Sequence record: MN445185.1
DNA from: Escherichia phage vB_EcoM_EC001
Length of the DNA stretch: 64,000 bases
Direction: 5' to 3' (one strand)
The notes under the pieces: model-generated
Databases searched by the model: none
The model's input: the letters and a program-made list of their open reading frames with translations, nothing else
Told to the model about the DNA's origin: nothing
Shown here: positions 1 through 64,000 of the stretch, one piece after another
Layout of the letters: the number at the start of each line of letters is the position of its first letter
How positions within the stretch are numbered: position 1 is the first letter of the stretch
Made by a program: the position numbers and the translations under genes

Positions 1-634
1 GCCTGATTGGAGTAAACCGCCGTCAATCACCTCTATCCTGTCACTGACCAGCAAATTGGGGTCGGTGAACGTATATGGGGAGTGGGGAACTCTTAGCACG
101 ACTGATGCTAACTTCCTGGATTACGTGTGGTTACGACACCAGTTCGGTGCCGACCAAGCGTATTACCAGTCTATCAGTGGGAGCTATCGTTCATACACCT
201 ACATCTACACCTCTTCTGGCTTTTGGCCAATCCTGGAGATGTTTGATGTTGCCAATGAACCTGTGCCGTTGATTGACGAAGGTGCAGAACTGACATGGGC
301 ACCGTCCGTGGTTACTCTGACGGACATCTACCAAAATGAATCGCTTCGTGTGGTGCCTATTACGGAAACCTCCGCTGCAGCGAATCCACGTCCGTTAGTT
401 TTCAACACCGACAACACCGAAACTGCCACCCCTGCCTGGCTGCGGGAAGCGTCATCAGACTCACCACGTCCTCTGCTTGCCACGACGGACAATGATGAAC
501 GTGCATATTCCGTCGCGGTAACAGGCATGGCTAGCGTTAAGATTAGACCGATTATTCTCACGACTGACCAAATCGCCCAACCTTCAAAAATTACTCTGGG
601 CGATACTAACGGTGAGTTGGATGGATTCCAATAA
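1..634 (+). CDS. Hypothetical structural protein, 5'-truncated (reading frame open to window start)
   Basis: Frame 2 has no stop from position 2 to 634; the track start at 56 is a TTG. C-terminal motif TNGELDGF is shared with the 9033..9581 product. Confidence 0.5.
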   Translation, partial: PDWSKPPSITSILSLTSKLGSVNVYGEWGTLSTTDANFLDYVWLRHQFGADQAYYQSISGSYRSYTYIYTSSGFWPILEMFDVANEPVPLIDEGAELTWAPSVVTLTDIYQNESLRVVPITETSAAANPRPLVFNTDNTETATPAWLREASSDSPRPLLATTDNDERAYSVAVTGMASVKIRPIILTTDQIAQPSKITLGDTNGELDGFQ

Positions 635-646
635 GAGGTAACGACA

Positions 647-1636
647 ATGGCTTTTACAATTCGTTGGACGAACAATAACCCTGGGGCTTCGACCGTGAAG
701 CTGTACCGCGACACCAAACCTCTGGTGCGTACAGCATTACCTGAACCTCTGGCAACGTTCACTAACGGGGAAACTGAGTATACTGACCGAACAGCGATAC
801 TGGGGACAACGTATTACTACATGACCACTGTGACAGTGGGAAGCCGAACACTGTTCAGTCCGCAGAAATCAATTCTGATTCAGAACCGTCGCGGTATCGG
901 CATCGTGGCTCCACAGTACGGTGATGACCGCTTTGCGTATTACGGGTACGTGGCGTACGGTGAATTACCTAGCGCGGGTGATTATCCGCCAGGGTTTATG
1001 GCCCTTTCTGGATATGACCCAACTGTTAAGCCGGGCTTGATGAAGTTCCAGCTAGACGGTAAAATTCTGTATCTGTTTAGTGGTCTTCGTGTGAACGGCA
1101 ACACACCGTATAGCCGTGATGCGATTTATAACGCGTGTTTGCTGTACGGTGTGGCGGGACCTGGTCCGGAAGGCGGTCATGGCGATTTACCTGACGTTGA
1201 CCAGGCTGGGGAGTTTACGTGGTTGGGTGACCGCTATCGGATGCGCCTGCTGCGCGGTTTAACACTCGACAGTGAAAGCCCGGTCATGACACTCGACGCA
1301 CAGTGGAACGGTAAACTCCATGACGAGTCGCCGTATACTGCCGATAGCGAATACAACCGACTCATCTATGGGATAAGTAGCTGGTTCCCAGAAAAGAAAA
1401 AAGTGATGTCCCTGATAAAGTGGTCGAACACCAGCATATTCGGAAGTGGATCGCTGGTGGCAGGCCGTGGGGCGCATTGTCAGGAGTTTGACCCAGACAG
1501 TAAGTTGGGGCTGACGCGCGGATGGGCGGCGGCGGATTCCACTGATACCGTGGATAACCTCCAGCGTATACAACATGTCCCTGGTGCGACCGTGGGCGGT
1601 ATTTGGATTCCAGTAATCGAGCTTATCGAGGATTAA
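647..1636 (+). CDS. Hypothetical virion protein with FN3-like N-terminal domain
   Basis: RBS GAGGT before ATG 647. N-terminus (STVKLYRDTKP...TEYTD...GTTYYY) has an FN3/Ig-like pattern and is paralogous to the next gene. Confidence 0.55.
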   Translation: MAFTIRWTNNNPGASTVKLYRDTKPLVRTALPEPLATFTNGETEYTDRTAILGTTYYYMTTVTVGSRTLFSPQKSILIQNRRGIGIVAPQYGDDRFAYYGYVAYGELPSAGDYPPGFMALSGYDPTVKPGLMKFQLDGKILYLFSGLRVNGNTPYSRDAIYNACLLYGVAGPGPEGGHGDLPDVDQAGEFTWLGDRYRMRLLRGLTLDSESPVMTLDAQWNGKLHDESPYTADSEYNRLIYGISSWFPEKKKVMSLIKWSNTSIFGSGSLVAGRGAHCQEFDPDSKLGLTRGWAAADSTDTVDNLQRIQHVPGATVGGIWIPVIELIED

Positions 1637-1638
1637 TC

Positions 1639-2538
1639 ATGCCTATTACATTACACTTTGCACAACGGAAGCCACAGGCGCTCGATAACATCGAAATCTA
1701 TCGCAAGACGCCGGGCAACGCCACCATTGATGTTAATGCACCGGGAACGCCTCTGGCAACCCTTCCGGGTGACGCTACATCGTACGAAGACAACGCTGTG
1801 GAAAACAACACCACTTACCGTTATTGGATAGCTGCGGTTAAAGACGGTGAGCGTGTCTTCAACACCCCTACCGCCCAAGGGTTCTTTTTAGACACCGGGC
1901 CTGGCCCCCAGAAGCTGTTATACGGCGACTGGCACGCTGGATACTTTGGAACAGTAACGCCAGCAGAGTTATTCACTAACACGGAACTGAACAGCCTCGT
2001 GGTGAATATGTTCAGTTCCGCCGTTGGTGCCTGGCATAAGTTCATTTACAAAAACCGTATTCTGTTTATGTCCGATAACTCGATAATATACGCTAGCCCG
2101 CAGTTCATTTATAACCAGGGGCTGATGTACGGCCAGGATGGCAACGGATATGTACCGGGCTGGGCTACTGCACGTAACCAACGCCGCACGGTGACGAAAA
2201 ACGGTTACGAATACGTGGTGCGCTTGCCGTATTTGTTCGACTACAAATTCTGGACGTCTTACGTTGGAAGCGGTAACACTGAGTTGTATCTCGACGGTGA
2301 GTGGTTTAACACCTTCGCGCGCCTGTACAACTACAGTGGGCAGTTTCCGCGCTTTGACGACATTCCGGTCGGTCCAATCGATTCGGTTACTGCCCAACAA
2401 TCTGCATTCTTTGCGGCTATGAATAACACGTCCAGTCAGTGGTACAACCGTCCACCTTACCCTGAGTCGCCGTCGTGGAGTAACTACGGTACCACTACAA
2501 TACGCTCCATTGCGGTACTTGAACTCGTTCTGCCTTAA
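1639..2538 (+). CDS. Hypothetical virion protein, paralog of 647..1636
   Basis: ATG 1639 preceded by GAGGA chosen over the overlapping track start 1603. Same N-terminal pattern (IEIYRKTPG...TSYEDNAVENNTTYRYW). Followed by terminator 2590..2617. Confidence 0.55.
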   Translation: MPITLHFAQRKPQALDNIEIYRKTPGNATIDVNAPGTPLATLPGDATSYEDNAVENNTTYRYWIAAVKDGERVFNTPTAQGFFLDTGPGPQKLLYGDWHAGYFGTVTPAELFTNTELNSLVVNMFSSAVGAWHKFIYKNRILFMSDNSIIYASPQFIYNQGLMYGQDGNGYVPGWATARNQRRTVTKNGYEYVVRLPYLFDYKFWTSYVGSGNTELYLDGEWFNTFARLYNYSGQFPRFDDIPVGPIDSVTAQQSAFFAAMNNTSSQWYNRPPYPESPSWSNYGTTTIRSIAVLELVLP

Positions 2539-2589
2539 CAGGAGACTTCATGGGGTTGTATAGCGCACTTTACCATAACAGCTAAAAAT

Positions 2590-2617
2590 AGGCCCTTCGG
2601 GGCCTATTTTCTTTTTT
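2590..2617 (+). terminator. Intrinsic terminator (hairpin AGGCCC-TTCG-GGGCCT plus T-run)
   Basis: Perfect 6-bp GC stem, TTCG loop, followed by ATTTTCTTTTTT. Confidence 0.7.
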
Positions 2618-2628
2618 AGGACGTTGCA

Positions 2629-3948
2629 ATGATCAACTATAACAAACCTGTCATGCAACTGGTTTGGGATCAGATTAATCGTGATAACCCGCAGCTCAAG
2701 AAACCGCTCAACGCAACCAACGTGGCGTTATTACAAGGTCCTTTAACCAATGCCTTGCGCGATGGCCGCAACAGCCGTATCGTGGTAAACGGATTACAGG
2801 GTGGTGGTTACAGCGGTAAGATGGACATCTACTACGACCGCTTAAACCTTTCGCAGTATTTTAAAGGCGTCAGCGTACCGGTTAAAGTACCTTATCGGGC
2901 GACGGTCTACCGCGACATCATCGACCGAATTTCCGCAGCTTGTGGGTTGGTGCTTACTGCTGACGATTTAACGTATCCTGACAGCCAGTTTGCAATGATC
3001 ACTGTGGCAACGGGCGATCGGACGGTGGCGATTAAATCGGATAACCCCGCATTCACGGGTTACATTCCTATTAGCTTTATTCGTGAAGAGCCCAGCTTCG
3101 CCGACTTGTACCACATCACCGAAACTGGGGCTTGGGAACCCATGGATGTTTACAGCACGGTCTATCGACTCGACTGGAGCATGTACACCCAACAGATAAT
3201 CAATATCCCAATGGGTACCCCGCTGCGACTAAACAGTAACTCGTACATGACCCAGTTTATCGCGGCGCTGTCGGCATGGTCGGGCATCCCGTTCACTATC
3301 GGTAATGCTGCTACTGATAACCCGTATGACCTCTATGGGTATGTCGCTACACGCAATAACAACCCAGGCTTAGACCCTGATATGCGTGGGGAGTACAAAT
3401 ACTGCGTGAAGTTGACGCCGCCTGAGGATATGGGTAATCTCCGCCGTCCGTTCTTCTTGCACTTTGGTCCGAAAAATAACGTGGCCTATTTGGCGCAGGA
3501 AGAGGACGTCGAACGTTATGCGCGTTACATGAGGTTCCGGGAAACCAGCCCAAATTCGATGAGCGTCACGTTGTATCAAAACGAGTACGTGTTGACTCGG
3601 GCAGAATCGCCTGAAACAGCGGATGATTTAACGGGTTCCCCGTATGGCACTCGATACTGTACCGGGAGTATTCGACGGCTGATGCAACACGCGTTTCCGA
3701 CCGAAGAGATGTTCCAAGAAAGTATTGCTAACCGGCGTCGGGTACTGTACCACACTGCTTACACCACCACGACATCAGCTACTACTTACCAGGGACTATA
3801 CCGTAACGGATACCAATCCAAACAAATGACGAGCCTCTACTCGAATTACTGTAACTATTTCATCTATTACGACCCAAGCAAAGGCGGCTATATGGTCTAC
3901 AGTCCATATAGCAAAACTGCCCCGGTCCCTTGGTATCCAGCGCTATAG
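2629..3948 (+). CDS. Hypothetical structural protein (tail-fibre-like)
   Basis: 439 aa ORF. C-terminal motif YYDPSKGGYMVYSPYSKTAPVPW is shared with the C-terminus of the 3963..6131 product. Confidence 0.5.
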   Translation: MINYNKPVMQLVWDQINRDNPQLKKPLNATNVALLQGPLTNALRDGRNSRIVVNGLQGGGYSGKMDIYYDRLNLSQYFKGVSVPVKVPYRATVYRDIIDRISAACGLVLTADDLTYPDSQFAMITVATGDRTVAIKSDNPAFTGYIPISFIREEPSFADLYHITETGAWEPMDVYSTVYRLDWSMYTQQIINIPMGTPLRLNSNSYMTQFIAALSAWSGIPFTIGNAATDNPYDLYGYVATRNNNPGLDPDMRGEYKYCVKLTPPEDMGNLRRPFFLHFGPKNNVAYLAQEEDVERYARYMRFRETSPNSMSVTLYQNEYVLTRAESPETADDLTGSPYGTRYCTGSIRRLMQHAFPTEEMFQESIANRRRVLYHTAYTTTTSATTYQGLYRNGYQSKQMTSLYSNYCNYFIYYDPSKGGYMVYSPYSKTAPVPWYPAL

Positions 3949-3962
3949 ACTAAGGTGTCACC

Positions 3963-6131
3963 ATGTCATACACTCCCGATTTAGTGGCGACCGTGATTCG
4001 GTCGCTCAACCGTAAAAACGCGGTCGCCAAAGCAGTAGACCCCGCTAACGTACGCCTGGTGTCCGTGGCGCATCGTGACGAAAAAACCCTAGACGTCACA
4101 CTGACAGGGGGTCCGGGGTATTCAAGTTACGGTCAAATTACGGCCCAAGTCACGAAGCAAAATATTGCTGATTATTTCGCCAAGGTTAAGTTGGATGCCA
4201 TTCCCACTTGTGCGTCCATCCACGAACTGTTGCCGCATTTAGACACTCTACTAGGGATTACCTTTTTAACCGACGACTTTGAAGACCTGCCTATCACTTG
4301 GACAAACAATGCTGCGCGCGTCACGTTCCAGGCGAAACAGACAAGTCTTATCTGGTACGGCAGCCAAACGCTAGATGTGATAAACGGTGACGTGGATATC
4401 AACACTGTCTACACTGTTACCAATATCATTCTCACGCTAAAGGCTGCGAATAAACAGCAGTGGATTAACTTCTACTCTAATGCAACCAAACGGATCGTGG
4501 ATCTTGATAAAGTCGATGTCAGCGCCCCGATGTCCCCGGAGGATATAGGCCAAACCTCTGCGTATAACAGCGTCGTAGCATTGACCGCTAGACCGGGGAG
4601 CGGGATGTTTGGAACGAAGTATGTGTTCTTCTCACGTAACAAACTCGAGACATATGCAGGCAAAACCACATACGTCCCGGATGATTTCACCGGTAGCCTG
4701 CACGATGCTCTGGCCATCGAGACACTCGGCATTCGGAGCGTTTTTGATGTAAACGAAATTGCTCCTGTAGAGAACCTGGCAGGCGAGTGGCCAAGACAAG
4801 TGCAATTGGCACCCGTAGAGGGTTCGTACAAAGTCATGGGCAACGCCACGTTGAATGTGGCACGCTATCAAGATAACGAGCAAACCCTTAACCTGAACTA
4901 CACAACTACGTCGCAACTTTCGGACAGCTACTGGGCCACAACGTTGATCAACCATGCGGCGTGCGGGCGTTTGTTTGTTAACGTGACCGTAGATGCAGGG
5001 GCTTTCGTTTATCGCGACAGCAACCTGAAACCGACGTTCGTTATCGACGAATTGCCGCAAATTGGCGAGGTGGTTTGGAACTTCGTTAACCGGGGAACCA
5101 TTCTTGGTCGTGGTGGTTCTGGTATGGTCTACTCTATGCCTGCGAACACATCAGCGGACGGAGCTGACGCAATCCACATTAGCGATACCTTCCGTGGCAA
5201 AGTCACCATCGAAAACTACGGCACCATCGCCGGTGGTGGGGGTGGGGGCGACTACTATGCGTTTAGCACCACCAAGATCGGTGGAGCTGGTGGTGCGCCT
5301 CTCGGGCCAGGCGCGGCGGTGCCCAGCGGCACCAATAACCGTAACGGCTTAGCTGGGTCCCGTGACAAAGGCGGTGCTACCCAGTTAGTCGTCGAGCAAT
5401 TTACCGGCTACCAGAGTCGCTACTATGGCGGTCCGGGTGGGGATTGGGGCCAGCCGGGACGATATACAGCGTTCGAGCAATGGAACACCCCGGCTACCGG
5501 CTCGCCAGTCTATGTCTACGGTCGTGAAGACGGGATGTCATGGACTCGCCCTGGGATGGCAGGCGAAGCTGTCGGTGGGAATAAAAGTATCGTCAACTGG
5601 GTATCCGTCGGAACGGTGAAACCGAATGTTACCGACGAGTACCAAGAGTTCCTCGACTACCTCGCAGTTTTAGATGCCAATCGACTGGCCAGTGCGGATG
5701 GGATAGATAAAGTCACCGACCCAACCAAGCCTGTAGTTGTGGAGTTCTTAGGTACGATTATTTCAGGTACGCTGTTCAAAAAGCAAAACATACCCGGCGG
5801 TTTGGTGGGAACACCATACGGCGATGCTATAGCCAATTTACCGAGCACCACATTGTTTGGTATCATGGCACACAGTGTATCTGAGTTTGATATTGTGCAC
5901 GACACTTGGCGTTACAACCGTGCGGTAATGTTCACGCTAAAACCCGCGCCTACCGGGACGATTAACCTCGCTGTGGAACGCAACCGGGTGAAATCGGCTA
6001 CCAGTAGTGCACCGGTGGAGAAGTTCTATGTCGATCGCTTCGTGTATTACGATGCGTATCTCGGTAAGATGATGGAATGTAATCCGTATACCAAATCCGC
6101 CCCTAAACCGTGGGTGCGGCCAAAGAAATAG
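3963..6131 (+). CDS. Putative tail fibre/adhesin-like protein with Gly-rich segment
   Basis: 722 aa; GGGGGGDYY...GGAGGAPLGPGAA glycine-rich region; C-terminal PYTKSAPKPW motif paralogous to the previous gene; followed by terminator 6187..6218. Confidence 0.5.
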   Translation: MSYTPDLVATVIRSLNRKNAVAKAVDPANVRLVSVAHRDEKTLDVTLTGGPGYSSYGQITAQVTKQNIADYFAKVKLDAIPTCASIHELLPHLDTLLGITFLTDDFEDLPITWTNNAARVTFQAKQTSLIWYGSQTLDVINGDVDINTVYTVTNIILTLKAANKQQWINFYSNATKRIVDLDKVDVSAPMSPEDIGQTSAYNSVVALTARPGSGMFGTKYVFFSRNKLETYAGKTTYVPDDFTGSLHDALAIETLGIRSVFDVNEIAPVENLAGEWPRQVQLAPVEGSYKVMGNATLNVARYQDNEQTLNLNYTTTSQLSDSYWATTLINHAACGRLFVNVTVDAGAFVYRDSNLKPTFVIDELPQIGEVVWNFVNRGTILGRGGSGMVYSMPANTSADGADAIHISDTFRGKVTIENYGTIAGGGGGGDYYAFSTTKIGGAGGAPLGPGAAVPSGTNNRNGLAGSRDKGGATQLVVEQFTGYQSRYYGGPGGDWGQPGRYTAFEQWNTPATGSPVYVYGREDGMSWTRPGMAGEAVGGNKSIVNWVSVGTVKPNVTDEYQEFLDYLAVLDANRLASADGIDKVTDPTKPVVVEFLGTIISGTLFKKQNIPGGLVGTPYGDAIANLPSTTLFGIMAHSVSEFDIVHDTWRYNRAVMFTLKPAPTGTINLAVERNRVKSATSSAPVEKFYVDRFVYYDAYLGKMMECNPYTKSAPKPWVRPKK

Positions 6132-6186
6132 TTATCATAATTTAACGAGGAACTTGACGGGGTTAAAGCCTGAGAATAACCCATGC

Positions 6187-6218
6187 CCTCTTCCCCACGG
6201 GGAAGAGGCTTTCTTTTT
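6187..6218 (+). terminator. Intrinsic terminator after 3963..6131
   Basis: CCTCTTCCCC / GGGGAAGAGG stem followed by CTTTCTTTTT. Confidence 0.65.
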
Positions 6219-6245
6219 ATGACCCTATCAACGCAGGAGGTTATC

Positions 6246-6836
6246 GTGGTCGATCGTTGGAGTAAAGAGGGCATTATTCGTGCCAAAGTAAACATCGAAG
6301 CCGGTTACGTTAATAACCCGAAAGATTTGGGCAAAGCAACGAACCGCGGTGTCACTGAACTCACAGCGCGTGAATATGGCTATAAAGGGGATATGCGTGA
6401 CCTGAGCCTAGAAACCGCGTTAGACATTTACAACAAGCTCTGGTGGCAGCGGATGCGCTTAGACCAGATTATGAAAATGAATGTCCTGCTAGCTGACCGG
6501 ATGTTTGATTTCGGCATCAACGCAGGTCGCGGTAACTGTATCAAGTCCCTGCAGCGCATTCTGAACGTATTAAACCGTCAGGGTAAACTGTACGACGACA
6601 TCGAAGCAGATGGCGGTATTGGGCCACGTACGTTAACAGCGTTAGAAGGCTTTATCAAAGCCCGTGGGGAAGAGGGCCTGAATCGACTGATATTCGCTTT
6701 AACCTGTCATCAGGTTGCGTACTACACGGAAATCAGTGAAGGGCGTGAGGATAACGAAGAGTTTACTTACGGCTGGTATGGCCGCGTCTATCAGGAAATG
6801 CCAGACTACGTGGCTAAGTTGGGGATGTGTAAATGA
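6246..6836 (+). CDS. Endolysin, GH108-like muramidase with C-terminal peptidoglycan-binding domain
   Basis: EAGYVNNPKDLGKATNRGVT matches the GH108 N-terminal EGGYVNDP.DPGG.T..G signature; DGGIGPRTL and GWYGRVY match the PG_binding_3 pattern. GTG 6246 follows RBS AGGAGG (6235-6240); track start 6183 and ATG 6219 lie inside the upstream terminator hairpin. Confidence 0.75.
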   Translation: MVDRWSKEGIIRAKVNIEAGYVNNPKDLGKATNRGVTELTAREYGYKGDMRDLSLETALDIYNKLWWQRMRLDQIMKMNVLLADRMFDFGINAGRGNCIKSLQRILNVLNRQGKLYDDIEADGGIGPRTLTALEGFIKARGEEGLNRLIFALTCHQVAYYTEISEGREDNEEFTYGWYGRVYQEMPDYVAKLGMCK

Positions 6837-7124
6837 AACAGAATTGGTTTGCTGCCTTAATGAAAGCTATCTGGCGCGCCCTTGTTTTTGCCGCAAGGAG
6901 AAAACGTAATGACCCACCGTCCAACTCCGCCTAAGTTCCCCGAAGTACAAACCGTTCCGGAAACGTATTACGATTCTGGGTTCTTCAAACTATTACGCGC
7001 GATTTTGTGTCGGAGAGTAAAGCCATGCAATACGACAACGACGACTGGCCGAAAGGCTTAATGCCCATTTTACTGGGATTAATGGTCCTCACGATGTTCG
7101 TGCGTTATATGACGTGAGGCCAGT

Positions 7125-7766
7125 ATGGAAGCACTTAAGTATAAGTTGTTAGAGAAGCCGTGGTTTATTCTCACGGATGATTTCCATTTCGAGTTTACGT
7201 TGCGCAGCCTCTATCGTGAACAGACCGGAATGGATGCGATGGTAGCATTATCAGGTGTACATCCGGATACTCCGTTATGGGTAACGGTGCCGAAAGGATT
7301 TGTAACGGACCTGGCAAGCATTCCAGAAGCGTTACGTCCTATCCTGCATCCGGATGGCCCTTGGGCTGCTGCCGCTTGTGTGCATGATTTGTTTTACCAG
7401 AAACGTTCATCGGTAGGCTTTTACCCTGACACCGTTGAAGGTAATCTATCTCGTGCTTGCGACAAAACATTCGCTGACTTGATGTTCTTACGCATCATGG
7501 AGGCATTAGGCGTTGACACCTTTATTCGTAAGTCCTTCTACCATGCCGTTCACGAGTTTGGTTGGCCGTCCTATGTAGACGATAACTCTAAGGTGGTTTA
7601 TAGCCGGCCGGTAGAAAAGACGTTGTCCTATAATCGCAACTACCTGTTCTTTAGAACGTCGCGTACGTTAGCGATTCCTGAACACGAACGTGTTGACATC
7701 ACTAATGGGCAACCGGTAAACGTGCAGTATTTGAATATCAAACGTGCGTTCCTGACTGCCCCTTAA
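7125..7766 (+). CDS. Hypothetical protein
   Basis: 213 aa ORF with RBS GAGG before ATG; no motif recognised with confidence. Confidence 0.5.
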   Translation: MEALKYKLLEKPWFILTDDFHFEFTLRSLYREQTGMDAMVALSGVHPDTPLWVTVPKGFVTDLASIPEALRPILHPDGPWAAAACVHDLFYQKRSSVGFYPDTVEGNLSRACDKTFADLMFLRIMEALGVDTFIRKSFYHAVHEFGWPSYVDDNSKVVYSRPVEKTLSYNRNYLFFRTSRTLAIPEHERVDITNGQPVNVQYLNIKRAFLTAP

Positions 7767-7775
7767 GGAGAGAAA

Positions 7776-8291
7776 ATGTTTCATCCGAATCCTGCCAACT
7801 TCGCGTTAAAAGAGTTGATGCCGCAGGAGTACATCGCGAAATACGGTGAAGGTGCTATTCGTTTCCTTAATCCGTTACTGCTAATCTCGCTCCAACAGAT
7901 TCGTAATCGTTTTGGGCGGATGGTGATTTTAACCAGTTCCCAGCAACAGCGTAGTCTGCGTACCCTGCAGTTCTTTATTAATCAAGAGAAACCAAAGGGT
8001 GGAGATTGGCAAACTCGTGCAAACAAACTGTACGCCGAATCAGGCAGTATGCATAAATTCGGTAATGCGTTTGATGCAACAATGCTCGATACTCCGTTGC
8101 AGAAAGTGCACGATTATATTGCCGCGAACCCTGACGAGTTTCCATTTATTCACTTTATCGAGTGCGATATTACCTGGCTACATGTTGACGTACGCAACCA
8201 ACCTGATATCACCTTCTGGTCACCAACACGTGGTACCGTTAAAGTGGTAAAACAACAACCCATCGATTGGAGCAAGCTAGTTAAAATCTAA
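7776..8291 (+). CDS. Peptidase M15-family peptidoglycan hydrolase (T5-endolysin-like L-alanyl-D-glutamate peptidase)
   Basis: RBS AAGGAG; zinc-ligand motifs H-x6-D (SMHKFGNAFD) and downstream LHVDV closely resemble the T5 endolysin/VanY pattern (HITGDAID ... HVEL). Confidence 0.65.
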   Translation: MFHPNPANFALKELMPQEYIAKYGEGAIRFLNPLLLISLQQIRNRFGRMVILTSSQQQRSLRTLQFFINQEKPKGGDWQTRANKLYAESGSMHKFGNAFDATMLDTPLQKVHDYIAANPDEFPFIHFIECDITWLHVDVRNQPDITFWSPTRGTVKVVKQQPIDWSKLVKI

Positions 8292-8370
8292 GCCACTTTA
8301 ATCAAAAGTAATATCATTTATCATTTGATACGTTTAATGCGCTTAGAGAGCGTTACAGAGCGTTTTAGAG

Positions 8371-8430
8371 GGTAAATAAAGCCCTTACCCACTCCCCTTA
8401 CGGGAGTGGGTAAGCACTATTTATTTTCTT
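8371..8430. terminator. Bidirectional intrinsic terminator between convergent genes
   Basis: 13-bp stem CTTACCCACTCCC / GGGAGTGGGTAAG (8384-8396, 8402-8414), A-rich upstream and T-rich downstream. Confidence 0.7.
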
Positions 8431-8908
8431 CTAACGGAACAATCGTAACCGGGGTAGGAACTTCGTCAATAAAGCCGCCGCTGCAGCGAAAGAACGTCAT
8501 CCCTTTACCTTCCCCGGTATGCGGGTTCACATCCGAAAAAGAGTAAGTGGGGCCATCGTTTACGGTTTTATTAATACGGTAATAACGCTCACCTGTGGTG
8601 GTGTTAACATTCCCGTCGATTTTGCCAATTGTATCTTTAAACATCATCGGTGACTCAAGTTTGCCACCGTCCCACGTTGCTACCCAGTTTGCACCCACAT
8701 CCATTACTGTTACTGACCGCGGCATCATTTGTAGGTTGTCCAGTACCGGACGGTAGTCTATAAACTTCTCCTGTGTCCCTGTGCATGTATAAATCACCAA
8801 GTCGCGATTCTTTACCGGTGTGCTGCTAAATTGTCCGATGTTGCTTGGTGACTGGACGCAACCGGTCAACAGGCTTATAAACGCGAATACGATAAATAGA
8901 CGTTTCAT
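8417..8908 (-). CDS. Lipoprotein (signal peptide with lipobox LTGC)
   Basis: N-terminus MKRLFIVFAFISLLTGC; isolated minus-strand gene between a bidirectional terminator and a divergent intergenic region. Confidence 0.65.
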   Translation of the reverse strand: MKRLFIVFAFISLLTGCVQSPSNIGQFSSTPVKNRDLVIYTCTGTQEKFIDYRPVLDNLQMMPRSVTVMDVGANWVATWDGGKLESPMMFKDTIGKIDGNVNTTTGERYYRINKTVNDGPTYSFSDVNPHTGEGKGMTFFRCSGGFIDEVPTPVTIVPLEENK

Positions 8909-9032
8909 AAGGTATCCTTTCAGTGGTAAAAACTTTCTCGTTTAACAGCCAACTTTACTGTCATATTAAGCCCACTATGTATTTTTTAGAATGATTTAGT
9001 ATGCACCACAAACCTACTATAAGGAAACAACC

Positions 9033-9581
9033 ATGGCAGTCATCTCTGCAAAAGACCAACTCGTCGCGCTGTTTAATGCCGCAAACAGCGGACTGCCTAG
9101 TCCGTTAACTGCTGCTGACGTTACATTCGGCGCTGTTGCTGACTATTCACCAGCTGATTCTGGAGACACTCGCAACTCCAAACTCACCATCACCGCCACC
9201 GCGGAATCCGCTAACTTTACTGGCGAGAAAGAGCTGCATTATACCCGCCTCAATTTATCGGACTTCATCGGTGCGAAAGCAGTGACCGCTGACCAGGCAG
9301 AATGGGATACCGATGAAGAAGTGCTTGCTTTTGTCAACGCAGAACTATTTGGCGACGGTGAAACGGAAGATCCGTTTGCGTTGTCTGAACTCACCATTTC
9401 ACGCGAAGACGGCAGCAGTGGTGAGAAAGTCATCACTGTTATGGTGAAAGAAGGCCACATTAAATTCCAACCTGTCAGCCTTGGAGTTTATACTGTAACG
9501 CAGCCAATCGTTAAAACTGACCTGAGCACCACCAACGGTGAACTGGGCGGATTCGGCGGCGAAGGTCACGCTGGCATGTAA
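9033..9581 (+). CDS. Hypothetical protein
   Basis: RBS AAGGAA; C-terminal TTNGELGGF motif resembles the C-terminus of the 1..634 product. Confidence 0.5.
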   Translation: MAVISAKDQLVALFNAANSGLPSPLTAADVTFGAVADYSPADSGDTRNSKLTITATAESANFTGEKELHYTRLNLSDFIGAKAVTADQAEWDTDEEVLAFVNAELFGDGETEDPFALSELTISREDGSSGEKVITVMVKEGHIKFQPVSLGVYTVTQPIVKTDLSTTNGELGGFGGEGHAGM

Positions 9582-9610
9582 CAGAGCAATTAGTAGTTTC
9601 TAAGAAATAA

Positions 9611-9657
9611 ATAAAAGGTACCTACCTCCCTTCGGGGAGGTAGGGCCTTTATTTTCT
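9611..9657. terminator. Bidirectional intrinsic terminator (end of minus-strand operon and of 9033..9581)
   Basis: CCTACCTCCC-TTCG-GGGAGGTAGG hairpin flanked by A-run and T-run. Confidence 0.7.
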
Positions 9658-9661
9658 TTGC

Positions 9662-10333
9662 TTACATGCCGAGTGATTCGGACAATGTTTTTAATCCAGT
9701 GTAATCGCGCTTTTCAGCTAACTCACGGATTTGGCGTTTGTTATCTGCCATTGCTGAGTGCAACACCTGGTCGCGTGCAACAATAGCGGCCAACAACGCT
9801 TTACATTGGTCTACTGTAAACGGACTGTGCTTCGTATTCAGCGTATCGAGCCAGTATTCTGGTGCGGTATCTGCCTGAATGTATTGACCGAGGATGGTAC
9901 GCGACGATTCATCGGCTTGAAAGTGACTACCTTCAAACTCGATATAACCATGACGCTCATCTTCGTAGCGATGGTCAAGTTCCAACAGCATCTTCTGCAC
10001 GTCTTCGTAAATGTAACGTGCGGTAGATTTCAGATTCCCGCGAATTTCGTCGAGGTCAATCTCCAGCACATTAGCAATAAACTCTTTCGTGCGTTTCAAT
10101 GTGAATTTAGCTTCAATCTCCGACATCTCATACAGCTTCATGCGTGCCAGGGCTTCTTTATCAGACATCCCTTCGATGAGATGATAATGGAGCAGAGCGC
10201 AAAAGCCTGTACGGCCCTGATCCTGCGCACCGATTCGTTCCATGAAATTACCGTGACGATCAATCGGCAAATCACGCTGGAAATAACGGGCGCGGATCTC
10301 TTCGTTCGTTAAGCTTTTGTCAGTAACAGACAT
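9662..10333 (-). CDS. Hypothetical protein (last gene of the minus-strand operon)
   Basis: 223 aa ORF ending just before bidirectional terminator 9611..9657; no recognisable motif. Confidence 0.5.
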   Translation of the reverse strand: MSVTDKSLTNEEIRARYFQRDLPIDRHGNFMERIGAQDQGRTGFCALLHYHLIEGMSDKEALARMKLYEMSEIEAKFTLKRTKEFIANVLEIDLDEIRGNLKSTARYIYEDVQKMLLELDHRYEDERHGYIEFEGSHFQADESSRTILGQYIQADTAPEYWLDTLNTKHSPFTVDQCKALLAAIVARDQVLHSAMADNKRQIRELAEKRDYTGLKTLSESLGM

Positions 10334-10875
10334 TCGTCCTCCTCAATCAGGCCAAGTTCTAACAACAAACCGAAGTCCAGCATCTGGAAGTCCTGATCGA
10401 GGTTACCGGCCCACAACAGAGAAATGTTGTGTTGCTCTTCTTCTTCCAACTGCGGGAGCAGGTGTTCTTCGAAGATTTGACGTTCTGTGTAATAAGCGTC
10501 AACCGGGTTATTGGAGCGTAAGTTACGAATACGCATCCGCGGGAAAGACAAGCCCAAAGCCACTAAACTTTCAGGACTGGCTTCATCGATGGAATGACGT
10601 AGCAGTTCGATTTTGTGGCGTGGGTATGCGAGCAGTCGCTTCTCAAAGCCAGGGTTGCGCTTTTCGATTTCCGCGACAGACTCGTGTCCTTTCTCAACGC
10701 AGTAGACCGGGATCATCACATTCAGCCCGTATTTAATCAACAGGCTTTGGATTTCATCAGTGAAGTCTTCCCCTGCCACAATTGCGTGCACATTGTACAG
10801 CTTGCTTTTGCGCAGGAAGCGATCGACCAAGTGCAGTTTACGCTTCGTAAAATTGTGAATCAGTATTGACTTCAT
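10309..10875 (-). CDS. Hypothetical protein
   Basis: Start moved to the internal ATG (MKSILIHNF...) which has GGAG 7 nt upstream; overlaps the upstream rSAM gene by about 38 nt. Confidence 0.5.
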   Translation of the reverse strand: MKSILIHNFTKRKLHLVDRFLRKSKLYNVHAIVAGEDFTDEIQSLLIKYGLNVMIPVYCVEKGHESVAEIEKRNPGFEKRLLAYPRHKIELLRHSIDEASPESLVALGLSFPRMRIRNLRSNNPVDAYYTERQIFEEHLLPQLEEEEQHNISLLWAGNLDQDFQMLDFGLLLELGLIEEDECLLLTKA

Positions 10876-12166
10876 TCTGGGCTCCGTTTTGTAATTTTTC
10901 TGCTTCGGCACGTTGGCGTACACAACGTGAACAATAGCACATGGATTTATCATGCAAATCTGATGCGCGGGTCGTACCAGTTTTCTGATACCAATATTCC
11001 GCCGCCATCAGTTTCGCAGTAGTCCAACCACACTGACGACGCTCGGCGTGATACGCTTTACGGTCTTCCAGTGTACCTTCACCGTTTTCGTACGATGCTG
11101 CTGCGCAGCTACCGCAACTGTGTTTCATCGGACACCCTAAACAGGTTTCTGGGTAGTTGGTGTACTGCGTTTGAATCTCTTCTAACAGCTTACCACCGTC
11201 CAGGCTCACAAACTCACGACCGACCAGTTCTGCTACAGCAGAGCGGGAAGTTACCGTGGACATGAAACGGTTACAACCGTAAATCTTGCGATCAAAGCCG
11301 AGACAGGTCATGTGCGTCAACGTACCGCAGTACGGTTTCAGGCGTTCTGGGTCGAGACGAACAGAGTCGTCATGTAAGAGTTTGTCACGCCAATCCGGGT
11401 CCCAAGTTGCCATAAAGTTCAGGCCATCCGGGATGATGTGCGTAATCGTGTTACGCGGGTTGGTGTGCAGACCCTTCTCAATCCAGTAGTCCATCACGTC
11501 CATCATCTGGTTCGCGATATCCAACGCCATATGGCGCGGCAGGATATCTTCGTACGTTACATTACCAGAAATGGTACCACCGCCGGACATGTCAATTAAC
11601 GATTTCATGCTGGCGGCATAGTGCGGCAATGTATCGATCGTGAACGTCGCCTTTACGCCCAGCTCAGCGATGCCGACACTCTTCAGATAATTGTAACCGC
11701 GTACCGCAGCTTCGTACGACCCTTCACGCGTCGTGGTAAAGATACGATATTTGTCATGGACTTCAGGTAAACCATCGATGGAGACCCCAATAGACAGTTT
11801 GTCTTTCCAGCGCTCGATAATTTCTTTGTTCAGCGGACGGTCCAGAAGTGTACCGTTCGTGGAGATACTGAACATATACGGGCGATTGTGTTCTGCGCAT
11901 AACTTCTCTGCGGTTTCAAAGGCCGCCAAAAGAAGTTTAGGCTGCATGAACGGCTCACCACCAATGATATCGATGATGACTTCAACGTTCGGGATATCTT
12001 TATCGCGCTCGAAACAAGCGTGGATAAAATCAATCACGTCTGCTACTTTGTTGTTACGAGGATATTTACGCTCGTAGCAGTATTCGCAGTCCAGGTTACA
12101 TGACAGGTTAGTCACAACCTGATACGTGCGTGGTGTGTACTGGATTTGCTGTTCGCTGTTACTCAT
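10838..12166 (-). CDS. Radical SAM enzyme with C-terminal Cys-rich (SPASM/twitch-like) auxiliary cluster domain
   Basis: CNLDCEYC (CxxxCxxC) near the N-terminus and GGEP SAM-binding motif; C-terminal clusters CGTLTHMTC, CLGCPMKHSCGSC (Cx2Cx5Cx2C) and CYCSRC. Start overlaps the upstream gene stop (ATGAGTAA). Confidence 0.8.
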   Translation of the reverse strand: MSNSEQQIQYTPRTYQVVTNLSCNLDCEYCYERKYPRNNKVADVIDFIHACFERDKDIPNVEVIIDIIGGEPFMQPKLLLAAFETAEKLCAEHNRPYMFSISTNGTLLDRPLNKEIIERWKDKLSIGVSIDGLPEVHDKYRIFTTTREGSYEAAVRGYNYLKSVGIAELGVKATFTIDTLPHYAASMKSLIDMSGGGTISGNVTYEDILPRHMALDIANQMMDVMDYWIEKGLHTNPRNTITHIIPDGLNFMATWDPDWRDKLLHDDSVRLDPERLKPYCGTLTHMTCLGFDRKIYGCNRFMSTVTSRSAVAELVGREFVSLDGGKLLEEIQTQYTNYPETCLGCPMKHSCGSCAAASYENGEGTLEDRKAYHAERRQCGWTTAKLMAAEYWYQKTGTTRASDLHDKSMCYCSRCVRQRAEAEKLQNGAQNEVNTDSQFYEA

Positions 12167-13073
12167 TGTTCGCCGCCCGTTTACGCTTAGCAGAAATTAC
12201 ACGGTTGATGTAGTTATACGCATCAACGCCGATAGAACGCGCCAGGCGATTACAGCCGACTTCCAATATCTCTGGGGCGTTCTGAATTTGCTCCTGCGTA
12301 CCGTCGGCGTTAAGCCACAGCACTTCACTGCACGTGTTGCACTCGGTATCGAACATTTTACTGATCGCAAGCCCACACTCAGAATCGTTCTGCATGTTAA
12401 GGCGTTCGATATTGTCGAGTATTTTCCAATACCCGTACATGAAGTTCATGACGTGGTCTGGCGATAACGGTTTCGGCATCATCGCATCAAACAGCAACGA
12501 CATACCACCTGGACGGTAATGATAGATTGCTCGGTGCAGCTCGATGAAATCTTCGTACCAGCGTTTATCGCCTAACTGGTCACGCGTCATCACACCCCAG
12601 GTGTAATAGTTGTCCAGCTCGTACAGCACTTCCAGCGCTTCGTGATTACCACCGTTTACAAAGTTCATAAACGGACGTTCCGACTTCTTGTAGCCGTCAA
12701 TGGACACAAAGATAAGGTCGAACTGTTTCAGCAACGGCAGATGTGATTTACGCATCTTTAAACCGTTGGTGTACATGTGATGACGGAGGTTCGGATGAGA
12801 CTCCTTCAACTCGTTCACGAAGTCTTCAATCTTACGCTGCGCTAACAGCGGCTCACCGCCCGTCCAATGAATCTCACCGATATCCGGATTCTTCTCTAAA
12901 ATCGAGAGAATCTCTTCACGTTGAAACTCACGAGAAGTATCTTCTCTATCCATGTAATAAGCCCCTCCACAGAAGCTACAGTCTAAGTTACACTTAGAAG
13001 TTGCGACAACCGACAGAATTGACGGTTTGTCGTACAGTTCAGACGAGATCCTGGATTCTACTTGATCTGTCAT
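12159..13073 (-). CDS. Radical SAM enzyme (second, shorter)
   Basis: CNLDCSFCGG (CxxxCxxC), GGEP motif, and C-terminal cysteines (ECGLAISKMFDTECNTC...GC) suggesting an auxiliary cluster. Confidence 0.75.
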   Translation of the reverse strand: MTDQVESRISSELYDKPSILSVVATSKCNLDCSFCGGAYYMDREDTSREFQREEILSILEKNPDIGEIHWTGGEPLLAQRKIEDFVNELKESHPNLRHHMYTNGLKMRKSHLPLLKQFDLIFVSIDGYKKSERPFMNFVNGGNHEALEVLYELDNYYTWGVMTRDQLGDKRWYEDFIELHRAIYHYRPGGMSLLFDAMMPKPLSPDHVMNFMYGYWKILDNIERLNMQNDSECGLAISKMFDTECNTCSEVLWLNADGTQEQIQNAPEILEVGCNRLARSIGVDAYNYINRVISAKRKRAANNE

Positions 13074-13094
13074 TGCAGGTTGCTCCAGTATTTT

Positions 13095-13982
13095 TTAAAT
13101 ATAATCAATGGCGAATAAAGGATCTTCGTCTACATTAGCGCCAGGCACCAGTAACATCGGGTCGTGATAGGCAGCTAAAATTTTGTTCAGGTCGGCGTGT
13201 CTTTCGTTCAGACGTTTCAAATCGGCCAACGTTACCGAACGACTACGAATCTCAGAAACAGCTTCTGCTTCTTCTTTCGTTAAATCCACCTTCGTTAAGA
13301 GGAAGCTTACCAGCTTACTCAAATCCGCTTCTGTCGCCGGGTAATCCCCATATCGAGTTTGAACCAGGTGTTGCATCCACGGCTTACGAATACGTTTGGT
13401 GATTTCAAAATCGTCAGTCAGCGCATACCAGACAGAACGCTTTTTATCCCACACGAACTTATAGCTATACGCCATCATGTCCGCTAAACGGGTGATGCCG
13501 AGTTCTTTATATCCCTCGATATCGATGTACGGTTCGGTGTCGAAATACGTTTCCGTATCGGCAGGTACCAGTACAAAGTAGTAAGGGAATGAGCCCAGAT
13601 AGTCCGGACTCCACCAACGGCGCGCCATCGGTTTTGCTTCGAGTTCGTCAAACGGTGTAAACATCAGTTCTAAATCGACACTGTTGTTCAGAATCCCTTC
13701 ACTGAAGAAATACTTACCGTCAACCAACACGCCGCGAGAGTTACCATCGCCGTTAAAGATAACGATGGCCTCTGCAACCATATCACGGATCTTAAACGTA
13801 TTTTCTACGGTGTAGTTCTTCTTGTCGGTCAAGAAGCGACCACGAACCTTTGGCCACTCACCAGGAATCTGTGCAATCAGTCTGACTTTGTCAGCGAGGT
13901 GTGCACGCACCGAATCTGGGGAAGATAGATGCAGCGGGTGGTTGAATGTGGTTTTATACGCAAGATGCAAATCGTTTTTCAT
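13095..13982 (-). CDS. Hypothetical protein between the Cys-rich genes and the rSAM genes
   Basis: 295 aa ORF in operon context; no recognisable motif. Confidence 0.55.
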   Translation of the reverse strand: MKNDLHLAYKTTFNHPLHLSSPDSVRAHLADKVRLIAQIPGEWPKVRGRFLTDKKNYTVENTFKIRDMVAEAIVIFNGDGNSRGVLVDGKYFFSEGILNNSVDLELMFTPFDELEAKPMARRWWSPDYLGSFPYYFVLVPADTETYFDTEPYIDIEGYKELGITRLADMMAYSYKFVWDKKRSVWYALTDDFEITKRIRKPWMQHLVQTRYGDYPATEADLSKLVSFLLTKVDLTKEEAEAVSEIRSRSVTLADLKRLNERHADLNKILAAYHDPMLLVPGANVDEDPLFAIDYI

Positions 13983-14004
13983 TTAATACTCCGAACGTTT
14001 TCTG

Positions 14005-14211
14005 TTATCGATTCCCCGCTCCACGGCTACAGCTTCCGCTGCAGGACCAGCTACACCCACCATTACAATTATAGTGAGAAAGCGGTAAGCCAGCCAGGTT
14101 ATTTGTGGTCGACACGGTGCCCTGGTTAGCGATATAGTTGTTTGCCTGTGCGGTTGTAATGTAACCTTCTGCCGTAACGAGACGGTTTCGAATAGTCTTG
14201 AGACTGATCAC
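14005..14211 (-). CDS. Cys-rich small protein, short paralog (precursor-peptide-like)
   Basis: 68 aa. N-terminal MISLKTIRNRL... resembles the other two; core HYNCNGGCSWSCSGSC. Confidence 0.55.
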   Translation of the reverse strand: MISLKTIRNRLVTAEGYITTAQANNYIANQGTVSTTNNLAGLPLSHYNCNGGCSWSCSGSCSRGAGNR

Positions 14212-14226
14212 ATAAGCCTCCGTCAG

Positions 14227-14631
14227 TTAGGAGTTAGGACCTGAACAACCACCAGAGCACGCACCTGAGCAGTTTGCGGAGCAGGATTTACCACAACCCC
14301 CAGAACAGCTGCCTGTGCACGTGCCGCTACAACCACCAGAGCACGAAGAGCTACAGCCCGTGCAGCTGCTGCTACAGCCCGATACACAGTTTGCGGAACA
14401 AGTCGACCCACAACCACCCGTAGCAGACCCAGTACACCCGCCAGAACAACTCGAGCAACTAAAAGAGCATGTGCCACCACAGTCATAGTGCGAACGGCCT
14501 TGACCTGCGAACAAGTCGGCGTTATTCGTAGCTTTATTGCGAATGTAGTTTTGCACATTCGTGGTGTTCTTTAAAGCGTTTGCATCGATCGTGTTTAATC
14601 GGTTATTCAGTTCTTTTAATCCAATTGCCAT
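14227..14631 (-). CDS. Cys/Ser/Gly-rich protein (precursor-peptide-like, about 20 Cys at C-x3-C periodicity)
   Basis: 134 aa. Conserved N-terminal segment MAIGLKELNNRL...; core DCGGTCSFSCSSCSGGC...CSANCSGACSGGCSG. Confidence 0.65.
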   Translation of the reverse strand: MAIGLKELNNRLNTIDANALKNTTNVQNYIRNKATNNADLFAGQGRSHYDCGGTCSFSCSSCSGGCTGSATGGCGSTCSANCVSGCSSSCTGCSSSCSGGCSGTCTGSCSGGCGKSCSANCSGACSGGCSGPNS

Positions 14632-14641
14632 TTAATCCCCC

Positions 14642-15034
14642 TTAGCGACCTGAACAGCCACCGGAGCAGGCTCCGGAACAATTGGAAGAACAAGAGCCCC
14701 CGCAACCACCTGTGCAGTTACCGGTACAGCTACTACTGCAACCACCAGAACAACCAGAGCAACCAGAACAGTTACCGCCACACGTCGAAGAACAGCTACC
14801 GATACAAGAAGCAGAACAGCTTCCTGAACAGCTCGAACAGCCATGCGAGCAACCGTTAGAGCACGTCCAAGAACATGTCCCGCCGCAATCTAGCTGTGCT
14901 TTCGTCCAACCCCCAAATCGGTCTGCCGCATTATGGGCTTTAGAGGCCACTTGCGCGTCGACGCGGGGGCCTGTCGCCATGTTAGCTTCGACTATCTGGA
15001 CGCGGTTTCTGACGTCTTTAATAGATATCGCCAT
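14642..15034 (-). CDS. Cys/Ser/Gly-rich protein (precursor-peptide-like), paralog of 14227..14631
   Basis: 130 aa. MAISIKDVRNRV... N-terminus; core DCGGTCSWTCSNGCSHGC...CSSNCSGACSGGCSG. RBS AAGGAA upstream. Confidence 0.65.
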   Translation of the reverse strand: MAISIKDVRNRVQIVEANMATGPRVDAQVASKAHNAADRFGGWTKAQLDCGGTCSWTCSNGCSHGCSSCSGSCSASCIGSCSSTCGGNCSGCSGCSGGCSSSCTGNCTGGCGGSCSSNCSGACSGGCSGR

Positions 15035-15040
15035 TACGCT

Positions 15041-15090
15041 TCCTTAAAAAGTAGAACGAGCGGACTATGTCCATAAACATAGTCCGGCTC
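15041..15090 (-). terminator. Hairpin (possible partial terminator/attenuator) between tail-fibre gene and Cys-rich genes
   Basis: CGGACTATG...CATAGTCCG 9-bp stem (15061-15069, 15078-15086); a short T-run follows on the minus strand and overlaps the RBS of 14642..15034. Confidence 0.35.
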
Positions 15091-15099
15091 GTAAACAAG

Positions 15100-16302
15100 T
15101 TACTTAGTACCCGCTTCAGCTTGAACATCGTCGCGCGAGGTGAGGTTGTTGTTGACGTGAACAGCAGCCTGCACAACACCGCCATACTGTTTATGGAGGT
15201 AATTCGGGTGTGGGTTATCCGCAGCCGCATGGTTCGCCAGATTCTGGTTTGCCTGCGAAATTGCGTTGGTGTTGTTTACAACCTGAGTTTTAAGACTGTT
15301 GATTTGTCCTTGCAGGTTATCAATTTGCTGTTGGAAGTCTTTGCCCTGATTCTCAAGATCCGTGACGCGCTGATTTGTTTTATTCAGTGCAGACTGAAGA
15401 TCGTTAACCATCTTCTGTAATTGCAACACCAGAGAATTAAGGTTAGCTAATGCTAACGACATTTTCTGGTAATTTTGAGCAACCACGTTAAGCTGGTCGT
15501 TCCACGCGGCTAACGAAGCCACAATTGCATCGATGCGTTGCCCCAACGCTGTGTCTGCTGCTCTTAAGTCGCCGATATCTTTGATAGTGGCGTCAATGGC
15601 AGTCTGTACACTTTGAATCAGGGCACGAATCTCCGTCTCCGTCAGGCCATTAACCTGATGAATGTCGAGATTGTGTACGTTACCTTCGGCGTTGATGTGG
15701 GTATTTAAGGCGTCGAGGAAGTCGTTTTTCAGACCACCCAGAATACCTTTAATTTCTTCCAGCTGTACTGCAGAGCCGGAGTTAATCGCATCTTTAATCC
15801 CCGCGAGTACGGTAATGATATACTCAAAACCGTAGATATCGCCAAGGTCTTTATACGTCGGGGCGGATGGGAACGTATCGGGTACGTTTCGAAGATCCTT
15901 GAAGTCCACCACGCGGTCTTCAATTTTCAACGACGCAATCGCTTGTCGGATGCCTTCGACGTTCGCGGACTGAAAACCACCAACGACTTGCGCAGAGACT
16001 TCGATATCAGTAGGAATGGCCGAGTTAGTTACCACCACACCCATGACCACTTCGCGGTTCTTGGTCATTTTCTGATATGCAGTATGTGCAAAAATCAGTT
16101 CGTAGTCTGTACCACGTTTGTACGGGTAGACACCTGGTTTATTCGCAGCCGCCAAGCGGAAGGTATCCGCGTAGAAAGCTCCGTCAGGAAATGCAAAAGC
16201 CCGGTTAACTTTACCAGAACCTAACGTAATACGCCGCGTAACGGCGTTCGACGTTAATGTCCCGGTAAGGTCGAGCGGGTACTGATAAATGATTTCGGCC
16301 AT
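15100..16302 (-). CDS. Tail-fibre-like protein with coiled-coil region
   Basis: Start at MAEIIYQYPLDL with AAGGAG upstream (track start 16338 is a 12-codon extension). N-terminal RGTDYEL domain shared with the three large proteins; heptad-like Q/L/N-rich segment. Confidence 0.6.
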   Translation of the reverse strand: MAEIIYQYPLDLTGTLTSNAVTRRITLGSGKVNRAFAFPDGAFYADTFRLAAANKPGVYPYKRGTDYELIFAHTAYQKMTKNREVVMGVVVTNSAIPTDIEVSAQVVGGFQSANVEGIRQAIASLKIEDRVVDFKDLRNVPDTFPSAPTYKDLGDIYGFEYIITVLAGIKDAINSGSAVQLEEIKGILGGLKNDFLDALNTHINAEGNVHNLDIHQVNGLTETEIRALIQSVQTAIDATIKDIGDLRAADTALGQRIDAIVASLAAWNDQLNVVAQNYQKMSLALANLNSLVLQLQKMVNDLQSALNKTNQRVTDLENQGKDFQQQIDNLQGQINSLKTQVVNNTNAISQANQNLANHAAADNPHPNYLHKQYGGVVQAAVHVNNNLTSRDDVQAEAGTK

Positions 16303-16349
16303 TGCCAAACTCCTTTGATTGGGGCTTCCTTGCCCCATAGCGCTATCTG

Positions 16350-19300
16350 TTAGGTACGGAACATAAGATTGACCTGGATAATATCAGGCTGTTGCCATCC
16401 TCTCTCGTTCACCCAATCGTGCGCAATCGTTAACGTAAGATCATCGCCATCCCACGCCACGATCGGTGGTGGGAATAAACCCTGAGCGCCCGTGGTAACA
16501 ACCGGAATTGCACCCGCCACATCCACAAACGTGTAGCTACGGCTGTTCAAAACAACTGGTGTGCCGTAGGTCTCTCCCCCCAATGGTAAGATTTGAATCT
16601 TACTATCCGAAAGATCGGTGGTGATTGGTAGTCCCCCCGCGTCCGTGAAAAGCCAAGAGCAAATATGCTGGTTGGCCATCTCAAGCGCTGGGGAACTCAA
16701 CACAGCAGCGAAAGTAAACGTACATGGCACGCCTGCGGGCAGAGAATGCTGTTTGTGATACACGGTATGTGGTGTCGGCATTAACACTTCTGGATTTTCA
16801 TCAATGTTAACATCCTTACCTTCCGCCTCGACGTTGTAGAGAAATCTATCTACCGTATCCCATGGGGCGATGTTGACATTAAAGGTCGTTTCTACTCCCG
16901 GTGTACCTGGGACGACGAATTTACTTTGTATCACCACTATCATCATTCCTGAGGTCGGAGAGAAAGCAGGCGTAGGGATACCCACCCACTCCATTCCCAA
17001 CGATGCCGCTTCACCGTTCTCATCGGCCGTTACCGTCGCAATTGTTGTAGGATGTTTCCAAAACGCCCCCGACTTGTTTGCCTGAGTAAACGCCGGCAAA
17101 GTTTTCAAGCCTTCGAAACGTTTGGAGACCATCGGTTTACCGCGACGCTGTGCGTCAGATACGGTATAAAGCAACTGACTATCCAGATAGCCTTTCGTAG
17201 CATCGATCGACAAAGGACCCATCGCTTCTTTACGCAATGGTGCCAGTCTGCCCGTTGCCGCATCCCTTCCCACTTCCACATCATGCTTATTCTCAACCGC
17301 CGCATGTTCCAACAGTTGTTTCACCGCACCCAATCGCTTAGCATGTTCGACGTTAGTCTCGACGACTCGCGACGAGCCCGTTTTAACATACCCGATATAG
17401 AGTTCCGTTTCAGTGTCTGGATGTTGAACCACGTCCATTACGTACTTCGGTGTACCATTTTCTACCTTGGCGTGCAGGTAGAATGTCCGGTTCTGATGGT
17501 TTGTTGGAAATGCTGCGCTGAGGTCAATATACCACGTAGGCAGCTTATAAGTGCTCGAGCCGAAACGCAGGTCAACTTCCTCAGTCACATATACCAGCCA
17601 ACCTTCAGCTGTTTCCACACCAGCAATGACGACCGATTCAGTCGGGCCACTAAAATTAGGAGCCGCGACAAAATCTCTCGACGACGTTGCGATACCACCA
17701 CAATAGACGTAGTCGAGAGATGAGTTGTGTAACATCACTTGATCGCGATGTGCCAGATAAGCTGGACTGACTGGAGTGTGTGACGGTGCCATACGTCCAA
17801 CGCCGTGTGCGGCAGAAGAACGCGTCCAAGTACCATTAGACAGCGTAAGACCAACAGCGTAGTTAAGCGCACCCAAGTCGCCAATCAGGCGCAAGGTTAA
17901 CGTGTGTGGAAGATACAACCCGAACTGCGTACCATCTACCGACACCATGGTAGGTTGTCCCGGCCGGCGTGTTTTTCCTCCCGTTATCTCTCCCAACGTA
18001 GCATAGTTCAAGCCATAGTCGAGGTTGTTATAGAAGTCAAACAATGCCAATATCGCTGCCGGGAATGTTACCTGCCCGTTGCTGATTGTTGGTTTCAGTG
18101 TAAAGTAGTAGATATCCAACACGTTAACGTTGTTCACAGTACGCGTACATGCTACTTGTGCTAACGTGAGCGGTGTGGCCGTACCAATGCCGATGAACCA
18201 AACAGAGAACAGTGCCTTTCCTGCGTTATTTGCGGCAAGGATATATTCCGAAGCATAACCATTCGCAGCGCCTGCCGGTGCTCCGTCGATGATCATCTGC
18301 TTCATCTTATTCCATTCAGCTTGTGACAGCGTCAACCGATCGGCATGAATCGTGAAAGTGCCAGAAACGTTGTGGTAAGGGAATGTTTCTGGCCCTGTGC
18401 AATACCAGCCGTTTAACTCTGTACCAGGCGACGCCGGTGTAACAATGTGGCACATCTGCGACAGATTCTCGTACGTGGTAGAATCCACTACACGACGATT
18501 GTTAGTTGGTCCATACCCCACTTTACCTGAGTAAGTGGTGTTCGGATCAAACTCAACCTCAATTGCCAAACGGGAACGTGGCTGTGACAACCAGATAAGT
18601 CTGGAATTCGCTCCCAGAGTCAGTGGATACGCCATACCCAGCTCGTAGATAGAACCACGACCTTGGTTTAACGTTACCGCACTAAACCTTCTGGCAGTGA
18701 AGTTGTAGTCGCACGACAGGTACTCGTACCAACTCACACCGTCGTCTAACGTGGTAATCGTGACAATTGGCATTAGGTCACGATCGCTGGCATGTCCTTG
18801 CGAAACGATATATTTGTCTTGCGATGTTGCAAAGGTTTGGTTATTAGCTTGACCTTCGCCCCACTTCCGGCTCGGAATCCCAATCTCAGCACCACCGTTA
18901 TAACGAACCGCGGTAAGATCAGCCACAATAGGGAATCGATCAGCCCCTTCCAGCGTTACCGTCATTGAACTGCAATCAACAACAAAGCTTGACACCCATT
19001 GTTTAAAGCTAATCGTCTGCCCTGTGCTGGAGGCAAACCAGACTGTTGGCGTTAAACCAACACGAAAGTTCAGCCCATCAACACCAATCGCGTGATTACA
19101 CTCAGGACCATGTACAAAGTTAGTTGCATTGTTCCACTTCGCTAACGCGTCTGCGTAGATCTGTGTAACTGGTGCTGGGAGCGCATCGGAAGGTGCACGT
19201 TTCTGTCCCTGTCGCAGATAAACGTTTTCACCCGACGTTAATATCCCGCCTGTTAACGCATCCGCCACAAACGTGTTGCTACCACCCGGATTAAGTTCGT

Positions 19301-21533
19301 TGAGTGCGATGCTACGCATACTCACGAAATAGTTACCGGAGGTAAGCACCGTACGCAACAGGTAGACACGTTCATTACAAACAATCAAATCGTCTGTAGA
19401 AGCGTTTGGAGCCCACGGTGCTGTCGTTACTGTGCCCGCACCATTACCGTTCTTGTAATCACCCAACACCACTTTAACAACACGATGATGTTTTGCATGG
19501 TCAATCGTCCCATCGAAGATGACCAGGTAGTACGCACCGTCACTGCCTAAGCAGATCATTGCATCGGTACCGGTAATCACAATAGCAACCAGATTCACCC
19601 CAGGATACGCCGACATTCCAGCGGGTCGATAGCGTACGGACGTCTGCTGCATATTTTCCAGCGTATTGCTTGGCGACACATCAGCATAGGCGTAATAGAT
19701 AGCCCAGTCACCTGGTGGATTCCCGTTAGAACCGTTACGGAGCGAGTAAACCTTACCAGACTCGTAACGCGCCAAACCTTTCTGCCAGGTTTGGTTTTTG
19801 GTGTACCCTTCGTAGTTCCCCTGGACAGGTATAGGCAAGAAGTTATTGTTGCCGTACGATGATCCGCCAACGGTCCATGCTGGCAACAACGTAGCAATCT
19901 TGTCGTTCAGTGTACCGATTTTCTGTTCGAGCAAGAAACCCTGGCGGGCAGTAACCATCTTATCTGTTGTGGTGTCAATAGCGTCCCACAGTTTAGCCAA
20001 ACCTGTAACAGACGTGGATGCGTACGGCACGTTATCGAGATCGGCAATGGTGTGGGTGTGCGTTGAGAGTGCCTTGCCTGATAGCACGGTGCGCAACGCA
20101 TTAGTAACCGGTTTCTCCAGCGGTCCGGTATTGTTCATCTTCTCAATACCGAAATCCGACGCGGTTAAGGTTAAATGCATTTGCCCGTTTTCGTCTAACA
20201 CAAACCCTTTACCATTGACCGTATACGTGTCGTCCACATATCCGTCGAGTTTGTTCTTCAAGTCAGTAACAGCTTTTTGGGAAATCGCTGTGGACGCCGC
20301 GGCGGACGCCGAAAGGTTAGTAATCGCAAACAAGCCCTGCACAGTTGTGGTTGCTGCAGGCAGCTCCGCATTCATGTAAACTTTGTTTGTTTCTTTACCA
20401 GAGCCGTAAATCTTCAACGTGTCGCTGGATTTGAAGTAGGCGTTTGCTGGAAGTATCTTCACCGAGGTCAAGTACATCTTAACCATATCCGGTGTAACGA
20501 GATACACGCCGTTATACACAGGTGCAAGCACACCCGCATCATAATCGCCCCATTTGTCACCTGCTTTACCCGAGTGAACCCAAAGCGTGTTCAGACCAGC
20601 GCTGAACTCCGTAGCGATACCCGGTTCGTTGTTATCCTGATCAGCTTTTAATACCAGCGGTTTTGTCGAGGTGATAATGAACTTCTCACCTTTCATGCTG
20701 ATAACGTGACCGGATGTTGTTTGGAACGTAATCGCGTCGTTATTCAGAACACGCATACGGCCCAGTAAATCACCCAGGGTATTATCCAGAAGCATGTCAA
20801 CGTGTTTTTGTTGGATGCCGCTGGTAGACATTAACGTCACTAACTCTGCCAGGGTACGTCCAAACGCCTTGGTCGCATCTACGGCCTTGCCGAGTACCGG
20901 GAGTGCGCCAATGTCACCGCAGGTGTAACCATGTGCATTTTTAATCAGATGGTGTTGATACATTTCGTCATCAAACACCTGCTTACCGTTCTGATAAATC
21001 AAATCGGTAACTTCGGCAAATGCCTCATCCAGTTCGTGGGCACGTTCTAAAATGCCCAGTCGGATATCTTCCAGCGCCTTTACAATCTCATCGCGAAGGA
21101 TGGCTTCTTCGAGATCTTTTGGCGGATCGATTGGTGAAATGATCGGCGGATATTTCATCAACTCAGACCAATCGCAGTTACGCGGGTCTTTCATATCCGT
21201 CTTAACCAGATACTTGCCGATTTCAGAAGCAGGGATGCGATACTGTCGACCAACCGACAACAACTCGTATTCTAGCTCTGTGGCGTTCAGCAGCATTATG
21301 CTGCCGTATATTGCATCGTTCTCAGCCTCGGCTAATTCCTGGAAGTAATGTCCTAAGAAATAATCAAGACCTTCTATTAACTTGCGTTTGGTTCCGGTTG
21401 TTTTATCGGTAACGGTTAACGTTAACCCGATGCGATAGAACGGTGCTTCGACGGGAATGACCGTCGAATAACGGTTCGGGTAAGTAGCGGTACTGAGGGT
21501 ACCGTTAAACTGCGCCGCATCTTCTCTCGGCAT
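16350..21533 (-). CDS. Very large virion protein (tail fibre/tailspike-like), about 1727 aa
   Basis: Start at MPREDAAQ with AGGAG upstream; N-terminal domain paralogous to those of 21629..25759, 25772..29485 and 15100..16302. Confidence 0.7.
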   Translation of the reverse strand: MPREDAAQFNGTLSTATYPNRYSTVIPVEAPFYRIGLTLTVTDKTTGTKRKLIEGLDYFLGHYFQELAEAENDAIYGSIMLLNATELEYELLSVGRQYRIPASEIGKYLVKTDMKDPRNCDWSELMKYPPIISPIDPPKDLEEAILRDEIVKALEDIRLGILERAHELDEAFAEVTDLIYQNGKQVFDDEMYQHHLIKNAHGYTCGDIGALPVLGKAVDATKAFGRTLAELVTLMSTSGIQQKHVDMLLDNTLGDLLGRMRVLNNDAITFQTTSGHVISMKGEKFIITSTKPLVLKADQDNNEPGIATEFSAGLNTLWVHSGKAGDKWGDYDAGVLAPVYNGVYLVTPDMVKMYLTSVKILPANAYFKSSDTLKIYGSGKETNKVYMNAELPAATTTVQGLFAITNLSASAAASTAISQKAVTDLKNKLDGYVDDTYTVNGKGFVLDENGQMHLTLTASDFGIEKMNNTGPLEKPVTNALRTVLSGKALSTHTHTIADLDNVPYASTSVTGLAKLWDAIDTTTDKMVTARQGFLLEQKIGTLNDKIATLLPAWTVGGSSYGNNNFLPIPVQGNYEGYTKNQTWQKGLARYESGKVYSLRNGSNGNPPGDWAIYYAYADVSPSNTLENMQQTSVRYRPAGMSAYPGVNLVAIVITGTDAMICLGSDGAYYLVIFDGTIDHAKHHRVVKVVLGDYKNGNGAGTVTTAPWAPNASTDDLIVCNERVYLLRTVLTSGNYFVSMRSIALNELNPGGSNTFVADALTGGILTSGENVYLRQGQKRAPSDALPAPVTQIYADALAKWNNATNFVHGPECNHAIGVDGLNFRVGLTPTVWFASSTGQTISFKQWVSSFVVDCSSMTVTLEGADRFPIVADLTAVRYNGGAEIGIPSRKWGEGQANNQTFATSQDKYIVSQGHASDRDLMPIVTITTLDDGVSWYEYLSCDYNFTARRFSAVTLNQGRGSIYELGMAYPLTLGANSRLIWLSQPRSRLAIEVEFDPNTTYSGKVGYGPTNNRRVVDSTTYENLSQMCHIVTPASPGTELNGWYCTGPETFPYHNVSGTFTIHADRLTLSQAEWNKMKQMIIDGAPAGAANGYASEYILAANNAGKALFSVWFIGIGTATPLTLAQVACTRTVNNVNVLDIYYFTLKPTISNGQVTFPAAILALFDFYNNLDYGLNYATLGEITGGKTRRPGQPTMVSVDGTQFGLYLPHTLTLRLIGDLGALNYAVGLTLSNGTWTRSSAAHGVGRMAPSHTPVSPAYLAHRDQVMLHNSSLDYVYCGGIATSSRDFVAAPNFSGPTESVVIAGVETAEGWLVYVTEEVDLRFGSSTYKLPTWYIDLSAAFPTNHQNRTFYLHAKVENGTPKYVMDVVQHPDTETELYIGYVKTGSSRVVETNVEHAKRLGAVKQLLEHAAVENKHDVEVGRDAATGRLAPLRKEAMGPLSIDATKGYLDSQLLYTVSDAQRRGKPMVSKRFEGLKTLPAFTQANKSGAFWKHPTTIATVTADENGEAASLGMEWVGIPTPAFSPTSGMMIVVIQSKFVVPGTPGVETTFNVNIAPWDTVDRFLYNVEAEGKDVNIDENPEVLMPTPHTVYHKQHSLPAGVPCTFTFAAVLSSPALEMANQHICSWLFTDAGGLPITTDLSDSKIQILPLGGETYGTPVVLNSRSYTFVDVAGAIPVVTTGAQGLFPPPIVAWDGDDLTLTIAHDWVNERGWQQPDIIQVNLMFRT

Positions 21534-21567
21534 TGCAAACACTCCTAATCTGTAATAAAACGGAGAC

Positions 21568-21625
21568 CGCCCTCCCAATAACGGAAGGGCGGTTTACCTA
21601 CGGACTACCCGCCCGTAGGCAGTCC
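21568..21625 (-). terminator. Hairpin region between two large minus-strand genes (possible attenuator)
   Basis: ACCGCCCT...AGGGCGGT stem (21568-21575, 21589-21596) followed on the minus strand by CTCCGTTTTATTAC. Confidence 0.4.
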
Positions 21626-21628
21626 GTC

Positions 21629-24600
21629 CTAAGAGGCCCACTCACCCGAGTTGTTGCCTTCGTTTCTACGTTCAGTATCCAACGTTTGTAAAATCCAATC
21701 CCATGTCCTGGTGGGGATGTGGAATGGATTACGCTTCTCAATGAGAATCGTCTCGCCACCCGTGCGAAGTTCCACCGGTGTCGTTTCAGTAATCACGAAC
21801 ATCGGATTACCACTACTACCCACACCGTTAATAGTGAACTTCGCTTGTAGCGGCGGCACAGAACCTTCCGGAGGCACGAACACGATGTGAATTGGCTGCA
21901 TCGGTTTCGTGCGGGCAAGAGTCCCAGATATCTGAACAGCTGTTGTCGATGCACTGAAAGGTATAACATTACCCGGAATTTTCTCACTACCCACGACGAT
22001 ATATCCAGGGTAGTTAGAGAGCATTGTCCCATTTACCGACACAAAACGCTCAGTTTGAGTTGGGCGATAAGCCCGCATAAAGCCGTACTTCCATTCACCA
22101 CCGTTAGACGTATAGTCTGCAGGAGCCGACTCAAGTAGCGGAGCACCACGTTTCTGCAGCCCTTTATAAAACGGCGCTGGGAGTTTACCGTTCGGTGCAA
22201 GTTCCGGATAACCCTCACTTGCAGCAGACATCGTGATGTATTCCGTAACCGGGTGATCAACGTTATCTCCAAATGACGCAAAAGGTACCGTTGTTACTGT
22301 CATCTCCTCGTGGCCGGAAGACTGTCTATCTGGTGTCCTTTCAATATACGACTCAAACAGTGAACGTAAATAATGGAAACGATTTATATCCACATCTGAG
22401 ATGATCGGCTGCATCAAACCGTGGTTAATAGTCACGTTGTCTCCAGTTTCAATACCGGAAACGTGGATGGCTAGCGCCCCACCTTTAAAGTAATCGATCG
22501 CATCAAACGGAATGTCGTATTCCATTTCGTAAACCTGCACCAGCGGATTGGCTATCAACTTAGAAACCATTGAGATGCGCAGTACCTGCGTATCAACAAT
22601 GTATCGATAACGTACAAGCCAACGATCTCCAAGCGGCGCAAGCTCACTATCGGTATGAACCGAAAGAAAATCTAAACACTCGGTAGATTGGCTCGTCAGG
22701 TTTTTAATTACCCTCGGATTTTCAAGCACCTTATTTGTAACACTGCCCTGCGTGGTCGAGATGATGCCTCCAGTTGCTTGGTTATAAGGAGACGTGATGA
22801 AGCCACAATTCAATTCTGGACGATTGCCACTCCATCTCAGTACCCTAGTCTTGCTTTTATCATCTGCAGACGGGGCCATGAAGTTTAATGTGATATCGCG
22901 ATCGCGAACAGTTTGCGCTTCCGACAAATCAACATCGACCACCACAGAACCTTCAAACGTCGCCATCCCTTTTTCTTTCGGGTTGCTTGGTGTAAACCAG
23001 CAGTACGGTGATGCGCTTTCTGTGGAGACAACCGCTCCAACAAACACTAGGCTTGAAATGGTGCTATCAAATTTATAATCGAATAACCCTCGGTCTAATC
23101 GAATATAGTGGTTACCAGAAACTGGACTATTAGGGTACGCATAAAGCCACTGTTTAGGCAACGGATCGACTTTGTTTAGCGGTAACATTTTTGGGTTATC
23201 CGTCAACGACCAGTCGGCATTACTCACTCCGTGTGCCAGACGTGTTTCGAAGTGCCGTTTAAGTTCGGACGCCATGCCAAAATCAAACGTCGTTTCAAAC
23301 TCGTAAGTCGTACCTGCAACCAATCCCGTCTCTGGTACATCAATATGTCCGATATAGCCGCGTTCCAAGTTAATACCTTCCGTGTCCACAATAGGTTCGG
23401 CGCGCGAATATAACGCATCGGTTATCATGTTCACATAGAGGTAATGCCTTAAACCATTCGGCGTCTTAACAAACTCCTGCAGGCGGGCAACTTTGGTGTT
23501 TTTATCCGAGGCCCCAACCGCAAAGTCACCGTCGTAAATTGTGAAACGAATTGCGGCTGCTTTAGCGCTATCGTTACACTCGGCACGGAATGCTAAGCAG
23601 TGTTGCTTCCACCCCTCCTTGACAGTCGCCTCCAGATACCCCGCTTCTGTAATACCCGCACCGATAATTTCACCGTCCAGATAAACAGAAACAGCACCAC
23701 CGCCACGAACCCAAATCCGCAGCTTACCAGAGTCGCAACGAACCCACGTTTTCGCCAAGAGGTTAACGACTGACAAATCACCCATTCCGGTTGTCGTTAA
23801 ACCAATCTGCGCACCGTAGTTCGTTTCCGGGACGGCAACCTCAAACCCACTAAAATCAATACCGGCACCGGTATTAATTACCGCGTTCTGCCACGTTCTT
23901 TCCATACGGTTATCTGGAGAGAACCACTGGAACATCGGTGTGGTTTGCAGGTCTATCGAACCAGATACCGTCCCCTCTTTACGTGCGCCATTTAACAGAT
24001 AGAAATAATTCAAATCCGTTATGGCGAGTGTGGTACGTGCTGACCCCACAGTCCAAGTCTTACCACGCACAGCGGCAAAATCGGTCACGGAATCCTCTTT
24101 CGCGTTTGCTAGCGCAGCTGCAACTACGTCTAAACGTTTTGACAAATCGTTCAGAACGTTCGGGGTAACGCCGCGATTACCCGACAAGCCGTTTAGGTTG
24201 GTAGAATATCGAGCGATACCGGGAACTGTTTGAGAAGCCGTTGGGATCTGTAAATCGGCGAAGTTGTGATGATGGCCTTTATCGCTAAGACCGGTAACTG
24301 CTTCTGCCAACGCATCAGAAAGTGGTTTATCGACGTCAGCTGTGTTATCAGCCAAGTCCAGACCCAAATCCTTTTTCGTTAGCGTTCGGCTACCAGTGTC
24401 CATCGGCTGGTTATTCAGCAGCGTTGTCTTCCTGACGTACGAAGACAGATCACCCTCGTACGGTAAGAGCGAAGCTGGGGTGGCTGCTTGTCCTTTGACT
24501 ACATCGCTCGGCTTATCAGTCAGCGTCACAACGCCGGGTTCAGAGGTCGTGGCGGGTTTGGCTGTAACCTTCCCGGTGACGGGATCGGCTTTTGACCCTT

Positions 24601-25759
24601 TGCCCGTGAAAGTAATACCGTTCACCCCGCTAATGTACAGTTTGTTGTCATCCGGGTCAACGGTACCGCCGCCGGTACCAGGGTCTTGTTGATAGCCCAT
24701 GAGAGCGGTGGTGGTCAGCAACGTTGTTCCGTTAAGTGTCAGCTTATCCATCCCCAAGGCACTGCCGGTTGACTCAATACGTAACGTATTGATGCCTGCT
24801 TTCCACTCCATAAACCGGACGGTTCCAGTAGTGTCAGCATACCCACACGCCAGCACGACAGAGCCATTAGATTTAAGAGTGAATGCCTCAGCAGAGAACA
24901 CAATTTCGGATTCGCCAGCAGGAGAACGGAACAGGGCACGAGTACCAGATATCGTCGCGTTAAACACCCCTTTGGATTCTTTCGATACCCATTTAGAAAT
25001 GTACTTGTCGATATCCGATTGTTGCAGGCCCAGTGCACGGACCTCGCTGGTTAATTGACGCAACGTCTTTCCATACGCCAGGAAAGTATCTGGCGTTTTC
25101 AGGTTGACAGGATGCGCCCCGGCCTGCGCCGCGGTAGTCCCATGAGGGTTAGTGGACGCAATGTGTCCGGGGTAGTTAAATGTGGCGATTTCAGTTCCTA
25201 AGCCCAGAACCGTATCTTTCAGCTCGGTAAGCTTTTCACGAATCTGCTCGTTGGCCGCCCCGGCATCTAACTCCACATCATGCACTGCAGAGGCAACATA
25301 CTTTTTATTCAGCATGTCTGACCAAGCTACCGCTGCGGGGGTGGCTGGGTACAGGGAAGGTCGATTACCTAAAAGCAGCCAATCTGCAGCCGTTGGATTG
25401 TTGAGAGCCTTAATTAACTCATCCAACATCTCAATCAGACCACTGTAAAACGTACCCCCGAGCATCTGGCCTTCAAAGACCACTGCACCACGCAGTTTAG
25501 GGTTAATAAGATGCACCCCACAGAACACCGGGGTCGTCACCGAGTCGTCCAACGGCGTTAAAGCATACTCCAGCTCATAGTCCGTCCCGCGGGTAAGCGG
25601 TATGGTCGAGCCGGCGAGCATTACCACCAATCCTTCGAAAAATGGGCGATGATCTAGCATCACCACCCGATCGTTAGGATTGTCGGAGTCGATGATACGT
25701 TCCTCGATGAAGTGACACTCGGGATTTACACCCCGAGGATCGTAAGGATACGTTTTCAT
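21629..25759 (-). CDS. Very large virion protein (tail fibre/tailspike-like), 1376 aa
   Basis: RBS AAGGAG; N-terminal LTRGTDYELEYALTP shared domain. Confidence 0.7.
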   Translation of the reverse strand: MKTYPYDPRGVNPECHFIEERIIDSDNPNDRVVMLDHRPFFEGLVVMLAGSTIPLTRGTDYELEYALTPLDDSVTTPVFCGVHLINPKLRGAVVFEGQMLGGTFYSGLIEMLDELIKALNNPTAADWLLLGNRPSLYPATPAAVAWSDMLNKKYVASAVHDVELDAGAANEQIREKLTELKDTVLGLGTEIATFNYPGHIASTNPHGTTAAQAGAHPVNLKTPDTFLAYGKTLRQLTSEVRALGLQQSDIDKYISKWVSKESKGVFNATISGTRALFRSPAGESEIVFSAEAFTLKSNGSVVLACGYADTTGTVRFMEWKAGINTLRIESTGSALGMDKLTLNGTTLLTTTALMGYQQDPGTGGGTVDPDDNKLYISGVNGITFTGKGSKADPVTGKVTAKPATTSEPGVVTLTDKPSDVVKGQAATPASLLPYEGDLSSYVRKTTLLNNQPMDTGSRTLTKKDLGLDLADNTADVDKPLSDALAEAVTGLSDKGHHHNFADLQIPTASQTVPGIARYSTNLNGLSGNRGVTPNVLNDLSKRLDVVAAALANAKEDSVTDFAAVRGKTWTVGSARTTLAITDLNYFYLLNGARKEGTVSGSIDLQTTPMFQWFSPDNRMERTWQNAVINTGAGIDFSGFEVAVPETNYGAQIGLTTTGMGDLSVVNLLAKTWVRCDSGKLRIWVRGGGAVSVYLDGEIIGAGITEAGYLEATVKEGWKQHCLAFRAECNDSAKAAAIRFTIYDGDFAVGASDKNTKVARLQEFVKTPNGLRHYLYVNMITDALYSRAEPIVDTEGINLERGYIGHIDVPETGLVAGTTYEFETTFDFGMASELKRHFETRLAHGVSNADWSLTDNPKMLPLNKVDPLPKQWLYAYPNSPVSGNHYIRLDRGLFDYKFDSTISSLVFVGAVVSTESASPYCWFTPSNPKEKGMATFEGSVVVDVDLSEAQTVRDRDITLNFMAPSADDKSKTRVLRWSGNRPELNCGFITSPYNQATGGIISTTQGSVTNKVLENPRVIKNLTSQSTECLDFLSVHTDSELAPLGDRWLVRYRYIVDTQVLRISMVSKLIANPLVQVYEMEYDIPFDAIDYFKGGALAIHVSGIETGDNVTINHGLMQPIISDVDINRFHYLRSLFESYIERTPDRQSSGHEEMTVTTVPFASFGDNVDHPVTEYITMSAASEGYPELAPNGKLPAPFYKGLQKRGAPLLESAPADYTSNGGEWKYGFMRAYRPTQTERFVSVNGTMLSNYPGYIVVGSEKIPGNVIPFSASTTAVQISGTLARTKPMQPIHIVFVPPEGSVPPLQAKFTINGVGSSGNPMFVITETTPVELRTGGETILIEKRNPFHIPTRTWDWILQTLDTERRNEGNNSGEWAS

Positions 25760-25771
25760 TCAAAAATCTCC

Positions 25772-28700
25772 TTAATCACGAATAATAAGTGTTCGACCTG
25801 ACGTGTTTTGCGGATTGAACGTCATCATCTTGGATGGGTGTGTCGCCAGCGGAATTTTACCTGTATCCACTGGTCGGAACGAACTGTATGAATAGTTGCA
25901 CATCGCGCTGTTCATCTCATTAATCGTTGAACCTGCTTCCACCACGCCAGTAAAGAATCTTGCGCGGTTTAAGCCGGAATAGTTAATCGCATAGTCAAGG
26001 AACGTGGCGTAATAACGATTCTTTATCGGCATCGTGTTCAGGTTAGCGTAAGTCAAACGCGCTTCTGTGTCGGAACTAAACAAACCACCCGCGCCGTGAT
26101 AAATCGGCGTACTCGGATCGGTAATCAGTTTCGTCAAGTCGATATAATCAGGACGGAGACGGGTAGACAAATCCTCAGTCCACGACTCGCCGGTCGACTG
26201 CAAGGTGTATCTCAGCGTCTTTGTTGTCGCGGTTAGCGTCAGCTCAAAGTTGATCGTTTTGGAATCGATGTTAATCGTTCCCTCGAACGAAATACCGTCC
26301 GCTGTTCGCGTGTGGCTGAAACGCACCGACGGATTAAGTGCCGTCCAGTCATGGCCGGAACCAGTAACACCATTCAAGCCAATAACAACCTGCGCAGCAC
26401 GTCCGTAGTTAACCGCGATTCCCGCATACGTGCTCACGCCGCCTGGAGTGGTAATACGCCCTGCGGTGCGTGCGACGAGTACAGAAATACGGTGCATGAA
26501 CGTGGCCGAGTGATGGCAACACCCAATTACCGTTTCTAGCACACTGTCCGCTGTTGCGGTTAAAGGTGTCCACGTTGCGGTAATGCCGTTATTCTGGAAC
26601 ATCGGGAATGTGTTGTGGACAAAACGATAATCGGTTACAGATAAACTGGTTGTTTTAAACGTCCATTTATCAGCAGCCGGATCGTAGTCCGCTTTCAACA
26701 TAGGCGTATAGCTGCTAGCCTGCGCGTAACGCCAATCAGCATCTATACGTTTTGTACCCGGTGCGCCCGTGGACCACACAGGCCCGCCTGTACCGTAAGT
26801 AAATCCGAATTCAGCTTGCGTCATGCTCCGTCGAATATGGGCGTTATCATCCTCGATATGCTCGCCTAATTCACGAAACTCACCTAAACGCGTCACGTTG
26901 CGGATTTCTACAAAAACCACACCGGTTTCACTGGTGATGATGGAACCTATTTTGGTCATCGTCTCAGTTTCTGCCGTGTTTGGATTTTCGTAGATAATGT
27001 ACTTGCCATCATCGCCCGCCGCGTCAACATACACGCCAAACTCAGCATCTTCGTGCGTCGCTGGGAATAGCTCCGCCAAGTTAAATGTGGAGAGAGGTAC
27101 TTTGTACTCGCGACCAACGAAATAATCGTTCGCTTTAATAGTAACCATCCAGTCGGTGTAAGTGATGCCGTTTTCAATGATATCCGTGCCGGGTAAACCG
27201 TAACGAATAATGTTGATTGAAGCACCAGAGTCGACTGTCTTCGCAACCTTCTCTATCTCTGTGATAGCGTCCGCCTGTCGGATGACCACACCGCCGTCTA
27301 ATGCCAGCGTGGCATCGTCAACCACGGTGCCGAACTGTACTAAACCGAACTCCGTCGTTGTTGCACGCTTAATCCCGAACGCAGCAGAAGTGTGTTTGTG
27401 ACCGACGACTGCATACTTGTCCAGCTCAGCTTGTTGGAGCGGGGAAATCGGCAATTGCACATCTGGGATGTTCTGTACGTTCGATAAGCCGAAGTTAGTT
27501 TTATCGATGTAAATAGAACTCGTCAGTGGCATGTCGTTGATGTACGATTTAACGGCAACCAACTTGCCCGTAAACTGCTGATCCAATTTCTTGATGAGTG
27601 CCGGCGTTGCGGCCAAGTCCTCACGATCACCGAATTCAGTAGCCAACAAACGGACAGCCATCAGGCCAAGGTCGTCGGACTCCGGTGGAACAAAAGTACA
27701 AATGAACGGAACAGACTGAATACCGTTACCGTTAATAGTTACAGTAGCTGTGGATGTTCCGTAAAACAGTCCATCACCACCTGACTCGTTACCCGGCAAA
27801 TACGGCCCGACCGTAGTAGGGTCCAACAGTTTCTTACCGTTGAACTCCAATCCACGGGAATCCGGATAAAGGATGAGTTGGTTAGCACCGCCTTGCCATG
27901 TGATCGGGTTGTTCCCGGCGTTAACGGTTTGCGAATCGCGTCCAATAAAACGGATAACCCTCGGGTCAACCGTGAATTGTGCACCCACGCCTTCAGACTC
28001 ATCGGTACCCACTGCCGACGTTATCGAAGTCAGGCCAGGCTTCATACCGAACGTGCCGTTGATAGACTGTGCAGCCGCCGGTAAACGTAAAAGCTTATTC
28101 GCCAGCGTTGACAGTTTCGGCAACAGATTGTTAACGTAATCTGTCAGCTGCGGTTGCGTTTTTCCGTATACCAGTGTCGCGTCCGAAGCAATACCGTTAT
28201 TCTCCAAAGCACGGATTGCGCCCCACGAATCGCGATGTGGGTTATCCTTGCGCGGCACGTGCGCATGTGCCGGCGCATCACGGTACAGTTTATCGACAAT
28301 CTGGTGATATTTTACCAGCAGCTGGTACACGTCATTGTTAACGTCAGGTGCCGGTGCGCCTGGTAATGAACGAATCTGGACGTAATCGTTCTCACCTGCC
28401 CACCAGTTTAGGTTGACGCCCGATTTAAACTTCAACCATTTTGCGACATCAGTTTTCTGATACCCTGGTGCAAATTCGCTCGGTGGGTTGTCAACGTTAA
28501 AGCTGTAGTTAACGGTTTGCTTACTTGTTTTAACGATAATGTCGTAAACGCCGTTACCTTCGCGTCTGACCACGCTAAGCTCAATATCACCCGCCAACTC
28601 GGTATCGGTCAGGCCAGTCGTCAACGTATAGCTGTAATTAGACGAACCAGAACCAATCGCCGTCGTTAAGGTAAGATAAATCGCGCGTTGCTTCAACTGA

Positions 28701-29485
28701 AGACGCAGGATACTTGTCCCACCGTTTGCGTAACAGAGCATCCAATCGATCAACTCGCCTGGGTTTAACGTTGTTTCCGGTGGAATGCTCGGTAAACGGT
28801 ATTTTACCGCTAACGAATACGCATCGAATGTCGTATTCTGGTAAGATAACGAATAACGACGACGTGACGCGTTATACGTGTAGCCGCCAGTACCGTCGTA
28901 CGTCGCATACTGCTCGGATGTGATAAGCGTGACGCCGGCGCGATATTGAAGGTCTAACGTGTTACGAGCAATCGGGTCAACGCGACTGATCGCTTCACCG
29001 AGCTTAGCACCAACCGCAACAATGGCTTCCATCAACTCAGATTCGCCACGCCAGTTTTCCCAATCGAACTTAATATCGACCGGTGGGAAATATAAATCCC
29101 CAATGACATTATCCCATTGGCAGTCTACGGGATAGCGATCTTTATTCGCTTCTCGTTCTGCGGCGATCATTTCTGCAGTGGCTTCACCGATACCAATTGC
29201 ATGGTAATCGAGTGTAAAGCCACTCTGATATTTCGGGTTGGTAATCCACACGCCGCCGTGACAAACATGGCCAGTGCGTGCCATGCCCGTAACGTACGCA
29301 TGGGTGATGACGTAATCATCACCTAATGTTAATTTCTTGCCGCCACTCTTGACCACCAGGGATGTGGTATAAAAGGGGGCGTGTGCGGGGAACAGCATCC
29401 GGTACTTAGTACCGATCGGCGTTACCGCTTCACCGGTCTGCATATTCCCCGGTTCTTGATAGTGCGGGTCAGGGACGACAGCCAT
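25772..29485 (-). CDS. Very large virion protein (tail fibre/tailspike-like), 1237 aa
   Basis: RBS AAGGAG; first gene of the minus-strand operon; shared N-terminal domain (PFYTTSLVV...LGDDYVITHAY). Confidence 0.7.
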   Translation of the reverse strand: MAVVPDPHYQEPGNMQTGEAVTPIGTKYRMLFPAHAPFYTTSLVVKSGGKKLTLGDDYVITHAYVTGMARTGHVCHGGVWITNPKYQSGFTLDYHAIGIGEATAEMIAAEREANKDRYPVDCQWDNVIGDLYFPPVDIKFDWENWRGESELMEAIVAVGAKLGEAISRVDPIARNTLDLQYRAGVTLITSEQYATYDGTGGYTYNASRRRYSLSYQNTTFDAYSLAVKYRLPSIPPETTLNPGELIDWMLCYANGGTSILRLQLKQRAIYLTLTTAIGSGSSNYSYTLTTGLTDTELAGDIELSVVRREGNGVYDIIVKTSKQTVNYSFNVDNPPSEFAPGYQKTDVAKWLKFKSGVNLNWWAGENDYVQIRSLPGAPAPDVNNDVYQLLVKYHQIVDKLYRDAPAHAHVPRKDNPHRDSWGAIRALENNGIASDATLVYGKTQPQLTDYVNNLLPKLSTLANKLLRLPAAAQSINGTFGMKPGLTSITSAVGTDESEGVGAQFTVDPRVIRFIGRDSQTVNAGNNPITWQGGANQLILYPDSRGLEFNGKKLLDPTTVGPYLPGNESGGDGLFYGTSTATVTINGNGIQSVPFICTFVPPESDDLGLMAVRLLATEFGDREDLAATPALIKKLDQQFTGKLVAVKSYINDMPLTSSIYIDKTNFGLSNVQNIPDVQLPISPLQQAELDKYAVVGHKHTSAAFGIKRATTTEFGLVQFGTVVDDATLALDGGVVIRQADAITEIEKVAKTVDSGASINIIRYGLPGTDIIENGITYTDWMVTIKANDYFVGREYKVPLSTFNLAELFPATHEDAEFGVYVDAAGDDGKYIIYENPNTAETETMTKIGSIITSETGVVFVEIRNVTRLGEFRELGEHIEDDNAHIRRSMTQAEFGFTYGTGGPVWSTGAPGTKRIDADWRYAQASSYTPMLKADYDPAADKWTFKTTSLSVTDYRFVHNTFPMFQNNGITATWTPLTATADSVLETVIGCCHHSATFMHRISVLVARTAGRITTPGGVSTYAGIAVNYGRAAQVVIGLNGVTGSGHDWTALNPSVRFSHTRTADGISFEGTINIDSKTINFELTLTATTKTLRYTLQSTGESWTEDLSTRLRPDYIDLTKLITDPSTPIYHGAGGLFSSDTEARLTYANLNTMPIKNRYYATFLDYAINYSGLNRARFFTGVVEAGSTINEMNSAMCNYSYSSFRPVDTGKIPLATHPSKMMTFNPQNTSGRTLIIRD

Positions 29486-29552
29486 TTTACACTCCTTTTC
29501 TCTGAGGGCGTCGAGTTCATACTATGACCCGAATCCTTAGAGGAAACAGCCA

Positions 29553-30815
29553 GTGACTACTGCTTATCAAGTGCGGGCCGACAGCGCTTTTGGCTTCTCT
29601 CGAGACACCCGAACTTGGGGAACCATCGATGTCACGCAGCCCTTAAATACCCTTTGTGCTAACTACCACCTTTTCGAAGTAGGACTAGAAGCACTAGGTG
29701 CTGAATATACCTTCTATAGCCAGTATCACCTGGCTGATTTACAAAACCGTACGGACACGTTGCAAGATTGGTTAAACACCAAGTCAGGAATCGCGATTCC
29801 AACGCTTGGGAAGGGCCTACCGAAGCTCGAATTCGTTGAGGCACACTACCAGTCTATTAATGCAGATGTGCCCGTAGAAACGCACCTGTGCCCTCCTGGT
29901 TACCATTACACTCAGGACTTCAATCCCGATGATGCACACGACGTTGTTGTAGTCTGCGACGATGAGTGGAAAGAGAAATACCGTACCGGGGTACTGTACA
30001 ACATCAACGGTCAATGGGTACCTCACCAATCTGACCCAGTGGGTGTTCGCTTAACCGGCGCTGGTAACATCGTGCGGCGTGCCAATACGCCAGACATTGG
30101 CTGTCTGGTGATGGCAAACATCGGTAAAGTAAAGACCTACCCCATATCCGGTTTAACGATGAACAAACTCGATACTACGCGAGATTACTATTCTTCGTTA
30201 ATGTTGACCTTACCCGATTCCATTACAGGGAAAACCGTTGGGTTCGTCATCGGGGGTATTCTGCATTGGTTGCCACCGCAGGGCTATTTCAGCGACCGTG
30301 CGATTATGCTGAGTCTGCCAAACCTTAGCGTGGCGAAGATTGTATTGGAAACCCGTCGCTATTACGATTGGGACGCCATCGGTGTAGGTGATTTAAGTAC
30401 GCCTACGTCCGTTCAACGTATTCGTAACTCAGAAACGTTAAAAGCGCTGCTGACGCACGAATCCTCGTTTATCTTTACGATAGACAACCCGTATCTCGAA
30501 AAAGAGATTCACGGAATAAGCCACAACGCTATCTGGGGCCGGTTCTATTTAAAAGACCCGACTGACCCAGATGGGAAGAAGACGCTAGGTCCTATCTTTA
30601 ACCGTATTGGTAAATGTGTAGGGTACTGGCCGACCTGGGAAGAAGGGGAGTGGGTCTTTAATACCACATTCTTCGACCGGGAAAACTTTTTGTTGGGGAA
30701 CGCGCGTTGGTATAACCAGAATTTGGTAAACGACGCGCAGGCAATCGTCGGGCCTTTCGGGGCTTGGGGTAAGCCGTTTGTTGAAATGCATCGCTACAAA
30801 GCACGAAAAAAATAA
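29553..30815 (+). CDS. Hypothetical protein
   Basis: 420 aa, GTG start after RBS AGAGGA; divergent from the minus-strand operon; followed by terminator 30821..30864. Confidence 0.55.
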   Translation: MTTAYQVRADSAFGFSRDTRTWGTIDVTQPLNTLCANYHLFEVGLEALGAEYTFYSQYHLADLQNRTDTLQDWLNTKSGIAIPTLGKGLPKLEFVEAHYQSINADVPVETHLCPPGYHYTQDFNPDDAHDVVVVCDDEWKEKYRTGVLYNINGQWVPHQSDPVGVRLTGAGNIVRRANTPDIGCLVMANIGKVKTYPISGLTMNKLDTTRDYYSSLMLTLPDSITGKTVGFVIGGILHWLPPQGYFSDRAIMLSLPNLSVAKIVLETRRYYDWDAIGVGDLSTPTSVQRIRNSETLKALLTHESSFIFTIDNPYLEKEIHGISHNAIWGRFYLKDPTDPDGKKTLGPIFNRIGKCVGYWPTWEEGEWVFNTTFFDRENFLLGNARWYNQNLVNDAQAIVGPFGAWGKPFVEMHRYKARKK

Positions 30816-30820
30816 AAGGT

Positions 30821-30864
30821 AAACCCTACTCCCGTTGGGAGTAGGGTACCTATATCTTTTTTTT
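30821..30864. terminator. Bidirectional intrinsic terminator
   Basis: CCCTACTCCC-GTT-GGGAGTAGGG hairpin followed by TTTTTTTT; A-run upstream. Confidence 0.7.
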
Positions 30865-30877
30865 GCCTGCAGGCCGA

Positions 30878-31087
30878 TTACGCGTTTACGTAATAGATGG
30901 CGTTGCCGAACATTTTGTTGTTGCCGCCACAAGCGGTAACTTTAAATGCTACGCCGCCTTCAGCTTCGGCTTTCTTAGCCAGCGCTTCGGTAACTTCGGT
31001 AACGGTGCTCAGTCCAGAAACCTGAACGGTGCCTGCTTCTACCAGACCAGAAACGTCGCTGCCTGCGGTGATTTCACGAATGCTCAT
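30878..31087 (-). CDS. Small DUF1471-like (YdgH/BhsA/McbA-type) domain protein without signal peptide
   Basis: GTVQVSGLSTVTEVTEALAKKAEAEGGVAFKVTACGGNNKMFGNAIYYV follows the pattern of enterobacterial BhsA-family C-terminal domains; RBS GGAG upstream. Confidence 0.55.
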   Translation of the reverse strand: MSIREITAGSDVSGLVEAGTVQVSGLSTVTEVTEALAKKAEAEGGVAFKVTACGGNNKMFGNAIYYVNA

Positions 31088-31180
31088 TTACTTATCTCCA
31101 TTAACAAATGATAGCAGAAGAACCCTATGTTCAACTACTTGTACTTCGAGGCATATTAACTGCCCCGACTCGTAAATTAG

Positions 31181-31269
31181 TTGACAATAAACCGGCTTTT
31201 GTGCGAAAAAAGTGGCTAACTGTGCACAAGCGATTCGGGTTATCGTTACAGTTAGGAGGTTTATTGTCA
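31181..31269. repeat. Inverted repeat TTGACAATAAACC ... GGTTTATTGTCA in an intergenic region
   Basis: 12-bp arms at 31181-31193 and 31258-31269 separated by about 64 nt, upstream (minus-strand sense) of the DUF1471-like gene. Confidence 0.4.
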
Positions 31270-31295
31270 CAATATACAGCTCACACGTAATTAAA

Positions 31296-32228
31296 TTAGT
31301 GCGGTGTGCTAGTGTCGTTGCCCGGACCATGGCCAGTATGTACGTGAAGAGTAAAGGTGATGCCGCCGATAACCGATTCGGTAACTGTGAAAGTGCCCTT
31401 ACCTTCACCCTTGCCGTTATAGAGGAAATCTTTACCTACTTCCAGGTTACCGGTAAATAGATTCGTTGGGCATGTGGTCTTCCAGTCTTCAGTCGTCCAT
31501 GCCACGTTTTTCGACGCTGTAGAGTTGCGAGTTTCGCACTTCTCGTTAATCGTTTTTGTCTCGAGATTAATAGAACGTTTAGCATAAATGAAAGCGTCCT
31601 CTTTATTGATATTAATCTTCGACCGGCAGGCGTTTTCAAACCCTAAGTCATCCTCCGGAGAATTGAGGTAGAACTTACGCCCTTCGTCATCCACTAACTG
31701 GCAAAACCCGTCACGGGTATTCAGCTGGAGCAAATACGCGTTTTTCTCACCGTTAGTCATACTGGTACGTAGAGTAATGTGACCATCCATCGGGGAGATA
31801 TTCAGTACGTAGGCGTTAGAGAGGTCATCGGCCATCTGGTTTACTGGGTCAGCAGACCAGGCGTATACCCCATCTTCCAGTCGCTTAACGTTACTGTTGT
31901 TTAAATCTTCCCAGAAGTACATATCGGTTTCACCGATACGCCAGATTCTTACGTAGTCTTCTTTTTTCACATCCGGAGGGTTAACCCGGTTGCTGTTGGA
32001 CTTCATCCATTTTGCAGTGATGGCATTACCTTGCTTTACAGTAAGGTTGTCAGCACCACTTAAACTGTTGTGTTGCTTCTCTACAGGTGTCTCTGTTGCA
32101 TCGACAGCTGTAGGATTAATAAAGTTAACTTCGATAGGGATGACTTTAACTCGAGTGGCACCACGAGGTTTATCTTCCGCGACGATACCTATCGAGAAGA
32201 TGTGCAACCCTGACTTAGATTTATTCAT
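31296..32228 (-). CDS. Hypothetical protein with His/Gly-rich C-terminus (possible structural protein)
   Basis: 310 aa; C-terminus ...ITFTLHVHTGHGPGNDTSTPH. Confidence 0.5.
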   Translation of the reverse strand: MNKSKSGLHIFSIGIVAEDKPRGATRVKVIPIEVNFINPTAVDATETPVEKQHNSLSGADNLTVKQGNAITAKWMKSNSNRVNPPDVKKEDYVRIWRIGETDMYFWEDLNNSNVKRLEDGVYAWSADPVNQMADDLSNAYVLNISPMDGHITLRTSMTNGEKNAYLLQLNTRDGFCQLVDDEGRKFYLNSPEDDLGFENACRSKININKEDAFIYAKRSINLETKTINEKCETRNSTASKNVAWTTEDWKTTCPTNLFTGNLEVGKDFLYNGKGEGKGTFTVTESVIGGITFTLHVHTGHGPGNDTSTPH

Positions 32229-32408
32229 ACCACCCTCCTCTCATACTACACTTTTTTACGTTTCGATCTCATCGTTTGACAATCGAGGAGTGTACGGGGG
32301 TAAGGGGGTTTATGTATTGGATGCGAACATAAACGGAGGTATCCGTAGGATACCGACATCCTTTTTGTAGTTGACCTTGACTTTTAACCTAACGAGGAGT
32401 GCAGTACC

Positions 32409-32726
32409 ATGTCTTTATTTCAAACCATTAAAAGTGCATTAGAGCGTAATGATGCAGACAGTGCCTTTACTGCGTTACAGAAAGCCAGTAACGGGAAGCT
32501 AGATAGCGTCTTTGCTAACAATCAAAGAATGCGCTTTTACAAAGTCGGGGAAGTAGACCAGTTCTACAACGAACTGTTTACAGGGGTAGTGCAAAGCGCG
32601 GTATACGCCATGCCGACTGAACAACTAAGTCAGTTTGAAAAAGGGATGCGTTACCAGCGGTTAAGTAACGACTACTCATTACTGAATCTGGCTATCGATG
32701 ACTGCGTCGTACTGGTTGTATACTAA
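32409..32726 (+). CDS. Hypothetical protein
   Basis: 105 aa ORF. Confidence 0.4.
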   Translation: MSLFQTIKSALERNDADSAFTALQKASNGKLDSVFANNQRMRFYKVGEVDQFYNELFTGVVQSAVYAMPTEQLSQFEKGMRYQRLSNDYSLLNLAIDDCVVLVVY

Positions 32727-32846
32727 GTTTTTACAGATAGATGTCATCTTAGTGAGCAATGTGTATAAACCCACAGTCGCTTAAACACCAACTGTTCTTT
32801 AGTAACAGTTTTTGGTCACTTTAGTGTACTTTAAAGGAAATACCAA

Positions 32847-34085
32847 ATGTATAACGAATACGAATTAGTTTACCAGACACCGAAAGAAGCATTCTTTAAT
32901 GCAGTAATTACTAACTCAATTGTACTGTTGGGAATGCAGTTCAATATTCGGAGTATGGCTTACAGCGACGTAACGTGGCAGGATTGTGCGTGCCTGCCAC
33001 AAAAGCTCTCAACCGTTGTCGAAAAGCGGCTGCTTGACAAAGGGGAAGTAAAGTGCCGTTTAGGCCACCACGTCTCTGACTTAGCGCCGTGGGTTGAATT
33101 AACCATGACATTCGAAGGGGATTCGCGGGTAGCTTACCTATCGGGTAATCAAAACATCGGACGCGCCATTGCTGAGGGTAACACAATGTGGGTGCACTAC
33201 ATTCTTACTCTGCTGATCGATAAACCGGTGTTCGAGTTAACACCAGACATGCCTACACTAAGCGATAGCAACTGGTGGATTGGCGGAGAGCTGAATACAG
33301 GGTTTAATGAGAAATTACAAAACTTTAATTCAGAGCGACTCGATGTTGATGCGGAAGTGTTGGTGCAGCAGTTCCCCGAATTCACTGCGTACCAAATTAC
33401 TACCGTATGGAATAGAGCGGTAAGCAAGCGCAGATTCTACACGAAAAACGCACCGCGTGAAGCAGCCAAACCTGTGGAAATTGACGAAGACACCAAGGAA
33501 GCACTGCGTGATCTAGTCACCATAGCCAATGATAGCAATATGATGTTCTGGACATCTGATGAAAACGCTAACCATTATTTCGGTGAGATGTTAGACGCCG
33601 ATGTTTGGTCAGTAATGCCGATAACAGAGCCAGGAAACCTTAAAGATTACTATAAGGTCGAAAAGGATGAGGTGGTTAATGAGAAAGTCCTCACTCTTCT
33701 TGCTGTTTTCCGCGAAGTTATCCAGTCAGAAATACTGTTAAGCATCTATAAACGTAAGACCCCGGCCAGTGAAAATGACACGGCGTGGGTATTTGACTGT
33801 CGACCGACAAATACAATATCGCCTGCGTTCTGGATACAGGTGACAGGAAAGCTGCAGCGTGTGAACAGTTATGTTGTTTCTCGCCTGCCAGATTCTGAAA
33901 TGCGCTCCGTTGCCGAACCTGCTTATTTGATGTCGGCGAAGGCGGTACAGGATGCGTGGCGTACCAACGAACTGAAACAATGGCATTACGACGCTATCAT
34001 CAAATGGGGTGTTAACAATGGCTGGAAAGAAGTGACTAAGTACGGCCGTCAACTGTTGTTTGTCGCTGATTTGCGTTTACTGTAA
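32847..34085 (+). CDS. Hypothetical protein
   Basis: 412 aa ORF, RBS AAGGAAA; followed by terminator 34093..34126. Confidence 0.55.
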   Translation: MYNEYELVYQTPKEAFFNAVITNSIVLLGMQFNIRSMAYSDVTWQDCACLPQKLSTVVEKRLLDKGEVKCRLGHHVSDLAPWVELTMTFEGDSRVAYLSGNQNIGRAIAEGNTMWVHYILTLLIDKPVFELTPDMPTLSDSNWWIGGELNTGFNEKLQNFNSERLDVDAEVLVQQFPEFTAYQITTVWNRAVSKRRFYTKNAPREAAKPVEIDEDTKEALRDLVTIANDSNMMFWTSDENANHYFGEMLDADVWSVMPITEPGNLKDYYKVEKDEVVNEKVLTLLAVFREVIQSEILLSIYKRKTPASENDTAWVFDCRPTNTISPAFWIQVTGKLQRVNSYVVSRLPDSEMRSVAEPAYLMSAKAVQDAWRTNELKQWHYDAIIKWGVNNGWKEVTKYGRQLLFVADLRLL

Positions 34086-34092
34086 TCTCGTC

Positions 34093-34126
34093 ATCGGGGG
34101 TCTTGTACCCCCTTCTTATTTTTTAA
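34093..34126 (+). terminator. Intrinsic terminator
   Basis: GGGGG...CCCCC stem followed by TTCTTATTTTTT. Confidence 0.55.
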
Positions 34127-34145
34127 CCGTAAAGAGTATTTAACC

Positions 34146-34727
34146 ATGCCACAACCAATTATTGAACAACATGAAATGAACTACGAAGAACTGACCCGCC
34201 GCTATCGCGTGAAAGCCCCACGGGTAGTAGAAGGTTGCGAGAAATACAAAGAAGCAGACTTCGTGGTATTCCAACGCGAAGGTGTTCCGATGATGGTGTT
34301 CGTAAAACACGTCAGCAGCGATAACGACGACCGCCTAGTGATGCTGTATAACTTGATGGCTACCGTACTAGATACCGATATTGGACTGTTACGTCGTTAT
34401 AAATCATCCTACGAACAGAAAGCGAAGGTGGTTGCTTTTGACTTACCACGCACGGTACTAGTAGATGGTTCCCGTCCGGCTATTCTTCGTTTTACGAAAA
34501 GCGAAAGCGACAGTAACCCAGCGCATATCGTTCAGCCACTAACGCTGTCGCAAGATACGTTACAGCAGAACGGCGGGATGGATTGGCTAAACGTCATGTT
34601 ACCGGGCCTAGCTGAAGGTCAGGAACTGCATCTGGTTTGCTACACCCCATCCGTTGAGCACACCTATGCGCGTTACCTTACCGAAGAACACGGTTTCCGT
34701 AACCACCGTGGTATTTACATTGCGTAA
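34146..34727 (+). CDS. Hypothetical protein
   Basis: 193 aa ORF. Confidence 0.5.
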   Translation: MPQPIIEQHEMNYEELTRRYRVKAPRVVEGCEKYKEADFVVFQREGVPMMVFVKHVSSDNDDRLVMLYNLMATVLDTDIGLLRRYKSSYEQKAKVVAFDLPRTVLVDGSRPAILRFTKSESDSNPAHIVQPLTLSQDTLQQNGGMDWLNVMLPGLAEGQELHLVCYTPSVEHTYARYLTEEHGFRNHRGIYIA

Positions 34728-34736
34728 GGTGAGTGT

Positions 34737-35300
34737 ATGTCCCGTTTACTAGAAATTCGAAACGATATCTGGCAAGAGCAGATCCACAACGATCCAGAGT
34801 GGGAAGGAGTTGAAAGTGATTTACCGGATAACCCCGACCAGCTGTTGGTGTTCCTTTATAGCGATAAAGCCAAACAGATCAAGGGGATATTTGAACGCAA
34901 AACGACAAGCTTGTCGACCTTACTGAGCTGCATTTGCTGTGGCATCAGTGAGCTTGATCCCAATCTATTCACCAACTATCTTGCGCGTAAAGTCCGTACA
35001 CCACTACTAGAAGTTACACTCCCGCCAGATATTCGTATCAGTAAAACTGTACCGACTGTTTTGCGTTTACAGGATGTGTCTGGTAGTAGCGACGATGGGG
35101 AAACAACGATTACTCTTTCCTCGTCAGAGAGTGAACTCGCAACCAAATCGTTTCTTAGCGAAGTCGAGGCCGGATTAAAGCAGGACGTAATCGTCTATAA
35201 TCTCGGCAGTGTGCCCATTGAGCCCATTTTACACTTCTTTGAAAGCCAAACCTGCCATCTTGTAGAAAGCTTAACATACCACTTTAAAGGAGCTTTATGA
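34737..35300 (+). CDS. Hypothetical protein
   Basis: 187 aa ORF; stop overlaps the next start. Confidence 0.5.
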   Translation: MSRLLEIRNDIWQEQIHNDPEWEGVESDLPDNPDQLLVFLYSDKAKQIKGIFERKTTSLSTLLSCICCGISELDPNLFTNYLARKVRTPLLEVTLPPDIRISKTVPTVLRLQDVSGSSDDGETTITLSSSESELATKSFLSEVEAGLKQDVIVYNLGSVPIEPILHFFESQTCHLVESLTYHFKGAL

Positions 35301-35584
35301 TGAAACTCGAAGGCTACGTTGTTACTGATAAACCTTTTGCTGAAGCCAACCTGTCGCGTTCACAGGTTGTTTATAAAGACATCGATGTGCCTGCCGAAAT
35401 CGTTAAAGCGAATCCCAGCTGGCTAATCAACCACGTTTCTTTGGAAATCACCAATCCGTTTATCAACGATCCAACCGACCCATTTGTCGACATGGGTAAT
35501 TTCCGCGATATTCTTTCCCCGCATCAATACCAGACAGTGGCACAGAAGAAAGGGAAGCTGCTCATCGAAACGTTGAGTGTGTAG
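35297..35584 (+). CDS. Hypothetical protein
   Basis: 95 aa ORF; followed by terminator 35590..35630. Confidence 0.45.
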   Translation: MMKLEGYVVTDKPFAEANLSRSQVVYKDIDVPAEIVKANPSWLINHVSLEITNPFINDPTDPFVDMGNFRDILSPHQYQTVAQKKGKLLIETLSV

Positions 35585-35589
35585 TTTAT

Positions 35590-35630
35590 CTCCAGTAACC
35601 ACGAGGGTTACTGGAGTCCTCTTATTTTTT
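35590..35630 (+). terminator. Intrinsic terminator
   Basis: CTCCAGTAACC / GGTTACTGGAG 11-bp stem followed by CTTATTTTTT. Confidence 0.65.
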
Positions 35631-35663
35631 ACACTTAACTCAAATTAATTTGAGGTGTGGTAT

Positions 35664-36251
35664 ATGACAGAACGTATTTTACGACTGCAAGAGAACAGGT
35701 TAGAAGACCTGCACGTAATGCGTAGTCGCGGCTTGTTCCCAGTGGGGCTTGATGTAAGTGGGTTAATAACTTCTGCGCAGCACGGGGACAGGGTCATTAC
35801 AATGCATTCGCGTGGGAACGAAGTGGTCTCTGCGATTTTCATCGATAAGGTTATTCCGGACTCGGAAAGTGGTAAGGTAGCGGGACACATCATTTACGAA
35901 TACTTTCGCAGCATTCTATACGAGGAAAAGATAAACGTCAAAACTTTTATGGAGTACGCTAAGCGAAATAACTACATCGATGCGCGACTGATGGTCACGG
36001 AAGGCACCCCAACTATAAACGGTAAAGTCCACCATCGTTTACTTGGGGCGCAGTTGCCGAGACTGGGTGAGTTACCGACGACGATAGAGCTACACCAAAA
36101 AACAGATTGGCGACACAAAATCGAAGTGCTTCACAAGCTTTACGATTTATCGATCGTTCAAATCAAACTGGTGGACTTCACGCCTGCAAATATGCAAATC
36201 GCTAAGCGCGCATTGGGTTTTCGTATTCTTAACACAACGTTCACATTGTAA
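35664..36251 (+). CDS. Hypothetical protein
   Basis: ATG 35664 after RBS GAGGTG (the track start 35655 is a GTG inside the RBS). Confidence 0.5.
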   Translation: MTERILRLQENRLEDLHVMRSRGLFPVGLDVSGLITSAQHGDRVITMHSRGNEVVSAIFIDKVIPDSESGKVAGHIIYEYFRSILYEEKINVKTFMEYAKRNNYIDARLMVTEGTPTINGKVHHRLLGAQLPRLGELPTTIELHQKTDWRHKIEVLHKLYDLSIVQIKLVDFTPANMQIAKRALGFRILNTTFTL

Positions 36252-36302
36252 AATATCTCAGATATATATTACTTAGGTGAGAGTTAAGAGATTAACTCAA
36301 CT

Positions 36303-36332
36303 GGCTACCCTCGGGTAGCCTATTCTTTTTTA
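36303..36332 (+). terminator. Intrinsic terminator
   Basis: GGCTACC-CTCG-GGTAGCC hairpin followed by TATTCTTTTTT. Confidence 0.65.
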
Positions 36333-36356
36333 AACCAATCGACTGTAGAGCAAAAC

Positions 36357-36758
36357 ATGACTATCAAGAAGTTCTTACAAACAGTAGTAGTTCTGGCCGC
36401 ATGTGGTATCGCAGCAACTTATGCTTTCGATAAGCCAGACGTGACTGAATACGTATCAGCGGATTCCGATTACGGTATTGCACCGAATGAAAAACCGGAA
36501 CTGATGCGTGAGGTCGAACAGTTACAAATCTACAAACTGACGGATGGTAAGAACTGCACAGGGCTGGTTATCGCTGATAAGAAACTGAAAATGTATCAGC
36601 GGTTAATCGACATATCGTGCGATCAACCAAAAGTCACCTCGGTCAGTGTATCGCCGTTGGAATTGCCAGATCTGGTTGCTGTGAGTTTTTATCACAACGA
36701 TGTGCTCGTTGGTCGCATCACCCTCAATCGTGGAGATATCAAAAATGAAATGCAATAA
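36357..36758 (+). CDS. Secreted/lipoprotein-like small protein, first of a four-gene exported array
   Basis: N-terminal signal peptide with possible lipobox LAAC; two Cys in the mature part. Confidence 0.55.
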   Translation: MTIKKFLQTVVVLAACGIAATYAFDKPDVTEYVSADSDYGIAPNEKPELMREVEQLQIYKLTDGKNCTGLVIADKKLKMYQRLIDISCDQPKVTSVSVSPLELPDLVAVSFYHNDVLVGRITLNRGDIKNEMQ

Positions 36759-37236
36759 CGTTAATCGCCACTTGGCCAAAGTGGTGCTTTTTACTGTGCT
36801 GTTGATGGCACTTGTTGTTGGGCTACGGATTTCTAAGGCACACGCTGACGAATTCAGCGGGTTCCAGGGCAGTATTAACGGCAGCATTCCAGCATATACC
36901 CGCACCATCAATCTTAATGATAAGCCGTTCTGGTGCAATGCGCGTAAGCTGCTTAAGAAACAGTGTCGTGTAGTTGACATATCCTTCAACGGTCGTGTCG
37001 CTATCGTACACCGTCCGGGCGATAAAGATTGCCCAGGTGGTTGGTGGGGTGCAGTCGACCGTCACAACGGTGACGCGTTATGGCTTATCCCTAATCGTGA
37101 TGAACTATCAGTGGAGAAAATTTGCAGCAAAGATTTCAGGGCCGGTTTTGTACAGCGACCGGATACCAAAACTCTGGCCTCCATCGCTATGTACTACGGT
37201 ATGGAAACCATCAAAACAATCGACTATTCAGAATAA
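36745..37236 (+). CDS. Secreted small Cys-containing protein (paralog family)
   Basis: Start at internal ATG after GGAG; signal peptide MKCNNVNRHLAKVVLFTVLLMALVVGLRISKAHA; FWC...C...CPGG motif. Confidence 0.55.
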   Translation: MKCNNVNRHLAKVVLFTVLLMALVVGLRISKAHADEFSGFQGSINGSIPAYTRTINLNDKPFWCNARKLLKKQCRVVDISFNGRVAIVHRPGDKDCPGGWWGAVDRHNGDALWLIPNRDELSVEKICSKDFRAGFVQRPDTKTLASIAMYYGMETIKTIDYSE

Positions 37237-37258
37237 CTCAAAAAATTGAGGTGCTATT

Positions 37259-37669
37259 ATGAAACATTTTTTATTACCAGTTTTACTTGCTACTCTGGCC
37301 ATTAGCTTCTTCGCTCGCGCTGGAAGTATCGAGTTACCAAAAGTTGTTAACGATCACGAATACGGCGGACAGTTCTGGTGCCAGAACTCTGACGTACAAG
37401 GCGGTAGCTGCCAGATCGTTGCGATGTCCGATAACAACCGTTACCTGTTAGTGAAAACGATGGGCGGTGTCGCATGTGGCGACCCTGAATACGGGGTTAT
37501 TAACATGGCAACCGGGCAAGCCGAATCCATGAACTACAATGATAACCAAGCCTGTAGCGGTGAAGCCGTTGCTGAGTTTACACGCGACCCAGGCGACAAT
37601 GCCCTGACGGTTATCATGTACGACCCTACGATTAAGAAAAACGTAGGCATCAATAAACTCGACTTTTAA
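37259..37669 (+). CDS. Secreted small Cys-containing protein (paralog family)
   Basis: Signal peptide MKHFLLPVLLATLAISFFARA; FWCQ...C...CGD motif similar to the previous gene. Confidence 0.6.
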   Translation: MKHFLLPVLLATLAISFFARAGSIELPKVVNDHEYGGQFWCQNSDVQGGSCQIVAMSDNNRYLLVKTMGGVACGDPEYGVINMATGQAESMNYNDNQACSGEAVAEFTRDPGDNALTVIMYDPTIKKNVGINKLDF

Positions 37670-37682
37670 GTAAGGAAACAAC

Positions 37683-38066
37683 ATGCGTGGATTTATGGGT
37701 ATTATCGCGGCGGTGTTCTTGACCGCTTCCGCTTCAGCTACAACCAGCGTAGAAGATTTACTGCCAGGCACACCGTATCAGTACAACCCGCCTTCATTCG
37801 AAGTCTGTACTGGCGACGATGGCAGATGTGAAGAAGTCAGCCGTCACGACGAGTATATCCTGGTCCACGCAAAGGGCGAAGAAACTTGTCCTGCAGGTTA
37901 CTACTTTCTGTTGAACTCAAAGGCACAAGAGATTGTGCCGGTAGAGACAATAACGTGCGACCCGACGCTTCGCGCGTCGCTCGCTTACAATACGAAAACC
38001 AAACAGCGCCTCCTGGTTATTGAACAACAAGGCGAAGTGCGTGGTTCAATAGCGCTCGACCAGTAA
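37683..38066 (+). CDS. Secreted small Cys-containing protein (paralog family)
   Basis: Signal peptide MRGFMGIIAAVFLTASASA; C...C...CPAG...C pattern. Confidence 0.6.
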   Translation: MRGFMGIIAAVFLTASASATTSVEDLLPGTPYQYNPPSFEVCTGDDGRCEEVSRHDEYILVHAKGEETCPAGYYFLLNSKAQEIVPVETITCDPTLRASLAYNTKTKQRLLVIEQQGEVRGSIALDQ

Positions 38067-38078
38067 CCGAAAAGTTTT

Positions 38079-38096
38079 CAGACAGATGTTATAACG
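38079..38096 (+). promoter_or_regulatory. Recurrent intergenic motif CAGACAGATGTTATAACG followed by a hairpin
   Basis: Motif copy 34 nt upstream of GTG 38130; hairpin GTGAGATG...CATCTCAC immediately downstream. Confidence 0.25.
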
Positions 38097-38195
38097 TGAG
38101 ATGACGACCCATCTCACTTTGGCCCTGCGGTGATTTCCCCAACACTTAGCCGCAGGGTCCTTTTTAATCGACTATTACTCGTAAGGATTAAGCAA

Positions 38196-38696
38196 ATGAA
38201 CATGAACATTCTCGACGATACCCGTTCTTCTTTCTTTACTCAGATGAACGTTAACCCTGAACGTACCCGTGCTATTCTTTCTACTGGTTGGAAGTTGAAG
38301 TTGTTAGGCGAGTTAACCCTCAATCGCACCGACTGGCCAGCAGAAGCAACCGTACTGATTAACAGCATCCACAGCGAATGGTTAGATGCTGCGTTGAATG
38401 CCCCACAGCTACGTCCGTACTACCGGATGCTTCACGCGGGATATGAAGTATACCGCAAAGGTTGGTACGATGCAGCCACTTATTGCAAAACCCCTGAAGG
38501 TCGTGAAGACAACACTGTCGACCACGTATTAGTGAATAACTTCTGGGGAGACCAAATTGAGGTCTTACAACTCTCTACCGGTGACCGTATTCCGGCCTGT
38601 GAGTTATTCGAAACTAACGCACAAATGTACGAACCGTATGCAATGATTCGTGGCCATAAGGTCCCAATCATTTCCCTTATGCATATGGGGCTGTAA
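38196..38696 (+). CDS. Hypothetical protein
   Basis: ATG 38196 after RBS AAGGA; the in-frame GTG 38130 (track start) is an alternative. Confidence 0.5.
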   Translation: MNMNILDDTRSSFFTQMNVNPERTRAILSTGWKLKLLGELTLNRTDWPAEATVLINSIHSEWLDAALNAPQLRPYYRMLHAGYEVYRKGWYDAATYCKTPEGREDNTVDHVLVNNFWGDQIEVLQLSTGDRIPACELFETNAQMYEPYAMIRGHKVPIISLMHMGL

Positions 38697-38702
38697 ATAC
38701 GA

Positions 38703-38733
38703 GAGGTAGCCTACGGGCTACCTTCTTTTTTTG
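38703..38733 (+). terminator. Intrinsic terminator
   Basis: GGTAGCC-TACG-GGCTACC hairpin followed by TTCTTTTTTT. Confidence 0.65.
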
Positions 38734-38750
38734 TTGAAGAAGGATTAAAC

Positions 38751-39377
38751 ATGAACGAGATTACCCTGATTCGTTTCATCGACGATATGGTGACGTGTCA
38801 GAAAGCGAATCGTCAGGATACCAAACTGCGTATCAATCTGATGGAAGAAGAGGTAGAAGGGTTTCTGGAATACCCGCGATTGGTGAAGTGGTTTAAAGAA
38901 GCACTGCCGCGTAGCTGGGAACAGCTAGAAGCGTGGTTTGCTCTACCTATTGCAGAACGTAATCCCAATAATACGATCTTCACCGGAACTACTGCATTAG
39001 ATTTGGCTGGTTCGGTGGAGCAACCTAAACGTTTAGTTTTCTTCTACGTCAATGGCGATTCAATAATGGCTGATACAGTTAACTGGATTTCTGATGAGTT
39101 AACTGTAAACACCACATTGGTCGGTAGCGCTGCTGATGCCTGGGTTGTTGGTCAGCACCAATCGCAGCCGTACGAAGAAATCAAAACCGGTTATTTAATC
39201 CCGATATATCTCGACGGCGTGGCACCGGGTCGTAGTGCCGAACTGTTCAAATTCCTGCTTACTGAAACGTTAAAGGTTGTCGATTCTGATGCTGGTCGGG
39301 CGTGGTATGAATTAACCAAAGAGCGCACCGACAGTTTCTGGGAATCACTCGGCCACCGTAAGTTTACTCCGCAATAA
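38751..39377 (+). CDS. Hypothetical protein
   Basis: 208 aa ORF with RBS AAGGA; no phosphoesterase (Mre11/SbcD) motifs seen. Confidence 0.5.
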   Translation: MNEITLIRFIDDMVTCQKANRQDTKLRINLMEEEVEGFLEYPRLVKWFKEALPRSWEQLEAWFALPIAERNPNNTIFTGTTALDLAGSVEQPKRLVFFYVNGDSIMADTVNWISDELTVNTTLVGSAADAWVVGQHQSQPYEEIKTGYLIPIYLDGVAPGRSAELFKFLLTETLKVVDSDAGRAWYELTKERTDSFWESLGHRKFTPQ

Positions 39378-39388
39378 CTCTCCTCTCT

Positions 39389-39421
39389 GGAACCCTTCGG
39401 GGTTCCATTTCTTCTTTTTTA
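39389..39421 (+). terminator. Intrinsic terminator
   Basis: GGAACCC-TTCG-GGGTTCC hairpin followed by ATTTCTTCTTTTTT. Confidence 0.7.
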
Positions 39422-39473
39422 CGCATGACCTTTTGGATATGAACGACTAATACTTTCTCATTAGAAGGCAAAC

Positions 39474-41984
39474 ATGCTCAAGGTCGAACGTATCATTTTG
39501 AAAGGATTTACCGGCATGGGGTTACATGAAATCGAAACGTTTGATTTCACCCTCAAGTCCACCGTTACCATCATCCTCGGCGGTAACGGCTGCGGTAAAA
39601 CAAGCCTCCTATCTGTTTTTCTCCCCATAGCTCCAGCAAAATCTGAATTCCGTGAAGGTGGTTCTTACACTAACTACGCGTTAGTCGGGGACGACCGTCT
39701 TAAGTTTGAAGTCCTGCGTCGTGGGTCTTCTCTGTCTTGTAGTATCTTCAACATCACTAAAGGTGTTTCCGTCGTAGACTCGGTAAACGCCAAAGTTTAC
39801 AACTCCATGGTGGAGCAATTAACCGGAATCACCAAAGAAATCAAAGAGTTAATTAATGGTGAGACCTTATTAACTGACGCCACTACCGAAGTTCGTCGTA
39901 AATGGTTTACGTTAATGTCAGAATCTGATCTGACGTACGTTGTTGGTTGTTATCGTCGTCTGCGTAAACTCGCTTCCAGTTTAAGTGGGGCCATTGAGCA
40001 CACCGGCCGTAAAATCGGTGAGGCAAAAATGCGCGTGGTGGACGATGAAGAAGATCGTGCACGTTTGGAAGTTCGTTTGAAAGAACTGGACGTTGAGCTT
40101 CAGGAACTAAACCGCACCATTGAAGCGAGACCCGGTTTAGATAACGCCGTTTCGGTTGATAGTATCCGGAAACGCATTGCTTCGTTGCAACCGGCTGTAA
40201 AACTCATTATGGAGCGTTATGGTGTTCTGCCTTCTGACGAACTGATTAACGAGTTTCAAAGTCGTGTAGTTGCCTGGCGTGAGCAAGCTGCCTCTGCTGA
40301 AACTGAATGCAACATGTACAATAAAGAGTTGTCACAGCTACTGGATGAGGAGTCGCGTCAAGCGTATCTGATGCGCAACCATACCGGTCTAAAACAAACA
40401 ATCGACAGCTTAAAACAGGAACTGGCAACGTTCCAACAGAACTGGATGTTCCCGGCTCTGTTTGAAGGTACCCGCATCGATGTGGATAGCATTCAGAACG
40501 CGTTAAACGATGCCTGTAACTGGAATTTACCGTTGTCCATGCATCTGGACCAGTTAAAGACAACAGAGCGCCTGGGAGCGTTAGAGAAGCGTTTACAGGG
40601 TATGGATTTAACCTCTGCGGGTCTATCTGAAAAGCTGCAACGTTGTGAGAATGTGCTACACGGTTTATACCACGACCGTCAACACTTCTTAGAAACTGCA
40701 GAAGTTGATTGTCCACAGTGTAACCACCGTTTCCGTCCTGGGATTCGTAAGTCGTTACCTGAAATTGAAAAGGCCATCAACGATAATGAAGGTTGGAAGA
40801 AGCAGCTGAAAGACGAAATGGATAGTCTTTTGCGTGACCGCAAAGAGATTGAAGAGGACGTCCGTAGCTTACGTACGATTCGCGAAATCGTCATGTCGTA
40901 TTCCAATCATCCCGTTGTCGGTTTGTTTTTCCGTAAACTGCAGGAGCTGGATATCTTCACCACGGCGCGGGATCGTTACGGTGCCATTGCACGTGCCTTT
41001 ACTGAAGAGTTAGATTCGGCCATGATGTATCTGCGTCAATCGGCGAAGCTTGCAACAGCGGAACGGGAATGGCAAGAGGCTGTTGCCGCAGTAGGTAACG
41101 TTGATGGTGCGCTGAGCCAGAAAATTGAACATATCCGTTCACAACTGGATGGGGCTAACCGTCGACTGATAGAATACCGCAGACAAGCCAATGAGCTGGA
41201 ACGCGAAACCACCCAACTGCAACAAACCAAAGAAGCAATCGAACGTTTCCAAAAGGGCTACGAACATCTGGTATCGGAAATGAACATCTCCGTTAACAAC
41301 GTCGTGGTTCGCGAGTTGTTAAACCGACGCGAAGCGAAGCTCGATGCGTATACTTCCGCTCGTGAACGGTTTCGTCAAATGGAAGGGGCTATTGCACGTT
41401 TAGCGGAACTGGAAAAAGAGCAAGCTGAATTGCTTAAAGAGCATCACCATGCCAGATTGATTATCAATGCCGTCTCACCCGAAAAAGGATTATTGCGTCG
41501 TTACTTTTATGCTGCGATTACCCGCATCATGGATTTAATGAATCGGTATATCGAAATGGTGTGGGCATATCCGATGCAGGTTATTCCATGCGATCTAACC
41601 GACGGGGATTTGGATTATACTTTCCCGGTACGATTAAAAGACCATGAAGAACTGGTGCCGGATGTGAAGAAAGGTTCGAAGGCACAGCGTATTATCTTTA
41701 ACATGATGTTTCGTTTAACGGCGTATAAAGCGCTTGGTTTACAAAACTATCCTTTGTTATTGGATGAACCCTCTGAAGGCATGGATGAGGAACACAAAAA
41801 TCGACTGGTCAACTTCATTAAATCGTTGGCGTTGTCGGGAGAGTTTTCTCAATTGCTGGTCGTTTCGCATGAAGCGGAAGTTCATTCTAAACTTAACGAA
41901 GCCACCTACTGTGTCGTGGAGCCAGAAGGTGTAACGCTTCCACCGGTTTATAACGAAGGGGTAATAATCAAATATGCATCATAA
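39474..41984 (+). CDS. Rad50/SbcC-family ATPase with coiled coil and central CxxC zinc hook
   Basis: N-terminal Walker A GGNGCGKTS; central CPQC in the middle of a long coiled-coil-like region; C-terminal Walker B LLLDEPSEGMD and H-loop VVSHE. Confidence 0.8.
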   Translation: MLKVERIILKGFTGMGLHEIETFDFTLKSTVTIILGGNGCGKTSLLSVFLPIAPAKSEFREGGSYTNYALVGDDRLKFEVLRRGSSLSCSIFNITKGVSVVDSVNAKVYNSMVEQLTGITKEIKELINGETLLTDATTEVRRKWFTLMSESDLTYVVGCYRRLRKLASSLSGAIEHTGRKIGEAKMRVVDDEEDRARLEVRLKELDVELQELNRTIEARPGLDNAVSVDSIRKRIASLQPAVKLIMERYGVLPSDELINEFQSRVVAWREQAASAETECNMYNKELSQLLDEESRQAYLMRNHTGLKQTIDSLKQELATFQQNWMFPALFEGTRIDVDSIQNALNDACNWNLPLSMHLDQLKTTERLGALEKRLQGMDLTSAGLSEKLQRCENVLHGLYHDRQHFLETAEVDCPQCNHRFRPGIRKSLPEIEKAINDNEGWKKQLKDEMDSLLRDRKEIEEDVRSLRTIREIVMSYSNHPVVGLFFRKLQELDIFTTARDRYGAIARAFTEELDSAMMYLRQSAKLATAEREWQEAVAAVGNVDGALSQKIEHIRSQLDGANRRLIEYRRQANELERETTQLQQTKEAIERFQKGYEHLVSEMNISVNNVVVRELLNRREAKLDAYTSARERFRQMEGAIARLAELEKEQAELLKEHHHARLIINAVSPEKGLLRRYFYAAITRIMDLMNRYIEMVWAYPMQVIPCDLTDGDLDYTFPVRLKDHEELVPDVKKGSKAQRIIFNMMFRLTAYKALGLQNYPLLLDEPSEGMDEEHKNRLVNFIKSLALSGEFSQLLVVSHEAEVHSKLNEATYCVVEPEGVTLPPVYNEGVIIKYAS

Positions 41985-42165
41985 AGGTTGGCGCTTATGG
42001 GCTTGGTGGGGTTTTCAGTTCCTTCAGTTTGTTGTGATGGTACTGTACCTCTCCTTTTGTGCAACCGTAGTGGTTATCGCTGCGGTCGTTTATTTAGCTG
42101 CTGCTCTTAAAGAACGTCTGTTCGACACGCGTTGTGAGTGGCGAGATATAGGAGAACGGACATGA
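41974..42165 (+). CDS. Small hydrophobic membrane protein
   Basis: 63 aa; hydrophobic stretch FQFLQFVVMVLYLSFCATVVVIAAVVYLAAAL. Confidence 0.4.
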   Translation: MHHKGWRLWAWWGFQFLQFVVMVLYLSFCATVVVIAAVVYLAAALKERLFDTRCEWRDIGERT

Positions 42166-42266
42166 TTGAAGGTATCGTATTAACCGGTATTGCACTGTGG
42201 TTGATTCGTGGTGCCTGGGGTTGGATTATCCGCACGAAAGGATGGGCATTCCATGGCAAGACGTAA
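42162..42266 (+). CDS. Small hydrophobic peptide (34 aa)
   Basis: ATG preceded by GGAGAA; MIEGIVLTGIALWLIRGAWGWII...; below the ORF-track length cutoff, my own translation. Confidence 0.35.
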   Translation: MIEGIVLTGIALWLIRGAWGWIIRTKGWAFHGKT

Positions 42267-42444
42267 ACCTGGTCGTTTAAAGTTTTGGGCAGTTGTGGTA
42301 ATGCACACTGTGGTGCTACTCGGTATTTTCATGTCTCGCGCTACGCCTGCCTTTTGGGGCTTAGTTGTTTTGGTGTTCTTAGAAGGGGTTTACTTCGGTA
42401 ATCTGTGGAGCAAGCCCCCCGCGTTTAAGGGACCCGGCTTATGA
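42253..42444 (+). CDS. Small hydrophobic membrane protein
   Basis: Start at internal ATG (MARRKPGRLKFWAVVVMHTVVLLGIFM...); one or two TM-like segments. Confidence 0.4.
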   Translation: MARRKPGRLKFWAVVVMHTVVLLGIFMSRATPAFWGLVVLVFLEGVYFGNLWSKPPAFKGPGL

Positions 42445-42572
42445 CAGTCGTGAATAGTGTCAACGCAGCCATGATTGCAACAGGTGCGTATGATGGTGCC
42501 ACCTGGACAGACCTTGGCATTACGATTATCATCTGTGCAATCGGAGCATTTCTGGCATCATGGTTATTTTAG
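42441..42572 (+). CDS. Small hydrophobic peptide (43 aa)
   Basis: ATGA start/stop overlap with the previous gene; ...LGITIIICAIGAFLASWLF; my own translation. Confidence 0.35.
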   Translation: MTVVNSVNAAMIATGAYDGATWTDLGITIIICAIGAFLASWLF

Positions 42573-43110
42573 TGAAGTGGGTTGGGTGTATCATCTGTAG
42601 CCTGGTACTAGGAGCAGGCGCATACGCCCTAGGCGCAATCCTTGCATTGACGCAAGGTTGGTTTTAACAGGAGGGTAATTACGAAGTGGGAGAAGTATCA
42701 TGTAACAGTGAAACAGTCTCTGATCCCGTGGTCGTGGGTTCAGGGGCGGCCGTGCCAACCCGGCGTATCGTTCTTTCGAGCGCGGGGATGGCTATAGGGT
42801 CTTCAAAGAACCTTCTAGCAGACATCGCGGAAGTCTGCGGGCCGGATGATTTTGCAGTTTCACGTACAGTCGGGGAAGACTGGCGTGGTAATCAGAAGCG
42901 CCATGAGCGAATGTGGCGACGGAAGGTTACCTCAGCATCGCAGCGTTTTCAACGACGTTGTTGATCAAAGACACGGTTCCGATAGAGAACTGGTCTTTAC
43001 CTGCAGCGGTATACACCGCTTAAGTTTACCGGTAAACTTAAGAAAACACAAACGCAATTCTTCGTTACTCGCTTTCATCGCAGGTGAAAGCTCACTTAGG
43101 AATTCAGCTC

Positions 43111-43599
43111 ATGGCCGAAATTGTCATTCTTTCCTCATCCTCAGATTTAACGGAAGCACAAAATAAACAGCTGTTGGGGCTGCATTATAAATTTCTGAAC
43201 CACCAACGTACCATACTCCATATCGAAAAAGGTGAGATTCCGAACCTCACTCTGGAGAAACTGTTGGCGGGGAACCGTGCTTGTGTTGCTCTGGAAGGGG
43301 GTACCCCTGTTGGTTACTGTTTGTATCGCGTAATCGCTGGGGTTCTGAAGATTCGTACGATGTTCGTGTCTGAAATGGCACGCCGTCGTAAAACGATGAC
43401 GCAGATTTTTGATGCGCTTGATGTGAATGAACGGTTCACCAGTGCGCATGGGGGAATATACGCTTGCCAGGAAGCTGGTATTGCGTTCTTTACCGCTCGC
43501 GGTTTTGACAAGACCGTCTCTACAGACGGACAATGGCTTGAATTTAAGAAGCAGGTTCCTGCGGAAGCAGATGAACCTTTAAGGACTGCGGTAGCGTAG
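43111..43599 (+). CDS. Hypothetical protein, weakly GNAT-acetyltransferase-like
   Basis: Start at MAEIVILSS; C-terminal ...AGIAFFTARGFDKT resembles a GNAT motif B; the Q/RxxGxG motif A is not convincing. Confidence 0.3.
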   Translation: MAEIVILSSSSDLTEAQNKQLLGLHYKFLNHQRTILHIEKGEIPNLTLEKLLAGNRACVALEGGTPVGYCLYRVIAGVLKIRTMFVSEMARRRKTMTQIFDALDVNERFTSAHGGIYACQEAGIAFFTARGFDKTVSTDGQWLEFKKQVPAEADEPLRTAVA

Positions 43600-43670
43600 T
43601 CCTGTTTTAGCACTCCTTACGATTATGCCTCACTATGAGTGGGGTATTTTTTACGCGAGGAGTGCTATTT

Positions 43671-43880
43671 ATGTTTCACCGTCCTGGGTTTTCAGCTTTA
43701 AACACCGATGTCTGTTGGGCTGAGTACGAACGGGCGAAGGAGTTCTTACCCGTAAATCCAAAACACATCAACGTGGGTACTATCGGGCGTGTTGCGTTTG
43801 ATGATACTCCGCTGAGTACGTGTATTAAAGCAGCGCTTGGTACGCTGCCGGCGTCTATAGTTATTGAGGAATTAAAATGA
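43671..43880 (+). CDS. Hypothetical small protein
   Basis: ATG after RBS GAGGAG; stop overlaps the next start. Confidence 0.4.
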   Translation: MFHRPGFSALNTDVCWAEYERAKEFLPVNPKHINVGTIGRVAFDDTPLSTCIKAALGTLPASIVIEELK

Positions 43881-44395
43881 CGGACATTCGTGTTGACATA
43901 TATGGGGAAATTCATACCACGGCCGATCGTAATCGTGTTGAATGGGCGATCATCGATAACCATCGGAAAAAACCATACGATTTTTTACTGTGTGAAGAAC
44001 TGGGGCCGTATGAATATCACACTGCAAAAGCGCAAGATAAGGCATTAAAGGAGAAGATGTACTCTATTGGGCCCATGGGGCTGGAGTTGGCTAAGAAACT
44101 CGGCATCCCTGCTATTGGGATCGATGACTGGAGCGATGCAACCTACGCTAAAGATATCAAGGATAAAAAGGGAAGGGCTGTAAACTTTAGCCGTTCTTTT
44201 TATATTCGTGAAGCTAAAATGGTTGAAAAAATTAAAAAGTATATGGCAAAAGGACGTTGTGCTGTTATGCTCGGCGACTCACACTTGCGCACCACGAAAA
44301 CCAAAGAGCTTGGTGGTGCGTCCCTTATCTGGGAAACATTTAAGGATAATCCTGAAGTGAAGTTTCACAGGAGCCCTAAACGCGAGATTGATTAA
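43877..44395 (+). CDS. Hypothetical protein
   Basis: 172 aa ORF. Confidence 0.5.
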   Translation: MTDIRVDIYGEIHTTADRNRVEWAIIDNHRKKPYDFLLCEELGPYEYHTAKAQDKALKEKMYSIGPMGLELAKKLGIPAIGIDDWSDATYAKDIKDKKGRAVNFSRSFYIREAKMVEKIKKYMAKGRCAVMLGDSHLRTTKTKELGGASLIWETFKDNPEVKFHRSPKREID

Positions 44396-44413
44396 ATCTA
44401 AAGGAGCATTAAA

Positions 44414-44836
44414 ATGGTTACCGCTATTCGCGAAACAAAATCACTATACGATCATTTATCAGAAGAAGAAACAGCCTTATTCTACGACCTGTTACCTGAA
44501 ACCAAAGCAAACGTTCAGTGGTGGTTACGTTTAGCGTTACGTGATAAAGTTGGGGAAACGCCGGTTAGTATTCTCGCGCACACGTTGGACATGACGCCCA
44601 TGATTGAAATCGCGATTACCCGCCCTAAATTCTGGCGGCCTGGTATGGTGCGTGAGGCGTATCTACTCCAACGCTTAGGTGTTGACCCGGAGAAGTGTTG
44701 GCGTAAGATGGACGACCATCGCTACCGTGAAGAAATTACGAATAGCCTCAACACTATGTTGGCAATGAAACGACTCGGTATCGAACACGAAGGTTTCGAG
44801 TCAGCGGTACAAACCTGGGTGAAAAGGAATAGCTAA
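44414..44836 (+). CDS. Hypothetical protein
   Basis: 140 aa ORF with RBS AAGGAG. Confidence 0.5.
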   Translation: MVTAIRETKSLYDHLSEEETALFYDLLPETKANVQWWLRLALRDKVGETPVSILAHTLDMTPMIEIAITRPKFWRPGMVREAYLLQRLGVDPEKCWRKMDDHRYREEITNSLNTMLAMKRLGIEHEGFESAVQTWVKRNS

Positions 44837-45035
44837 ATGCAAAAAACAATCATCGGAATAACAGTTAGTTCTTTCTGTGGCTTCCCTACCCCACAAACAG
44901 AACCCCAATATTTAGGCGCAGGTAAACCCGATCCGGAAGTCCGTAAGTTGCGCGAAGAAGCAAAAGCCAGAGTTCTTACTGAGCTGGAATCGTTGCTTCA
45001 GTCTCCGGTTATTTCACAATGGGGTATGGCAATAG

Positions 45036-45536
45036 ATGTCACTAGAACTGATCGACGAGGCCGTTATCTCCCACGACCTGTTTAACGCGCCTGAGCGCTT
45101 CAAGGTCGTTACAGTTAACTGTGTTGGTGCAATGGGAAGGGGCATTGCTTTGGCGTGCCGAGAACGCTTCCCATCGCTTTATAATGACTATCGCCAGAAA
45201 TGTCGTAAAGAGCAAATCGTTATCGGTGAGGTCTATTGTTATCCTGAGGAAGGGGTAATACTCCTTCCTACTAAAACCCATTTTCGCTATAAATCGCAGA
45301 TTTACTATGTCACGTCCGGCATTGATGCGCTGGCGCGACTAGGGGAAGACTTAGAAGGAGGGATTGCGATACCGCCCCTAGGGATGGCTAACGGTTGGTT
45401 ACGTTACCATGAGCGATTGGAAATCTTTATACACTTACAGAAACGACTACAGCACACGGAGCAGACTTATCGATTCTATTTACCGGACACATTGCTAAGG
45501 GAAGCAGAGAAAATCATCCCAAAAAGTTTCAAATAG
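45036..45536 (+). CDS. Macro-domain-like protein (putative ADP-ribose binding/hydrolase)
   Basis: FKVVTVNCVGAMGRGIALACRERFP resembles the macro-domain core V(V)NAAN..L.GGGV.GAI followed by a basic/aromatic segment; by-eye only. Confidence 0.45.
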   Translation: MSLELIDEAVISHDLFNAPERFKVVTVNCVGAMGRGIALACRERFPSLYNDYRQKCRKEQIVIGEVYCYPEEGVILLPTKTHFRYKSQIYYVTSGIDALARLGEDLEGGIAIPPLGMANGWLRYHERLEIFIHLQKRLQHTEQTYRFYLPDTLLREAEKIIPKSFK

Positions 45537-45635
45537 ATATTATCATCAGGGCACATTACAAAGGAGCACAATGCCGTCCGCGCCGTCTTCCCGGATTGGG
45601 AACGGAAAAGTATAAATCCGTTTGGAGATACATCC

Positions 45636-46358
45636 ATGTTTCGCACCATTTTATTTCTTCTGGTAGCAGTGACCACATTCAACAGCAACGCTTCTTACCA
45701 GTCCACCAGTAACAAACATCAAAAAGAATTTGTCCTTATCCAGGACCAGTTCAATGAGATTAAACCTCTCATCGTCTCTGCATCTCGAAAACAAGGCGTA
45801 CATGCCGGGATGCTTGCGACCACCATTTACCGCGAATCCCGTTTTAATAAAAACGTGGGTAAGAATAAATCGAGCAGTGCTAGTAGTGTTGTCCAAATGA
45901 CGACAGGTACTAAACGCTCCATGATACGTCTGTATGGGAAACAACTTAACATCCCAAAGAACGCAGACCTTAATAAACCGAAATATGCTGTACAGCTTGC
46001 TGCTGTTTACATGAAACACATCGAGGATCATCTGACAAAACAACTCAAACGCAAGCCGAGCACAGCCGAAATTGCATTAGGCTACCGCTTCGGTGAGAGC
46101 GCTGCTGTTGCGATGATTAAAAAGAAATCATCGGTCGGGAAACGCTGGATGGACAGCTACCGAAAAGACGCAGCATTCTACGGTGCGAAAATGACGCCAC
46201 CGAAAGCTGAAACACGTCAGCTTGCTTTTGCGAAGGAAGACCGCGACCAACGCGTCGCTGAGCTTCAGAAAATCTGGGATACGCTGTACACCAAAATATC
46301 ACCTGCGGCCGGTACACTACTGGCAAATAACACTATCATGAAAGGAGCATTGCTTTGA
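45636..46358 (+). CDS. Secreted lytic-transglycosylase-like (SLT domain) protein
   Basis: Signal peptide MFRTILFLLVAVTTFNSNA; YRESRFN...SSSASSVVQMTTGT fits the SLT pattern ES....S.A.GLMQ..T. Confidence 0.45.
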   Translation: MFRTILFLLVAVTTFNSNASYQSTSNKHQKEFVLIQDQFNEIKPLIVSASRKQGVHAGMLATTIYRESRFNKNVGKNKSSSASSVVQMTTGTKRSMIRLYGKQLNIPKNADLNKPKYAVQLAAVYMKHIEDHLTKQLKRKPSTAEIALGYRFGESAAVAMIKKKSSVGKRWMDSYRKDAAFYGAKMTPPKAETRQLAFAKEDRDQRVAELQKIWDTLYTKISPAAGTLLANNTIMKGALL

Positions 46359-46948
46359 CACTCGTAACACGCCCCTGGTATCCAGGTCTTAAAACAGCCG
46401 CACAAATCACCGCCAAAGATGTCTACGAATTAATTCGCGCGGGTGCGGAACACGTTCAAACCAACCCGAACTATGTAGAGCGTCCTATCGGTGAAGTCGA
46501 TGGGGAAGCTGTCGAAGCACCGGTCTACGTTGAGTACGGCGAATGGTTCGCAGAGAACCACGGTTTCTACGACGCGTTAAACGCGGCGTTTGGTGATGAC
46601 GAAGACGAAGGTATCGAATTCGACTGGAACGTTAATCTGGCGCTGATGTGGATTTGTGGTTTACGTCCAGCAATTAACGAAACCGAAGCAGGTTTCGTGC
46701 TGACCTGGCGACAGTCGGCAGGTTACGATAAAGGTCTCGACTTCAAACAGGCGTATATGGATGTGTCGATTGCACTGCAGAAACTGTTCTTCGGCGACCG
46801 TGCTTTCTGCCAGCTCAGCTGGTTGACCATCCTGGAAAAACTGGCAACGTGTCACAAACTGTGGCGAGCAGAAGATGCCCCAGAACATCTGTTCGTGCTC
46901 GAATACGCAGTGGTACCAAACCAGCCGTTCTTTGAGGCCGAAGCGTAA
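46355..46948 (+). CDS. Hypothetical protein
   Basis: 197 aa acidic protein; followed by terminator 46954..46988. Confidence 0.5.
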   Translation: MTLVTRPWYPGLKTAAQITAKDVYELIRAGAEHVQTNPNYVERPIGEVDGEAVEAPVYVEYGEWFAENHGFYDALNAAFGDDEDEGIEFDWNVNLALMWICGLRPAINETEAGFVLTWRQSAGYDKGLDFKQAYMDVSIALQKLFFGDRAFCQLSWLTILEKLATCHKLWRAEDAPEHLFVLEYAVVPNQPFFEAEA

Positions 46949-46953
46949 TTAAC

Positions 46954-46988
46954 GGTCAGACCTTCGGGTCTGACCACCTTTTATTTAA
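46954..46988 (+). terminator. Intrinsic terminator
   Basis: GGTCAGACC-TTCG-GGTCTGACC hairpin followed by TTTTATTT. Confidence 0.65.
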
Positions 46989-46999
46989 TTCTTGGATGT

Positions 47000-47266
47000 G
47001 TGTTCGTGAAACGTTTAATAAATTTTCTCTACTGGATGGAGAAACGCTATAGCCACAACATTCCGATGATGTATAGTTTGTTATTCTCCACGGTAATGTT
47101 GGTAATCGGTGCGATAGTCGCGCATTTGATGGAACTCACCACTCCATGGGCGCAGCTTTTTCTCACCATCTGGATGTTGTTCTCAGGCTACCACATACGT
47201 GGTTTCATAACCCGATTCTTTCGCTGGCGTAGTACCTGGCATGTCTTTAATTCCGACCGTAACTAG
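47000..47266 (+). CDS. Small membrane protein (two predicted TM helices)
   Basis: 88 aa; LLFSTVMLVIGAIVAHLM and LFLTIWMLFSGY hydrophobic segments. Confidence 0.45.
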   Translation: MFVKRLINFLYWMEKRYSHNIPMMYSLLFSTVMLVIGAIVAHLMELTTPWAQLFLTIWMLFSGYHIRGFITRFFRWRSTWHVFNSDRN

Positions 47267-47326
47267 TTTTTTACAGCAGTAACTAATCATCTGAAAATAC
47301 CATTGACTTTTATAAGGACTATTAAC

Positions 47327-48460
47327 ATGAAATTTCCAATTTCCGTAATCGAAGATATGGCTCGTGTAGTACGTGACCGTGCGTATGTGCTTAGCTACGA
47401 AGGTATTCGTGCATATTCAGAAGCTCTGATTGCACAACACGTCACTGGCACCGGTGTTATCAACCCGGATCTTTACAATGCGCTGGTCGATAACAATGTG
47501 GAGGCTTATCTGCCGCTGCCGCACCTGCGTAATAAGTTGTGCCTTTCTTCTCAAACTCTTCAGTTTGATAACCTGCCACCACTGAAATATTCGCCAGATG
47601 ACCGTTGGGGAAGTATGCTGGGCATGGCTTTCCAAAATTGCCACGCGCCTTATAACTGGTCTATTCTCGTTGAAGGTGTTGATGGTGTCTGGTATGCCAT
47701 TGCACATTCTGACGAATTCTTCTTCGAGCCAGGTGAACTGATTAAACCCGTAAGTGCTCCACATGGTCGTGTTAAGGTTGGGCATTGTTACATTGAATTG
47801 ACTCATGTCCAGTGGACTATCGAAGACTGGCGTGCTGCCTCCGTTATCTTCGGTGACGGTAAACCACACTCAGTTACTTTCGAGCGTTGCGAAGCAGTGC
47901 ATGTTGAAGAGCCTGACAATGACGAAGTGGGAGATCGTTACGCGCCGCTGGAAGAGTGTCGTAACATCGCGAACATCGACTGGGTGAAAGTCTTTACGGC
48001 CAACCCCGGTTTCCGTGGTCAGACTATCAACCCCGGCGAAGTAACCTGGGAAGGTTTCGTACAACTCGCAGATAAACTCGGTTATGACGTGTGGGATTAC
48101 ACCTACAAACGTCCATACCCGAATGCGTCAGAAGATGAAGACCACGATGAAATCATTCTGGAAAACTTGGCTGATATCGAAAATGTGTTTATTGACGACG
48201 AAATCTTTGTTACCCTCGGTATCGAACGTCCAAAATCAACAGCTTATCCGGTATCGGTTGCCAGTGTGATTCAGGAACTGGGCAAAATGCAGGAGCAGAC
48301 TGTCGAAGTGAAAATCGACGAAGAGCAAATGCAGATTGTTGCGCAGGTACAGAAAACTCTGAACCTGGATAAACTGTACGCTGAAATCCGCAAGCTGCCG
48401 AAAAAGAAACGTACTGCTGCCACAATCAAAGCAATGGTCCGCGACATCATCGGCAAATAA
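47327..48460 (+). CDS. Hypothetical protein
   Basis: ATG 47327 after RBS AAGGA (track start 47303 is a TTG); followed by bidirectional terminator 48465..48518. Confidence 0.55.
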   Translation: MKFPISVIEDMARVVRDRAYVLSYEGIRAYSEALIAQHVTGTGVINPDLYNALVDNNVEAYLPLPHLRNKLCLSSQTLQFDNLPPLKYSPDDRWGSMLGMAFQNCHAPYNWSILVEGVDGVWYAIAHSDEFFFEPGELIKPVSAPHGRVKVGHCYIELTHVQWTIEDWRAASVIFGDGKPHSVTFERCEAVHVEEPDNDEVGDRYAPLEECRNIANIDWVKVFTANPGFRGQTINPGEVTWEGFVQLADKLGYDVWDYTYKRPYPNASEDEDHDEIILENLADIENVFIDDEIFVTLGIERPKSTAYPVSVASVIQELGKMQEQTVEVKIDEEQMQIVAQVQKTLNLDKLYAEIRKLPKKKRTAATIKAMVRDIIGK

Positions 48461-48464
48461 TGCG

Positions 48465-48518
48465 ATAAAAAATAAAAGCCTACCTACTCCCTTGGGAGTA
48501 GGTAGTTCTTTTTTTCTT
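48465..48518. terminator. Bidirectional intrinsic terminator
   Basis: CTACCTACTCCC / GGGAGTAGGTAG stem, A-run upstream and TTCTTTTTTTCT downstream. Confidence 0.7.
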
Positions 48519-49141
48519 TAATTTGTTAACCCGTTATCTTTCAGGATTTTCAACATCGCATCATTCAACGCCTGCAGTTCTTGATTCTGCTTAGTGAGTG
48601 TTGCAACTTGTTCTGTCAGAGGAACCTGCTCACGGATTTTGGCTTTACGCACCGCTTCCATTTGCAAGTGTTCTTCTTCCGTCACCGTCCCTTCGTAATC
48701 CATCGATGTGATGTCCACACGTGCATCGATTCCTAAACCGCGTTCTAAGATGCTTTTCAGGTCGTTCGTTAGCAGTGTGACATCGACGTATTCGGGTATT
48801 AATGCCAGGTCAATAACCACCACATTGCGTCTATAATTTAACCCGTTCAGTCCAGGATACGTCTCAATGTACGTATCAGGCAACTCGTAGACTTGACCGT
48901 CCCTCGACTTTAATGTTACAATCGAGGCTTCGACATTAGCGTCGCTGATATAGTCGTCACGAGTTAGGCCGACAGGTTTATAATACTTGTTATAAACGTC
49001 AATATTATTACGTTGGAGTTTCGGAAAGTTCTGTACCGCGTCAACACGGTAAATCACTTTATCTGGCAACGTATAAGGTGCCTTAACCTTGAACAACCCC
49101 TCAAGGTTAACCTGAGGCGTGTTAGGCAACAGTTGTGCCAT
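48518..49141 (-). CDS. Hypothetical protein
   Basis: 207 aa; second gene of a two-gene minus-strand cassette. Confidence 0.55.
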   Translation of the reverse strand: MAQLLPNTPQVNLEGLFKVKAPYTLPDKVIYRVDAVQNFPKLQRNNIDVYNKYYKPVGLTRDDYISDANVEASIVTLKSRDGQVYELPDTYIETYPGLNGLNYRRNVVVIDLALIPEYVDVTLLTNDLKSILERGLGIDARVDITSMDYEGTVTEEEHLQMEAVRKAKIREQVPLTEQVATLTKQNQELQALNDAMLKILKDNGLTN

Positions 49142-49151
49142 TTAACCCTCC

Positions 49152-50531
49152 TTAGGCTTTTGGCTCTGCCGCAGGAACATCCCAAATGGCCTTACGGGCC
49201 AAGACACGATATTCCACGTTATCGAATTCGAAGACGTAGAAGTAAACGTTAGGATCAACGTCGTCTACGAGCTTCACGATATCCAACGGGGTGGAGTGCG
49301 GATGGTACTCTTCGGCTGCAATTAACGCCTGGAAGAACAGATCCAACCACTCGGTGGTTTTCTTCGACATTCTCGCAATATCCGCATTATTAGTGCCGAT
49401 TAATGCGTAGTCAGGAATTGTGTCATGCAGGGTCGTTTTGCGTGAATCGTTTTCAGGGCCAGCGATAACCACGGCGTTCAACGATTTATAGATGGACGGT
49501 AAATCCGTTACATCGGTAGTTGGAATCGAGATCGCTCCACTATTTTTTTCCGTAATGGTTTGAACAGTCCACTCCCCAAATCGGGAGATTGCTTTGACCC
49601 AGAAATCATATGGGAGAATCGGCGAGTATAATGCCGCAACATCTTCCTCATTTGGAATCCCACGAATTGACCAACCGGGAACAATTGTGAACTTGGTGGT
49701 CGTAAAGATTTCTGGGAACACTTTGACACCCAACGCCACAGTAAAACTGGAGTTTGCCAAAATGTAATCACGTAACGCTTGTTTAATCCTGCTCGGGTTA
49801 CGACCCGCGCGTCCGTAGATGATAGCCGACATCGGTATCGGTAAGGTGGAGTCAAAGTCTTCCTGGTCGTGCCAAGTATAGATGTTAGTAATCAGGCTAG
49901 TGTACGGATAACCGTCAGCTAATTCGTTAATCTTATTATGGTGATCCGGAAGGTTGAACCCTTCCATTGCCTTTTCGACTACAGATTTCACAGCCAAGAA
50001 AGTATCAACCGGTAATATCGGCATTTGGACTTCAATTTCAAATCCAGTATAGTCCTGATTGAAATCTTCATCAGCAAACCAGAGAATAATCTGGTTATTT
50101 ACATCAGACGGGTCTTCGACTTTATCTGCTGTGGTTTCAAGTTTCCAACTGACCCAACGTGGGAACCAGTTACTGTTAGTCTGAATCATCGCGCCAGACT
50201 GAACACCGCTGATGACACTATTAAATTGCCCCAACAGCAAACGCTGGAATTCAACTTCGTCGTTTCTTAAGTTGCCCAGGATAGACTGTTGGTAGATCCA
50301 TTGGGAAACAGTAAGAACGTGGTCGCTAAAGACGGCCGGGGTCTTAATAGGCAACTCGTCACGTTTAGAAGTAAAAGCAACCAGTTCCACCTGCAGATTT
50401 TCTTTAGTAAAATACTGCTTGCTTTTAGCGAACGAATATGACAGCTCAGACAACTCACCTACCGGAGCGGTGTTGCCAGGGCCATTATCAATCAGAGCCG
50501 CTATTTGAATAAAGCCTTGTAAATCATACAT
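49152..50531 (-). CDS. Hypothetical protein
   Basis: 459 aa ORF with RBS GGAG upstream; divergent from 50550. Confidence 0.6.
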   Translation of the reverse strand: MYDLQGFIQIAALIDNGPGNTAPVGELSELSYSFAKSKQYFTKENLQVELVAFTSKRDELPIKTPAVFSDHVLTVSQWIYQQSILGNLRNDEVEFQRLLLGQFNSVISGVQSGAMIQTNSNWFPRWVSWKLETTADKVEDPSDVNNQIILWFADEDFNQDYTGFEIEVQMPILPVDTFLAVKSVVEKAMEGFNLPDHHNKINELADGYPYTSLITNIYTWHDQEDFDSTLPIPMSAIIYGRAGRNPSRIKQALRDYILANSSFTVALGVKVFPEIFTTTKFTIVPGWSIRGIPNEEDVAALYSPILPYDFWVKAISRFGEWTVQTITEKNSGAISIPTTDVTDLPSIYKSLNAVVIAGPENDSRKTTLHDTIPDYALIGTNNADIARMSKKTTEWLDLFFQALIAAEEYHPHSTPLDIVKLVDDVDPNVYFYVFEFDNVEYRVLARKAIWDVPAAEPKA

Positions 50532-50549
50532 AATTAAAAACTCTCCGAG

Positions 50550-51065
50550 GTGAGCATGATAGCATCAGTTTTCAAACTGCTTCCATTCTTACAGATGCTG
50601 TGGGAAGCATTTAAACCGGGCGAGGGGGAGAAAGTAACACGAGCCGGGAAGATAGTGACACTAGTGATAGTGGCACTGGTCGCGTTCTCTGCATTTGTCT
50701 CATATGCCTATATTGTTCAATACCACACACTGGTTAGCGTCCAATCGCGTACTCAGTATCTGGAGATATCCTATAAGGAGCTAAAAGAGAAGTCCGATCA
50801 TGGCGAAGTGGAGAACAATAAGCTGTACGATCGTCTCTTCACATGCCTGGGTTCTCGATCGCCATATGATGGTACCAAATCTCCAACAGGGACAGGCACT
50901 GGGGCCGCGGTTCCGCCTGAAGAACTCAAGCCGGTAACACCACAGGCACCGTTAAATCCGTCTAGCCCGCCTGCCAAGAAACACCAGGCGGCTTCTCGCC
51001 CAGTGGGGTCGCAGGCGGCAAACGATTTCCGACAGGAGATTATCAAGACGCTTAATAATCCATGA
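50550..51065 (+). CDS. Membrane-anchored protein with Pro-rich periplasmic tail (i-spanin-like candidate)
   Basis: Single N-terminal TM (IVTLVIVALVAFSAFVSYAYIV), then a charged helical segment and a Pro-rich C-terminus. Confidence 0.4.
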   Translation: MSMIASVFKLLPFLQMLWEAFKPGEGEKVTRAGKIVTLVIVALVAFSAFVSYAYIVQYHTLVSVQSRTQYLEISYKELKEKSDHGEVENNKLYDRLFTCLGSRSPYDGTKSPTGTGTGAAVPPEELKPVTPQAPLNPSSPPAKKHQAASRPVGSQAANDFRQEIIKTLNNP

Positions 51066-51074
51066 GGAGCATAC

Positions 51075-51554
51075 ATGAAGTTATTTTTGGTGGCGATACT
51101 GGTGCTATTGTTGACAGGATGCCCTGGGGTCATCCGTCACGTAGACCCAGATTACTCCTCAACCGGAGATTGGCCTTTTCGTCCTTTAGAACACCCACCA
51201 GTATATAACGGTGGGAACAGTCCTGAGGCGAAAAAGCTGGCAGGGAAAATGTTTGTTGCGGATGTGAACGCTTATGCTTATTACGTTTATCTGTACGCTA
51301 AGTCAGTAAACAACTATGCAGAAGCTAAAGGGTGGCACACCCCGATGACCGCACCGCTTTGTGAAGAGTTTATTCGCCCCACTCTTCATGGTATACCCTC
51401 CGGGATATATCTCGACCCTGGTTCTCGTAGCCCTCAAGACATTAGTCGTGATTTGTCACGACAGATTAAGTCTCTCATTCGCAGCTATCGCGAAGACAGA
51501 GAGTCTTTTAATCGTGCCTACGAACGGCACAAAAGTAGTTGCCTTGTGCAATGA
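51075..51554 (+). CDS. Lipoprotein (lipobox LTGC)
   Basis: MKLFLVAILVLLLTGC signal/lipobox; immediately downstream of the membrane-anchored gene; followed by terminator 51558..51597. Confidence 0.6.
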   Translation: MKLFLVAILVLLLTGCPGVIRHVDPDYSSTGDWPFRPLEHPPVYNGGNSPEAKKLAGKMFVADVNAYAYYVYLYAKSVNNYAEAKGWHTPMTAPLCEEFIRPTLHGIPSGIYLDPGSRSPQDISRDLSRQIKSLIRSYREDRESFNRAYERHKSSCLVQ

Positions 51555-51557
51555 AAA

Positions 51558-51597
51558 CTCCCTCTTACCTTCGGGTAAGAGGGGATTTCCTTTTTTA
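51558..51597 (+). terminator. Intrinsic terminator
   Basis: CCCTCTTACC-TTCG-GGTAAGAGGG hairpin followed by T-run. Confidence 0.7.
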
Positions 51598-51642
51598 CGT
51601 TAATAGTCAATAGTGTGATATATAATCTCGTGGAGAGTTGAA

Positions 51643-52362
51643 ATGACCTATCCTAAAATTCTGCCTGTTTTAACGCCCACCGTTGTTGTTGGGACGGACT
51701 TAGAGACCCTGGCTTTACGTCCAGATGCCTACATCTTAACGTTGGCAAACGTGGCATTCGATGTTCCGACAATGAAAATGATCGGTTCATGTTACCACAA
51801 AATCGACCCCAATGATGCAAAAGCAAAAGAAATCTTCTACATCGATCCACAAACGGTCGGTTATTGGGAAGGTAAAGGCGACCCCGAATACGCACCGAGC
51901 GAGAAAGCACGTATTGAAGCGTTTTCTGGGACCACACCACTGCCAGAAGCACTGTGGGCGGCCAAAAAATGGTTGGATGATCTGGGCAACGTGAAAATGG
52001 TTATCACCATGCGCGGTCCCGATTTCGATGCTCCAATTCTGATGAACGCATTTGCACAGTGCGATATCCCGCCGGGCAAGTACCGCAAGTTTTCTATTTT
52101 GGACTCTGACCGGACTGCAGAACGTATTGCATATGCGTTTGGCTTGGAACCTAACTGGCACGCAGAAGCCCACCACTGGACCCGTGGCAAAGAAGCGTAC
52201 GAGCATAACGCTAACTTTGATGCTGCGAAGGAAGCGTATTCTACGGCACGCATCTATCATTTGGCCCTGGTCGCGCGTACGTACGGCTTCGAACGCATGT
52301 TAGAAGCCCACCGCGAAATGTGCACAGGTGAATACATTCCACCGCAGTTGCGAGGAGAATAA
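51643..52362 (+). CDS. DEDDh-family 3'-5' exonuclease (DnaQ-like)
   Basis: Exo I GTDLET, Exo II GPDFDAPIL, Exo III HNANFDAAKEAY (H-x4-D); stop overlaps the RNase H start. Confidence 0.65.
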   Translation: MTYPKILPVLTPTVVVGTDLETLALRPDAYILTLANVAFDVPTMKMIGSCYHKIDPNDAKAKEIFYIDPQTVGYWEGKGDPEYAPSEKARIEAFSGTTPLPEALWAAKKWLDDLGNVKMVITMRGPDFDAPILMNAFAQCDIPPGKYRKFSILDSDRTAERIAYAFGLEPNWHAEAHHWTRGKEAYEHNANFDAAKEAYSTARIYHLALVARTYGFERMLEAHREMCTGEYIPPQLRGE

Positions 52363-53876
52363 TGAAAGACGTCGACGTAGCGGTTATTTATACCGATGGT
52401 AGTCATACTGAGTCCCCGAAAGGTTCGGGGGCTGGTATTCATGGTTATTTATTCAACAACGGAGATTTGGAAGACAGTCAGGCTTATAGCCATCCGGGTG
52501 TTTCAGAACGGATTACCACTGTTGGATACAAAAAAGTGCCGCAGGATGTGAAGTGTCCGGAGTTGCCGGACACCGTTCAATTTGTCGACGCCGTTATTCC
52601 CGTTCCGAAAGAGTTCTACTCAGATGTGGGCGAGTTAATCGCCTTCATCACGTTGTTTGAGAACGCACCCTTCCGCGCGAAGAACTATATTATCTACGTG
52701 GATGCCAGTTATGTTGTAAACACTTTTAACGAGTGGATAGACGGCTGGCATAAACGTGGTTGGGTTCGTGCTGACGGTACTCCGCTGGCGAACAAAGAAC
52801 TTATTGTTCGTATCTGGGAAATCAAACAGCAGATGAAAAAAGAAGGACGGGGTGTTAAGGTTATCAAAATCAAAGGACACTCCGGCCACTACGGTAACGA
52901 CCGGGCGGACGAATTGGCTAGAAAAGGTTCAGCTATCACAGCGACCAACGACGGCGTTCCATATCAGCCGTACTGGTCGAAGGATGAGTTGCCTGCATCC
53001 GCGGAACCCGAGCCCATCGCCGCTGGGATGAACCTTGCGGCATATCCGCCGATTTGTACGGTTAAATATTGCTATCCGTTGGTGAACGAGGACCATCCTA
53101 CTGTAAAAGTGAAAGATGAAACTTTCTATTACATGTTTGGTGGCAACCATGCAAAGAACAAGGACGACTTGGTGTTTATTGGGAAAATGATTCCTGATGC
53201 ACACTTTTCCGTAATGTTCACTAAACAACCGTGGGATAACATCTACACGATTGTAAACAACCACGCCGCCCTGGCATGGAAAGATACACCGAAGATGCGG
53301 CAGTATGATCCAATCGGCGTTGTTAACAATGAGTTCGTTAAACGTAAGAAGTTCGTTGACGTGGCAGGTGATGGATTACCAGCAGACAAGATGCATTTCA
53401 GTGGAGAAGATTCCAACGTCTGGTTCTTTGAAGACCTGGCCATCTCCAGAATGCTTCGCCCACCCTTATTGTCGTACCGTGCGCTGGATATTCGTGACGA
53501 ACTCGCTACAACGTTGCGTGATGTTCTGCATCAGGAAAAGGGTTATGTCTTAAACGATATTACCGACTTGCTATTCGACGACAAAGGTAAACCTGTCAAG
53601 GAATACTACCGCAGCGTCGATAAGTCAATAACGTTAAAGATTGACTTTCCGATGGGTAAACGACCTGTCTCGGTTATTTTGACGCGTGGTATCGATATTC
53701 CATCGCGTACGGAAATCAACCGTATTAAAGAACCGGAAGGCCGTTATTACATCGCGGTGTGTCGTCCTGAAAAATACTACATCCGTTACTTCTTAATCTA
53801 TATCGGTAAAGAGTATCATGGGTTGTGGTGTGCGTATTACGCAAACCGTCGCATACTGCGAGAAGAAGAGGTGTAA
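52362..53876 (+). CDS. RNase HI-like ribonuclease fused to an uncharacterised C-terminal domain of about 300 aa
   Basis: AVIYTDGS, YVDASYV, KGHSGHYGNDRADELA correspond to the RNase HI catalytic signature (D, E, D, H, D positions). Confidence 0.75.
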   Translation: MKDVDVAVIYTDGSHTESPKGSGAGIHGYLFNNGDLEDSQAYSHPGVSERITTVGYKKVPQDVKCPELPDTVQFVDAVIPVPKEFYSDVGELIAFITLFENAPFRAKNYIIYVDASYVVNTFNEWIDGWHKRGWVRADGTPLANKELIVRIWEIKQQMKKEGRGVKVIKIKGHSGHYGNDRADELARKGSAITATNDGVPYQPYWSKDELPASAEPEPIAAGMNLAAYPPICTVKYCYPLVNEDHPTVKVKDETFYYMFGGNHAKNKDDLVFIGKMIPDAHFSVMFTKQPWDNIYTIVNNHAALAWKDTPKMRQYDPIGVVNNEFVKRKKFVDVAGDGLPADKMHFSGEDSNVWFFEDLAISRMLRPPLLSYRALDIRDELATTLRDVLHQEKGYVLNDITDLLFDDKGKPVKEYYRSVDKSITLKIDFPMGKRPVSVILTRGIDIPSRTEINRIKEPEGRYYIAVCRPEKYYIRYFLIYIGKEYHGLWCAYYANRRILREEEV

Positions 53877-53877
53877 C

Positions 53878-54618
53878 ATGTTGCGAGTCGTGAGTGAATC
53901 GCTCACGCTCCACACACAAAGTCTGATTAACTGTGTGGAGCAATACGGATGGATGTCATGGATGGCAACGAACCGTGAGTTCGGTGCTGCGCCCATGGAA
54001 GATTACGACGTGTTGTACAAGTGGGGATTTGAAGCGGCTTGTGATGTTGTGGCAGAGCTGGTTACTGAAACAATTGCGCGTTACAATGCAAGATGTGATG
54101 AACCGATGCCTAAACAAGTCCCGCCGCAAATACCTCCGCTACCGACAATCGATCGTGAGCAGTGTCGAATCTGGACAATGGAAGAGTTGTACGACGAACA
54201 CGTTAGAATGCTGAAACCGAACGAGCTAATAACCGGTGCGTTGAACTGGTTCTTACATCGTTTCTGGACAGAGTTGGTCGATGTGGCGGGTGACGAAGAT
54301 AATTGTTCTCAGGTTATTTGGTACGATCGAGCGATGTTTCATCGCAGTCTTAAAGATCGCAGTCTCTGCAACCTGTATATTGTTGACCCGTGTGAAGACA
54401 TTGTAAGGGTGGCAGAAGGTAACTCTTATTCGGACTTGGTGATGCCTGTGGTAGAAAAACCGATGGGTATTTTCCTGCAGGGAGACGCTTGGGTTTTAAC
54501 GGATGATATCTCGGGCTACCTGCTGGACCCGGATGACATTCACTCGGACGAACCTGACACCATCGAGTATTTTCACTTTACAGAACAGGCAGCACGCTTC
54601 TTGCATCTCTTAAAGTAA
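53878..54618 (+). CDS. Hypothetical protein
   Basis: Start at MLRVVSE after RBS GAGGTG (track start 53818 overlaps the previous gene). Confidence 0.5.
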   Translation: MLRVVSESLTLHTQSLINCVEQYGWMSWMATNREFGAAPMEDYDVLYKWGFEAACDVVAELVTETIARYNARCDEPMPKQVPPQIPPLPTIDREQCRIWTMEELYDEHVRMLKPNELITGALNWFLHRFWTELVDVAGDEDNCSQVIWYDRAMFHRSLKDRSLCNLYIVDPCEDIVRVAEGNSYSDLVMPVVEKPMGIFLQGDAWVLTDDISGYLLDPDDIHSDEPDTIEYFHFTEQAARFLHLLK

Positions 54619-54622
54619 TCTG

Positions 54623-54638
54623 AGATAGATATTATCTA
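54623..54638 (+). promoter_or_regulatory. Recurrent intergenic motif AGATAGATATTATCTA (candidate phage promoter element)
   Basis: One of at least five plus-strand intergenic copies of AGAYAGATRTTATC; 34 nt upstream of the 54672 start. Confidence 0.3.
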
Positions 54639-54671
54639 CAGGGACGTAACCTTAAGGAGAATTTATTCACG

Positions 54672-55406
54672 ATGCTTAAAGTCGAAGTGCCAGTGCTTTT
54701 AAACCTCACGCCCCAGTTCTTTGAAGCGTTGTTCGAAAAGCATTGGCCCGCGTTCGCGAAGAACGAACTAAAGGATAACCCACAGTGGTATCCTCTGCGC
54801 GATGAATTCAAGTATACAGCCATCAACGTCTGTATAGAAGTCTTCACTGCGTGGTTACAAGAGATGTACGACTGCATCAACACCGAACGGCTGTTCACGC
54901 TAGAACATGTAGAGATTAATGTTGTTGACGTCTACGAAGGTTACTCCTACGAAGAAGGCATTACTGCCACGGGGTTAAGCCAGCAAGACGTTGAAGAACA
55001 AATCTTTGCGTGGATCGAGTGGTTCACGGAAAAGTTGATGCTGGCTGATTTTGTCACGCAGGTGGAAGATGTATTCATCCCAATGTACGAGCGGTTAGCT
55101 GAGATACGTCGTAACCATCGACTGCTCGGTTACTGGTATGACACTTATACCACCTCCTCAACACTGTGGTCTTCCGCTACTGCCGCTTTTGGCATAACTG
55201 AAGGCGATTACGATGTCGTTCATTCTGGCCCTTGGCAGTACGGTTTCGGCACACTGTGGCACGAACTGACCGATGTCATGTGTCTGGACTTTTATCTCTG
55301 TGAAGGTAAGTTTTACACGGATAACTGCGTGAGCCAAATTCCGAATGGTGCGACGGTGGTGATGTGTCGCATCCGTAAAGAAGTCTCTAAGAAACTAAAC
55401 TACTGA
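54672..55406 (+). CDS. Hypothetical protein
   Basis: 244 aa ORF, RBS AAGGAG; the recurrent upstream motif lies 34 nt before the start. Confidence 0.5.
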   Translation: MLKVEVPVLLNLTPQFFEALFEKHWPAFAKNELKDNPQWYPLRDEFKYTAINVCIEVFTAWLQEMYDCINTERLFTLEHVEINVVDVYEGYSYEEGITATGLSQQDVEEQIFAWIEWFTEKLMLADFVTQVEDVFIPMYERLAEIRRNHRLLGYWYDTYTTSSTLWSSATAAFGITEGDYDVVHSGPWQYGFGTLWHELTDVMCLDFYLCEGKFYTDNCVSQIPNGATVVMCRIRKEVSKKLNY

Positions 55407-55419
55407 AGGAGTATTTAAC

Positions 55420-55791
55420 ATGACGCAAGACGAATTTGAAACACTGGTTAAACAATACTTTAAAGAAGGGACTATTCTGTACATAGTCGCACCCGAGAGC
55501 GAAAACTGGTTGACGTTATCGTCGCGGGTAACCACCCTACGCGGCCCAGTTTCTCAAGAAATAAGACAGATGGCTCGTATAGTTCGAGATACCGCCATCC
55601 AGGGCGGTAAAGTCGTCAGCTTCTCCCACCTCTCTCCGATCGGCCACTCTAACTTAGAAACCGAAGTTGATGTGGTTGCAACCGTCGGTTTCGATTTAGA
55701 CGGCTCCCCAGGCACTAGCCTTGTTGCCATTAAGAAATGGCGTGGATACGATGCGATTCCATCGCCGGGGGTTTGGCCAGCTACCAGCTAA
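55420..55791 (+). CDS. Hypothetical protein
   Basis: 123 aa ORF with RBS AAGGAG. Confidence 0.5.
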   Translation: MTQDEFETLVKQYFKEGTILYIVAPESENWLTLSSRVTTLRGPVSQEIRQMARIVRDTAIQGGKVVSFSHLSPIGHSNLETEVDVVATVGFDLDGSPGTSLVAIKKWRGYDAIPSPGVWPATS

Positions 55792-55801
55792 TGGGGGCGG
55801 T

Positions 55802-56209
55802 ATGTTAAAGGTGTATAGCGAGTCATTGATGGACTTGCAAGAGTATCTAAAGCATGTGGAAATTAACGGCAACCGAGGAATGATATACTCCATGGTTGTC
55901 GAGATTTTAATTAAAATCGTGCTTGTTTCATTCCACGTGGCAGAAAATGGCACTGCTGTACCAGGCGATGTTTATAAAGGTGTTATTAAACATCTTAGCG
56001 ACCGCTACAGTTGTTTACGTGAACCGGATATCTTTAATGAGGTGCAACGTGTTGTGTTGCTTATCCTCGACAACCGTGGAGACTTGGCGTTCAAGCTTGC
56101 GCGTGAATTGGCAGACACGTCACAGCACGGTGGACAACTGAAATATAACGTTGTGGATCTCGTAGCGTGCAGATACTGGTATACGCAGCCCGAGTTAAGT
56201 AACTTTTAA
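55802..56209 (+). CDS. Hypothetical protein
   Basis: Start at internal ATG (MLKVYSESL); upstream part of the track ORF overlaps the previous gene. Confidence 0.45.
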   Translation: MLKVYSESLMDLQEYLKHVEINGNRGMIYSMVVEILIKIVLVSFHVAENGTAVPGDVYKGVIKHLSDRYSCLREPDIFNEVQRVVLLILDNRGDLAFKLARELADTSQHGGQLKYNVVDLVACRYWYTQPELSNF

Positions 56210-56219
56210 GGAGCATTAG

Positions 56220-56759
56220 ATGCAAATCGTAATTGACTTCGCTCTGTCGGAGTCGAGACGTCAGCTAGATGAAATTCTGTTAGGATTAAAACGTGACGTG
56301 GAATTTGAACTTCACGATGCGTTGGCCGTCCACGAAAATCGTTTGTCTGACGAAATAGGTTCGGGTGTAGATGTGACTATCTGTGACACTGGGGATATGG
56401 TAAATCAGCTTATTGAACGTATGTTCACGCGGCTGCGTAACATTCTGAACTATCCCCATCGTTTTGAACTGGTAGAAGGGACGGACCAAATCACCGACTT
56501 ATTGAGTGAAGCCTTTGATAAGGTCGGTGAGTCTCTGGCGGGGTTACATCAAGAGAACCTGGGCGAGACATACGTTGCTGTGGTCATTAACGGGCAATCA
56601 TCGAACGTCACGGACACGGTAACATGGTCTGATATCGTTGACCAGCCAATCATTGACAAAATCACCAAGTTGTATCGTGATGCGGAAATGAAGGTGCTGG
56701 CTATCTGTCGTCGTGAACTACTGTATCTCGGCGAGAAATATGGGAAACCTGCTGAATGA
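56220..56759 (+). CDS. Hypothetical protein
   Basis: 179 aa ORF with RBS AAGGAG. Confidence 0.5.
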   Translation: MQIVIDFALSESRRQLDEILLGLKRDVEFELHDALAVHENRLSDEIGSGVDVTICDTGDMVNQLIERMFTRLRNILNYPHRFELVEGTDQITDLLSEAFDKVGESLAGLHQENLGETYVAVVINGQSSNVTDTVTWSDIVDQPIIDKITKLYRDAEMKVLAICRRELLYLGEKYGKPAE

Positions 56760-57298
56760 AAATATTCATTGATTTACTCGATGACGAATTTCGCGAAATA
56801 TTTCCAGCGGCGTTGTTCGAGTTTAAACGCAAGTGTGAAGACTATCTAATACCGAAGAATATCGATCGTCAGCACCTCGCCGGGCTTATCTCTGCGGCGT
56901 ACGTCAACATCGCGGTAAATGAAGTTCATCAACTCGCCCAGCGTATTGCGTGTTTCGAATACAACGACGAAGACATTGAAGACGGCTTCCTGCAGTCTAA
57001 GATGGGTCGCTTCTCACTCGAACTCAAGACCGATGAAGTTATTGATAAGGTCGGTAAAGCGTTTGATGAAATGAAAGACATCGAAATGATGATTAAAATG
57101 TCTGGACCGGAAGCTGGGCCGTTGAAAGAAGCGTGGGAAAATCTCAACCGCGAAGGGTATAAAAAGATGTATATGGAGGAGTTCACCACTATGCTACGTC
57201 ATCTCGAAGCGCAGATCTGGGAGCATATCGTTTCACGTCTGAAAGAAATACTGATTGTGGTCGAACCAATGCAGCCCATCACTATTGGCAATTTCTAG
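56756..57298 (+). CDS. Hypothetical protein
   Basis: 180 aa ORF; ATGA overlap with the previous gene; followed by terminator 57303..57337. Confidence 0.5.
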   Translation: MKIFIDLLDDEFREIFPAALFEFKRKCEDYLIPKNIDRQHLAGLISAAYVNIAVNEVHQLAQRIACFEYNDEDIEDGFLQSKMGRFSLELKTDEVIDKVGKAFDEMKDIEMMIKMSGPEAGPLKEAWENLNREGYKKMYMEEFTTMLRHLEAQIWEHIVSRLKEILIVVEPMQPITIGNF

Positions 57299-57302
57299 TT
57301 AA

Positions 57303-57337
57303 ACGGACACTCTTCGGGGTGTCCGTAGTTTTATTTT
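57303..57337 (+). terminator. Intrinsic terminator
   Basis: ACGGACAC...GTGTCCGT hairpin followed by AGTTTTATTTT. Confidence 0.6.

Positions 57338-64000: not shown

What the first reader, a model, noticed from the sequence alone, without database searches (positions are those of the whole stretch)
9662..15090. Phage-encoded radical SAM / Cys-rich peptide locus embedded at the end of the tail-fibre operon (candidate RiPP-like or protein-maturation system)
On the minus strand, directly downstream of the four tail-fibre-like genes, sit three paralogous cysteine-rich small proteins (130, 134, 68 aa), a 295-aa unknown, two translationally coupled radical SAM enzymes (one with a SPASM/twitch-like C-terminal Cys cluster) and two more unknowns, ending at a bidirectional terminator. 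Seen in sequence: the CxxxCxxC and GGEP motifs, the Cys clusters, and the leader-plus-core architecture of the small proteins. Established knowledge: SPASM-type rSAM enzymes mostly modify peptides or proteins (sactipeptide and ranthipeptide thioethers, anSME-type Cys/Ser oxidation). Inference: the Cys-rich proteins are substrates of the rSAM enzymes, giving either a phage-made modified peptide or a modified virion/fibre-associated component. I do not recognise this arrangement from well-known coliphage genomes.
Basis: partly seen in the sequence, partly recalled or inferred. Interest (0 to 1): 0.85.

Follow-up and report, generated by a model that had tools for sequence, protein, structure and literature searches.

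The report
Radical-SAM maturation module for tail-fibre Cys-repeats
This giant Salmonella phage carries, at the end of its tail-fibre operon, three overlooked genes for proteins with a cysteine at every fourth residue plus two radical-SAM enzymes and a helper protein that most likely cross-link them; the same kit sits beside tail-fibre genes in many unrelated phages, which suggests an undescribed way of hardening a virus's host-recognition fibres.

Summary
The window is an SPN3US-like jumbo Salmonella phage. Downstream of four fibre genes on the minus strand lie three paralogous Cys-rich genes (130, 134 and 68 aa), a 295-aa orphan protein, a 304-aa twitch-type rSAM, a 442-aa SPASM rSAM, two further unknowns and a bidirectional terminator.

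The Cys-rich frame is the coding frame, shown by a third-codon-position substitution excess and 20 invariant Cys columns. SPN3US GenBank/RefSeq nevertheless omits two of the genes and calls the third in the wrong frame.

The SPASM enzyme groups with peptide-modifying thioether formers. Its best family is the CXXX-repeat maturase TIGR04115, followed by PapB, and its best solved relative is CteB. It does not group with QueE, NrdG or viperin.

Co-occurrence is complete in 18 of 18 related jumbo-phage loci. The four-part core (CXXX protein, p295-like protein, small rSAM, SPASM rSAM) recurs beside tail-fibre genes in unrelated myo-, sipho- and podovirus backgrounds. There the CXXX repeat is often the C-terminal domain of a fibre protein.

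Best reading: an rSAM system that covalently matures a fibre-associated Cys-repeat domain, not a free RiPP. The chemistry and virion residence are untested. I rate it a new variant of a known, uncharacterised, bioinformatic family.

The parts
15100..16338 (-). gp167-like coiled-coil fibre protein (412 aa). It sits immediately upstream of the Cys-rich genes and is a candidate docking partner.
   Evidence: ORF. Coiled-coil and tail-fibre PHROG hits. SPN3US gp167 is a non-head virion protein with SC/M 1.90. Syntenic in 18 of 18 related loci, and a homologue lies next to the module in L003.
14642..15034 (-). Cys-repeat protein A (130 aa): a 49-aa helical N-terminal part with a junction motif, then an 81-aa C-S-G-x repeat core with 21 Cys.
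   Evidence: phrog_6085 at 1.2e-40. TIGR04114 at 18.9 bits against a cut-off of 20. Third-position substitution excess. Not annotated in SPN3US.
14227..14631 (-). Cys-repeat protein B (134 aa, 20 Cys), a paralogue of A.
   Evidence: phrog_6085 at 3e-41. In SPN3US a wrong-frame 111-aa ORF (gp166, equal to window 14223-14558) is annotated instead.
14005..14211 (-). Short paralogue C (68 aa, GTG start). It has the same N-terminal part and junction motif but only 4 Cys.
   Evidence: phrog_6085 at 2.7e-24. Kept in all 18 related loci, and a 60-aa counterpart exists in L003.
13095..13982 (-). p295 (SPN3US gp165): a module-specific accessory protein with an orphan fold, proposed to act as scaffold, chaperone or substrate-recognition partner.
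12159..13073 (-). Small radical-SAM enzyme (304 aa; SPN3US gp164), a twitch-type paralogue of the SPASM enzyme.
   Evidence: PF04055 at 58.8 bits. Invariant C28/C32/C35 and GGE, invariant C245 and C274, nearly invariant C248, in 16 homologues. hhalign to the SPASM family gives probability 99.2%, with the C-terminal Cys aligned to the first half of SPASM. Best PDB relatives are CteB at 5.3e-18 and SkfB at 2.2e-15.
10838..12166 (-). SPASM radical-SAM enzyme (442 aa; SPN3US gp163), the probable cross-linking maturase.
   Evidence: TIGR04115 at 125.6 bits and PapB at 113.6 bits. Seven conserved SPASM Cys. CteB 5wgg at 2.5e-44, aligned from CteB residue 91, that is without the first 90 residues, where from my own knowledge CteB's RRE lies. 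It is the most conserved gene of the module, at 63-83% identity across related loci.
10309..10875 (-). gp162-like protein (188 aa from the ATG at 10875; the ORF extends to 10953), a lineage-restricted accessory of unknown function.
   Evidence: phrog_7988. Syntenic in 18 of 18 loci, with a 177-aa homologue after the SPASM rSAM in L003. Absent from the other distant contexts.
9662..10333 (-). gp161-like DUF4376 protein (223 aa), the last gene of the operon.
   Evidence: PF14301 DUF4376 at 38.1 bits. phrog_8169 and a weak hit to the 'tail protein' phrog_2837. Syntenic in 18 of 18 loci.
9621..9644 (.). Bidirectional intrinsic terminator closing the operon.
   Evidence: A 10-bp stem with 7 GC pairs and a T-run on both strands.

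Best explanation
This locus is a tail-fibre maturation module. The three small proteins are not free peptides. They are fibre-associated polypeptides with three parts. The first is an N-terminal helical part. The second is a conserved junction motif, N-A-x-x-L-G-G-Q-x-x-x-Y-Y-x-C-x(2,3)-C-S-W-x-C. The third is a C-terminal (C-S-G-x)n repeat.

During late infection the repeat is modified in the cytoplasm by two paralogous radical-SAM enzymes: a full SPASM enzyme (442 aa) and a twitch-type enzyme (304 aa). The orphan-fold 295-aa protein assists, probably standing in for the missing RRE as the substrate-holding partner. The most likely chemistry is a series of Cys-derived thioether (sactionine- or ranthionine-type) cross-links, about one per CXXX unit. 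These would turn an unstructured Cys/Ser/Gly stretch into a covalently stapled, reduction- and protease-resistant rod or knot. The product then becomes the distal part of a fibre, probably mounted on the coiled-coil protein gp167. The conserved trio of two long and one short paralogue may form a heterotrimer.

Shown here: the genes and their reading frame, the enzyme class, the strict co-occurrence, the fusion of the same domain to fibre proteins in other phages, and the absence of gp161-166 from the proteins identified in virions.

Inferred: that the Cys-repeats are the substrate, the thioether chemistry, the role of p295, virion residence and the heterotrimer.
For: Enzyme class:
- The SPASM enzyme is closest to the CXXX-repeat maturase family and to PapB, and to the thioether-forming CteB among solved structures.
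- The small enzyme is its twitch-type paralogue, and its best solved relatives are CteB and SkfB.

Substrate and co-occurrence:
- The Cys positions are invariant and the repeat number is conserved across 29 sequences, with purifying selection in the Cys frame.
- 18 of 18 related jumbo phages keep the whole block in synteny.
- The core of CXXX protein, p295-like protein, small rSAM and SPASM rSAM recurs in two GpJ-type sipho-like contexts (L002, in a Deferribacter abyssi assembly; L035, a metagenome contig), an alphaproteobacterial prophage with a T7-type fibre (L034), and 140-kb, 213-kb and 487-kb phage contigs (L008, L006/L007, L038). It also recurs in a 56-kb contig (L039), L003, and, up to the contig end, a T7-like podovirus (L037).
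- Sampling from the p295 side independently recovers the module in 2 of 2 cases.
- In one relative the two rSAM domains are fused into one protein.

Link to fibres:
- In L002, L006/L007, L008, L035, L037 and L039 the CXXX repeat is the C-terminal domain of a fibre-like protein of 181-568 aa. It is preceded by the same junction motif as in the small SPN3US proteins.
- The module sits at the end of the fibre operon, next to virion protein gp167. gp161-166 are not among the 86 proteins identified in purified SPN3US virions (PMC5694885 Suppl. Table 1), as expected for maturation factors.
- No leader peptidase or exporter lies in the operon.
- AF2 gives no fold for the unmodified monomeric core (pLDDT about 33). 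This is compatible with a stretch that needs modification or assembly to fold, but it does not discriminate.
Against: - No modification has been observed; everything rests on homology and gene context.
- All family scores are below the curated cut-offs (TIGR04115 125.6 against 350, PapB 113.6 against 340). The enzymes therefore form their own clade, and their chemistry could differ, for example Cys oxidation, C-C or other cross-links, or epimerisation.
- The repeat lacks the Asp, Glu or Asn acceptors used by characterised ranthipeptide enzymes (a core of 81 residues holds one charged residue).
- The Cys-rich proteins have never been reported in virions. They were absent from the search database and lack tryptic sites in the core, so this is uninformative rather than negative.
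- In L034 the CXXX gene is a stand-alone 79-aa ORF with a 14-residue N-terminus and no junction motif, which looks more like a peptide precursor.
- The role of p295 is a guess from co-occurrence, since its fold matches nothing.
Confidence: 0.55

Rival explanations
1. A classical RiPP. The small Cys-rich proteins are leader-plus-core precursors. The rSAMs modify the core, the leader is removed, and a free modified peptide (antimicrobial, signalling or host-manipulating) is released at lysis, independent of the virion.
For: The proteins are small (68-134 aa) with a non-Cys N-terminal part of about 49 aa and a conserved motif just before the core. The SPASM enzyme resembles RiPP maturases. L034 has a 79-aa stand-alone CXXX ORF with a very short N-terminus. 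A YcaO, another RiPP-type enzyme, accompanies the module in L039.
Against: There is no peptidase, transporter or RRE in the operon. The same junction motif and repeat is the C-terminal domain of fibre proteins of 181-568 aa in at least six other contexts. The module is always inside tail-fibre gene clusters. Repeat number and length are conserved, as for a structural element.
Confidence: 0.15
2. A metal-binding fibre tip. The periodic cysteines coordinate metal ions or Fe-S clusters along a trimer axis, analogous to the His-coordinated iron ions of the T4 gp37 needle. The rSAM enzymes would have another role, such as modifying a different fibre protein, or would make only one or a few changes.
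For: The domain sits at the C-terminal end of fibre proteins. Ligand-type residues recur periodically and are separated by small residues. AF2 finds no fold for the monomer. The T4 gp37 analogy is from my own knowledge.
Against: A metal site would not need two rSAM enzymes and p295, yet these co-occur with the repeat in every context examined. The nearest characterised enzymes act on Cys thiols of peptides.
Confidence: 0.12
3. The Cys-rich ORFs are not genes. They would be compositional artefacts of a GC-rich repeat, and the annotated alternative-frame or opposite-strand ORFs (for example SPN3US gp166) would be the real ones.
For: GenBank and RefSeq annotate a different frame in SPN3US, and opposite-strand ORFs are annotated in Erwinia phage pEa_SNUABM_29. 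Long ORFs are open in several frames.
Against: Substitutions show a 2- to 3.7-fold excess at the third position of the Cys frame in all three paralogue groups. Shine-Dalgarno sequences and tight spacing are present. There are 20 invariant Cys columns. The ORFs are homologous to the CXXX tails of fibre proteins in distant phages and match phrog_6085.
Confidence: 0.02

Closest known systems
CXXX-repeat radical-SAM target system (NCBIfam TIGR04115 maturase, TIGR04114 and TIGR04117 targets; Pfam PF27846 tSAM_targ_Cxxx_rpt). This is a family defined by bioinformatics, and I found no experimental paper on it.
   Same: A SPASM rSAM lies next to proteins with a Cys at every fourth residue. TIGR04115 is the top family for the 442-aa enzyme. 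TIGR04114 is the only family with E below 0.01 for the Cys-rich proteins. PF27846 is recorded on the homologous fibre proteins of L006/L007 and in the context of P0098.
   Different: All scores are below the curated cut-offs: 125.6 against 350 here, and the best family member reaches only E 8e-63. The phage enzymes are therefore a sister clade. The phage module always adds a second twitch-type rSAM and the p295 protein, and it sits in tail-fibre gene clusters with the repeat often fused to a fibre. I found no paper making that link.
Thioether-forming SPASM RiPP maturases: CteB (SCIFF/thermocellin, PDB 5wgg) and PapB (freyrasin ranthipeptide).
   Same: CteB is the best solved relative over the whole rSAM plus SPASM region (2.5e-44). 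PapB is the second-best family, matched over residues 22-357. The seven-Cys SPASM set is present. The substrates are rich in Cys.
   Different: There is no N-terminal RRE: the alignment starts at CteB residue 91 and the cluster motif is at residue 23. There is no regular Asp, Glu, Asn or Thr acceptor as in CX3D-type substrates. The substrate has about 20 repeats and is, in relatives, part of a large structural protein. Two enzymes are present instead of one.
QhpD acting on the gamma subunit of quinohemoprotein amine dehydrogenase. It is an rSAM/SPASM enzyme that installs intraprotein Cys thioether cross-links in a protein subunit rather than a peptide (function from my own knowledge).
   Same: It is a precedent for an rSAM stapling a small Cys-containing structural subunit that stays in a larger assembly. 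The relation is weak, family-level only (TIGR03906 at 55.5 bits).
   Different: QhpD makes 3 cross-links to Asp or Glu in a periplasmic enzyme subunit. It has no repeat architecture and no link to viruses.
His-Xaa-Ser system (HxsB and HxsC paired rSAMs with a repeat target, HxsA).
   Same: The logic is the same: a short-period repeat target, two different rSAM enzymes and an extra protein. The 442-aa enzyme hits HxsB at 75.1 bits and the 304-aa enzyme hits HxsC at 45 bits.
   Different: The repeat differs (HxS against CXXX), the scores are far below the cut-offs, and that system is also uncharacterised.
Covalent or metal-based reinforcement of virion proteins: HK97 capsid isopeptide 'chainmail' and the T4 gp37 iron-binding needle (from my own knowledge).
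   Same: The proposed purpose is the same: stabilising an exposed virion part that is assembled in the reducing cytoplasm.
   Different: Those are autocatalytic or metal-mediated. No enzyme-installed radical cross-link of a virion protein is known to me.

Membership tests
NCBIfam TIGR04115 (rSAM peptide maturase, CXXX-repeat target family) | Whole-protein score at or above the curated cut-off of 350 bits. | tested here: not met
   125.6 bits for the 442-aa protein. The best E-value among 34 family members is 8e-63, which is still below the cut-off. It is the top-ranked family.
NCBIfam TIGR04114 / Pfam PF27846 (CXXX-repeat rSAM target) | Repeat model score at or above the cut-off of 20 bits. 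| tested here: not met
   18.9, 17.1 and 13.7 bits for the three window proteins, just under the cut-off. There was no PF27846 hit in my Pfam copy. Precomputed PF27846 hits exist on the homologous fibre proteins of L006/L007 and on P0119 and P0122-P0140.
NCBIfam TIGR04114 / Pfam PF27846 (CXXX-repeat rSAM target) | A Cys at every fourth residue in tandem, encoded next to a SPASM rSAM. | tested here: met
   626 of 750 Cys-Cys spacings are 4. There are 20 invariant Cys columns. The genes lie 2-3 genes upstream of the SPASM rSAM in the same operon.
SPASM-domain radical SAM enzymes | A CxxxCxxC cluster motif plus a C-terminal seven-Cys motif for two auxiliary clusters. | tested here: met
   C23/C27/C30, and C280, C298, C342, C345, C351, C354 and C379, are conserved in 34 homologues. 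The alignment to CteB extends through its SPASM region. Pfam PF13186 itself did not score.
Twitch-type radical SAM enzymes (304-aa protein) | An rSAM core plus a truncated SPASM with Cys for a single auxiliary cluster. | tested here: met
   C28/C32/C35, C245 and C274 are invariant and C248 is nearly invariant in 16 homologues. The C-terminal Cys align with the first half of the SPASM domain of the 442-aa family. Cluster binding itself cannot be tested here.
Ranthipeptide maturases (PapB family, NF047865) | Score at or above 340 bits, and a substrate with Cys-X3-Asp/Glu/Asn acceptor motifs. | tested here: not met
   113.6 bits. The core has one charged residue in 81, and the position after three residues is the next Cys.
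Sactipeptide/SCIFF maturases (CteB-like) | An N-terminal RRE (PqqD-like) domain that binds the leader peptide. | tested here: not met
RiPP biosynthetic gene cluster (free peptide product) | A leader peptidase and/or dedicated exporter in the cluster. | tested here: not met
   No peptidase or transporter family appears among the nine operon proteins in Pfam, NCBIfam or PHROGs. Host enzymes cannot be excluded.
   For the 442-aa enzyme none of these is among the top 25 families. For the 304-aa enzyme there are only N-terminal core matches: viperin 44.9 against 180, MoaA 43.2 against 284, QueE 40.1 against 260 and NrdG 39.3 against 131. Its family profile ranks CteB and SkfB above MoaA and viperin.
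Anaerobic sulfatase-maturating enzymes (anSME) | TIGR03942 score at or above 349 bits, and a sulfatase C/S-x-P/A-x-R target. | tested here: not met
   57.3 bits. anSME is the second-best solved relative at 5e-27. There is no sulfatase motif in the repeats.
Virion structural protein (for the Cys-rich proteins) | Detected in purified virions. | not testable with these tools
   Published SPN3US virion proteomes used the GenBank annotation, which lacks these ORFs. The cores have no tryptic sites.

The most novel reading that the evidence does not exclude
Radical-SAM enzymes install serial covalent cross-links in a Cys-every-fourth-residue domain at the tip of phage tail fibres. This would be the first enzyme-catalysed radical post-translational modification of a virus structural protein, made by an ancient mobile four-gene cassette shared by myo-, sipho- and podoviruses. 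It would also imply that the database 'CXXX-repeat rSAM target' family is at heart a phage-fibre domain.
Probability: 0.4. Interest if true: 0.88.

Novelty: new variant of a known kind. Interest (0 to 1): 0.76.

Why it matters
If the reading is right, phages use RiPP-type radical chemistry to build part of their host-recognition apparatus. That would link two fields that have not met, RiPP enzymology and virion assembly. It would also give the uncharacterised CXXX-repeat rSAM family a biological context.

It points to a systematic blind spot. Gene callers and curators miss or mis-frame the Cys-repeat genes: they are absent from SPN3US GenBank/RefSeq, and the 134-aa sequence is not in a 5.8-billion-cluster protein collection. 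Proteomics has therefore never looked for them.

SPN3US is a genetic model with amber mutants and published virion mass spectra, so the hypothesis can be tested directly. Covalently stapled Cys/Ser/Gly rods could also be of interest as protein-engineering scaffolds, and they could affect the stability or host range of therapeutic jumbo phages.

Tried and rejected
- Wrong-frame or opposite-strand ORFs as the real genes: rejected by the codon-position counts.
- Structure of the 130-aa protein: AF2 failed (pLDDT 42, core about 33), so no fold search was run on it.
- Nucleotide or cofactor rSAM assignment: rejected.
- Membership in TIGR04115, PapB or anSME: scores are below the cut-offs.
- Literature: no paper found on the CXXX-repeat rSAM family, on rSAM enzymes with tail fibres, or on SPN3US gp163-166. 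The infected-cell proteome paper (Weintraub 2019, PMC6384053) is not held.
- Sigma-70 promoter scan: uninformative, with 2 found against 8.2 expected; these phages use their own RNA polymerases.
- gp161 (DUF4376): no PDB relative. gp161 and gp162 are restricted to the SPN3US-like lineage, with gp162 also in L003, so they are not part of the universal core.
- I did not run the expensive genome contigs or metagenome-contig scans, because about ten independent contexts were already in hand.

Full report
IDENTITY OF THE WINDOW. The region is 98.7-99% identical to Salmonella jumbo phage SPN3US and its close relatives in the genus Seoulvirus. The locus corresponds to SPN3US gp161-gp167.

THE OBSERVATION. 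Four large fibre-like genes lie on the minus strand at 25772-29485, 21629-25759, 16350-21578 and 15100-16338. They are followed by these ORFs:
- three Cys-rich ORFs at 14642-15034 (130 aa), 14227-14631 (134 aa) and 14005-14211 (68 aa);
- a 295-aa ORF at 13095-13982;
- two rSAM ORFs at 12159-13073 (304 aa) and 10838-12166 (442 aa), which overlap by 8 nt;
- a 188/214-aa ORF at 10309-10875/10953;
- a 223-aa DUF4376 ORF at 9662-10333;
- a bidirectional terminator at 9621-9644.

CxxxCxxC and GGEP are present in both rSAM proteins. The 442-aa protein has a seven-Cys SPASM set.

ARE THE CYS-RICH ORFS GENES? This needed checking, because GenBank and RefSeq annotate neither the 130-aa nor the 68-aa ORF. 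They place a 111-aa ORF in another frame over the 134-aa gene. The annotation of Erwinia phage pEa_SNUABM_29 calls opposite-strand ORFs there.

All three ORFs are kept in frame in 18 related jumbo-phage loci whose SPASM enzyme is 63-100% identical. Substitutions fall mainly on the third codon position of the Cys frame: 6073/4496/11771, 6038/4788/12250 and 948/683/2535. Each ORF has a Shine-Dalgarno sequence. Twenty Cys columns are invariant in 29 sequences while the residues between them vary among G, S, T, A and N. The spacing is 4 in 626 of 750 intervals, and the consensus is C-S-G-[GST]. The genes are real.

Gene callers generally miss them. The exact 134-aa sequence is absent from a 5.8-billion-cluster protein collection, whereas the identical SPASM enzyme is on about 600 contigs.

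THE ENZYMES. The best families for the 442-aa protein are the CXXX-repeat-target maturase TIGR04115 (125.6 bits) and the ranthipeptide maturase PapB (113.6 bits, near full length). Both are below their curated cut-offs, and no member of its clade reaches the TIGR04115 cut-off.

A profile of the clade finds the thioether-forming CteB (5wgg) as the best solved relative, at 2.5e-44. The alignment starts at CteB residue 91, that is without the first 90 residues, where from my own knowledge CteB's RRE lies. anSME comes next.

The 304-aa protein is a paralogue (hhalign probability 99.2%). Its conserved C-terminal cysteines (C245, C248, C274) align with the first half of the SPASM domain, so it is a twitch-type enzyme. 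Its best solved relatives are CteB and SkfB, with MoaA and viperin a little lower. Neither enzyme groups with QueE, NrdG, viperin or MoaA at family level.

It is module-specific. An HMM of the family finds the gene next to the rSAMs in L002, L003, L008, L034 and L035. The family has only 78 clusters among 1.84 billion representatives. The two I sampled both lie between or beside two rSAM genes and a CXXX protein.

COMPARATIVE CONTEXT, WHICH DECIDES THE INTERPRETATION. Among 50,697 isolated phages, only 63 records hold the SPASM enzyme. Nearly all are SPN3US-like jumbo phages of Salmonella, Erwinia, Cronobacter, Proteus and E. coli; the weakest hits are unannotated human-faecal 'Bacteriophage sp.' records at about 25% identity. 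Distant homologues at 32-47% identity occur in quite different phage backgrounds, always in tail-fibre neighbourhoods:
- L002, a prophage-like region with a GpJ-type tail protein in a Deferribacter abyssi assembly: a 302-aa fibre with a C-terminal CXXX repeat, then p295-like, rSAM 263 and rSAM 385.
- L035, a similar GpJ-type context on a 40-kb metagenome contig, with three rSAMs.
- L034, an alphaproteobacterial prophage: a T7-type fibre, then an uncalled 79-aa CXXX ORF, p295-like and two rSAMs.
- L006/L007, a 213-kb phage contig: a 568-aa fibre bearing PF27846.
- L008, a 140-kb contig: a 271-aa coiled-coil protein with a CXXX tail.
- L003: Peptidase_S74 fibres, three small CXXX paralogues and gp167- and gp162-like genes.
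- L037, a T7-like podovirus: a 213-aa fibre-like CXXX protein, an rSAM and the start of a p295-like gene.
- L038, a 487-kb phage contig, where the CXXX repeat is followed by a Hint domain.
- L039, which adds a YcaO.

One relative fuses the two rSAM domains into one protein. A canonical PF27846 protein with an rSAM also lies beside Mtd_N fibre genes in a stop-codon-recoded phage, L036.

In all but L008, L034 and L039 the repeat is preceded by the same junction motif as in the window, N-A-x-x-L-G-G-Q-x-x-x-Y-Y-x-C-x(2,3)-C-S-W-x-C.

WHAT THIS MEANS. The Cys-repeat is a domain that in many phages is the C-terminal end of a fibre protein. In SPN3US-like phages it is encoded as separate small proteins right after the coiled-coil virion protein gp167. 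In the published virion proteome gp167-gp173 are present, while gp161-gp166 are not among the 86 identified proteins (PMC5694885 Suppl. Table 1). That fits gp163-165 being assembly or maturation factors.

The Cys-rich proteins could not have been detected. They were absent from the search database, and their cores contain no tryptic sites. There is no peptidase, exporter or RRE in the operon.

I therefore favour a fibre-maturation module over a free RiPP. The most likely chemistry is serial Cys thioether cross-linking, by analogy with CteB, PapB and SkfB. This is an inference. The repeat lacks the acidic acceptors of known ranthipeptides, and the enzymes form a separate clade.

The conserved trio of two long and one short paralogue, seen in 18 of 18 loci and in L003, suggests a heterotrimer. 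That is speculation. AF2 cannot fold the unmodified monomer.

RIVALS. These are a free RiPP (confidence 0.15), a metal-binding tip with the rSAMs doing something else (0.12) and non-genes (0.02). The remaining probability covers other chemistries or roles not listed.

NOVELTY. The rSAM genes have been annotated as 'putative radical SAM superfamily proteins' since the SPN3US genome record. The CXXX-repeat rSAM target family exists in NCBIfam and Pfam as a bioinformatic family. I found no paper that characterises that family, that mentions the Cys-rich genes of these phages, or that links rSAM enzymes to tail fibres. These searches cover only the held open-access library. I rate the finding a new variant of a known kind, with a realistic chance of being the first radical-SAM modification of a virion protein.

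Noticed in passing
window 12159-13073 (-); L001 14560-15354: SPN3US gp164 as annotated in GenBank and RefSeq (264 aa) starts at Met41 of the 304-aa ORF. It therefore lacks the CxxxCxxC cluster motif (C28, C32, C35). All orthologues keep the longer N-terminus, so the annotated start is almost certainly wrong.
   Followed up: yes
window 14223-14558 (-), equal to SPN3US gp166; L005 5882-6154 and 6389-6601: Public annotations place wrong-frame or opposite-strand ORFs over the Cys-repeat genes. The exact 134-aa protein is absent from a 5.8-billion-cluster protein collection, although the neighbouring rSAM sequence is on about 600 contigs. This is a systematic gene-calling blind spot for Cys/Ser/Gly repeats.
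   Followed up: yes
L038 1463-2386 (487-kb phage contig): A 307-aa protein has the junction motif and CXXX repeat followed directly by a Hint/intein-like domain (Pfam Hom_end_hint, Vint). This suggests autoprocessing, or ligation chemistry, at the C-terminus of the repeat.
   Followed up: no
L039 9982-11727: A 581-aa YcaO enzyme lies next to the CXXX fibre, p295-like gene and two rSAM genes. It could add a further modification, such as azoline or thioamide formation, to the Cys/Ser/Thr repeat.
   Followed up: no
L036 (87-kb contig), genes at 7225-12487: This phage has in-frame stop codons in most genes (stop-codon recoding). It carries a PF27846 CXXX protein and an rSAM beside Mtd_N fibre genes and a glycine-rich ALK_LTK_GRD protein.
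   Followed up: partly
P0098 (634 aa; context, no DNA held): A single protein carries two Radical_SAM domains. It appears to be a fusion of the small and SPASM enzymes, and it lies next to a 570-aa CXXX protein and a 221-aa protein.
   Followed up: no
L034 6016-6253: An uncalled 79-aa CXXX ORF with only a 14-residue N-terminus lies immediately after a T7-type tail-fibre gene in an alphaproteobacterial prophage. It is the most peptide-like variant of the substrate.
   Followed up: partly
window 14005-14211 (-); L020-L026 about 6950-7170; L003 10607-10789: A short third paralogue, with only 2-4 Cys but a full N-terminal part and junction motif, is conserved alongside two long paralogues in all SPN3US-like loci and in L003. 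It could be a third chain of a heterotrimer, a cap or a regulator.
   Followed up: partly
window 8417-8908 (-): A 163-aa ORF has a lipoprotein-type signal (MKRLFIVFAFISLLTGC). It lies alone on the minus strand between plus-strand genes and corresponds to SPN3US gp159. Its function is unknown.
   Followed up: no
window 10838-12166 (-), residues 410-415: An extra C-terminal CxCxxC motif (MCYCSRC) follows the SPASM domain in the 442-aa enzyme. A comparable Cys cluster (CCCQQCNC) is present in L003 but not in the shorter prophage enzymes.
   Followed up: no

Follow-up and report, generated by a model that had tools for sequence, protein, structure and literature searches.

We asked what two overlapping radical SAM (rSAM) genes do in the genome of an SPN3US-like jumbo phage, and on what substrate their products act. 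The DNA analyzed, referred to here as the window, is a stretch of 64,000 nucleotides in which the pair lies on the minus strand. The small rSAM gene (12159..13073) encodes a 304-aa protein equivalent to SPN3US_0164, and the large rSAM/SPASM gene (10838..12166) encodes a 442-aa protein equivalent to SPN3US_0163. At 12159-12166 the plus strand has the sequence ttactcat, read as ATGAGTAA on the coding strand, and thus the stop of the 304-aa gene and the start of the 442-aa gene overlap by 8 nt. Both products have the features of the radical SAM superfamily (PF04055): CX3CX2C, GGE and a Pfam score that exceeds the gathering threshold. The 304-aa protein carries the cluster motif C28-NLD-C32-SF-C35 and GGEP at 72-75 (Radical_SAM 58.8 bits, cut-off 29.5; Fer4_12 35.1 bits), and the 442-aa protein carries C23-NLD-C27-EY-C30 and GGEP at 69-72 (Radical_SAM 55.6 bits, cut-off 29.5). 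An earlier note on this DNA had reported two rSAM genes with CNLDC motifs, GGEP and an 8-nt overlap, and the open reading frames, the sequence, the Pfam scan and the conservation of the pair all bear this out. The motif that it called near-identical is indeed present in both proteins, but this CNLxCx(Y/F)C is generic for the superfamily branch.

The rSAM pair is conserved, at identities that range from 99% to about 40-47% among other jumbo phages and fall to about 38% in a Deferribacter prophage, and is thus not a chance finding. Linkage of the two genes is tight, with conserved adjacency (an 11-nt overlap in an Erwinia phage and in STsAS, and a 4-nt gap in the Deferribacter prophage) and one natural small::large fusion, P0098, which is preceded by a 570-aa Cxxx-repeat protein. 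The 8-nt overlap does not imply stoichiometric co-expression, as had been proposed. Duplication and divergence had also been suggested, yet the two proteins are no more alike than any two rSAM cores, and they already represent two distinct families in the Deferribacter prophage and in a 487-kb megaphage contig. A recent duplication is ruled out by their 26% identity over 144 residues (E 1e-4), which is confined to the core.

The 442-aa protein has a C-terminal block, C342-x2-C345-x5-C351-x2-C354, together with C280, C288, C298, C379 and a C-terminal CYCSRC. Across 14 homologues, with identities as low as 32%, residues C280, C298, C342, C345, C351, C354 and C379 never vary and C288 hardly does. 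This arrangement follows the SPASM signature (C...G...C, gap, CX2CX5CX3C, gap, C), with x2 rather than x3 as its last spacing. A Pfam scan of the rSAM proteins returned only Radical_SAM and Fer4_12 and no SPASM-domain family. The closest solved relative by sequence profile is CteB (3.2e-36), which aligns through the SPASM region, and the SPASM-like C terminus described in the earlier note stands on this alignment and on the seven to eight conserved Cys. The alignment begins only at CteB residue 106 and the cluster motif of the phage protein starts at residue 23, indicating that an N-terminal RRE is absent.

The best curated matches of the 442-aa protein are TIGR04115 (3e-36; 125.6 bits, cut-off 350) and PapB (1e-32; NF047865, 113.6 bits, cut-off 340), and the SCIFF maturase model TIGR03974 gives 53.9 bits against a cut-off of 425. 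Because the protein lies below every curated cut-off, membership of a family cannot be used to assign its chemistry. Identity to TIGR04115 enzymes is 24-28%. Clade relatives at loci L005, L025, L027 and L028 score 115-157 bits with TIGR04115, and more distant viral loci encode bona fide TIGR04115 enzymes at 385-654 bits. The tandem CXXX-repeat protein that adjoins TIGR04115 enzymes is present here, even though the family score falls short. Judged from its sequence, the 442-aa protein is a SPASM-type relative in a sister clade of the TIGR04115 and PapB maturases.

The 304-aa protein belongs to no curated NCBIfam family, with every match at 53 bits or lower (NF033640, 39 bits against a cut-off of 170). 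Its invariant cysteines are C28, C32, C35, C245 and C274, joined by a third C-terminal Cys that is either C248 or the Cys after "DG-x4-5"; divergent members have the pattern C-x11-G-x5-C-x9-C. In the AF2 model (pLDDT 84) a beta-hairpin at 251-262 is followed by helices, and a fold search of the PDB ranks CteB 5WGG first (E 2.4e-11, TM 0.61), with viperin structures next. We define a twitch domain as a truncated SPASM domain, with a beta-hairpin, a helix and about 3-4 Cys for one auxiliary cluster. By this definition the three Cys and the modeled beta-hairpin make the C-terminal module appear twitch-like, in line with the shorter Cys set noted before. Profile HMM classification gave no confident non-peptide family for either protein, so the refutation for which the earlier note had allowed did not arise; matches to MoaA, viperin, NrdG and QueE cover the rSAM core only and lie far below their cut-offs.

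What, then, do the two enzymes modify? Upstream of them by 0.9-2.5 kb, on the same strand, lie three paralogous genes that the earlier note overlooked, each encoding an N-terminal region of about 48 aa followed by Cys-x3 (sometimes x2) repeats. CysA (14642..15034, 130 aa, with the Shine-Dalgarno sequence AAGGAAG upstream) has an N-terminal region of ~49 aa and 21 Cys in such repeats, 3 of them x2. Its paralogue CysB (14227..14631) has 134 aa and 20 Cys, and the short paralogue CysC (14005..14211, GTG start) has 68 aa and 4 Cys and ends in CNGGCSWSCSGSCSRGAGNR. A Shine-Dalgarno sequence precedes each gene. In CysA, substitutions by codon position were 14/6/65 against the Erwinia phage and 13/7/71 against STsAS, with 62/11 and 64/13 synonymous/non-synonymous codons, respectively; in CysC they were 5/3/28, and all Cys were invariant in these comparisons. 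The third-position bias and synonymous excess indicate that the Cys frame is the selected one and that the genes are real. CysA (1.2e-40), CysC (2.7e-24) and CysB match phrog_6085, and the TIGR04114 repeat model scores 18.9 bits with CysA and 17.1 bits in a second match among these proteins, just below its cut-off of 20. A scan of SPN3US-like and Erwinia jumbo relatives detected CysC in most of them, and every source names it a "hypothetical protein".

The N-terminal region of CysB is paralogous to that of CysA (E 7e-6), and when the N-terminal regions of CysA, CysB and CysC were compared with all window ORFs only each other matched significantly. A relation to the neighboring coiled-coil protein (E 0.17) was rejected as not significant. 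In the repeats Cys makes up 27% and the spacers are Gly, Ser and Thr; Asp plus Glu amount to 0.3% for the clade, and the repeat regions of CysA, CysB and CysC contain neither Asp nor Glu. The repeats begin at a conserved junction, N-x3-L-x-G-x5-6-(Y/L)-x-C-x2-3-C-S-(W/F)-x-C-S. Tryptic peptides of the N-terminal region include VQIVEANMATGPR and VDAQVASK (CysA), and the repeat core is free of K and R.

These genes have been poorly served by annotation. In the records examined (SPN3US GenBank, SPN3US RefSeq, STsAS and Erwinia phage pEa_SNUABM_29), the long Cys-repeat genes were missed, mis-framed or put on the wrong strand. CysA is unannotated in SPN3US, and at CysB that record calls the wrong frame, as SPN3US_0166 (window 14223..14558). 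The small rSAM gene is truncated in three of the four records; in SPN3US, at least, where SPN3US_0164 is truncated N-terminally, the cluster motif was lost. Since the Cys ORFs are absent from the SPN3US record, proteome searches using that annotation could not detect them, and proteomic and structural studies resting on those annotations cannot have seen the Cys-repeat proteins. The SPN3US supplementary tables hold no proteomic entry for gp163-167.

The Cys-repeat and rSAM genes sit in a tight co-directional minus-strand array that opens with tail genes and is probably a single operon. The first gene of this tightly packed array (16350..21578) encodes a 1742-aa tail protein, SPN3US gp168, for which the Pfam scan returned no family. 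In SPN3US, gp168 is reported to be a tail protein resembling phiKZ gp131, which is located at the baseplate periphery, possibly on fibers (PMC5105663). Next, adjoining CysA on its upstream side, is a coiled-coil protein (15100..16338) that is "virion structural protein 20" in SPN3US and matches phrog_2163, "virion structural protein", at 2.6e-108. Between CysC and the small rSAM gene lies p295 (13095..13982, phrog_8030), an accessory protein of 295 aa in which structure prediction and fold search recognized neither a fold relative nor an RRE. Beyond the rSAM pair, p188 (10309..10875, phrog_7988) shares 38 nt with the 3′ end of the large rSAM gene. It is co-conserved in jumbo-phage relatives; BLASTP found matches to it in 20 related loci, and at one of these, the distant L006 (E 3.8e-7), the homologue again lies directly 3′ of the large rSAM gene. 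The last gene (9662..10333) encodes a DUF4376 protein (Pfam 2.4e-9) with a weak match to phrog_2837, "tail protein", and the array ends at a bidirectional terminator-like hairpin (9621..9644; 10 pairs, 7 GC). A GP38-type adhesin gene is also found near the array.

We found the same association in relatives. Of 80 IMG/VR loci that encode a relative of the 442-aa protein, 77 contain an ORF with at least six C-x2-3 units. Position was analyzed in 79 of the loci, and there all such ORFs (121/121) are on the rSAM strand, separated from the rSAM gene by a median of 1.1 kb. Across the 64-kb window as a whole, only CysA and CysB show this pattern. The linkage persists down to 24% identity. The window and the Deferribacter prophage have the same gene order (Cys protein, accessory, small rSAM, large rSAM), and at L087 and L089 the accessory gene lies between the two rSAM genes. 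Homology of the accessory protein has an E value of 2.5e-11; it is the fourth kept component of the closer, two-rSAM clade, which also retains the small twitch-like rSAM, and both are absent from TIGR04115 loci.

In five relatives (L005, L025, L028, L087 and L089) the Cys repeats form the C terminus of tail-fiber-like proteins, and fiber-like proteins of 278-600 aa terminate in the repeat domain and share its junction motif. The L005 Cys-repeat protein adjoins a gpJ-like tail gene, L028 carries tail-fiber PHROGs, and TIGR04115 loci lie between baseplate-wedge and tail-fiber genes. A subclade formed by L027 and L091 has 96-97-aa substrates with three Cys only, located beside an SNF2 helicase gene and not tail genes. 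The earlier note had read the two enzymes as peptide maturases, and the best curated matches of the large one are indeed peptide maturases. However, the Cys-repeat genes, the 295-aa accessory protein and the tail-fiber context, none of which it considered, move the reading away from peptide natural products and closer to a modified virion protein.

Building on the genes and their frame, the family ties, the co-occurrence, the gene order, the natural fusion and the tail-fiber fusions and contexts established here, we propose that CysA, CysB and CysC are likely the substrates of the rSAM pair. We consider it probable that a four-part phage module, comprising one or more Cys-repeat proteins, an accessory protein of ~250-320 aa and a small and a large rSAM enzyme, cross-links Cys-repeat fiber proteins, probably through thioethers. 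CysA, CysB and CysC would be co-expressed with the enzymes and, with no RRE present, would probably be recognized through the conserved junction motif, possibly aided by the accessory protein. By analogy to CteB and PapB, the large enzyme would then use a 5′-deoxyadenosyl radical and its auxiliary clusters to convert many of the ~20 Cys per chain to thioethers. The acceptor carbons would be those of neighboring Ser, Thr, Gly or Asn and not of Asp or Glu, because the repeats contain none. The small enzyme may install a second type of link or act as an obligatory partner. The product would be a rigid Cys-repeat rod, resistant to proteases and redox conditions, in a tail fiber or appendage rather than a diffusible peptide; the gene context and the fiber fusions suggest that CysA, CysB and CysC themselves are part of the tail.

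Comparison with known systems places limits on the analogy. PapB is a SPASM rSAM enzyme that installs several thioethers linking Cys in repeated C-X3-D/E motifs (PMC9413430). It is the second-best curated match of the large enzyme, but it needs an Asp or Glu acceptor, and its freyrasin (ranthipeptide) substrate PapA is a short peptide of secreted type and not a phage protein. The low Asp plus Glu content of the clade counts against the cross-linking proposal, and PapB-type Cys-Asp/Glu chemistry is ruled out because the acceptor residues are missing. For both enzymes the nearest solved structure is that of CteB, which acts on CteA (SCIFF, thermocellin; PDB 5WGG/5WHY) and whose SPASM Cys align with those of the large one. 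CteB differs in having an N-terminal RRE of about 100 residues, and in the SCIFF substrate about 45 residues contain six Cys, as opposed to 20 in a regular repeat. HxsB and HxsC likewise pair a large SPASM rSAM with a small rSAM lacking SPASM and act on a short-period repeat substrate. Their models give weak matches (4.8e-21 and 6.2e-12; 75.1 bits against 370 and 45.0 against 267.9), the repeat is His-Xaa-Ser instead of Cys-x3, the context here is a phage, and the ORF listing of the window neighborhood contains no HXS repeat.

The nearest system is that of TIGR04114 and TIGR04115, which is defined bioinformatically and for which we found no experimental paper in the literature searched. As here, its substrates are built of tandem Cys-x3 (and x2) repeats with much Gly, Ser and Thr, its SPASM rSAM lacks an N-terminal RRE, its genes are adjacent and co-oriented and, in the loci examined, it sits within phage tail-fiber gene blocks. 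The window clade adds the twitch-like rSAM and the dedicated accessory protein. Its repeats start with C-x2-3-C-S-W-x-C-S in place of the C-x-G-x-C-x-G-L-C of TIGR04115 substrates, in which Asp plus Glu make up 5%.

The three Cys proteins could instead be classical RiPP precursors that receive thioether rings, lose a leader and become effectors, either diffusible or intracellular, with targets such as competitors or host defenses. The nearest families of the large enzyme are all RiPP maturases, and several observations that count against a fiber suit such an outcome: the Cys proteins of the window are short (68-134 aa) and formally resemble a leader plus a Cys-rich core, and the small three-Cys substrates of L027 and L091 lie outside a tail context. 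N-terminal regions unlike other window ORFs, and an accessory protein of unrecognizable fold, also count against the fiber reading. In RiPPs the leader is typically better conserved than the core. In CysA the reverse holds, with the repeat region better conserved than the N-terminal region. Furthermore, the scans of proteins encoded between 9662 and 16338 gave no match to a protease, transporter or immunity family, and with gp168 included in the scan the array lacks the usual make-up of a RiPP cluster, which is a precursor with protease, export or immunity genes. The array opens with tail genes, and in relatives the repeat domain and junction end tail-fiber-like proteins of several hundred residues. 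We therefore regard a classical RiPP as unlikely.

Alternatively, the Cys proteins could bind metal or Fe-S clusters, as a metallothionein-like protein or a store of clusters or sulfur, without being covalently cross-linked by the rSAM enzymes; the repeats might be joined by metal ions in a trimeric fiber or might serve the enzymes themselves. The Cys content and the small spacers fit this idea, as do the repeated H-x-H motifs of the L005 tail-fiber-like protein, since tail fibers often use H-x-H motifs for metal binding. Metal binding leaves unexplained, however, why the repeats co-occur and are co-oriented with a SPASM maturase relative in 77/80 loci, and it gives no role to the dedicated accessory protein or the second rSAM, which makes it distinctly less likely than a RiPP. 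Action of the rSAM pair on a non-protein substrate (a nucleotide, a cofactor or a DNA modification), with the Cys genes nearby only incidentally, is highly improbable, because the small enzyme's weak matches to MoaA, viperin, QueE and NrdG are core-only and far below cut-offs and, despite the rank of viperin right after CteB in the fold search, the large enzyme aligns to CteB through the SPASM domain and the Cys-repeat linkage holds to 24% identity.

Returning to cross-linking of a fiber domain, we tentatively extend the proposal beyond the window: diverse tailed phages may staple a tail-fiber Cys-x3 domain into a thioether "ladder" by means of viral rSAMs, and the "CXXX-repeat peptide maturase" may then be a tail-fiber maturase. 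The phages concerned are Salmonella and Erwinia jumbo phages, the 487-kb megaphage contig, the Deferribacter siphovirus-type prophage and myovirus-type TIGR04115 tail modules. If this is correct, RiPP-type radical chemistry would be a building step for the virus particle, and the virion would contain a protein with an enzyme-installed radical cross-link. Known virion cross-links, such as the isopeptide bonds of the HK97 capsid, are autocatalytic. It would also give a biological role to a widespread rSAM family known only from databases (TIGR04115 and its sister clade), and a reason why SPN3US-like jumbo phages, PhiEaH2 and CR5 carry two rSAM genes and phiKZ has none. Our full-text literature search returned no paper that ties phage rSAM genes to Cys-repeat or tail-fiber proteins or describes the system; PMC12801897, PMC7159879 and PMC10288494 were considered as related work and proved irrelevant on reading. 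Amber mutants of SPN3US have already been isolated, and the system is directly testable in that phage.

The two radical SAM (rSAM) genes lie on the minus strand and carry the features that the earlier note had read from them. The 304-aa product (small rSAM, 12159..13073) has the cluster motif CNLDCSFC, the 442-aa product (large rSAM, 10838..12166) has CNLDCEYC, and both contain GGEP and pass the Pfam Radical_SAM model. The 8-nt overlap of the two genes (ATGAGTAA) is present, as is the Cys block of the large rSAM (C342-x2-C345-x5-C351-x2-C354, with further Cys). The near-identical motif, taken earlier to suggest duplication and divergence, is indeed shared, but it is found generally in this branch of the superfamily, and the pair reaches only 26% identity (144 core residues, E 1e-4).

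The candidate substrates, which lie upstream of the pair, were overlooked in that reading. Three paralogous ORFs on the same minus strand are separated by gaps of 10-22 nt: CysA (14642..15034; 130 aa, 21 Cys), CysB (14227..14631; 134 aa, 20 Cys) and CysC (14005..14211; 68 aa, 4 Cys). Each has a good Shine-Dalgarno sequence and encodes an N-terminal region of ~48 aa followed by a repeat region in which Cys recurs at intervals of four (sometimes three) residues, the spacers are Ser, Gly or Thr, and Asp and Glu are absent. Against two phages at ~80% DNA identity, substitutions in the Cys frame number 14, 6 and 65 at the first, second and third codon positions; 62 codon changes are synonymous and 11 non-synonymous, and all Cys are retained. 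Judged from sequence comparison, the Cys frame is the selected reading frame of these genes. Their products give strong matches to PHROG 6085 and score just below the cut-off of TIGR04114, an NCBIfam model of an 18-residue repeat.

Salmonella jumbo phages assigned to Seoulvirus, among them JN03, SPN3US and SEGD1, share 98-99% identity with the window, and the two rSAM genes are listed as common to PhiEaH2 and CR5, not phiKZ, in a supplementary table of PMC5105663. Annotation of the Cys genes was compared in four records: SPN3US GenBank, SPN3US RefSeq, STsAS and Erwinia phage pEa_SNUABM_29. Both SPN3US records place a wrong-frame ORF, SPN3US_0166 (window 14223..14558, minus strand), across CysB and annotate no ORF for CysA or CysC. 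STsAS has none of the three, and pEa_SNUABM_29 has the short Cys gene right and the two long ones covered by opposite-strand calls. The SPN3US records also start SPN3US_0164 (12159..13073, minus strand) at an internal Met, so that the CX3CX2C motif is missing from its annotation. Exact CysA and CysB sequences were not found in a collection of 15 billion proteins, where CysC and two further module proteins, p295 and p188, are called 'hypothetical protein' throughout.

Profile classification, proposed earlier as a check, leads to peptide maturases for the large rSAM: among curated families it scores best against TIGR04115, 'radical SAM peptide maturase, CXXX-repeat target family' (3e-36, 125.6 bits), followed by that of the PapB ranthipeptide maturase (1e-32), although both scores are far under the respective cut-offs. 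The solved protein closest to a profile of 14 homologues is the thioether-forming CteB (5WGG, 3.2e-36). This alignment begins at CteB residue 106 and extends through the SPASM region, where the homologues share seven strictly conserved Cys and an almost invariant eighth; the RRE domain of CteB is therefore missing from the window's enzyme. Viral loci at 24-28% identity to the large rSAM encode bona fide TIGR04115 enzymes (385-654 bits), whereas closer loci (at least 31% identity) score 115-157 bits on TIGR04115 and on PapB, which by similarity places the window's enzyme in a clade sister to TIGR04115, directed at targets of the same type.

Among related loci, the small rSAM gene occurs within the closer clade only, and no curated family matched its product. 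Its alignment contains the three SAM-cluster Cys, C245, C274 and a third C-terminal Cys, the last present as C-x2-C or, past a 'DG' turn, as C-x11-G-x5-C, a truncated-SPASM pattern. In an AF2 model (pLDDT 84), the C-terminal Cys site shows a beta-hairpin, and the best PDB match of the model in a fold search is CteB (E 2.4e-11, TM 0.61), with viperin, SuiB and anSME close behind. Together, the Cys pattern, hairpin and fold match make the earlier label 'twitch-like' plausible. One lineage (L008 and L023) has three rSAM genes: an extra copy of the small one (4530..5450; 56% identity to its window counterpart) lies between CysA and CysB.

A scan of IMG/VR with the large rSAM profile gave 80 loci, 77 of which contain an ORF with the Cys-repeat pattern (C-x2-3)>=6; the other three are L026 and L027, each with a short three-Cys substrate in its place, and a fragment of 1.7 kb. 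Across the 79 of these loci examined for position (1.17 Mb), all 121 Cys-repeat ORFs are co-stranded with the rSAM gene, at a median gap of 1.1 kb and at most 3 kb for 111 of them. Within the 64-kb window, the pattern occurs in CysA and CysB only. We consider it very probable that the rSAM pair takes the Cys-repeat proteins as its substrates.

The gap between the Cys genes and the rSAM pair is occupied by the gene for an accessory protein, p295 (13095..13982, minus strand; 295 aa; phrog_8030), which is homologous to ORFs at the same position in a Deferribacter prophage, L027 and L028 (profile-profile probability 97.3%, E 2.5e-11). Its profile recovered only 94 clusters from 1.84 billion representatives, and all three distant members whose contexts were examined stand beside two rSAM genes, either between them (L087, L089) or directly upstream (L091). 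In ENA contigs, a natural 634-aa fusion of small and large rSAM (P0098) is preceded by a 570-aa Cxxx-repeat protein (faint PF27846 tSAM_targ_Cxxx_rpt match), with a 221-aa ORF in the accessory position. The p188 gene (10309..10875, minus strand; phrog_7988) shares 38 nt with the large rSAM gene. In the distant locus L006, a homologue (E 3.8e-7) likewise stands right behind the large rSAM gene, so that jumbo phages may have p188 as a fifth component of the module.

By analogy with CteB and with PapB (PMC9413430), the product could bear thioether cross-links, a proposal that we regard as evenly balanced. PapB forms Cys-to-Asp/Glu links, whereas the repeats of this clade are almost without these residues; chemistry of that type was ruled out because Asp and Glu make up just 0.3% of them. 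The acceptor would instead be a Ser, Thr, Gly or Asn residue, with the next Cys as a further possibility.

The module belongs to a tight, co-directional array of gp168, virion structural protein 20, CysA, CysB, CysC, p295, small rSAM, large rSAM, p188 and a DUF4376 protein, which ends at a strong bidirectional hairpin (9621-9644). The tail protein gp168 resembles phiKZ gp131 (PMC5105663), and a gene for a GP38-type adhesin is found within a few kb of the module. In three loci, those that could be annotated, the TIGR04115 module is flanked by baseplate-wedge and tail-fibre genes. In relatives, the Cys-repeat domain known from the window, together with its junction motif (N-x3-L-x-G...Y-x-C-x2-3-C-S-W-x-C-S), forms the C-terminus of fibre-like proteins. 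The Deferribacter prophage encodes a 302-aa Cys-repeat protein two ORFs downstream of a gpJ-like tail gene; L025 has a 568-aa one with a 'virion structural protein' PHROG match, L028 a collagen-like one with tail-fibre PHROG matches, and L087 a 278-aa one with a further repeat, which we take to resemble the T4/P2 fibre repeat. On a 487-kb metagenomic contig (L089, 1463..2386), a protein with a hydrophobic N-terminal segment and the same junction motif has a Hint/intein-like domain (PF05203, PF14623) right after the last Cys, and the repeats there may be followed by self-cleavage or ligation. A counter-example comes from a jumbo-phage subclade (L027 6883..7176, L091 5696..5986) in which presumed substrates of 96-97 aa have three C-terminal Cys only (CESCAMGC or GCSGGCSSGC), the large rSAM gene comes before the small one, opposite to the window's order, and the neighbours are an SNF2 helicase and other non-tail genes. 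Given the gene context, the fibre fusions and a CysA repeat core that is more conserved than its N-terminal region, we somewhat favor a virion or tail-fibre component as the product in this phage.

The CXXX repeat and rSAM system type was known beforehand (NCBIfam), and both genes were already annotated as radical SAM. In the literature searched, we found no identification of the substrates, whose genes are missing or mis-called in the records examined, and no publication on the two-rSAM-plus-accessory sister clade, the natural fusion of small and large rSAMs or the tail-fibre association of the module.

On the plus strand nearby, a 722-aa protein (3963..6131) carries DUF7941 and a GP38 phage tail-fibre adhesin domain (9e-19), and a 182-aa protein convergent with the module (9033..9581) has DUF7941 too; these genes are likely a receptor-binding set adjoining the rSAM module. 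In L082, a reverse transcriptase gene (12733..14010; phrog_1423, 9e-76) lies just past the tail-fibre-like gene that follows the TIGR04115 module, and it may belong to a diversity-generating retroelement that targets this fibre region. The window also encodes an endolysin-like protein with GH108 and PG_binding_3 (6183..6836, plus strand), a DUF1353 protein (7125..7766, plus strand) and a 163-aa protein with a lipoprotein-type signal (MKRLFIVFAFISLLTGC; 8417..8908, minus strand).

What the first reader, a model, noticed from the sequence alone, without database searches (positions are those of the whole stretch)
14005..15034. Three paralogous precursor-like proteins with a conserved N-terminal segment and a periodic C-x3-C core
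The three products share an N-terminal pattern (M-A/I-I-S/G-L/I-K-x-x-R/N-N-R-L/V ... then HYDC or LDC) followed by cores made almost entirely of Cys, Ser, Gly and Thr with Cys at every fourth position (about 20 Cys in each long paralog, 6 in the short one). The two long paralogs end in an identical CSGACSGGCSG. This is the layout of a RiPP leader plus repetitive core, but it could also be a metal-binding or structural low-complexity protein attached to the fibre.
Basis: seen in the sequence. Interest (0 to 1): 0.75.

Follow-up and report, generated by a model that had tools for sequence, protein, structure and literature searches.

The report
Radical-SAM-modified cysteine-repeat tail-fibre proteins
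Three small, mostly unannotated genes of an SPN3US-like giant Salmonella phage encode proteins with a cysteine at every fourth residue; they are probably cross-linked by two neighbouring radical-SAM enzymes and built into the tail-fibre apparatus, which would be a new kind of chemically welded virus part.

Summary
Three minus-strand paralogs (130, 134 and 68 aa) have Shine-Dalgarno sites, a shared N-terminal segment and C-x3 cores. The window is an SPN3US-like jumbo phage, and the reference annotates only one CDS here, in the wrong frame.

The genes sit between tail-fibre genes (gp168, gp167) and gp165, rSAM gp164 and rSAM/SPASM gp163. The rSAM link is strong. Of 67 viral loci found with gp163 homologs, 60 carry a same-strand C-x3-repeat ORF. 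All six repeat proteins looked up from the other direction have an adjacent rSAM.

The system is a divergent relative of the uncharacterised TIGR04114/TIGR04115 "CXXX-repeat" family. It does not look like a classical leader-plus-core RiPP. In T7-like podophages, baseplate-bearing myophages and a Desulfoluna locus, the same junction (…L.G….Y.C…CSW[ST]C) and core form the C-terminus of tail-fibre proteins. They are followed by gp165-like, rSAM2 and rSAM1 genes, with the two rSAMs sometimes fused. No protease or exporter is present.

Best reading: rSAM-cross-linked (probably thioether) structural fibre modules. The chemistry and virion location are inferred, not shown.

The parts
14642..15034 (-). 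CysA: 130-aa paralog. About 49-aa N-terminal segment, junction QLDCGGTCSWTC, and a 21-Cys C-x3 core ending NCSGACSGGCSGR.
   Evidence: phrog_6085 E 1e-40; TIGR04114 18.9 bits; not annotated in SPN3US
14227..14631 (-). CysB: 134-aa paralog with a 20-Cys core. SPN3US_0166 is annotated over this DNA in the wrong frame.
   Evidence: phrog_6085 E 3e-41; AF2 gives helices 5-18 and 23-32 with an unstructured core, pLDDT 43
14005..14211 (-). CysC: 68-aa short paralog (GTG start). Same N-terminal segment and junction, but only 4 Cys (CNGGCSWSCSGSC).
   Evidence: conserved at 68-70 aa in 12 of 14 related jumbo-phage loci, with exactly 4 Cys in 10 of them
13095..13982 (-). gp165-like accessory protein, 295 aa. 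It co-occurs with the fibre-type (type 1) cassettes. Its fold has no known match.
   Evidence: phrog_8030; cluster c3 in L003, L004, L010, L014, L020, L025, L026 and also L077, L078; AF2 pLDDT 89.8; no PDB or BFVD fold match; 49 clusters in 1.84e9 proteins
12159..13073 (-). rSAM2 (gp164), 304 aa, with the CX3CX2C motif at C28/C32/C35 and no SPASM domain. The SPN3US annotation starts downstream of the motif.
   Evidence: PF04055 E 1e-15; fused to the rSAM1 homolog in L004 and L078; alignment; start and SD
10838..12166 (-). rSAM1 (gp163), 442 aa, a radical SAM/SPASM enzyme with seven conserved auxiliary Cys. Best families are the TIGR04115 CXXX-repeat maturase and PapB.
   Evidence: PDB CteB 5wgg E 3e-10 and anSME
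15100..16338 (-). gp167, a virion structural coiled-coil fibre protein directly upstream of the Cys genes.
   Evidence: phrog_2163; annotated 'virion structural protein 20'; N-domain homologs continue into tail-fibre repeats plus a Peptidase_S74 domain
16350..21578 (-). gp168, 1742 aa, a baseplate/tail-fibre candidate found in virions.
   Evidence: PMC5105663 and PMC5694885
9662..10953 (-). gp162 (unknown function) and gp161 (DUF4376, tail-protein-like), the last genes of the leftward unit.
9621..9644 (.). Bidirectional terminator-like hairpin (10 bp, 7 GC) that closes the leftward fibre/rSAM transcription unit.
15056..15092 (-). 16-bp RNA hairpin followed by a U-run, between the gp167 stop and the CysA start. 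Possible attenuator or processing site.
   Evidence: dG -24.3 kcal/mol, z -3.7

Best explanation
CysA, CysB and CysC are real late genes of the tail-fibre operon. I propose the following mechanism.

1. Their C-[ST]-G-x arrays are modified in the infected cell by the enzyme set encoded just downstream. This set is the SPASM radical-SAM enzyme gp163, the small radical-SAM enzyme gp164 (the two probably work as a complex) and the accessory protein gp165.
2. By homology with PapB, CteB and QhpD-type enzymes, the likeliest chemistry is many thioether bridges from Cys sulfur to a carbon of a nearby Ser, Thr, Gly or Asn. This would turn a disordered, thiol-rich chain into a ladder of small rings.
3. 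The product is not cleaved and exported like a RiPP. It stays as a structural module of the fibre apparatus: a stiff element resistant to proteases and reduction.
4. In other phages this module is the C-terminal, presumably distal, end of the tail fibre. In SPN3US-like phages it is supplied as three small chains (two long, one short cap-like), probably docked by their N-terminal helices to the gp167/gp168 fibre complex.

Shown here: gene reality, coding frame, periodicity, conserved synteny with the rSAMs, fusion of the module to fibre proteins elsewhere, and family relationships.

Inferred: that modification happens, its chemistry, virion incorporation, and the A/B/C assembly.
For: Coupling to the rSAM enzymes:
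- Of 67 viral loci retrieved with gp163 homologs, 60 have a same-strand C-x3-periodic ORF within about 3 kb. The 7 exceptions are 3 loci with truncated rSAM matches (2 at a contig end) and 4 weak rSAM hits.
- In bacterial genomes only the close gp163 relatives have such an ORF.
- In the reverse direction, 6 of 6 repeat proteins have an adjacent rSAM.
- In the 64-kb window only this locus scores.

Enzyme set:
- gp164-like and gp163-like domains are fused in one 668-672-aa protein in L004 and L078.
- The four-gene cassette (fibre-CX3, gp165-like, rSAM2, rSAM1) recurs in SPN3US/Erwinia/Cronobacter jumbo phages, T7-like podophages, baseplate-bearing phages and Desulfoluna.

Family:
- gp163's best hits are TIGR04115 (125.6 bits) and PapB (113.6 bits). 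It has seven conserved SPASM Cys, and its closest PDB match is CteB.
- A phage relative, L032, passes both curated cutoffs: 385.8 against 350 for TIGR04115 and 21.9 against 20 for TIGR04114.

Structural role:
- The same junction and core end a 568-aa fibre (L024), a 401-aa collagen-repeat fibre with tail-fibre PHROG hits (L026), and an HxH 'phage tail repeat' protein (L077).
- In T7-like contigs the gp17 position holds only a T7_tail adaptor, a collagen-like protein and the Cys-repeat protein.
- In Mu/P2-like contigs the order is baseplate hub, wedge, tail fibre, rSAM, Cys protein.
- In the window the genes lie between virion fibre proteins gp168/gp167 and a terminator at 9621-9644.
- No protease or transporter was found.
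- The unmodified core is predicted to be disordered.
- The A, B and short C trio is conserved in all 14 related jumbo-phage loci.
Against: - No chemical or proteomic evidence exists. Published SPN3US virion proteomes could not detect these ORFs, because they are unannotated or annotated in the wrong frame.
- A, B and C themselves carry no recognisable fibre domain. Their N-terminal helices have no significant match to fibre proteins outside the clade; only about 15 junction residues align, at E of about 2-3 once the core is masked.
- gp163 and the Cys proteins score below the curated TIGR04115 and TIGR04114 cutoffs.
- The cores have no Asp or Glu, so the best-studied PapB/QhpD acceptor chemistry cannot apply as such.
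- The role of the second rSAM and of gp165 is unknown.
Confidence: 0.6

Rival explanations
1. Classical RiPP. The N-terminal 50 residues are a leader recognised by the maturases. The modified core is cut off and released at lysis as a bioactive peptide, for example against competing bacteria or phages, or acting on the host.
For: - Short precursors in several paralogous copies lie next to PapB/CteB-like rSAM/SPASM maturases.
- The TIGR04114/TIGR04115 models are curated as peptide-maturation systems.
- The core is predicted to be disordered.
Against: - No leader peptidase, exporter or RRE lies in the operon.
- Homologous cores are C-terminal parts of 250-570-aa tail-fibre proteins.
- The position inside baseplate/fibre modules is constant in unrelated phage types.
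- The short paralog C, with only 4 Cys, is conserved and makes little sense as a product precursor.
Confidence: 0.15
2. Non-virion assembly factor. The modified Cys-repeat proteins act as a scaffold or chaperone for fibre or baseplate assembly, or as a redox or sulfur buffer, and are not incorporated into particles.
For: - Phage fibre operons often carry chaperones.
- A, B and C lack fibre domains of their own.
- gp161 is DUF4376, a domain common in fibre-assembly-type proteins.
Against: In other phages the module is covalently part of the fibre protein itself. A chaperone would not need about 20 conserved periodic Cys and two rSAM enzymes.
Confidence: 0.12
3. Unmodified metal-binding or disulfide-bonded structural protein. 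The Cys array binds Zn, Fe or Fe-S, or oxidises to disulfides after lysis, and the rSAM genes serve another target.
For: - Cys makes up about 25% of the core.
- From general knowledge, metal ions are known in phage fibres, such as the T4 gp37 HxH iron sites.
Against: - There is no metallothionein or other metal-binding family hit.
- The near-obligate co-occurrence with the rSAM, and the rSAM family's curated link to CXXX repeats, would be left unexplained.
- The strict C-x3 period with small residues differs from the CxC and CxxC metallothionein patterns.
Confidence: 0.08
4. Not genes. The ORFs are open by chance in low-complexity DNA, and the annotated SPN3US_0166 frame is the real one.
For: Several frames are open across the region, and the reference annotates another frame.
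Against: - Each ORF has an SD site.
- Third-position substitutions are in excess in the Cys frame.
- The N-terminal HMM finds all three paralogs in 14 loci at E 1e-11 to 1e-28.
- PHROG 6085 matches at E 1e-40.
Confidence: 0.01

Closest known systems
CXXX-repeat radical-SAM target system (NCBIfam TIGR04114 target repeat / Pfam PF27846, with maturase TIGR04115)
   Same: Tandem C-x-x-x repeats rich in S, G and T sit next to a radical SAM/SPASM enzyme. gp163's best family is TIGR04115 and the Cys proteins hit TIGR04114. Related phage loci such as L032 pass both curated cutoffs.
   Different: - The window's proteins score below the cutoffs: 18.9, 17.1 and 13.7 against 20, and 125.6 against 350.
- The cassette has a second rSAM and a gp165-like protein.
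- There is a conserved fibre-type junction (CSW[ST]C) and three paralogs.
- The family is curated as a peptide-maturation system. I found no experimental work on it in the searchable literature and no mention of tail fibres.
Ranthipeptides and sactipeptides: freyrasin PapA/PapB and SCIFF CteA/CteB
   Same: SPASM rSAM enzymes install repeated Cys thioether bridges. PapB is the second-best family for gp163 (113.6 bits, near full length), and CteB is the best solved structure. From general knowledge, freyrasin has six C-x3-D rings, a periodic layout like this one.
   Different: - The cores here have no Asp or Glu acceptor.
- There are 20 or more Cys instead of 6.
- No RRE, protease or exporter is present.
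- The substrate is, in relatives, a whole fibre protein.
QhpC/QhpD (quinohemoprotein amine dehydrogenase gamma subunit and its rSAM maturase, TIGR03906)
   Same: This is a precedent for a SPASM rSAM enzyme that puts internal Cys thioether cross-links into a protein that stays part of a larger assembly, rather than into a released peptide (general knowledge). TIGR03906 is among the hits of gp163 and its relatives.
   Different: It is a different substrate family with Cys-to-Asp/Glu links, only a few bridges, and a bacterial periplasmic enzyme rather than a virion.
Repeat-built phage tail fibres (collagen-like G-X-Y fibres; HxH-repeat fibres)
   Same: A short-period repeat of small residues forms the body or tip of a fibre. 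In L004 a collagen-like protein and the Cys-repeat protein are neighbours and share an N-terminal domain. L077 combines HxH repeats with the CX3 core.
   Different: No enzyme-made covalent cross-links are known in those fibres. Here two rSAM enzymes are always encoded alongside.

Membership tests
TIGR04114 / PF27846 (rSAM target, CXXX repeat) | HMM score at or above the curated cutoff of 20 bits | tested here: not met
   A scores 18.9, B 17.1 and C 13.7 bits. A relative, the L032 protein, scores 21.9.
TIGR04114 / PF27846 (rSAM target, CXXX repeat) | Tandem Cys-Xaa-Xaa-Xaa repeats | tested here: met
   17 of 20 (A) and 16 of 19 (B) spacings equal 4; 0 of 100,000 shuffles reach this.
TIGR04114 / PF27846 (rSAM target, CXXX repeat) | Encoded next to a TIGR04115-type radical SAM/SPASM maturase | tested here: inconclusive
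   gp163 lies about 1.8 kb downstream in the same operon. TIGR04115 is its best family, but at 125.6 bits against a cutoff of 350.
TIGR04115 (rSAM peptide maturase, CXXX-repeat target family), for gp163 | CX3CX2C motif plus a SPASM domain with seven auxiliary Cys | tested here: met
   C23, C27 and C30, plus C280, C298, C342, C345, C351, C354 and C379, are invariant in alignment A2.
Classical RiPP precursor | Leader recognised by an RRE (PqqD-like) domain in the maturase or a partner | tested here: not met
   The gp163 rSAM motif starts at residue 23, leaving no N-terminal domain. The gp165 model has no PDB fold match.
Classical RiPP precursor | Leader peptidase and/or exporter in the cluster | tested here: not met
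   Pfam, NCBIfam and PHROG scans of nine ORFs covering gp161 to gp167 found none; gp160 and gp168 were not scanned. Neighbours in other loci are baseplate or tail proteins.
Classical RiPP precursor | Leader removed and core released | not testable with these tools
   This needs MS of lysates and virions.
Ranthipeptide (PapB type) | Cys donor with an Asp or Glu acceptor (C-x3-D) | tested here: not met
   The A, B and C cores contain no Asp or Glu.
Thioether-cross-linked peptide or protein (sacti- or ranthionine in general) | Cys S-to-C bridges actually present | not testable with these tools
   Inferred only from enzyme homology.
Metallothionein-like protein | Match to a metallothionein family with CxC/CxxC clusters | tested here: not met
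   Zero Pfam families at E up to 0.1. The spacing is almost purely C-x3.
Phage tail-fibre component | Encoded in the tail-fibre/baseplate module | tested here: met
   gp168 and gp167 lie directly upstream. The same context appears in T7-like and Mu/P2-like phages.
Phage tail-fibre component | Homologous module covalently part of recognised fibre proteins | tested here: met
   L024, L026, L003, L004, L077 and L078.
Phage tail-fibre component | Protein present in purified virions | not testable with these tools
   The ORFs are absent from or mis-framed in the reference proteome, so published MS could not see them.

The most novel reading that the evidence does not exclude
Diverse phages (jumbo chimalliviruses, T7-like podophages, and Mu/P2-like gut phages and prophages) use dedicated radical-SAM enzymes to weld a cysteine-periodic polypeptide into a thioether-laddered rod or tip on their tail fibres. 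This would be the first rSAM 'RiPP-type' chemistry found on a virion structural protein. It would also mean that the database family of 'CXXX-repeat peptides' is really a phage tail-fibre module.
Probability: 0.45. Interest if true: 0.88.

Novelty: new variant of a known kind. Interest (0 to 1): 0.78.

Why it matters
If true, this adds a new class of covalent post-translational chemistry to virus particles. Until now, from general knowledge, this has essentially been limited to cases such as the HK97 capsid isopeptide links and glycosylation.

It would give a biological role to an uncharacterised rSAM/CXXX-repeat family. It would also explain why radical-SAM genes sit inside structural gene clusters of giant phages, which has been noted as unexplained for Aeromonas phage 332-Vera (PMC12390700).

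SPN3US is a genetic model phage with amber mutants, so the idea can be tested directly. A heavily thioether-bridged fibre tip would bear on host recognition; SPN3US is reported to use flagella (PMC11428620). It would also bear on phage stability and on design of protease-resistant peptide materials.

There is a practical point too. The reference genomes mis-annotate these genes, so proteomic and comparative studies have been blind to them.

Tried and rejected
- **Leader versus type-2 domain.** I suspected the SPN3US 'leader' (LKxxxNRL) was homologous to the ~110-aa 'LKxRVKxEMxRR' domain that flanks the cores in other phage loci. hhalign gives probability 0.4%, so I rejected this.
- **N-terminal HMM on other fibres.** An HMM of the N-terminal 50 residues with cores masked finds only the jumbo-phage clade. 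Pre-core regions of other fibres align only over the last ~15-20 residues at E of about 2-3. Homology of the helices to fibre proteins is therefore not shown.
- **Family scans of A, B and C.** Pfam gave nothing. A PDB sequence search gave only spurious Cys-rich erbB4 hits.
- **AF2 of CysB.** pLDDT 43, uninformative for the core.
- **Accessory proteins of type-2/3 loci.** No NCBIfam family matched.
- **gp167 fusions.** I looked for gp167 homologs fused to a Cys core as a Rosetta stone. None exist; the clade's homologs are about 395-400 aa.
- **rSAM2 auxiliary Cys.** The C-terminal Cys are not conserved, so no auxiliary cluster can be claimed.
- **Literature.** Searches for SPN3US plus radical SAM, CXXX repeat, the TIGR04114/5 names, radical SAM plus tail fibre, and SPASM plus phage found nothing on this system.
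- **DNA slippage or gene conversion** as the source of the repeats was rejected.
Full report
**What the window is.** The region is 98-99% identical to Salmonella phage SPN3US and its relatives (Seoulvirus, Chimalliviridae jumbo phages). In SPN3US numbering, the genes on the minus strand run gp168, gp167, [the finding], gp165, gp164, gp163, gp162, gp161.

**Observation.** There are three ORFs on the minus strand:

| ORF | Coordinates | Length | Start codon | Cys |
|---|---|---|---|---|
| A | 14642-15034 | 130 aa | ATG | 21 |
| B | 14227-14631 | 134 aa | ATG | 20 |
| C | 14005-14211 | 68 aa | GTG | 4 |

- Each ORF has a Shine-Dalgarno site: AAGGAAG, AAGGGGGA and GGAGG.
- They align with invariant M1, I3, K6, N10, R11, G42 and the block C..G.CS..CS.
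- The C-x3-C spacing holds for 17 of 20 (A) and 16 of 19 (B) intervals. No shuffle out of 100,000 per core exceeded 9.
- The repeat unit is C-[ST]-G-[GST]. The cores contain no Asp or Glu.
- The identical NCSGACSGGCSG near the C-terminus of A and B (followed only by R or PNS) is encoded by different codons. The longest shared DNA word is 11 nt.
- Tandem Repeats Finder sees only weak short arrays. The pattern is therefore held by selection on the protein, not by slippage or gene conversion.
- Against four diverged orthologs, substitutions concentrate at the third codon position of the Cys frame (for example 26/16/79) and most indels are multiples of three. The Cys frame is the coding frame.
- GenBank and RefSeq SPN3US annotate a single CDS here (SPN3US_0166) in a different, Val/Ala-rich frame, and do not annotate A or C at all.

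**Neighbours.**
- gp163 (10838-12166) is a radical SAM/SPASM enzyme. It has CX3CX2C at C23, C27 and C30, plus seven further Cys invariant in an alignment with two distant homologs.
- Its best curated families are TIGR04115, 'radical SAM peptide maturase, CXXX-repeat target family' (125.6 bits, cutoff 350), and PapB ranthipeptide maturase (113.6 bits). The closest solved structures are CteB (5wgg, E 3e-10) and anSME.
- gp164 (12159-13073) is a smaller radical SAM protein without SPASM. Its C-terminal Cys are not conserved.
- gp165 (13095-13982) has no family annotation. Its AF2 model is confident (pLDDT 89.8) but has no PDB or viral fold match apart from orthologs. The family is rare, with 49 clusters among 1.84 billion representatives.
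- The Cys proteins hit TIGR04114 ('Cys-rich repeat', rSAM target) at 18.9, 17.1 and 13.7 bits, just under the cutoff of 20. They hit PHROG 6085 at E 1e-24 to 1e-41.
- Upstream, gp167 is annotated as a virion structural protein. Homologs of its N-terminal domain continue into classical tail-fibre repeats and a Peptidase_S74 chaperone domain.
- gp168 is a virion baseplate/tail-fibre candidate (PMC5105663; PMC5694885).
- A strong bidirectional terminator at 9621-9644 ends the leftward unit.
- No protease or transporter family was found in the nine ORFs scanned, gp161 to gp167.

**Is the link to the rSAM enzymes real?**
- I searched viral contigs with an alignment of gp163 homologs and obtained 67 loci.
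- A mechanical scan for C-x3-periodic ORFs found one or more on the same strand, within about 3 kb of the rSAM, in 60 of them. Three of the seven exceptions have truncated rSAM matches (two at a contig end). The other four are weak matches to the rSAM core only.
- In the whole 64-kb window, only the finding scores.
- In bacterial genomes, the close gp163 relatives (L077-L082, L084, L087) have such an ORF and the distant ones do not.
- In the reverse direction, six repeat proteins found by homology to CysB all have an adjacent radical SAM gene.

**What kind of protein carries the core elsewhere?** Three architectures appear.

*Type 1: fibre part, junction, then core at the C-terminus.*
- The junction is conserved as [ND]A..L.G....[HDY][YF].C.G.CSW[ST]C. 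In the window it reads B: NNADLFAGQGRSHYDCGGTCSFSC; A: NAADRFGGWTKAQLDCGGTCSWTC; C: TNNLAGLPLSHYNCNGGCSWSC.
- It ends the following proteins:
  - a 568-aa protein with fibre-like repeats (L024);
  - a 401-aa protein with collagen G-X-Y repeats and tail-fibre PHROG hits (L026);
  - 206-213-aa proteins with a tail-fibre N-domain (phrog_5073) in T7-like podophage contigs (L003, L004);
  - a 257-aa Desulfoluna protein with HxH repeats, matching Pfam 'Phage tail repeat like' at 25 bits, cutoff 27 (L077).
- Type-1 loci generally also carry a gp165-like gene and both rSAM types. In L004 and L078 the two rSAMs are fused, gp164-like domain first. The gp163-like part of L004 is 34% identical to gp163 at E 1e-57.
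- In the T7-like contigs, the place of the T7 fibre gene gp17 holds only a 180-229-aa protein with the T7 tail-attachment domain, a small collagen-like protein and the Cys-repeat protein. The enzymes follow, and in L004 the terminase.

*Types 2 and 3: a ~110-aa domain before or after the core, with a single rSAM.*
- In L032, L041, L028, L052, L068 and the Ruminococcaceae MAG L080, the gene order is baseplate hub, wedge, baseplate protein, tail fibre, rSAM, Cys protein.
- The L032 enzyme and target pass the curated cutoffs of TIGR04115 (385.8 against 350) and TIGR04114 (21.9 against 20).
- The database 'CXXX-repeat' family is therefore, at least in part, a phage or prophage tail-module system. 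The SPN3US cassette is a divergent branch of it.

**The trio.** All 14 SPN3US-, Erwinia- and Cronobacter-type jumbo-phage loci keep A, B and a short C. C is 68-70 aa in 12 of them, with exactly four Cys in 10; the CR5/Kwan-like group has fewer. The short form is thus maintained, which fits a role in an assembly (a cap or third chain) better than a role as a product precursor. AF2 predicts two N-terminal helices (5-18 and 23-32) and an unstructured core for B (pLDDT 43).

**Limits.**
- The N-terminal helices are clade-specific. With cores masked, an HMM of the first 50 residues gives only E of about 2-3 on other fibres, over the junction alone. It has no relation to the type-2 domain (hhalign probability 0.4%).
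- Nothing here shows that modification occurs, what it is, or that A, B and C are in the particle.
- Published SPN3US proteomes do not mention these genes, and could not have found them with the reference annotation.
- I found no paper on this system. One paper notes, without explanation, eight radical SAM genes inside the structural cluster of Aeromonas chimallivirus 332-Vera (PMC12390700).

**Most likely mechanism.**
1. During late infection, gp164/gp163 act on the C-[ST]-G-x arrays. They probably form a complex, given the fusions elsewhere, and gp165 probably acts as a partner.
2. Homology to CteB, PapB and QhpD-type SPASM enzymes points to Cys thioether bridges. Because there is no Asp or Glu, the acceptors must be Ser, Thr, Gly or Asn. 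An i to i+5 Cys-to-Ser/Thr link, as in CteA (general knowledge), would fit the C-S/T period, but that is speculation.
3. The product remains a protein module of the fibre apparatus.

I put about 0.85 on 'substrate of the rSAMs', about 0.6-0.65 on 'structural fibre component', and about 0.4 on 'thioether ladder'.

**Verdict.** Relative to what is known, this is a new variant of a database-defined but uncharacterised kind, in a context (tail fibres) that has not been described.

Noticed in passing
window 14223-14558 (-) versus 14227-14631, 14642-15034 and 14005-14211 (-): The SPN3US GenBank and RefSeq records annotate one CDS here (SPN3US_0166 / ACQ60_gp100) in a wrong, Val/Ala-rich frame. CysA and CysC are not annotated at all, so proteome searches against the reference cannot detect them.
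   Followed up: yes
window 12953-13073 (-): SPN3US_0164 (rSAM2) is annotated from an internal ATG, giving 264 aa. This removes the CX3CX2C cluster motif (C28, C32, C35 of the 304-aa ORF, which starts at 13073 with SD TGGAG).
   Followed up: yes
window 15056-15092 (-): A 16-bp RNA hairpin (dG -24.3 kcal/mol, z -3.7) followed by a U-run lies between the gp167 stop and the CysA start. It could be an attenuator or processing site that sets the ratio of fibre to Cys proteins.
   Followed up: partly
L120 788-4638 (NCBI GCA_024712465.1 contig): Bacterial C-x3-repeat proteins with a twin-arginine signal (P0017, P0018, P0022, P0026) form another variant. In the one context examined (P0022, L120) the gene sits next to a 400-aa radical SAM gene and TatC, which suggests a non-phage variant exported after modification or folding.
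   Followed up: partly
L004 9330-11336 and L078 7122-9137: The two radical SAM enzymes, which are separate genes in SPN3US, are fused into one 668-672-aa protein with the gp164-like domain first. This implies that they work together.
   Followed up: yes
L032 7770-14619 and L037: Some gut-phage loci carry three Cys-repeat paralogs (core first, conserved ~110-aa domain last) interleaved with small conserved ORFs (clusters c18, c29) and fibre-like c2 proteins. Multiplication of the target gene is therefore not unique to SPN3US.
   Followed up: partly
L117 2949-6636: A 118-kb contig has two radical SAM genes (311 and 427 aa) upstream of a core-first Cys-repeat protein, with a Peptidase_M28-like gene (weak hit) about 5 kb away. 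This is the only peptidase seen near any locus.
   Followed up: no
P0001 (Logan assembly, 99% identical to CysB): This is a frameshifted version of CysB that reads out of the core into another frame (165 aa). It is probably an assembly error in the repeat, but it shows the region is error-prone in sequencing. The SPFM phage records also break into 40 pieces here.
   Followed up: no
Literature: PMC12390700: Aeromonas chimallivirus 332-Vera is reported to have eight radical SAM genes inside its baseplate/tail-fibre cluster, which the authors call highly unusual. This may be an expanded version of the same system. I did not check it for Cys-repeat ORFs.
   Followed up: no

What the first reader, a model, noticed from the sequence alone, without database searches (positions are those of the whole stretch)
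15041..15090. Hairpin separating the tail-fibre genes from the Cys-rich genes
A 9-bp stem (CGGACTATG / CATAGTCCG) lies between the stop of the coiled-coil fibre gene and the RBS of the first Cys-rich gene. It may act as a partial terminator or processing site that sets the expression level of the Cys-rich/rSAM module relative to the fibre genes.
Basis: seen in the sequence. Interest (0 to 1): 0.3.

Follow-up and report, generated by a model that had tools for sequence, protein, structure and literature searches.

The report
Terminator hairpin with nested promoter motif
A conserved RNA stem-loop after a giant Salmonella phage's tail-fibre gene most likely ends that gene's transcript, and its loop always carries TATG, the start signal of the phage's own RNA polymerase, so it probably also restarts transcription for the next operon: a neat but fairly ordinary gene-boundary element.

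Summary
The hairpin is real and larger than described. It has 16 bp with one bulged C, at window 15056-15092, on the minus (sense) strand between the fibre gene (SPN3US gp167 homologue) and the first Cys-rich gene. The window is an SPN3US-like, phiKZ-related jumbo phage.

The stem-loop sits at the same place in all 22 related loci examined (12 distinct sequences, four genera plus uncultivated viral contigs). Stem sequences differ but pairing is kept, and G·U pairs occur almost only on the sense strand (17 versus 1). Selection therefore acts on the RNA.

In most lineages a T-rich "TTAT" tail follows directly, as in mapped phiKZ terminators. In the window's own lineage the tail is weaker.

TATG(+1=G) is the late-promoter motif of the phiKZ non-virion RNA polymerase. 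In this window TATG is enriched 25-40 nt upstream of start codons. It is the best-conserved tetramer at 20-45 nt across four genera.

Best reading: a leaky terminator with a late start site nested in its loop. No transcript data exist. Interest is modest.

The parts
15056..15092 (-). Complete stem-loop: a lower stem of 6 bp (15092-15087 with 15061-15056), a bulged C (15086), an upper stem of 10 bp (15085-15076 with 15071-15062) and a 4-nt loop.
   Evidence: Folded (-23.2 kcal/mol, z -7.4). Coordinates. The same position and structure occur in 12 distinct relatives.
15072..15075 (-). Loop apex TATG on the sense (non-template) strand. The predicted late transcription start is G(+1) at 15072, giving a 38-nt leader.
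   Evidence: Invariant in all 12 distinct sequences while the positions before and after it vary. It matches the phiKZ nvRNAP late motif T(-3)ATG(+1). The distance to the ATG lies within the 27-38 nt mode of other TATGs in the window.
15046..15055 (-). T-rich tail UCUACUUUUU after the stem (7 U in 10, with a U5 run at 15050-15046).
   Evidence: Sequence. Orthologous tails in relatives are TTTTTTATTC, CCTTATTTATT, TTTTTTTATTG, CTTTTTTTATTTT and ACTTTTTATTAAC.
15041..15045 (-). Shine-Dalgarno AAGGA of the first Cys-rich gene. It is not paired in the predicted fold.
   Evidence: Invariant in alignment A3.
15032..15034 (-). ATG start codon of the first Cys-rich gene (14642..15034).
   Evidence: The protein belongs to phrog_6085.
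15100..15102 (-). TAA stop codon of the fibre gene (homologue of SPN3US gp167, 'virion structural protein 20').

Best explanation
The element marks the boundary between two late transcription units of an SPN3US-like (phiKZ-related, nucleus-forming) jumbo phage. It probably does two jobs.

1. Terminator. In transcripts coming from the fibre genes, the sense RNA folds into a 16-bp stem-loop followed by a U-rich tail. This acts as an intrinsic, probably leaky, terminator and 3'-end-protecting hairpin for the phage's own RNA polymerase.

2. Promoter. The loop apex is TATG, the late-promoter motif of the non-virion RNA polymerase, whose G is the start site. Transcripts for the Cys-rich/radical-SAM operon (15034 down to 9662, ending at the bidirectional terminator 9621-9644) would begin at G 15072. 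An RNA started there contains only the 3' arm, cannot form the hairpin, and so escapes this terminator.

What is shown: the structure, its conservation, RNA-level selection on the stem, and invariance of the loop TATG.
What is inferred: termination (my estimate about 0.7), initiation at the loop (about 0.55), and both together (about 0.5).
For: Identity of the phage: 99.2% identical to Salmonella phage JN03 and 96.8% to SPN3US. SPN3US encodes nvRNAP subunits.

Structure:
- -23.2 kcal/mol, z -7.4.
- Present in 22 related loci, 12 distinct sequences, from Seoulvirus, Erskinevirus, Machinavirus, Derbicusvirus and uncultivated viral contigs.
- Every sequence folds (9-17 bp, z -4.4 to -7.4) although the stems differ.
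- Between the window and SPAsTU, three consecutive pairs are changed on both sides.
- 17 G·U pairs lie on the sense strand against 1 on the antisense. The sense hairpin is more stable in 10 of 12 sequences.

Terminator:
- The tails in Erskinevirus, Machinavirus and most of the uncultivated contigs (all but L012 and L020) are T-rich with TTAT directly after the stem.
- This matches the canonical terminators of this window and the mapped phiKZ terminator motif ...GGBYTTATK.

Promoter:
- The loop TATG is invariant while the -4 position (T/A/C) and the +2 position (G/C) vary. This is the same tolerance pattern as the P119L mutagenesis.
- Loops of neighbouring orthologous terminators vary freely: UUAU/UCCG/GAGA, GUU/GUUUCG/UCAC/GAU, UUCG/CAUGU.
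- TATG is 3.0-fold enriched in sense upstream intergenic DNA. At 25-40 nt from start codons there are 8 cases against 2.4 expected, p = 0.003.
- It ranks first of 256 tetramers for presence 20-45 nt upstream of the start in all four genera. The three such sites include this loop and the back-to-back CATA-N-TATG at 29518-29526.
Against: - No transcript 5' or 3' ends are available for any phage of this clade.
- In the window's own lineage the U5 run starts 6 nt after the stem and TTAT is absent. Derbicusvirus has no T tail. Termination may therefore be weak or lineage-dependent.
- The upper stem is AU-rich, unlike the C-rich canonical terminators. The phiKZ terminator consensus finds nothing anywhere in the window, so it does not discriminate here.
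- In phiKZ at least seven terminator hairpins have TATG in the loop, yet none is among the listed start sites.
- The four-genus test rests on only 14 genes.
Confidence: 0.5

Rival explanations
1. Terminator or attenuator only. The hairpin stops or attenuates fibre transcripts, and the Cys-rich/rSAM module is expressed by read-through. The loop TATG is conserved for a reason unrelated to initiation, such as loop geometry or an RNA-binding factor.
For: - RNA-level selection on the stem and terminator-like tails.
- The canonical terminator between gp169 and gp168 (21567-21592) has no TATG downstream of it, so read-through of terminators must already occur in this gene row.
- phiKZ terminators with TATG in the loop are not among the listed start sites.
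Against: - It gives no reason why exactly the four promoter nucleotides are invariant across at least 8 lineages, while loops of neighbouring orthologous terminators drift.
- TATG is the top conserved upstream tetramer in this clade.
- Derbicusvirus keeps the hairpin and TATG but has no T tail.
Confidence: 0.27
2. RNA stability or processing element. The hairpin is a barrier to 3'->5' exonucleases, or a cleavage site (RNase III in the stem, RNase E in the AU-rich tail). It would separate the fibre and Cys-rich parts of one long transcript after export from the phage nucleus.
For: - The sense-strand RNA helix is conserved.
- An AU-rich single-stranded tail follows it.
- A second small conserved hairpin without a T tail lies between gp168 and gp167 at 16321-16336, suggesting that intercistronic RNA structures are common here.
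Against: - 16 bp with a bulge is short for RNase III, on the usual requirement of about two helical turns (my own knowledge, not tested here).
- It does not explain the invariant TATG or the TTAT tails.
- There is no Rfam match.
Confidence: 0.1
3. DNA-level element. The inverted repeat acts as DNA, either as a binding site for a dimeric regulator or as an extruded hairpin or cruciform that presents TATG single-stranded to the polymerase.
For: - In phiKZ, TATG is read on the separated non-template strand by the beta-like subunit. What supplies the remaining promoter specificity is unknown.
- N4 virion RNAP offers a precedent for hairpin promoters (my own knowledge).
Against: - The arm sequences are not conserved, which argues against a sequence-specific dimer.
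- The strand asymmetry of G·U pairs points to RNA.
- Mapped phiKZ late starts are not enriched for hairpins around TATG: 14% have stems of at least 5 bp, against 17% of all TATGs.
- A P78/P119 hybrid with a foreign upstream half still works.
- TATG-in-loop hairpins are not enriched in the window.
Confidence: 0.05
4. Translational control. The hairpin modulates ribosome access to the first Cys-rich gene.
For: The hairpin ends only 10 nt upstream of the Shine-Dalgarno sequence.
Against: - The SD and the start codon stay unpaired in the predicted fold.
- The spacing between hairpin and SD varies among relatives, from 4 to 17 nt.
- If transcription starts in the loop, the hairpin is absent from that mRNA.
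Confidence: 0.04

Closest known systems
Intrinsic terminators of phiKZ-like jumbo phages, mapped by ONT-cappable-seq in phiKZ and 201phi2-1 (PMC10914365, PMC11512511)
   Same: A stable stem-loop in the sense RNA just after a stop codon, followed by a T-rich tail. In most relatives the tail contains the TTAT signature.
   Different: The upper stem is AU-rich rather than a C-rich CCYCCCC...GGGRRGG stem. The loop is TATG rather than the usual UUCG-type loop of this window. The window's own tail lacks TTAT and is set back 6 nt. The published consensus has no match anywhere in the window.
phiKZ nvRNAP late promoters (5'-TATG-3', with G as +1; P119L; PMC4666361, PMC12809450)
   Same: The same four nucleotides on the non-template strand upstream of a virion-associated gene cluster. 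All four are invariant while the flanking positions are free, mirroring the P119L mutagenesis. The leader length is typical for this window.
   Different: No start site has been mapped. The motif lies in the loop of a strong hairpin, which is not a feature of mapped phiKZ late starts. The downstream determinants are unknown in both systems.
Terminator-then-promoter junctions in phiKZ (for example P049, P054, P075 and P104 in the preprint's supplementary promoter table)
   Same: A terminator hairpin and a TATG start packed into one short intergenic spacer between late genes. The window has the same layout at 39378-39473.
   Different: In phiKZ the TATG lies 8-30 nt downstream of the hairpin. 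Here it is inside the loop, so the two signals overlap physically.
Hairpin promoters of coliphage N4 virion RNA polymerase
   Same: A promoter-specifying sequence displayed in a stem-loop.
   Different: N4 uses a single-subunit polymerase, 5-7 bp stems, a 3-nt loop and conserved stem bases, and the hairpin acts as DNA (my own knowledge; not tested). Here the selection signature is on RNA.

Membership tests
Intrinsic (factor-independent) terminator, phiKZ-like type | A stable stem-loop in the sense transcript downstream of a stop codon | tested here: met
   16 bp, -23.2 kcal/mol, z -7.4, starting 7 nt after the TAA stop.
Intrinsic (factor-independent) terminator, phiKZ-like type | A U-rich tract or TTAT motif directly 3' of the stem | tested here: inconclusive
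   In the window the tail is UCUACUUUUU, with 7 U in 10, no TTAT, and a U5 run 6 nt from the stem. The feature is met in Erskinevirus, Machinavirus and most of the uncultivated contigs. L012 and L020 have a T-rich tail without TTAT. Derbicusvirus has no T tail.
Intrinsic (factor-independent) terminator, phiKZ-like type | Match to the published phiKZ consensus BCCYCCCCHWWDGGGRRGGBYTTATKYYGT | tested here: not met
   No match in the window with up to 3 mismatches. The window's evident canonical terminators also fail to match, so this test does not discriminate in this clade.
Intrinsic (factor-independent) terminator, phiKZ-like type | Transcript 3' ends map at the tail and read-through is reduced | not testable with these tools
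   The literature searches found no transcriptome for SPN3US-like phages.
phiKZ-type nvRNAP late promoter | 5'-TATG-3' on the non-template strand, with all four bases required and neighbours tolerant | tested here: met
   TATG at 15075->15072(-). It is invariant in 12 distinct relatives, while -4 is T/A/C and +2 is G/C.
phiKZ-type nvRNAP late promoter | The phage encodes the non-virion multisubunit RNA polymerase | not tested
   Taken from the literature: SPN3US has nvRNAP subunit genes. They were not looked for in this window.
phiKZ-type nvRNAP late promoter | Transcription starts at the G of TATG | not testable with these tools
   This needs 5'-end mapping or in vitro transcription.
phiKZ-type nvRNAP late promoter | Placed upstream of late or virion-associated genes at a leader length typical for the phage | tested here: met
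   The leader is 38 nt. Seven other TATGs in the window lie 27-35 nt from start codons. The position is conserved in four genera.
RNase III processing hairpin | About 20 bp or more of near-continuous double-stranded RNA | tested here: not met
   16 bp with a bulge in the window and 9-17 bp in relatives.
Any curated RNA family (Rfam 15) | Score at or above the family's gathering threshold | tested here: not met
   The best hit is 17.4 bits against a threshold of 33, at E = 0.76.

The most novel reading that the evidence does not exclude
The stem-loop could be part of promoter recognition itself. Extrusion of the non-template strand as a hairpin, or easy melting at the loop, would present TATG single-stranded to the beta-lobe pocket of the non-virion RNA polymerase. 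At this site that would supply the 'missing' specificity determinant that the 4-nt motif alone cannot give. The element would then be a structure-specified late promoter that doubles as a terminator for upstream transcripts.
Probability: 0.06. Interest if true: 0.7.

Novelty: new variant of a known kind. Interest (0 to 1): 0.35.

Why it matters
Nothing is known experimentally about promoters or terminators of SPN3US-like phages, which serve as a genetic model for giant phages.

This element, together with the conserved CATA-N-TATG at 29518-29526, gives comparative evidence for two points. First, the TATG late start signal defined in Pseudomonas phage phiKZ is also used in the enterobacterial branch. 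Second, there is now a precise, testable start site (G 15072, minus strand) for the unannotated Cys-rich/radical-SAM operon next to the tail fibres.

A start site nested in the loop of the preceding terminator is a compact way to make a terminator act only on upstream transcripts. If confirmed, it would be a useful part for phage engineering and a natural test case for how little sequence nvRNAP needs. It does not overturn any current view.

Tried and rejected
- **Rfam scan of 14900-15250:** only sub-threshold noise.
- **Published phiKZ terminator consensus as a pattern:** no hit anywhere in the window, so it is uninformative here.
- **MAFFT plus RNAalifold on the 12 intergenic sequences:** the two arms fall out of register because the bulges differ, and only 8 pairs are recovered. 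I replaced this with per-sequence folds anchored on the loop.
- **Hairpins as a general feature of TATG promoters:** rejected. TATG-in-loop hairpins are no more frequent than for other tetramers in the window. At 42 mapped phiKZ late starts, the fraction with stems of at least 5 bp is 14%, against 17% for all TATGs.
- **Short ORF starting at the loop AUG:** rejected. Its frame relative to the main ATG changes between lineages, with 40, 37 and 42 nt from the loop AUG to the main ATG (my reading of the sequences).
- **Bidirectional terminator:** rejected. The + strand tail is AAACAAGTTACTT, and the + strand hairpin is weaker in 10 of 12 relatives.
- **More distant relative:** Vibrio phage pVa-21 has the fibre homologue but neither the Cys-rich module nor the element.
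- **Published supplementary tables:** those of the two transcriptome papers are not held. I used the preprint's tables instead. Only start sites P008-P126 (phiKZ 1-250 kb) were used.
- **Sigma-70 promoter scan:** fewer hits than in shuffles and none at the site. It is also irrelevant for a phage that uses its own polymerases.

Full report
**What the window is.** The 4 kb around the finding is 99.2% identical to Salmonella phage JN03 and 96.8% to SPN3US. The window is therefore part of an SPN3US-like (Seoulvirus) jumbo phage related to phiKZ. All genes near the finding are on the minus strand:
- three large tail or fibre genes (25772-29485, 21629-25759, 16350-21533);
- the coiled-coil fibre gene 15100-16302 (SPN3US gp167, "virion structural protein 20");
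- three paralogous Cys-rich ORFs (14642-15034, 14227-14631, 14005-14211);
- a 295-aa protein, two radical SAM enzymes and two further proteins, down to 9662.

**The observation.** On the sense RNA the helix is longer: ACGAGC-C-GGACUAUGUU[UAUG]GACAUAGUCC-GCUCGU. That is 16 bp with one bulged C, at 15092->15056. It is followed by UCUACUUUUU, then AAGGA (the Shine-Dalgarno sequence), then the ATG at 15034. The hairpin alone folds at -23.2 kcal/mol (z -7.4, 0 of 300 shuffles as good). In 86 nt of context it folds at -25.7 kcal/mol (z -3.2). The terminator scan missed it. I believe this is because of the bulge. After the full stem, the tail has 5 T in the first 8 bases, which is the scan's own criterion.

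**Conservation.** The same gene order occurs in Erskinevirus (phiEaH2, Asesino), Machinavirus (pEa_SNUABM_9, Huxley), Derbicusvirus (EarlPhillipIV), the divergent Seoulvirus members SPAsTU and pEa_SNUABM_29, and several uncultivated viral contigs. The order is fibre, Cys-rich genes, phrog_8030 protein, two rSAM genes.
- In all 22 loci (12 distinct sequences) a stem-loop lies between the fibre stop and the first Cys-rich start.
- Each sequence folds significantly (9-17 bp, z -4.4 to -7.4) although the stem sequences differ.
- Between the window and SPAsTU, three consecutive pairs are changed on both sides: A-U to G-C, C-G to U-A, and U-A to C-G.
- The 12 sense-strand hairpins contain 17 G·U pairs, against 1 on the opposite strand. 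The sense hairpin is the more stable in 10 of 12, by about 5 kcal/mol or more in 8.

The helix is therefore selected as RNA in the sense transcript. It is not selected as a symmetric DNA site.

**Terminator reading.** Canonical intergenic hairpins of this window are GC-rich with UUCG-type loops and tails such as CCTTTTATTT. This is the same general shape as the mapped phiKZ motif ending in YTTATK. 201phi2-1 shares a closely similar motif. At the fibre/Cys-rich junction:
- Erskinevirus, Huxley, L017 and three of the five uncultivated contigs with AGGAGGAAC-type stems (L013, L019, L021) have TTTTTTATT-like tails directly after the stem;
- pEa9 has CCTTATTTATT;
- the other two contigs of that group (L012, L020) have a T-rich tail without TTAT (CTATTTTAATTTT);
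- the window's lineage has the weaker UCUACUUUUU;
- Derbicusvirus has none.

Late transcription in these phages is carried out by the phage's own polymerase inside a phage nucleus. A factor-independent signal is therefore what one expects there (inference from established knowledge). Leakiness is plausible. The canonical terminator after gp169 (21567-21592) has no TATG behind it, so gp168 must be reached by read-through. Termination here remains an inference.

**The loop.** In every lineage the loop apex is TATG on the sense strand. The base before it is T, A or C, and the base after it is G or C. By contrast, loops of orthologous canonical terminators in the same genomes drift: UUAU/UCCG/GAGA after gp169, GUU/GUUUCG/UCAC/GAU after the 29553 gene, and UUCG/CAUGU after the 46355 gene.

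TATG, with G as +1, is the late-promoter motif of the phiKZ non-virion RNA polymerase. All four bases are required, while -4 and +2 are tolerant. The motif is read on the separated non-template strand by the beta-like subunit. SPN3US encodes the same polymerase.

Within the window:
- TATG is 3.0-fold enriched in sense-oriented upstream intergenic DNA. It ranks fourth, after TTTT and the two SD-like tetramers GAGG and AGGA.
- It occurs 8 times at 25-40 nt from start codons against 2.4 expected (p = 0.003).
- Among 14 genes whose starts align in four genera, TATG ranks first of 256 tetramers for being present 20-45 nt upstream in all four.
- The three fully conserved sites are this loop and the two halves of CATA-N-TATG at 29518-29526, between the divergent structural genes. 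A fourth site, before the SMC-like gene at 39474, is kept in three genera.

The loop G (15072) would give a 38-nt leader, within the 27-38 nt mode.

**Model.** Upstream transcripts form the hairpin and partly stop. New transcripts start in the loop, lack the 5' arm, and so cannot form the hairpin. They run through the tightly packed operon to the bidirectional terminator at 9621-9644.

**Evidence against the model.**
- In phiKZ, terminator and TATG start are often adjacent, but the TATG lies downstream of the hairpin (P049, P054, P075, P104).
- At least seven phiKZ terminator hairpins do have TATG in the loop, and none is a listed start.
- Mapped phiKZ late starts are not enriched for hairpins. 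A TATG in a loop is thus not sufficient, and a hairpin is not a general promoter feature.
- A hybrid promoter with a foreign upstream half still works in vitro. This, together with the G·U asymmetry, makes a DNA-hairpin promoter unlikely.

**Verdict.** The most likely description is a leaky phiKZ-type terminator with a late start motif nested in its loop. That is a new variant of known parts, of modest interest, and directly testable by end-mapping RNA-seq.

Noticed in passing
window 14005-15034 (-): There are three paralogous Cys-rich ORFs (130, 134 and 68 aa), with CxxxC-type repeats such as GGCSGSCSGGC, all matching phrog_6085. The SPN3US reference record annotates none of them in this frame; SPN3US_0166 is the overlapping Ala/Val-rich frame. 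They head a module of a phrog_8030 protein, two radical SAM enzymes, a phrog_7988 protein and a DUF4376 protein. The module is conserved in four genera and absent from Vibrio phage pVa-21.
   Followed up: partly
window 29518-29526: CATACTATG is two back-to-back TATG motifs between divergent structural genes. One lies 33 nt and the other 27 nt from its start codon. The CATA-N-TATG motif is invariant in Seoulvirus, Erskinevirus, Machinavirus and Derbicusvirus, with only the central base differing (C, or T in Derbicusvirus). It is probably a pair of divergent late promoters.
   Followed up: yes
window 16321-16336 (-): A small GC hairpin, GGGGC-AAGGAA-GCCCC, lies between gp168 and gp167. Its stem covaries in relatives, its loop looks like a Shine-Dalgarno sequence, and it has no T tail. 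A TATG just upstream of it is present only in Seoulvirus.
   Followed up: partly
window 21567-21629 (-): Two adjacent conserved hairpins lie between gp169 and gp168. The second (21567-21592) is a canonical terminator with the tail CUCCGUUUUAUUA. No TATG follows it, so gp168 seems to depend on read-through.
   Followed up: partly
window 43019-43042: A perfect 10-bp-arm palindrome, CTTAAGTTTACCGGTAAACTTAAG, lies in an intergenic spacer. It has no T tail on either strand and is unlike the phage's terminators.
   Followed up: no
window 43625-43647 (+): A 9-bp hairpin (with G·U pairs) has a loop, TATGA, that contains the start codon of the gene at 43635.
   Followed up: no
window 41985-42685: A 701-nt stretch has no ORF of 80 aa or more in my gene map. 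It holds several internal ATGs and may contain small unannotated genes.
   Followed up: no
phiKZ NC_004629.1 (L026-L030), e.g. 27672, 37431, 40395, 115299, 142935, 166826(-), 167847(-): Many canonical phiKZ terminators carry TATG in the loop, or TTATG in the tail directly after the stem. The terminator signature YTTATK thus overlaps the late-promoter motif. None of these loop positions is a listed start site.
   Followed up: partly
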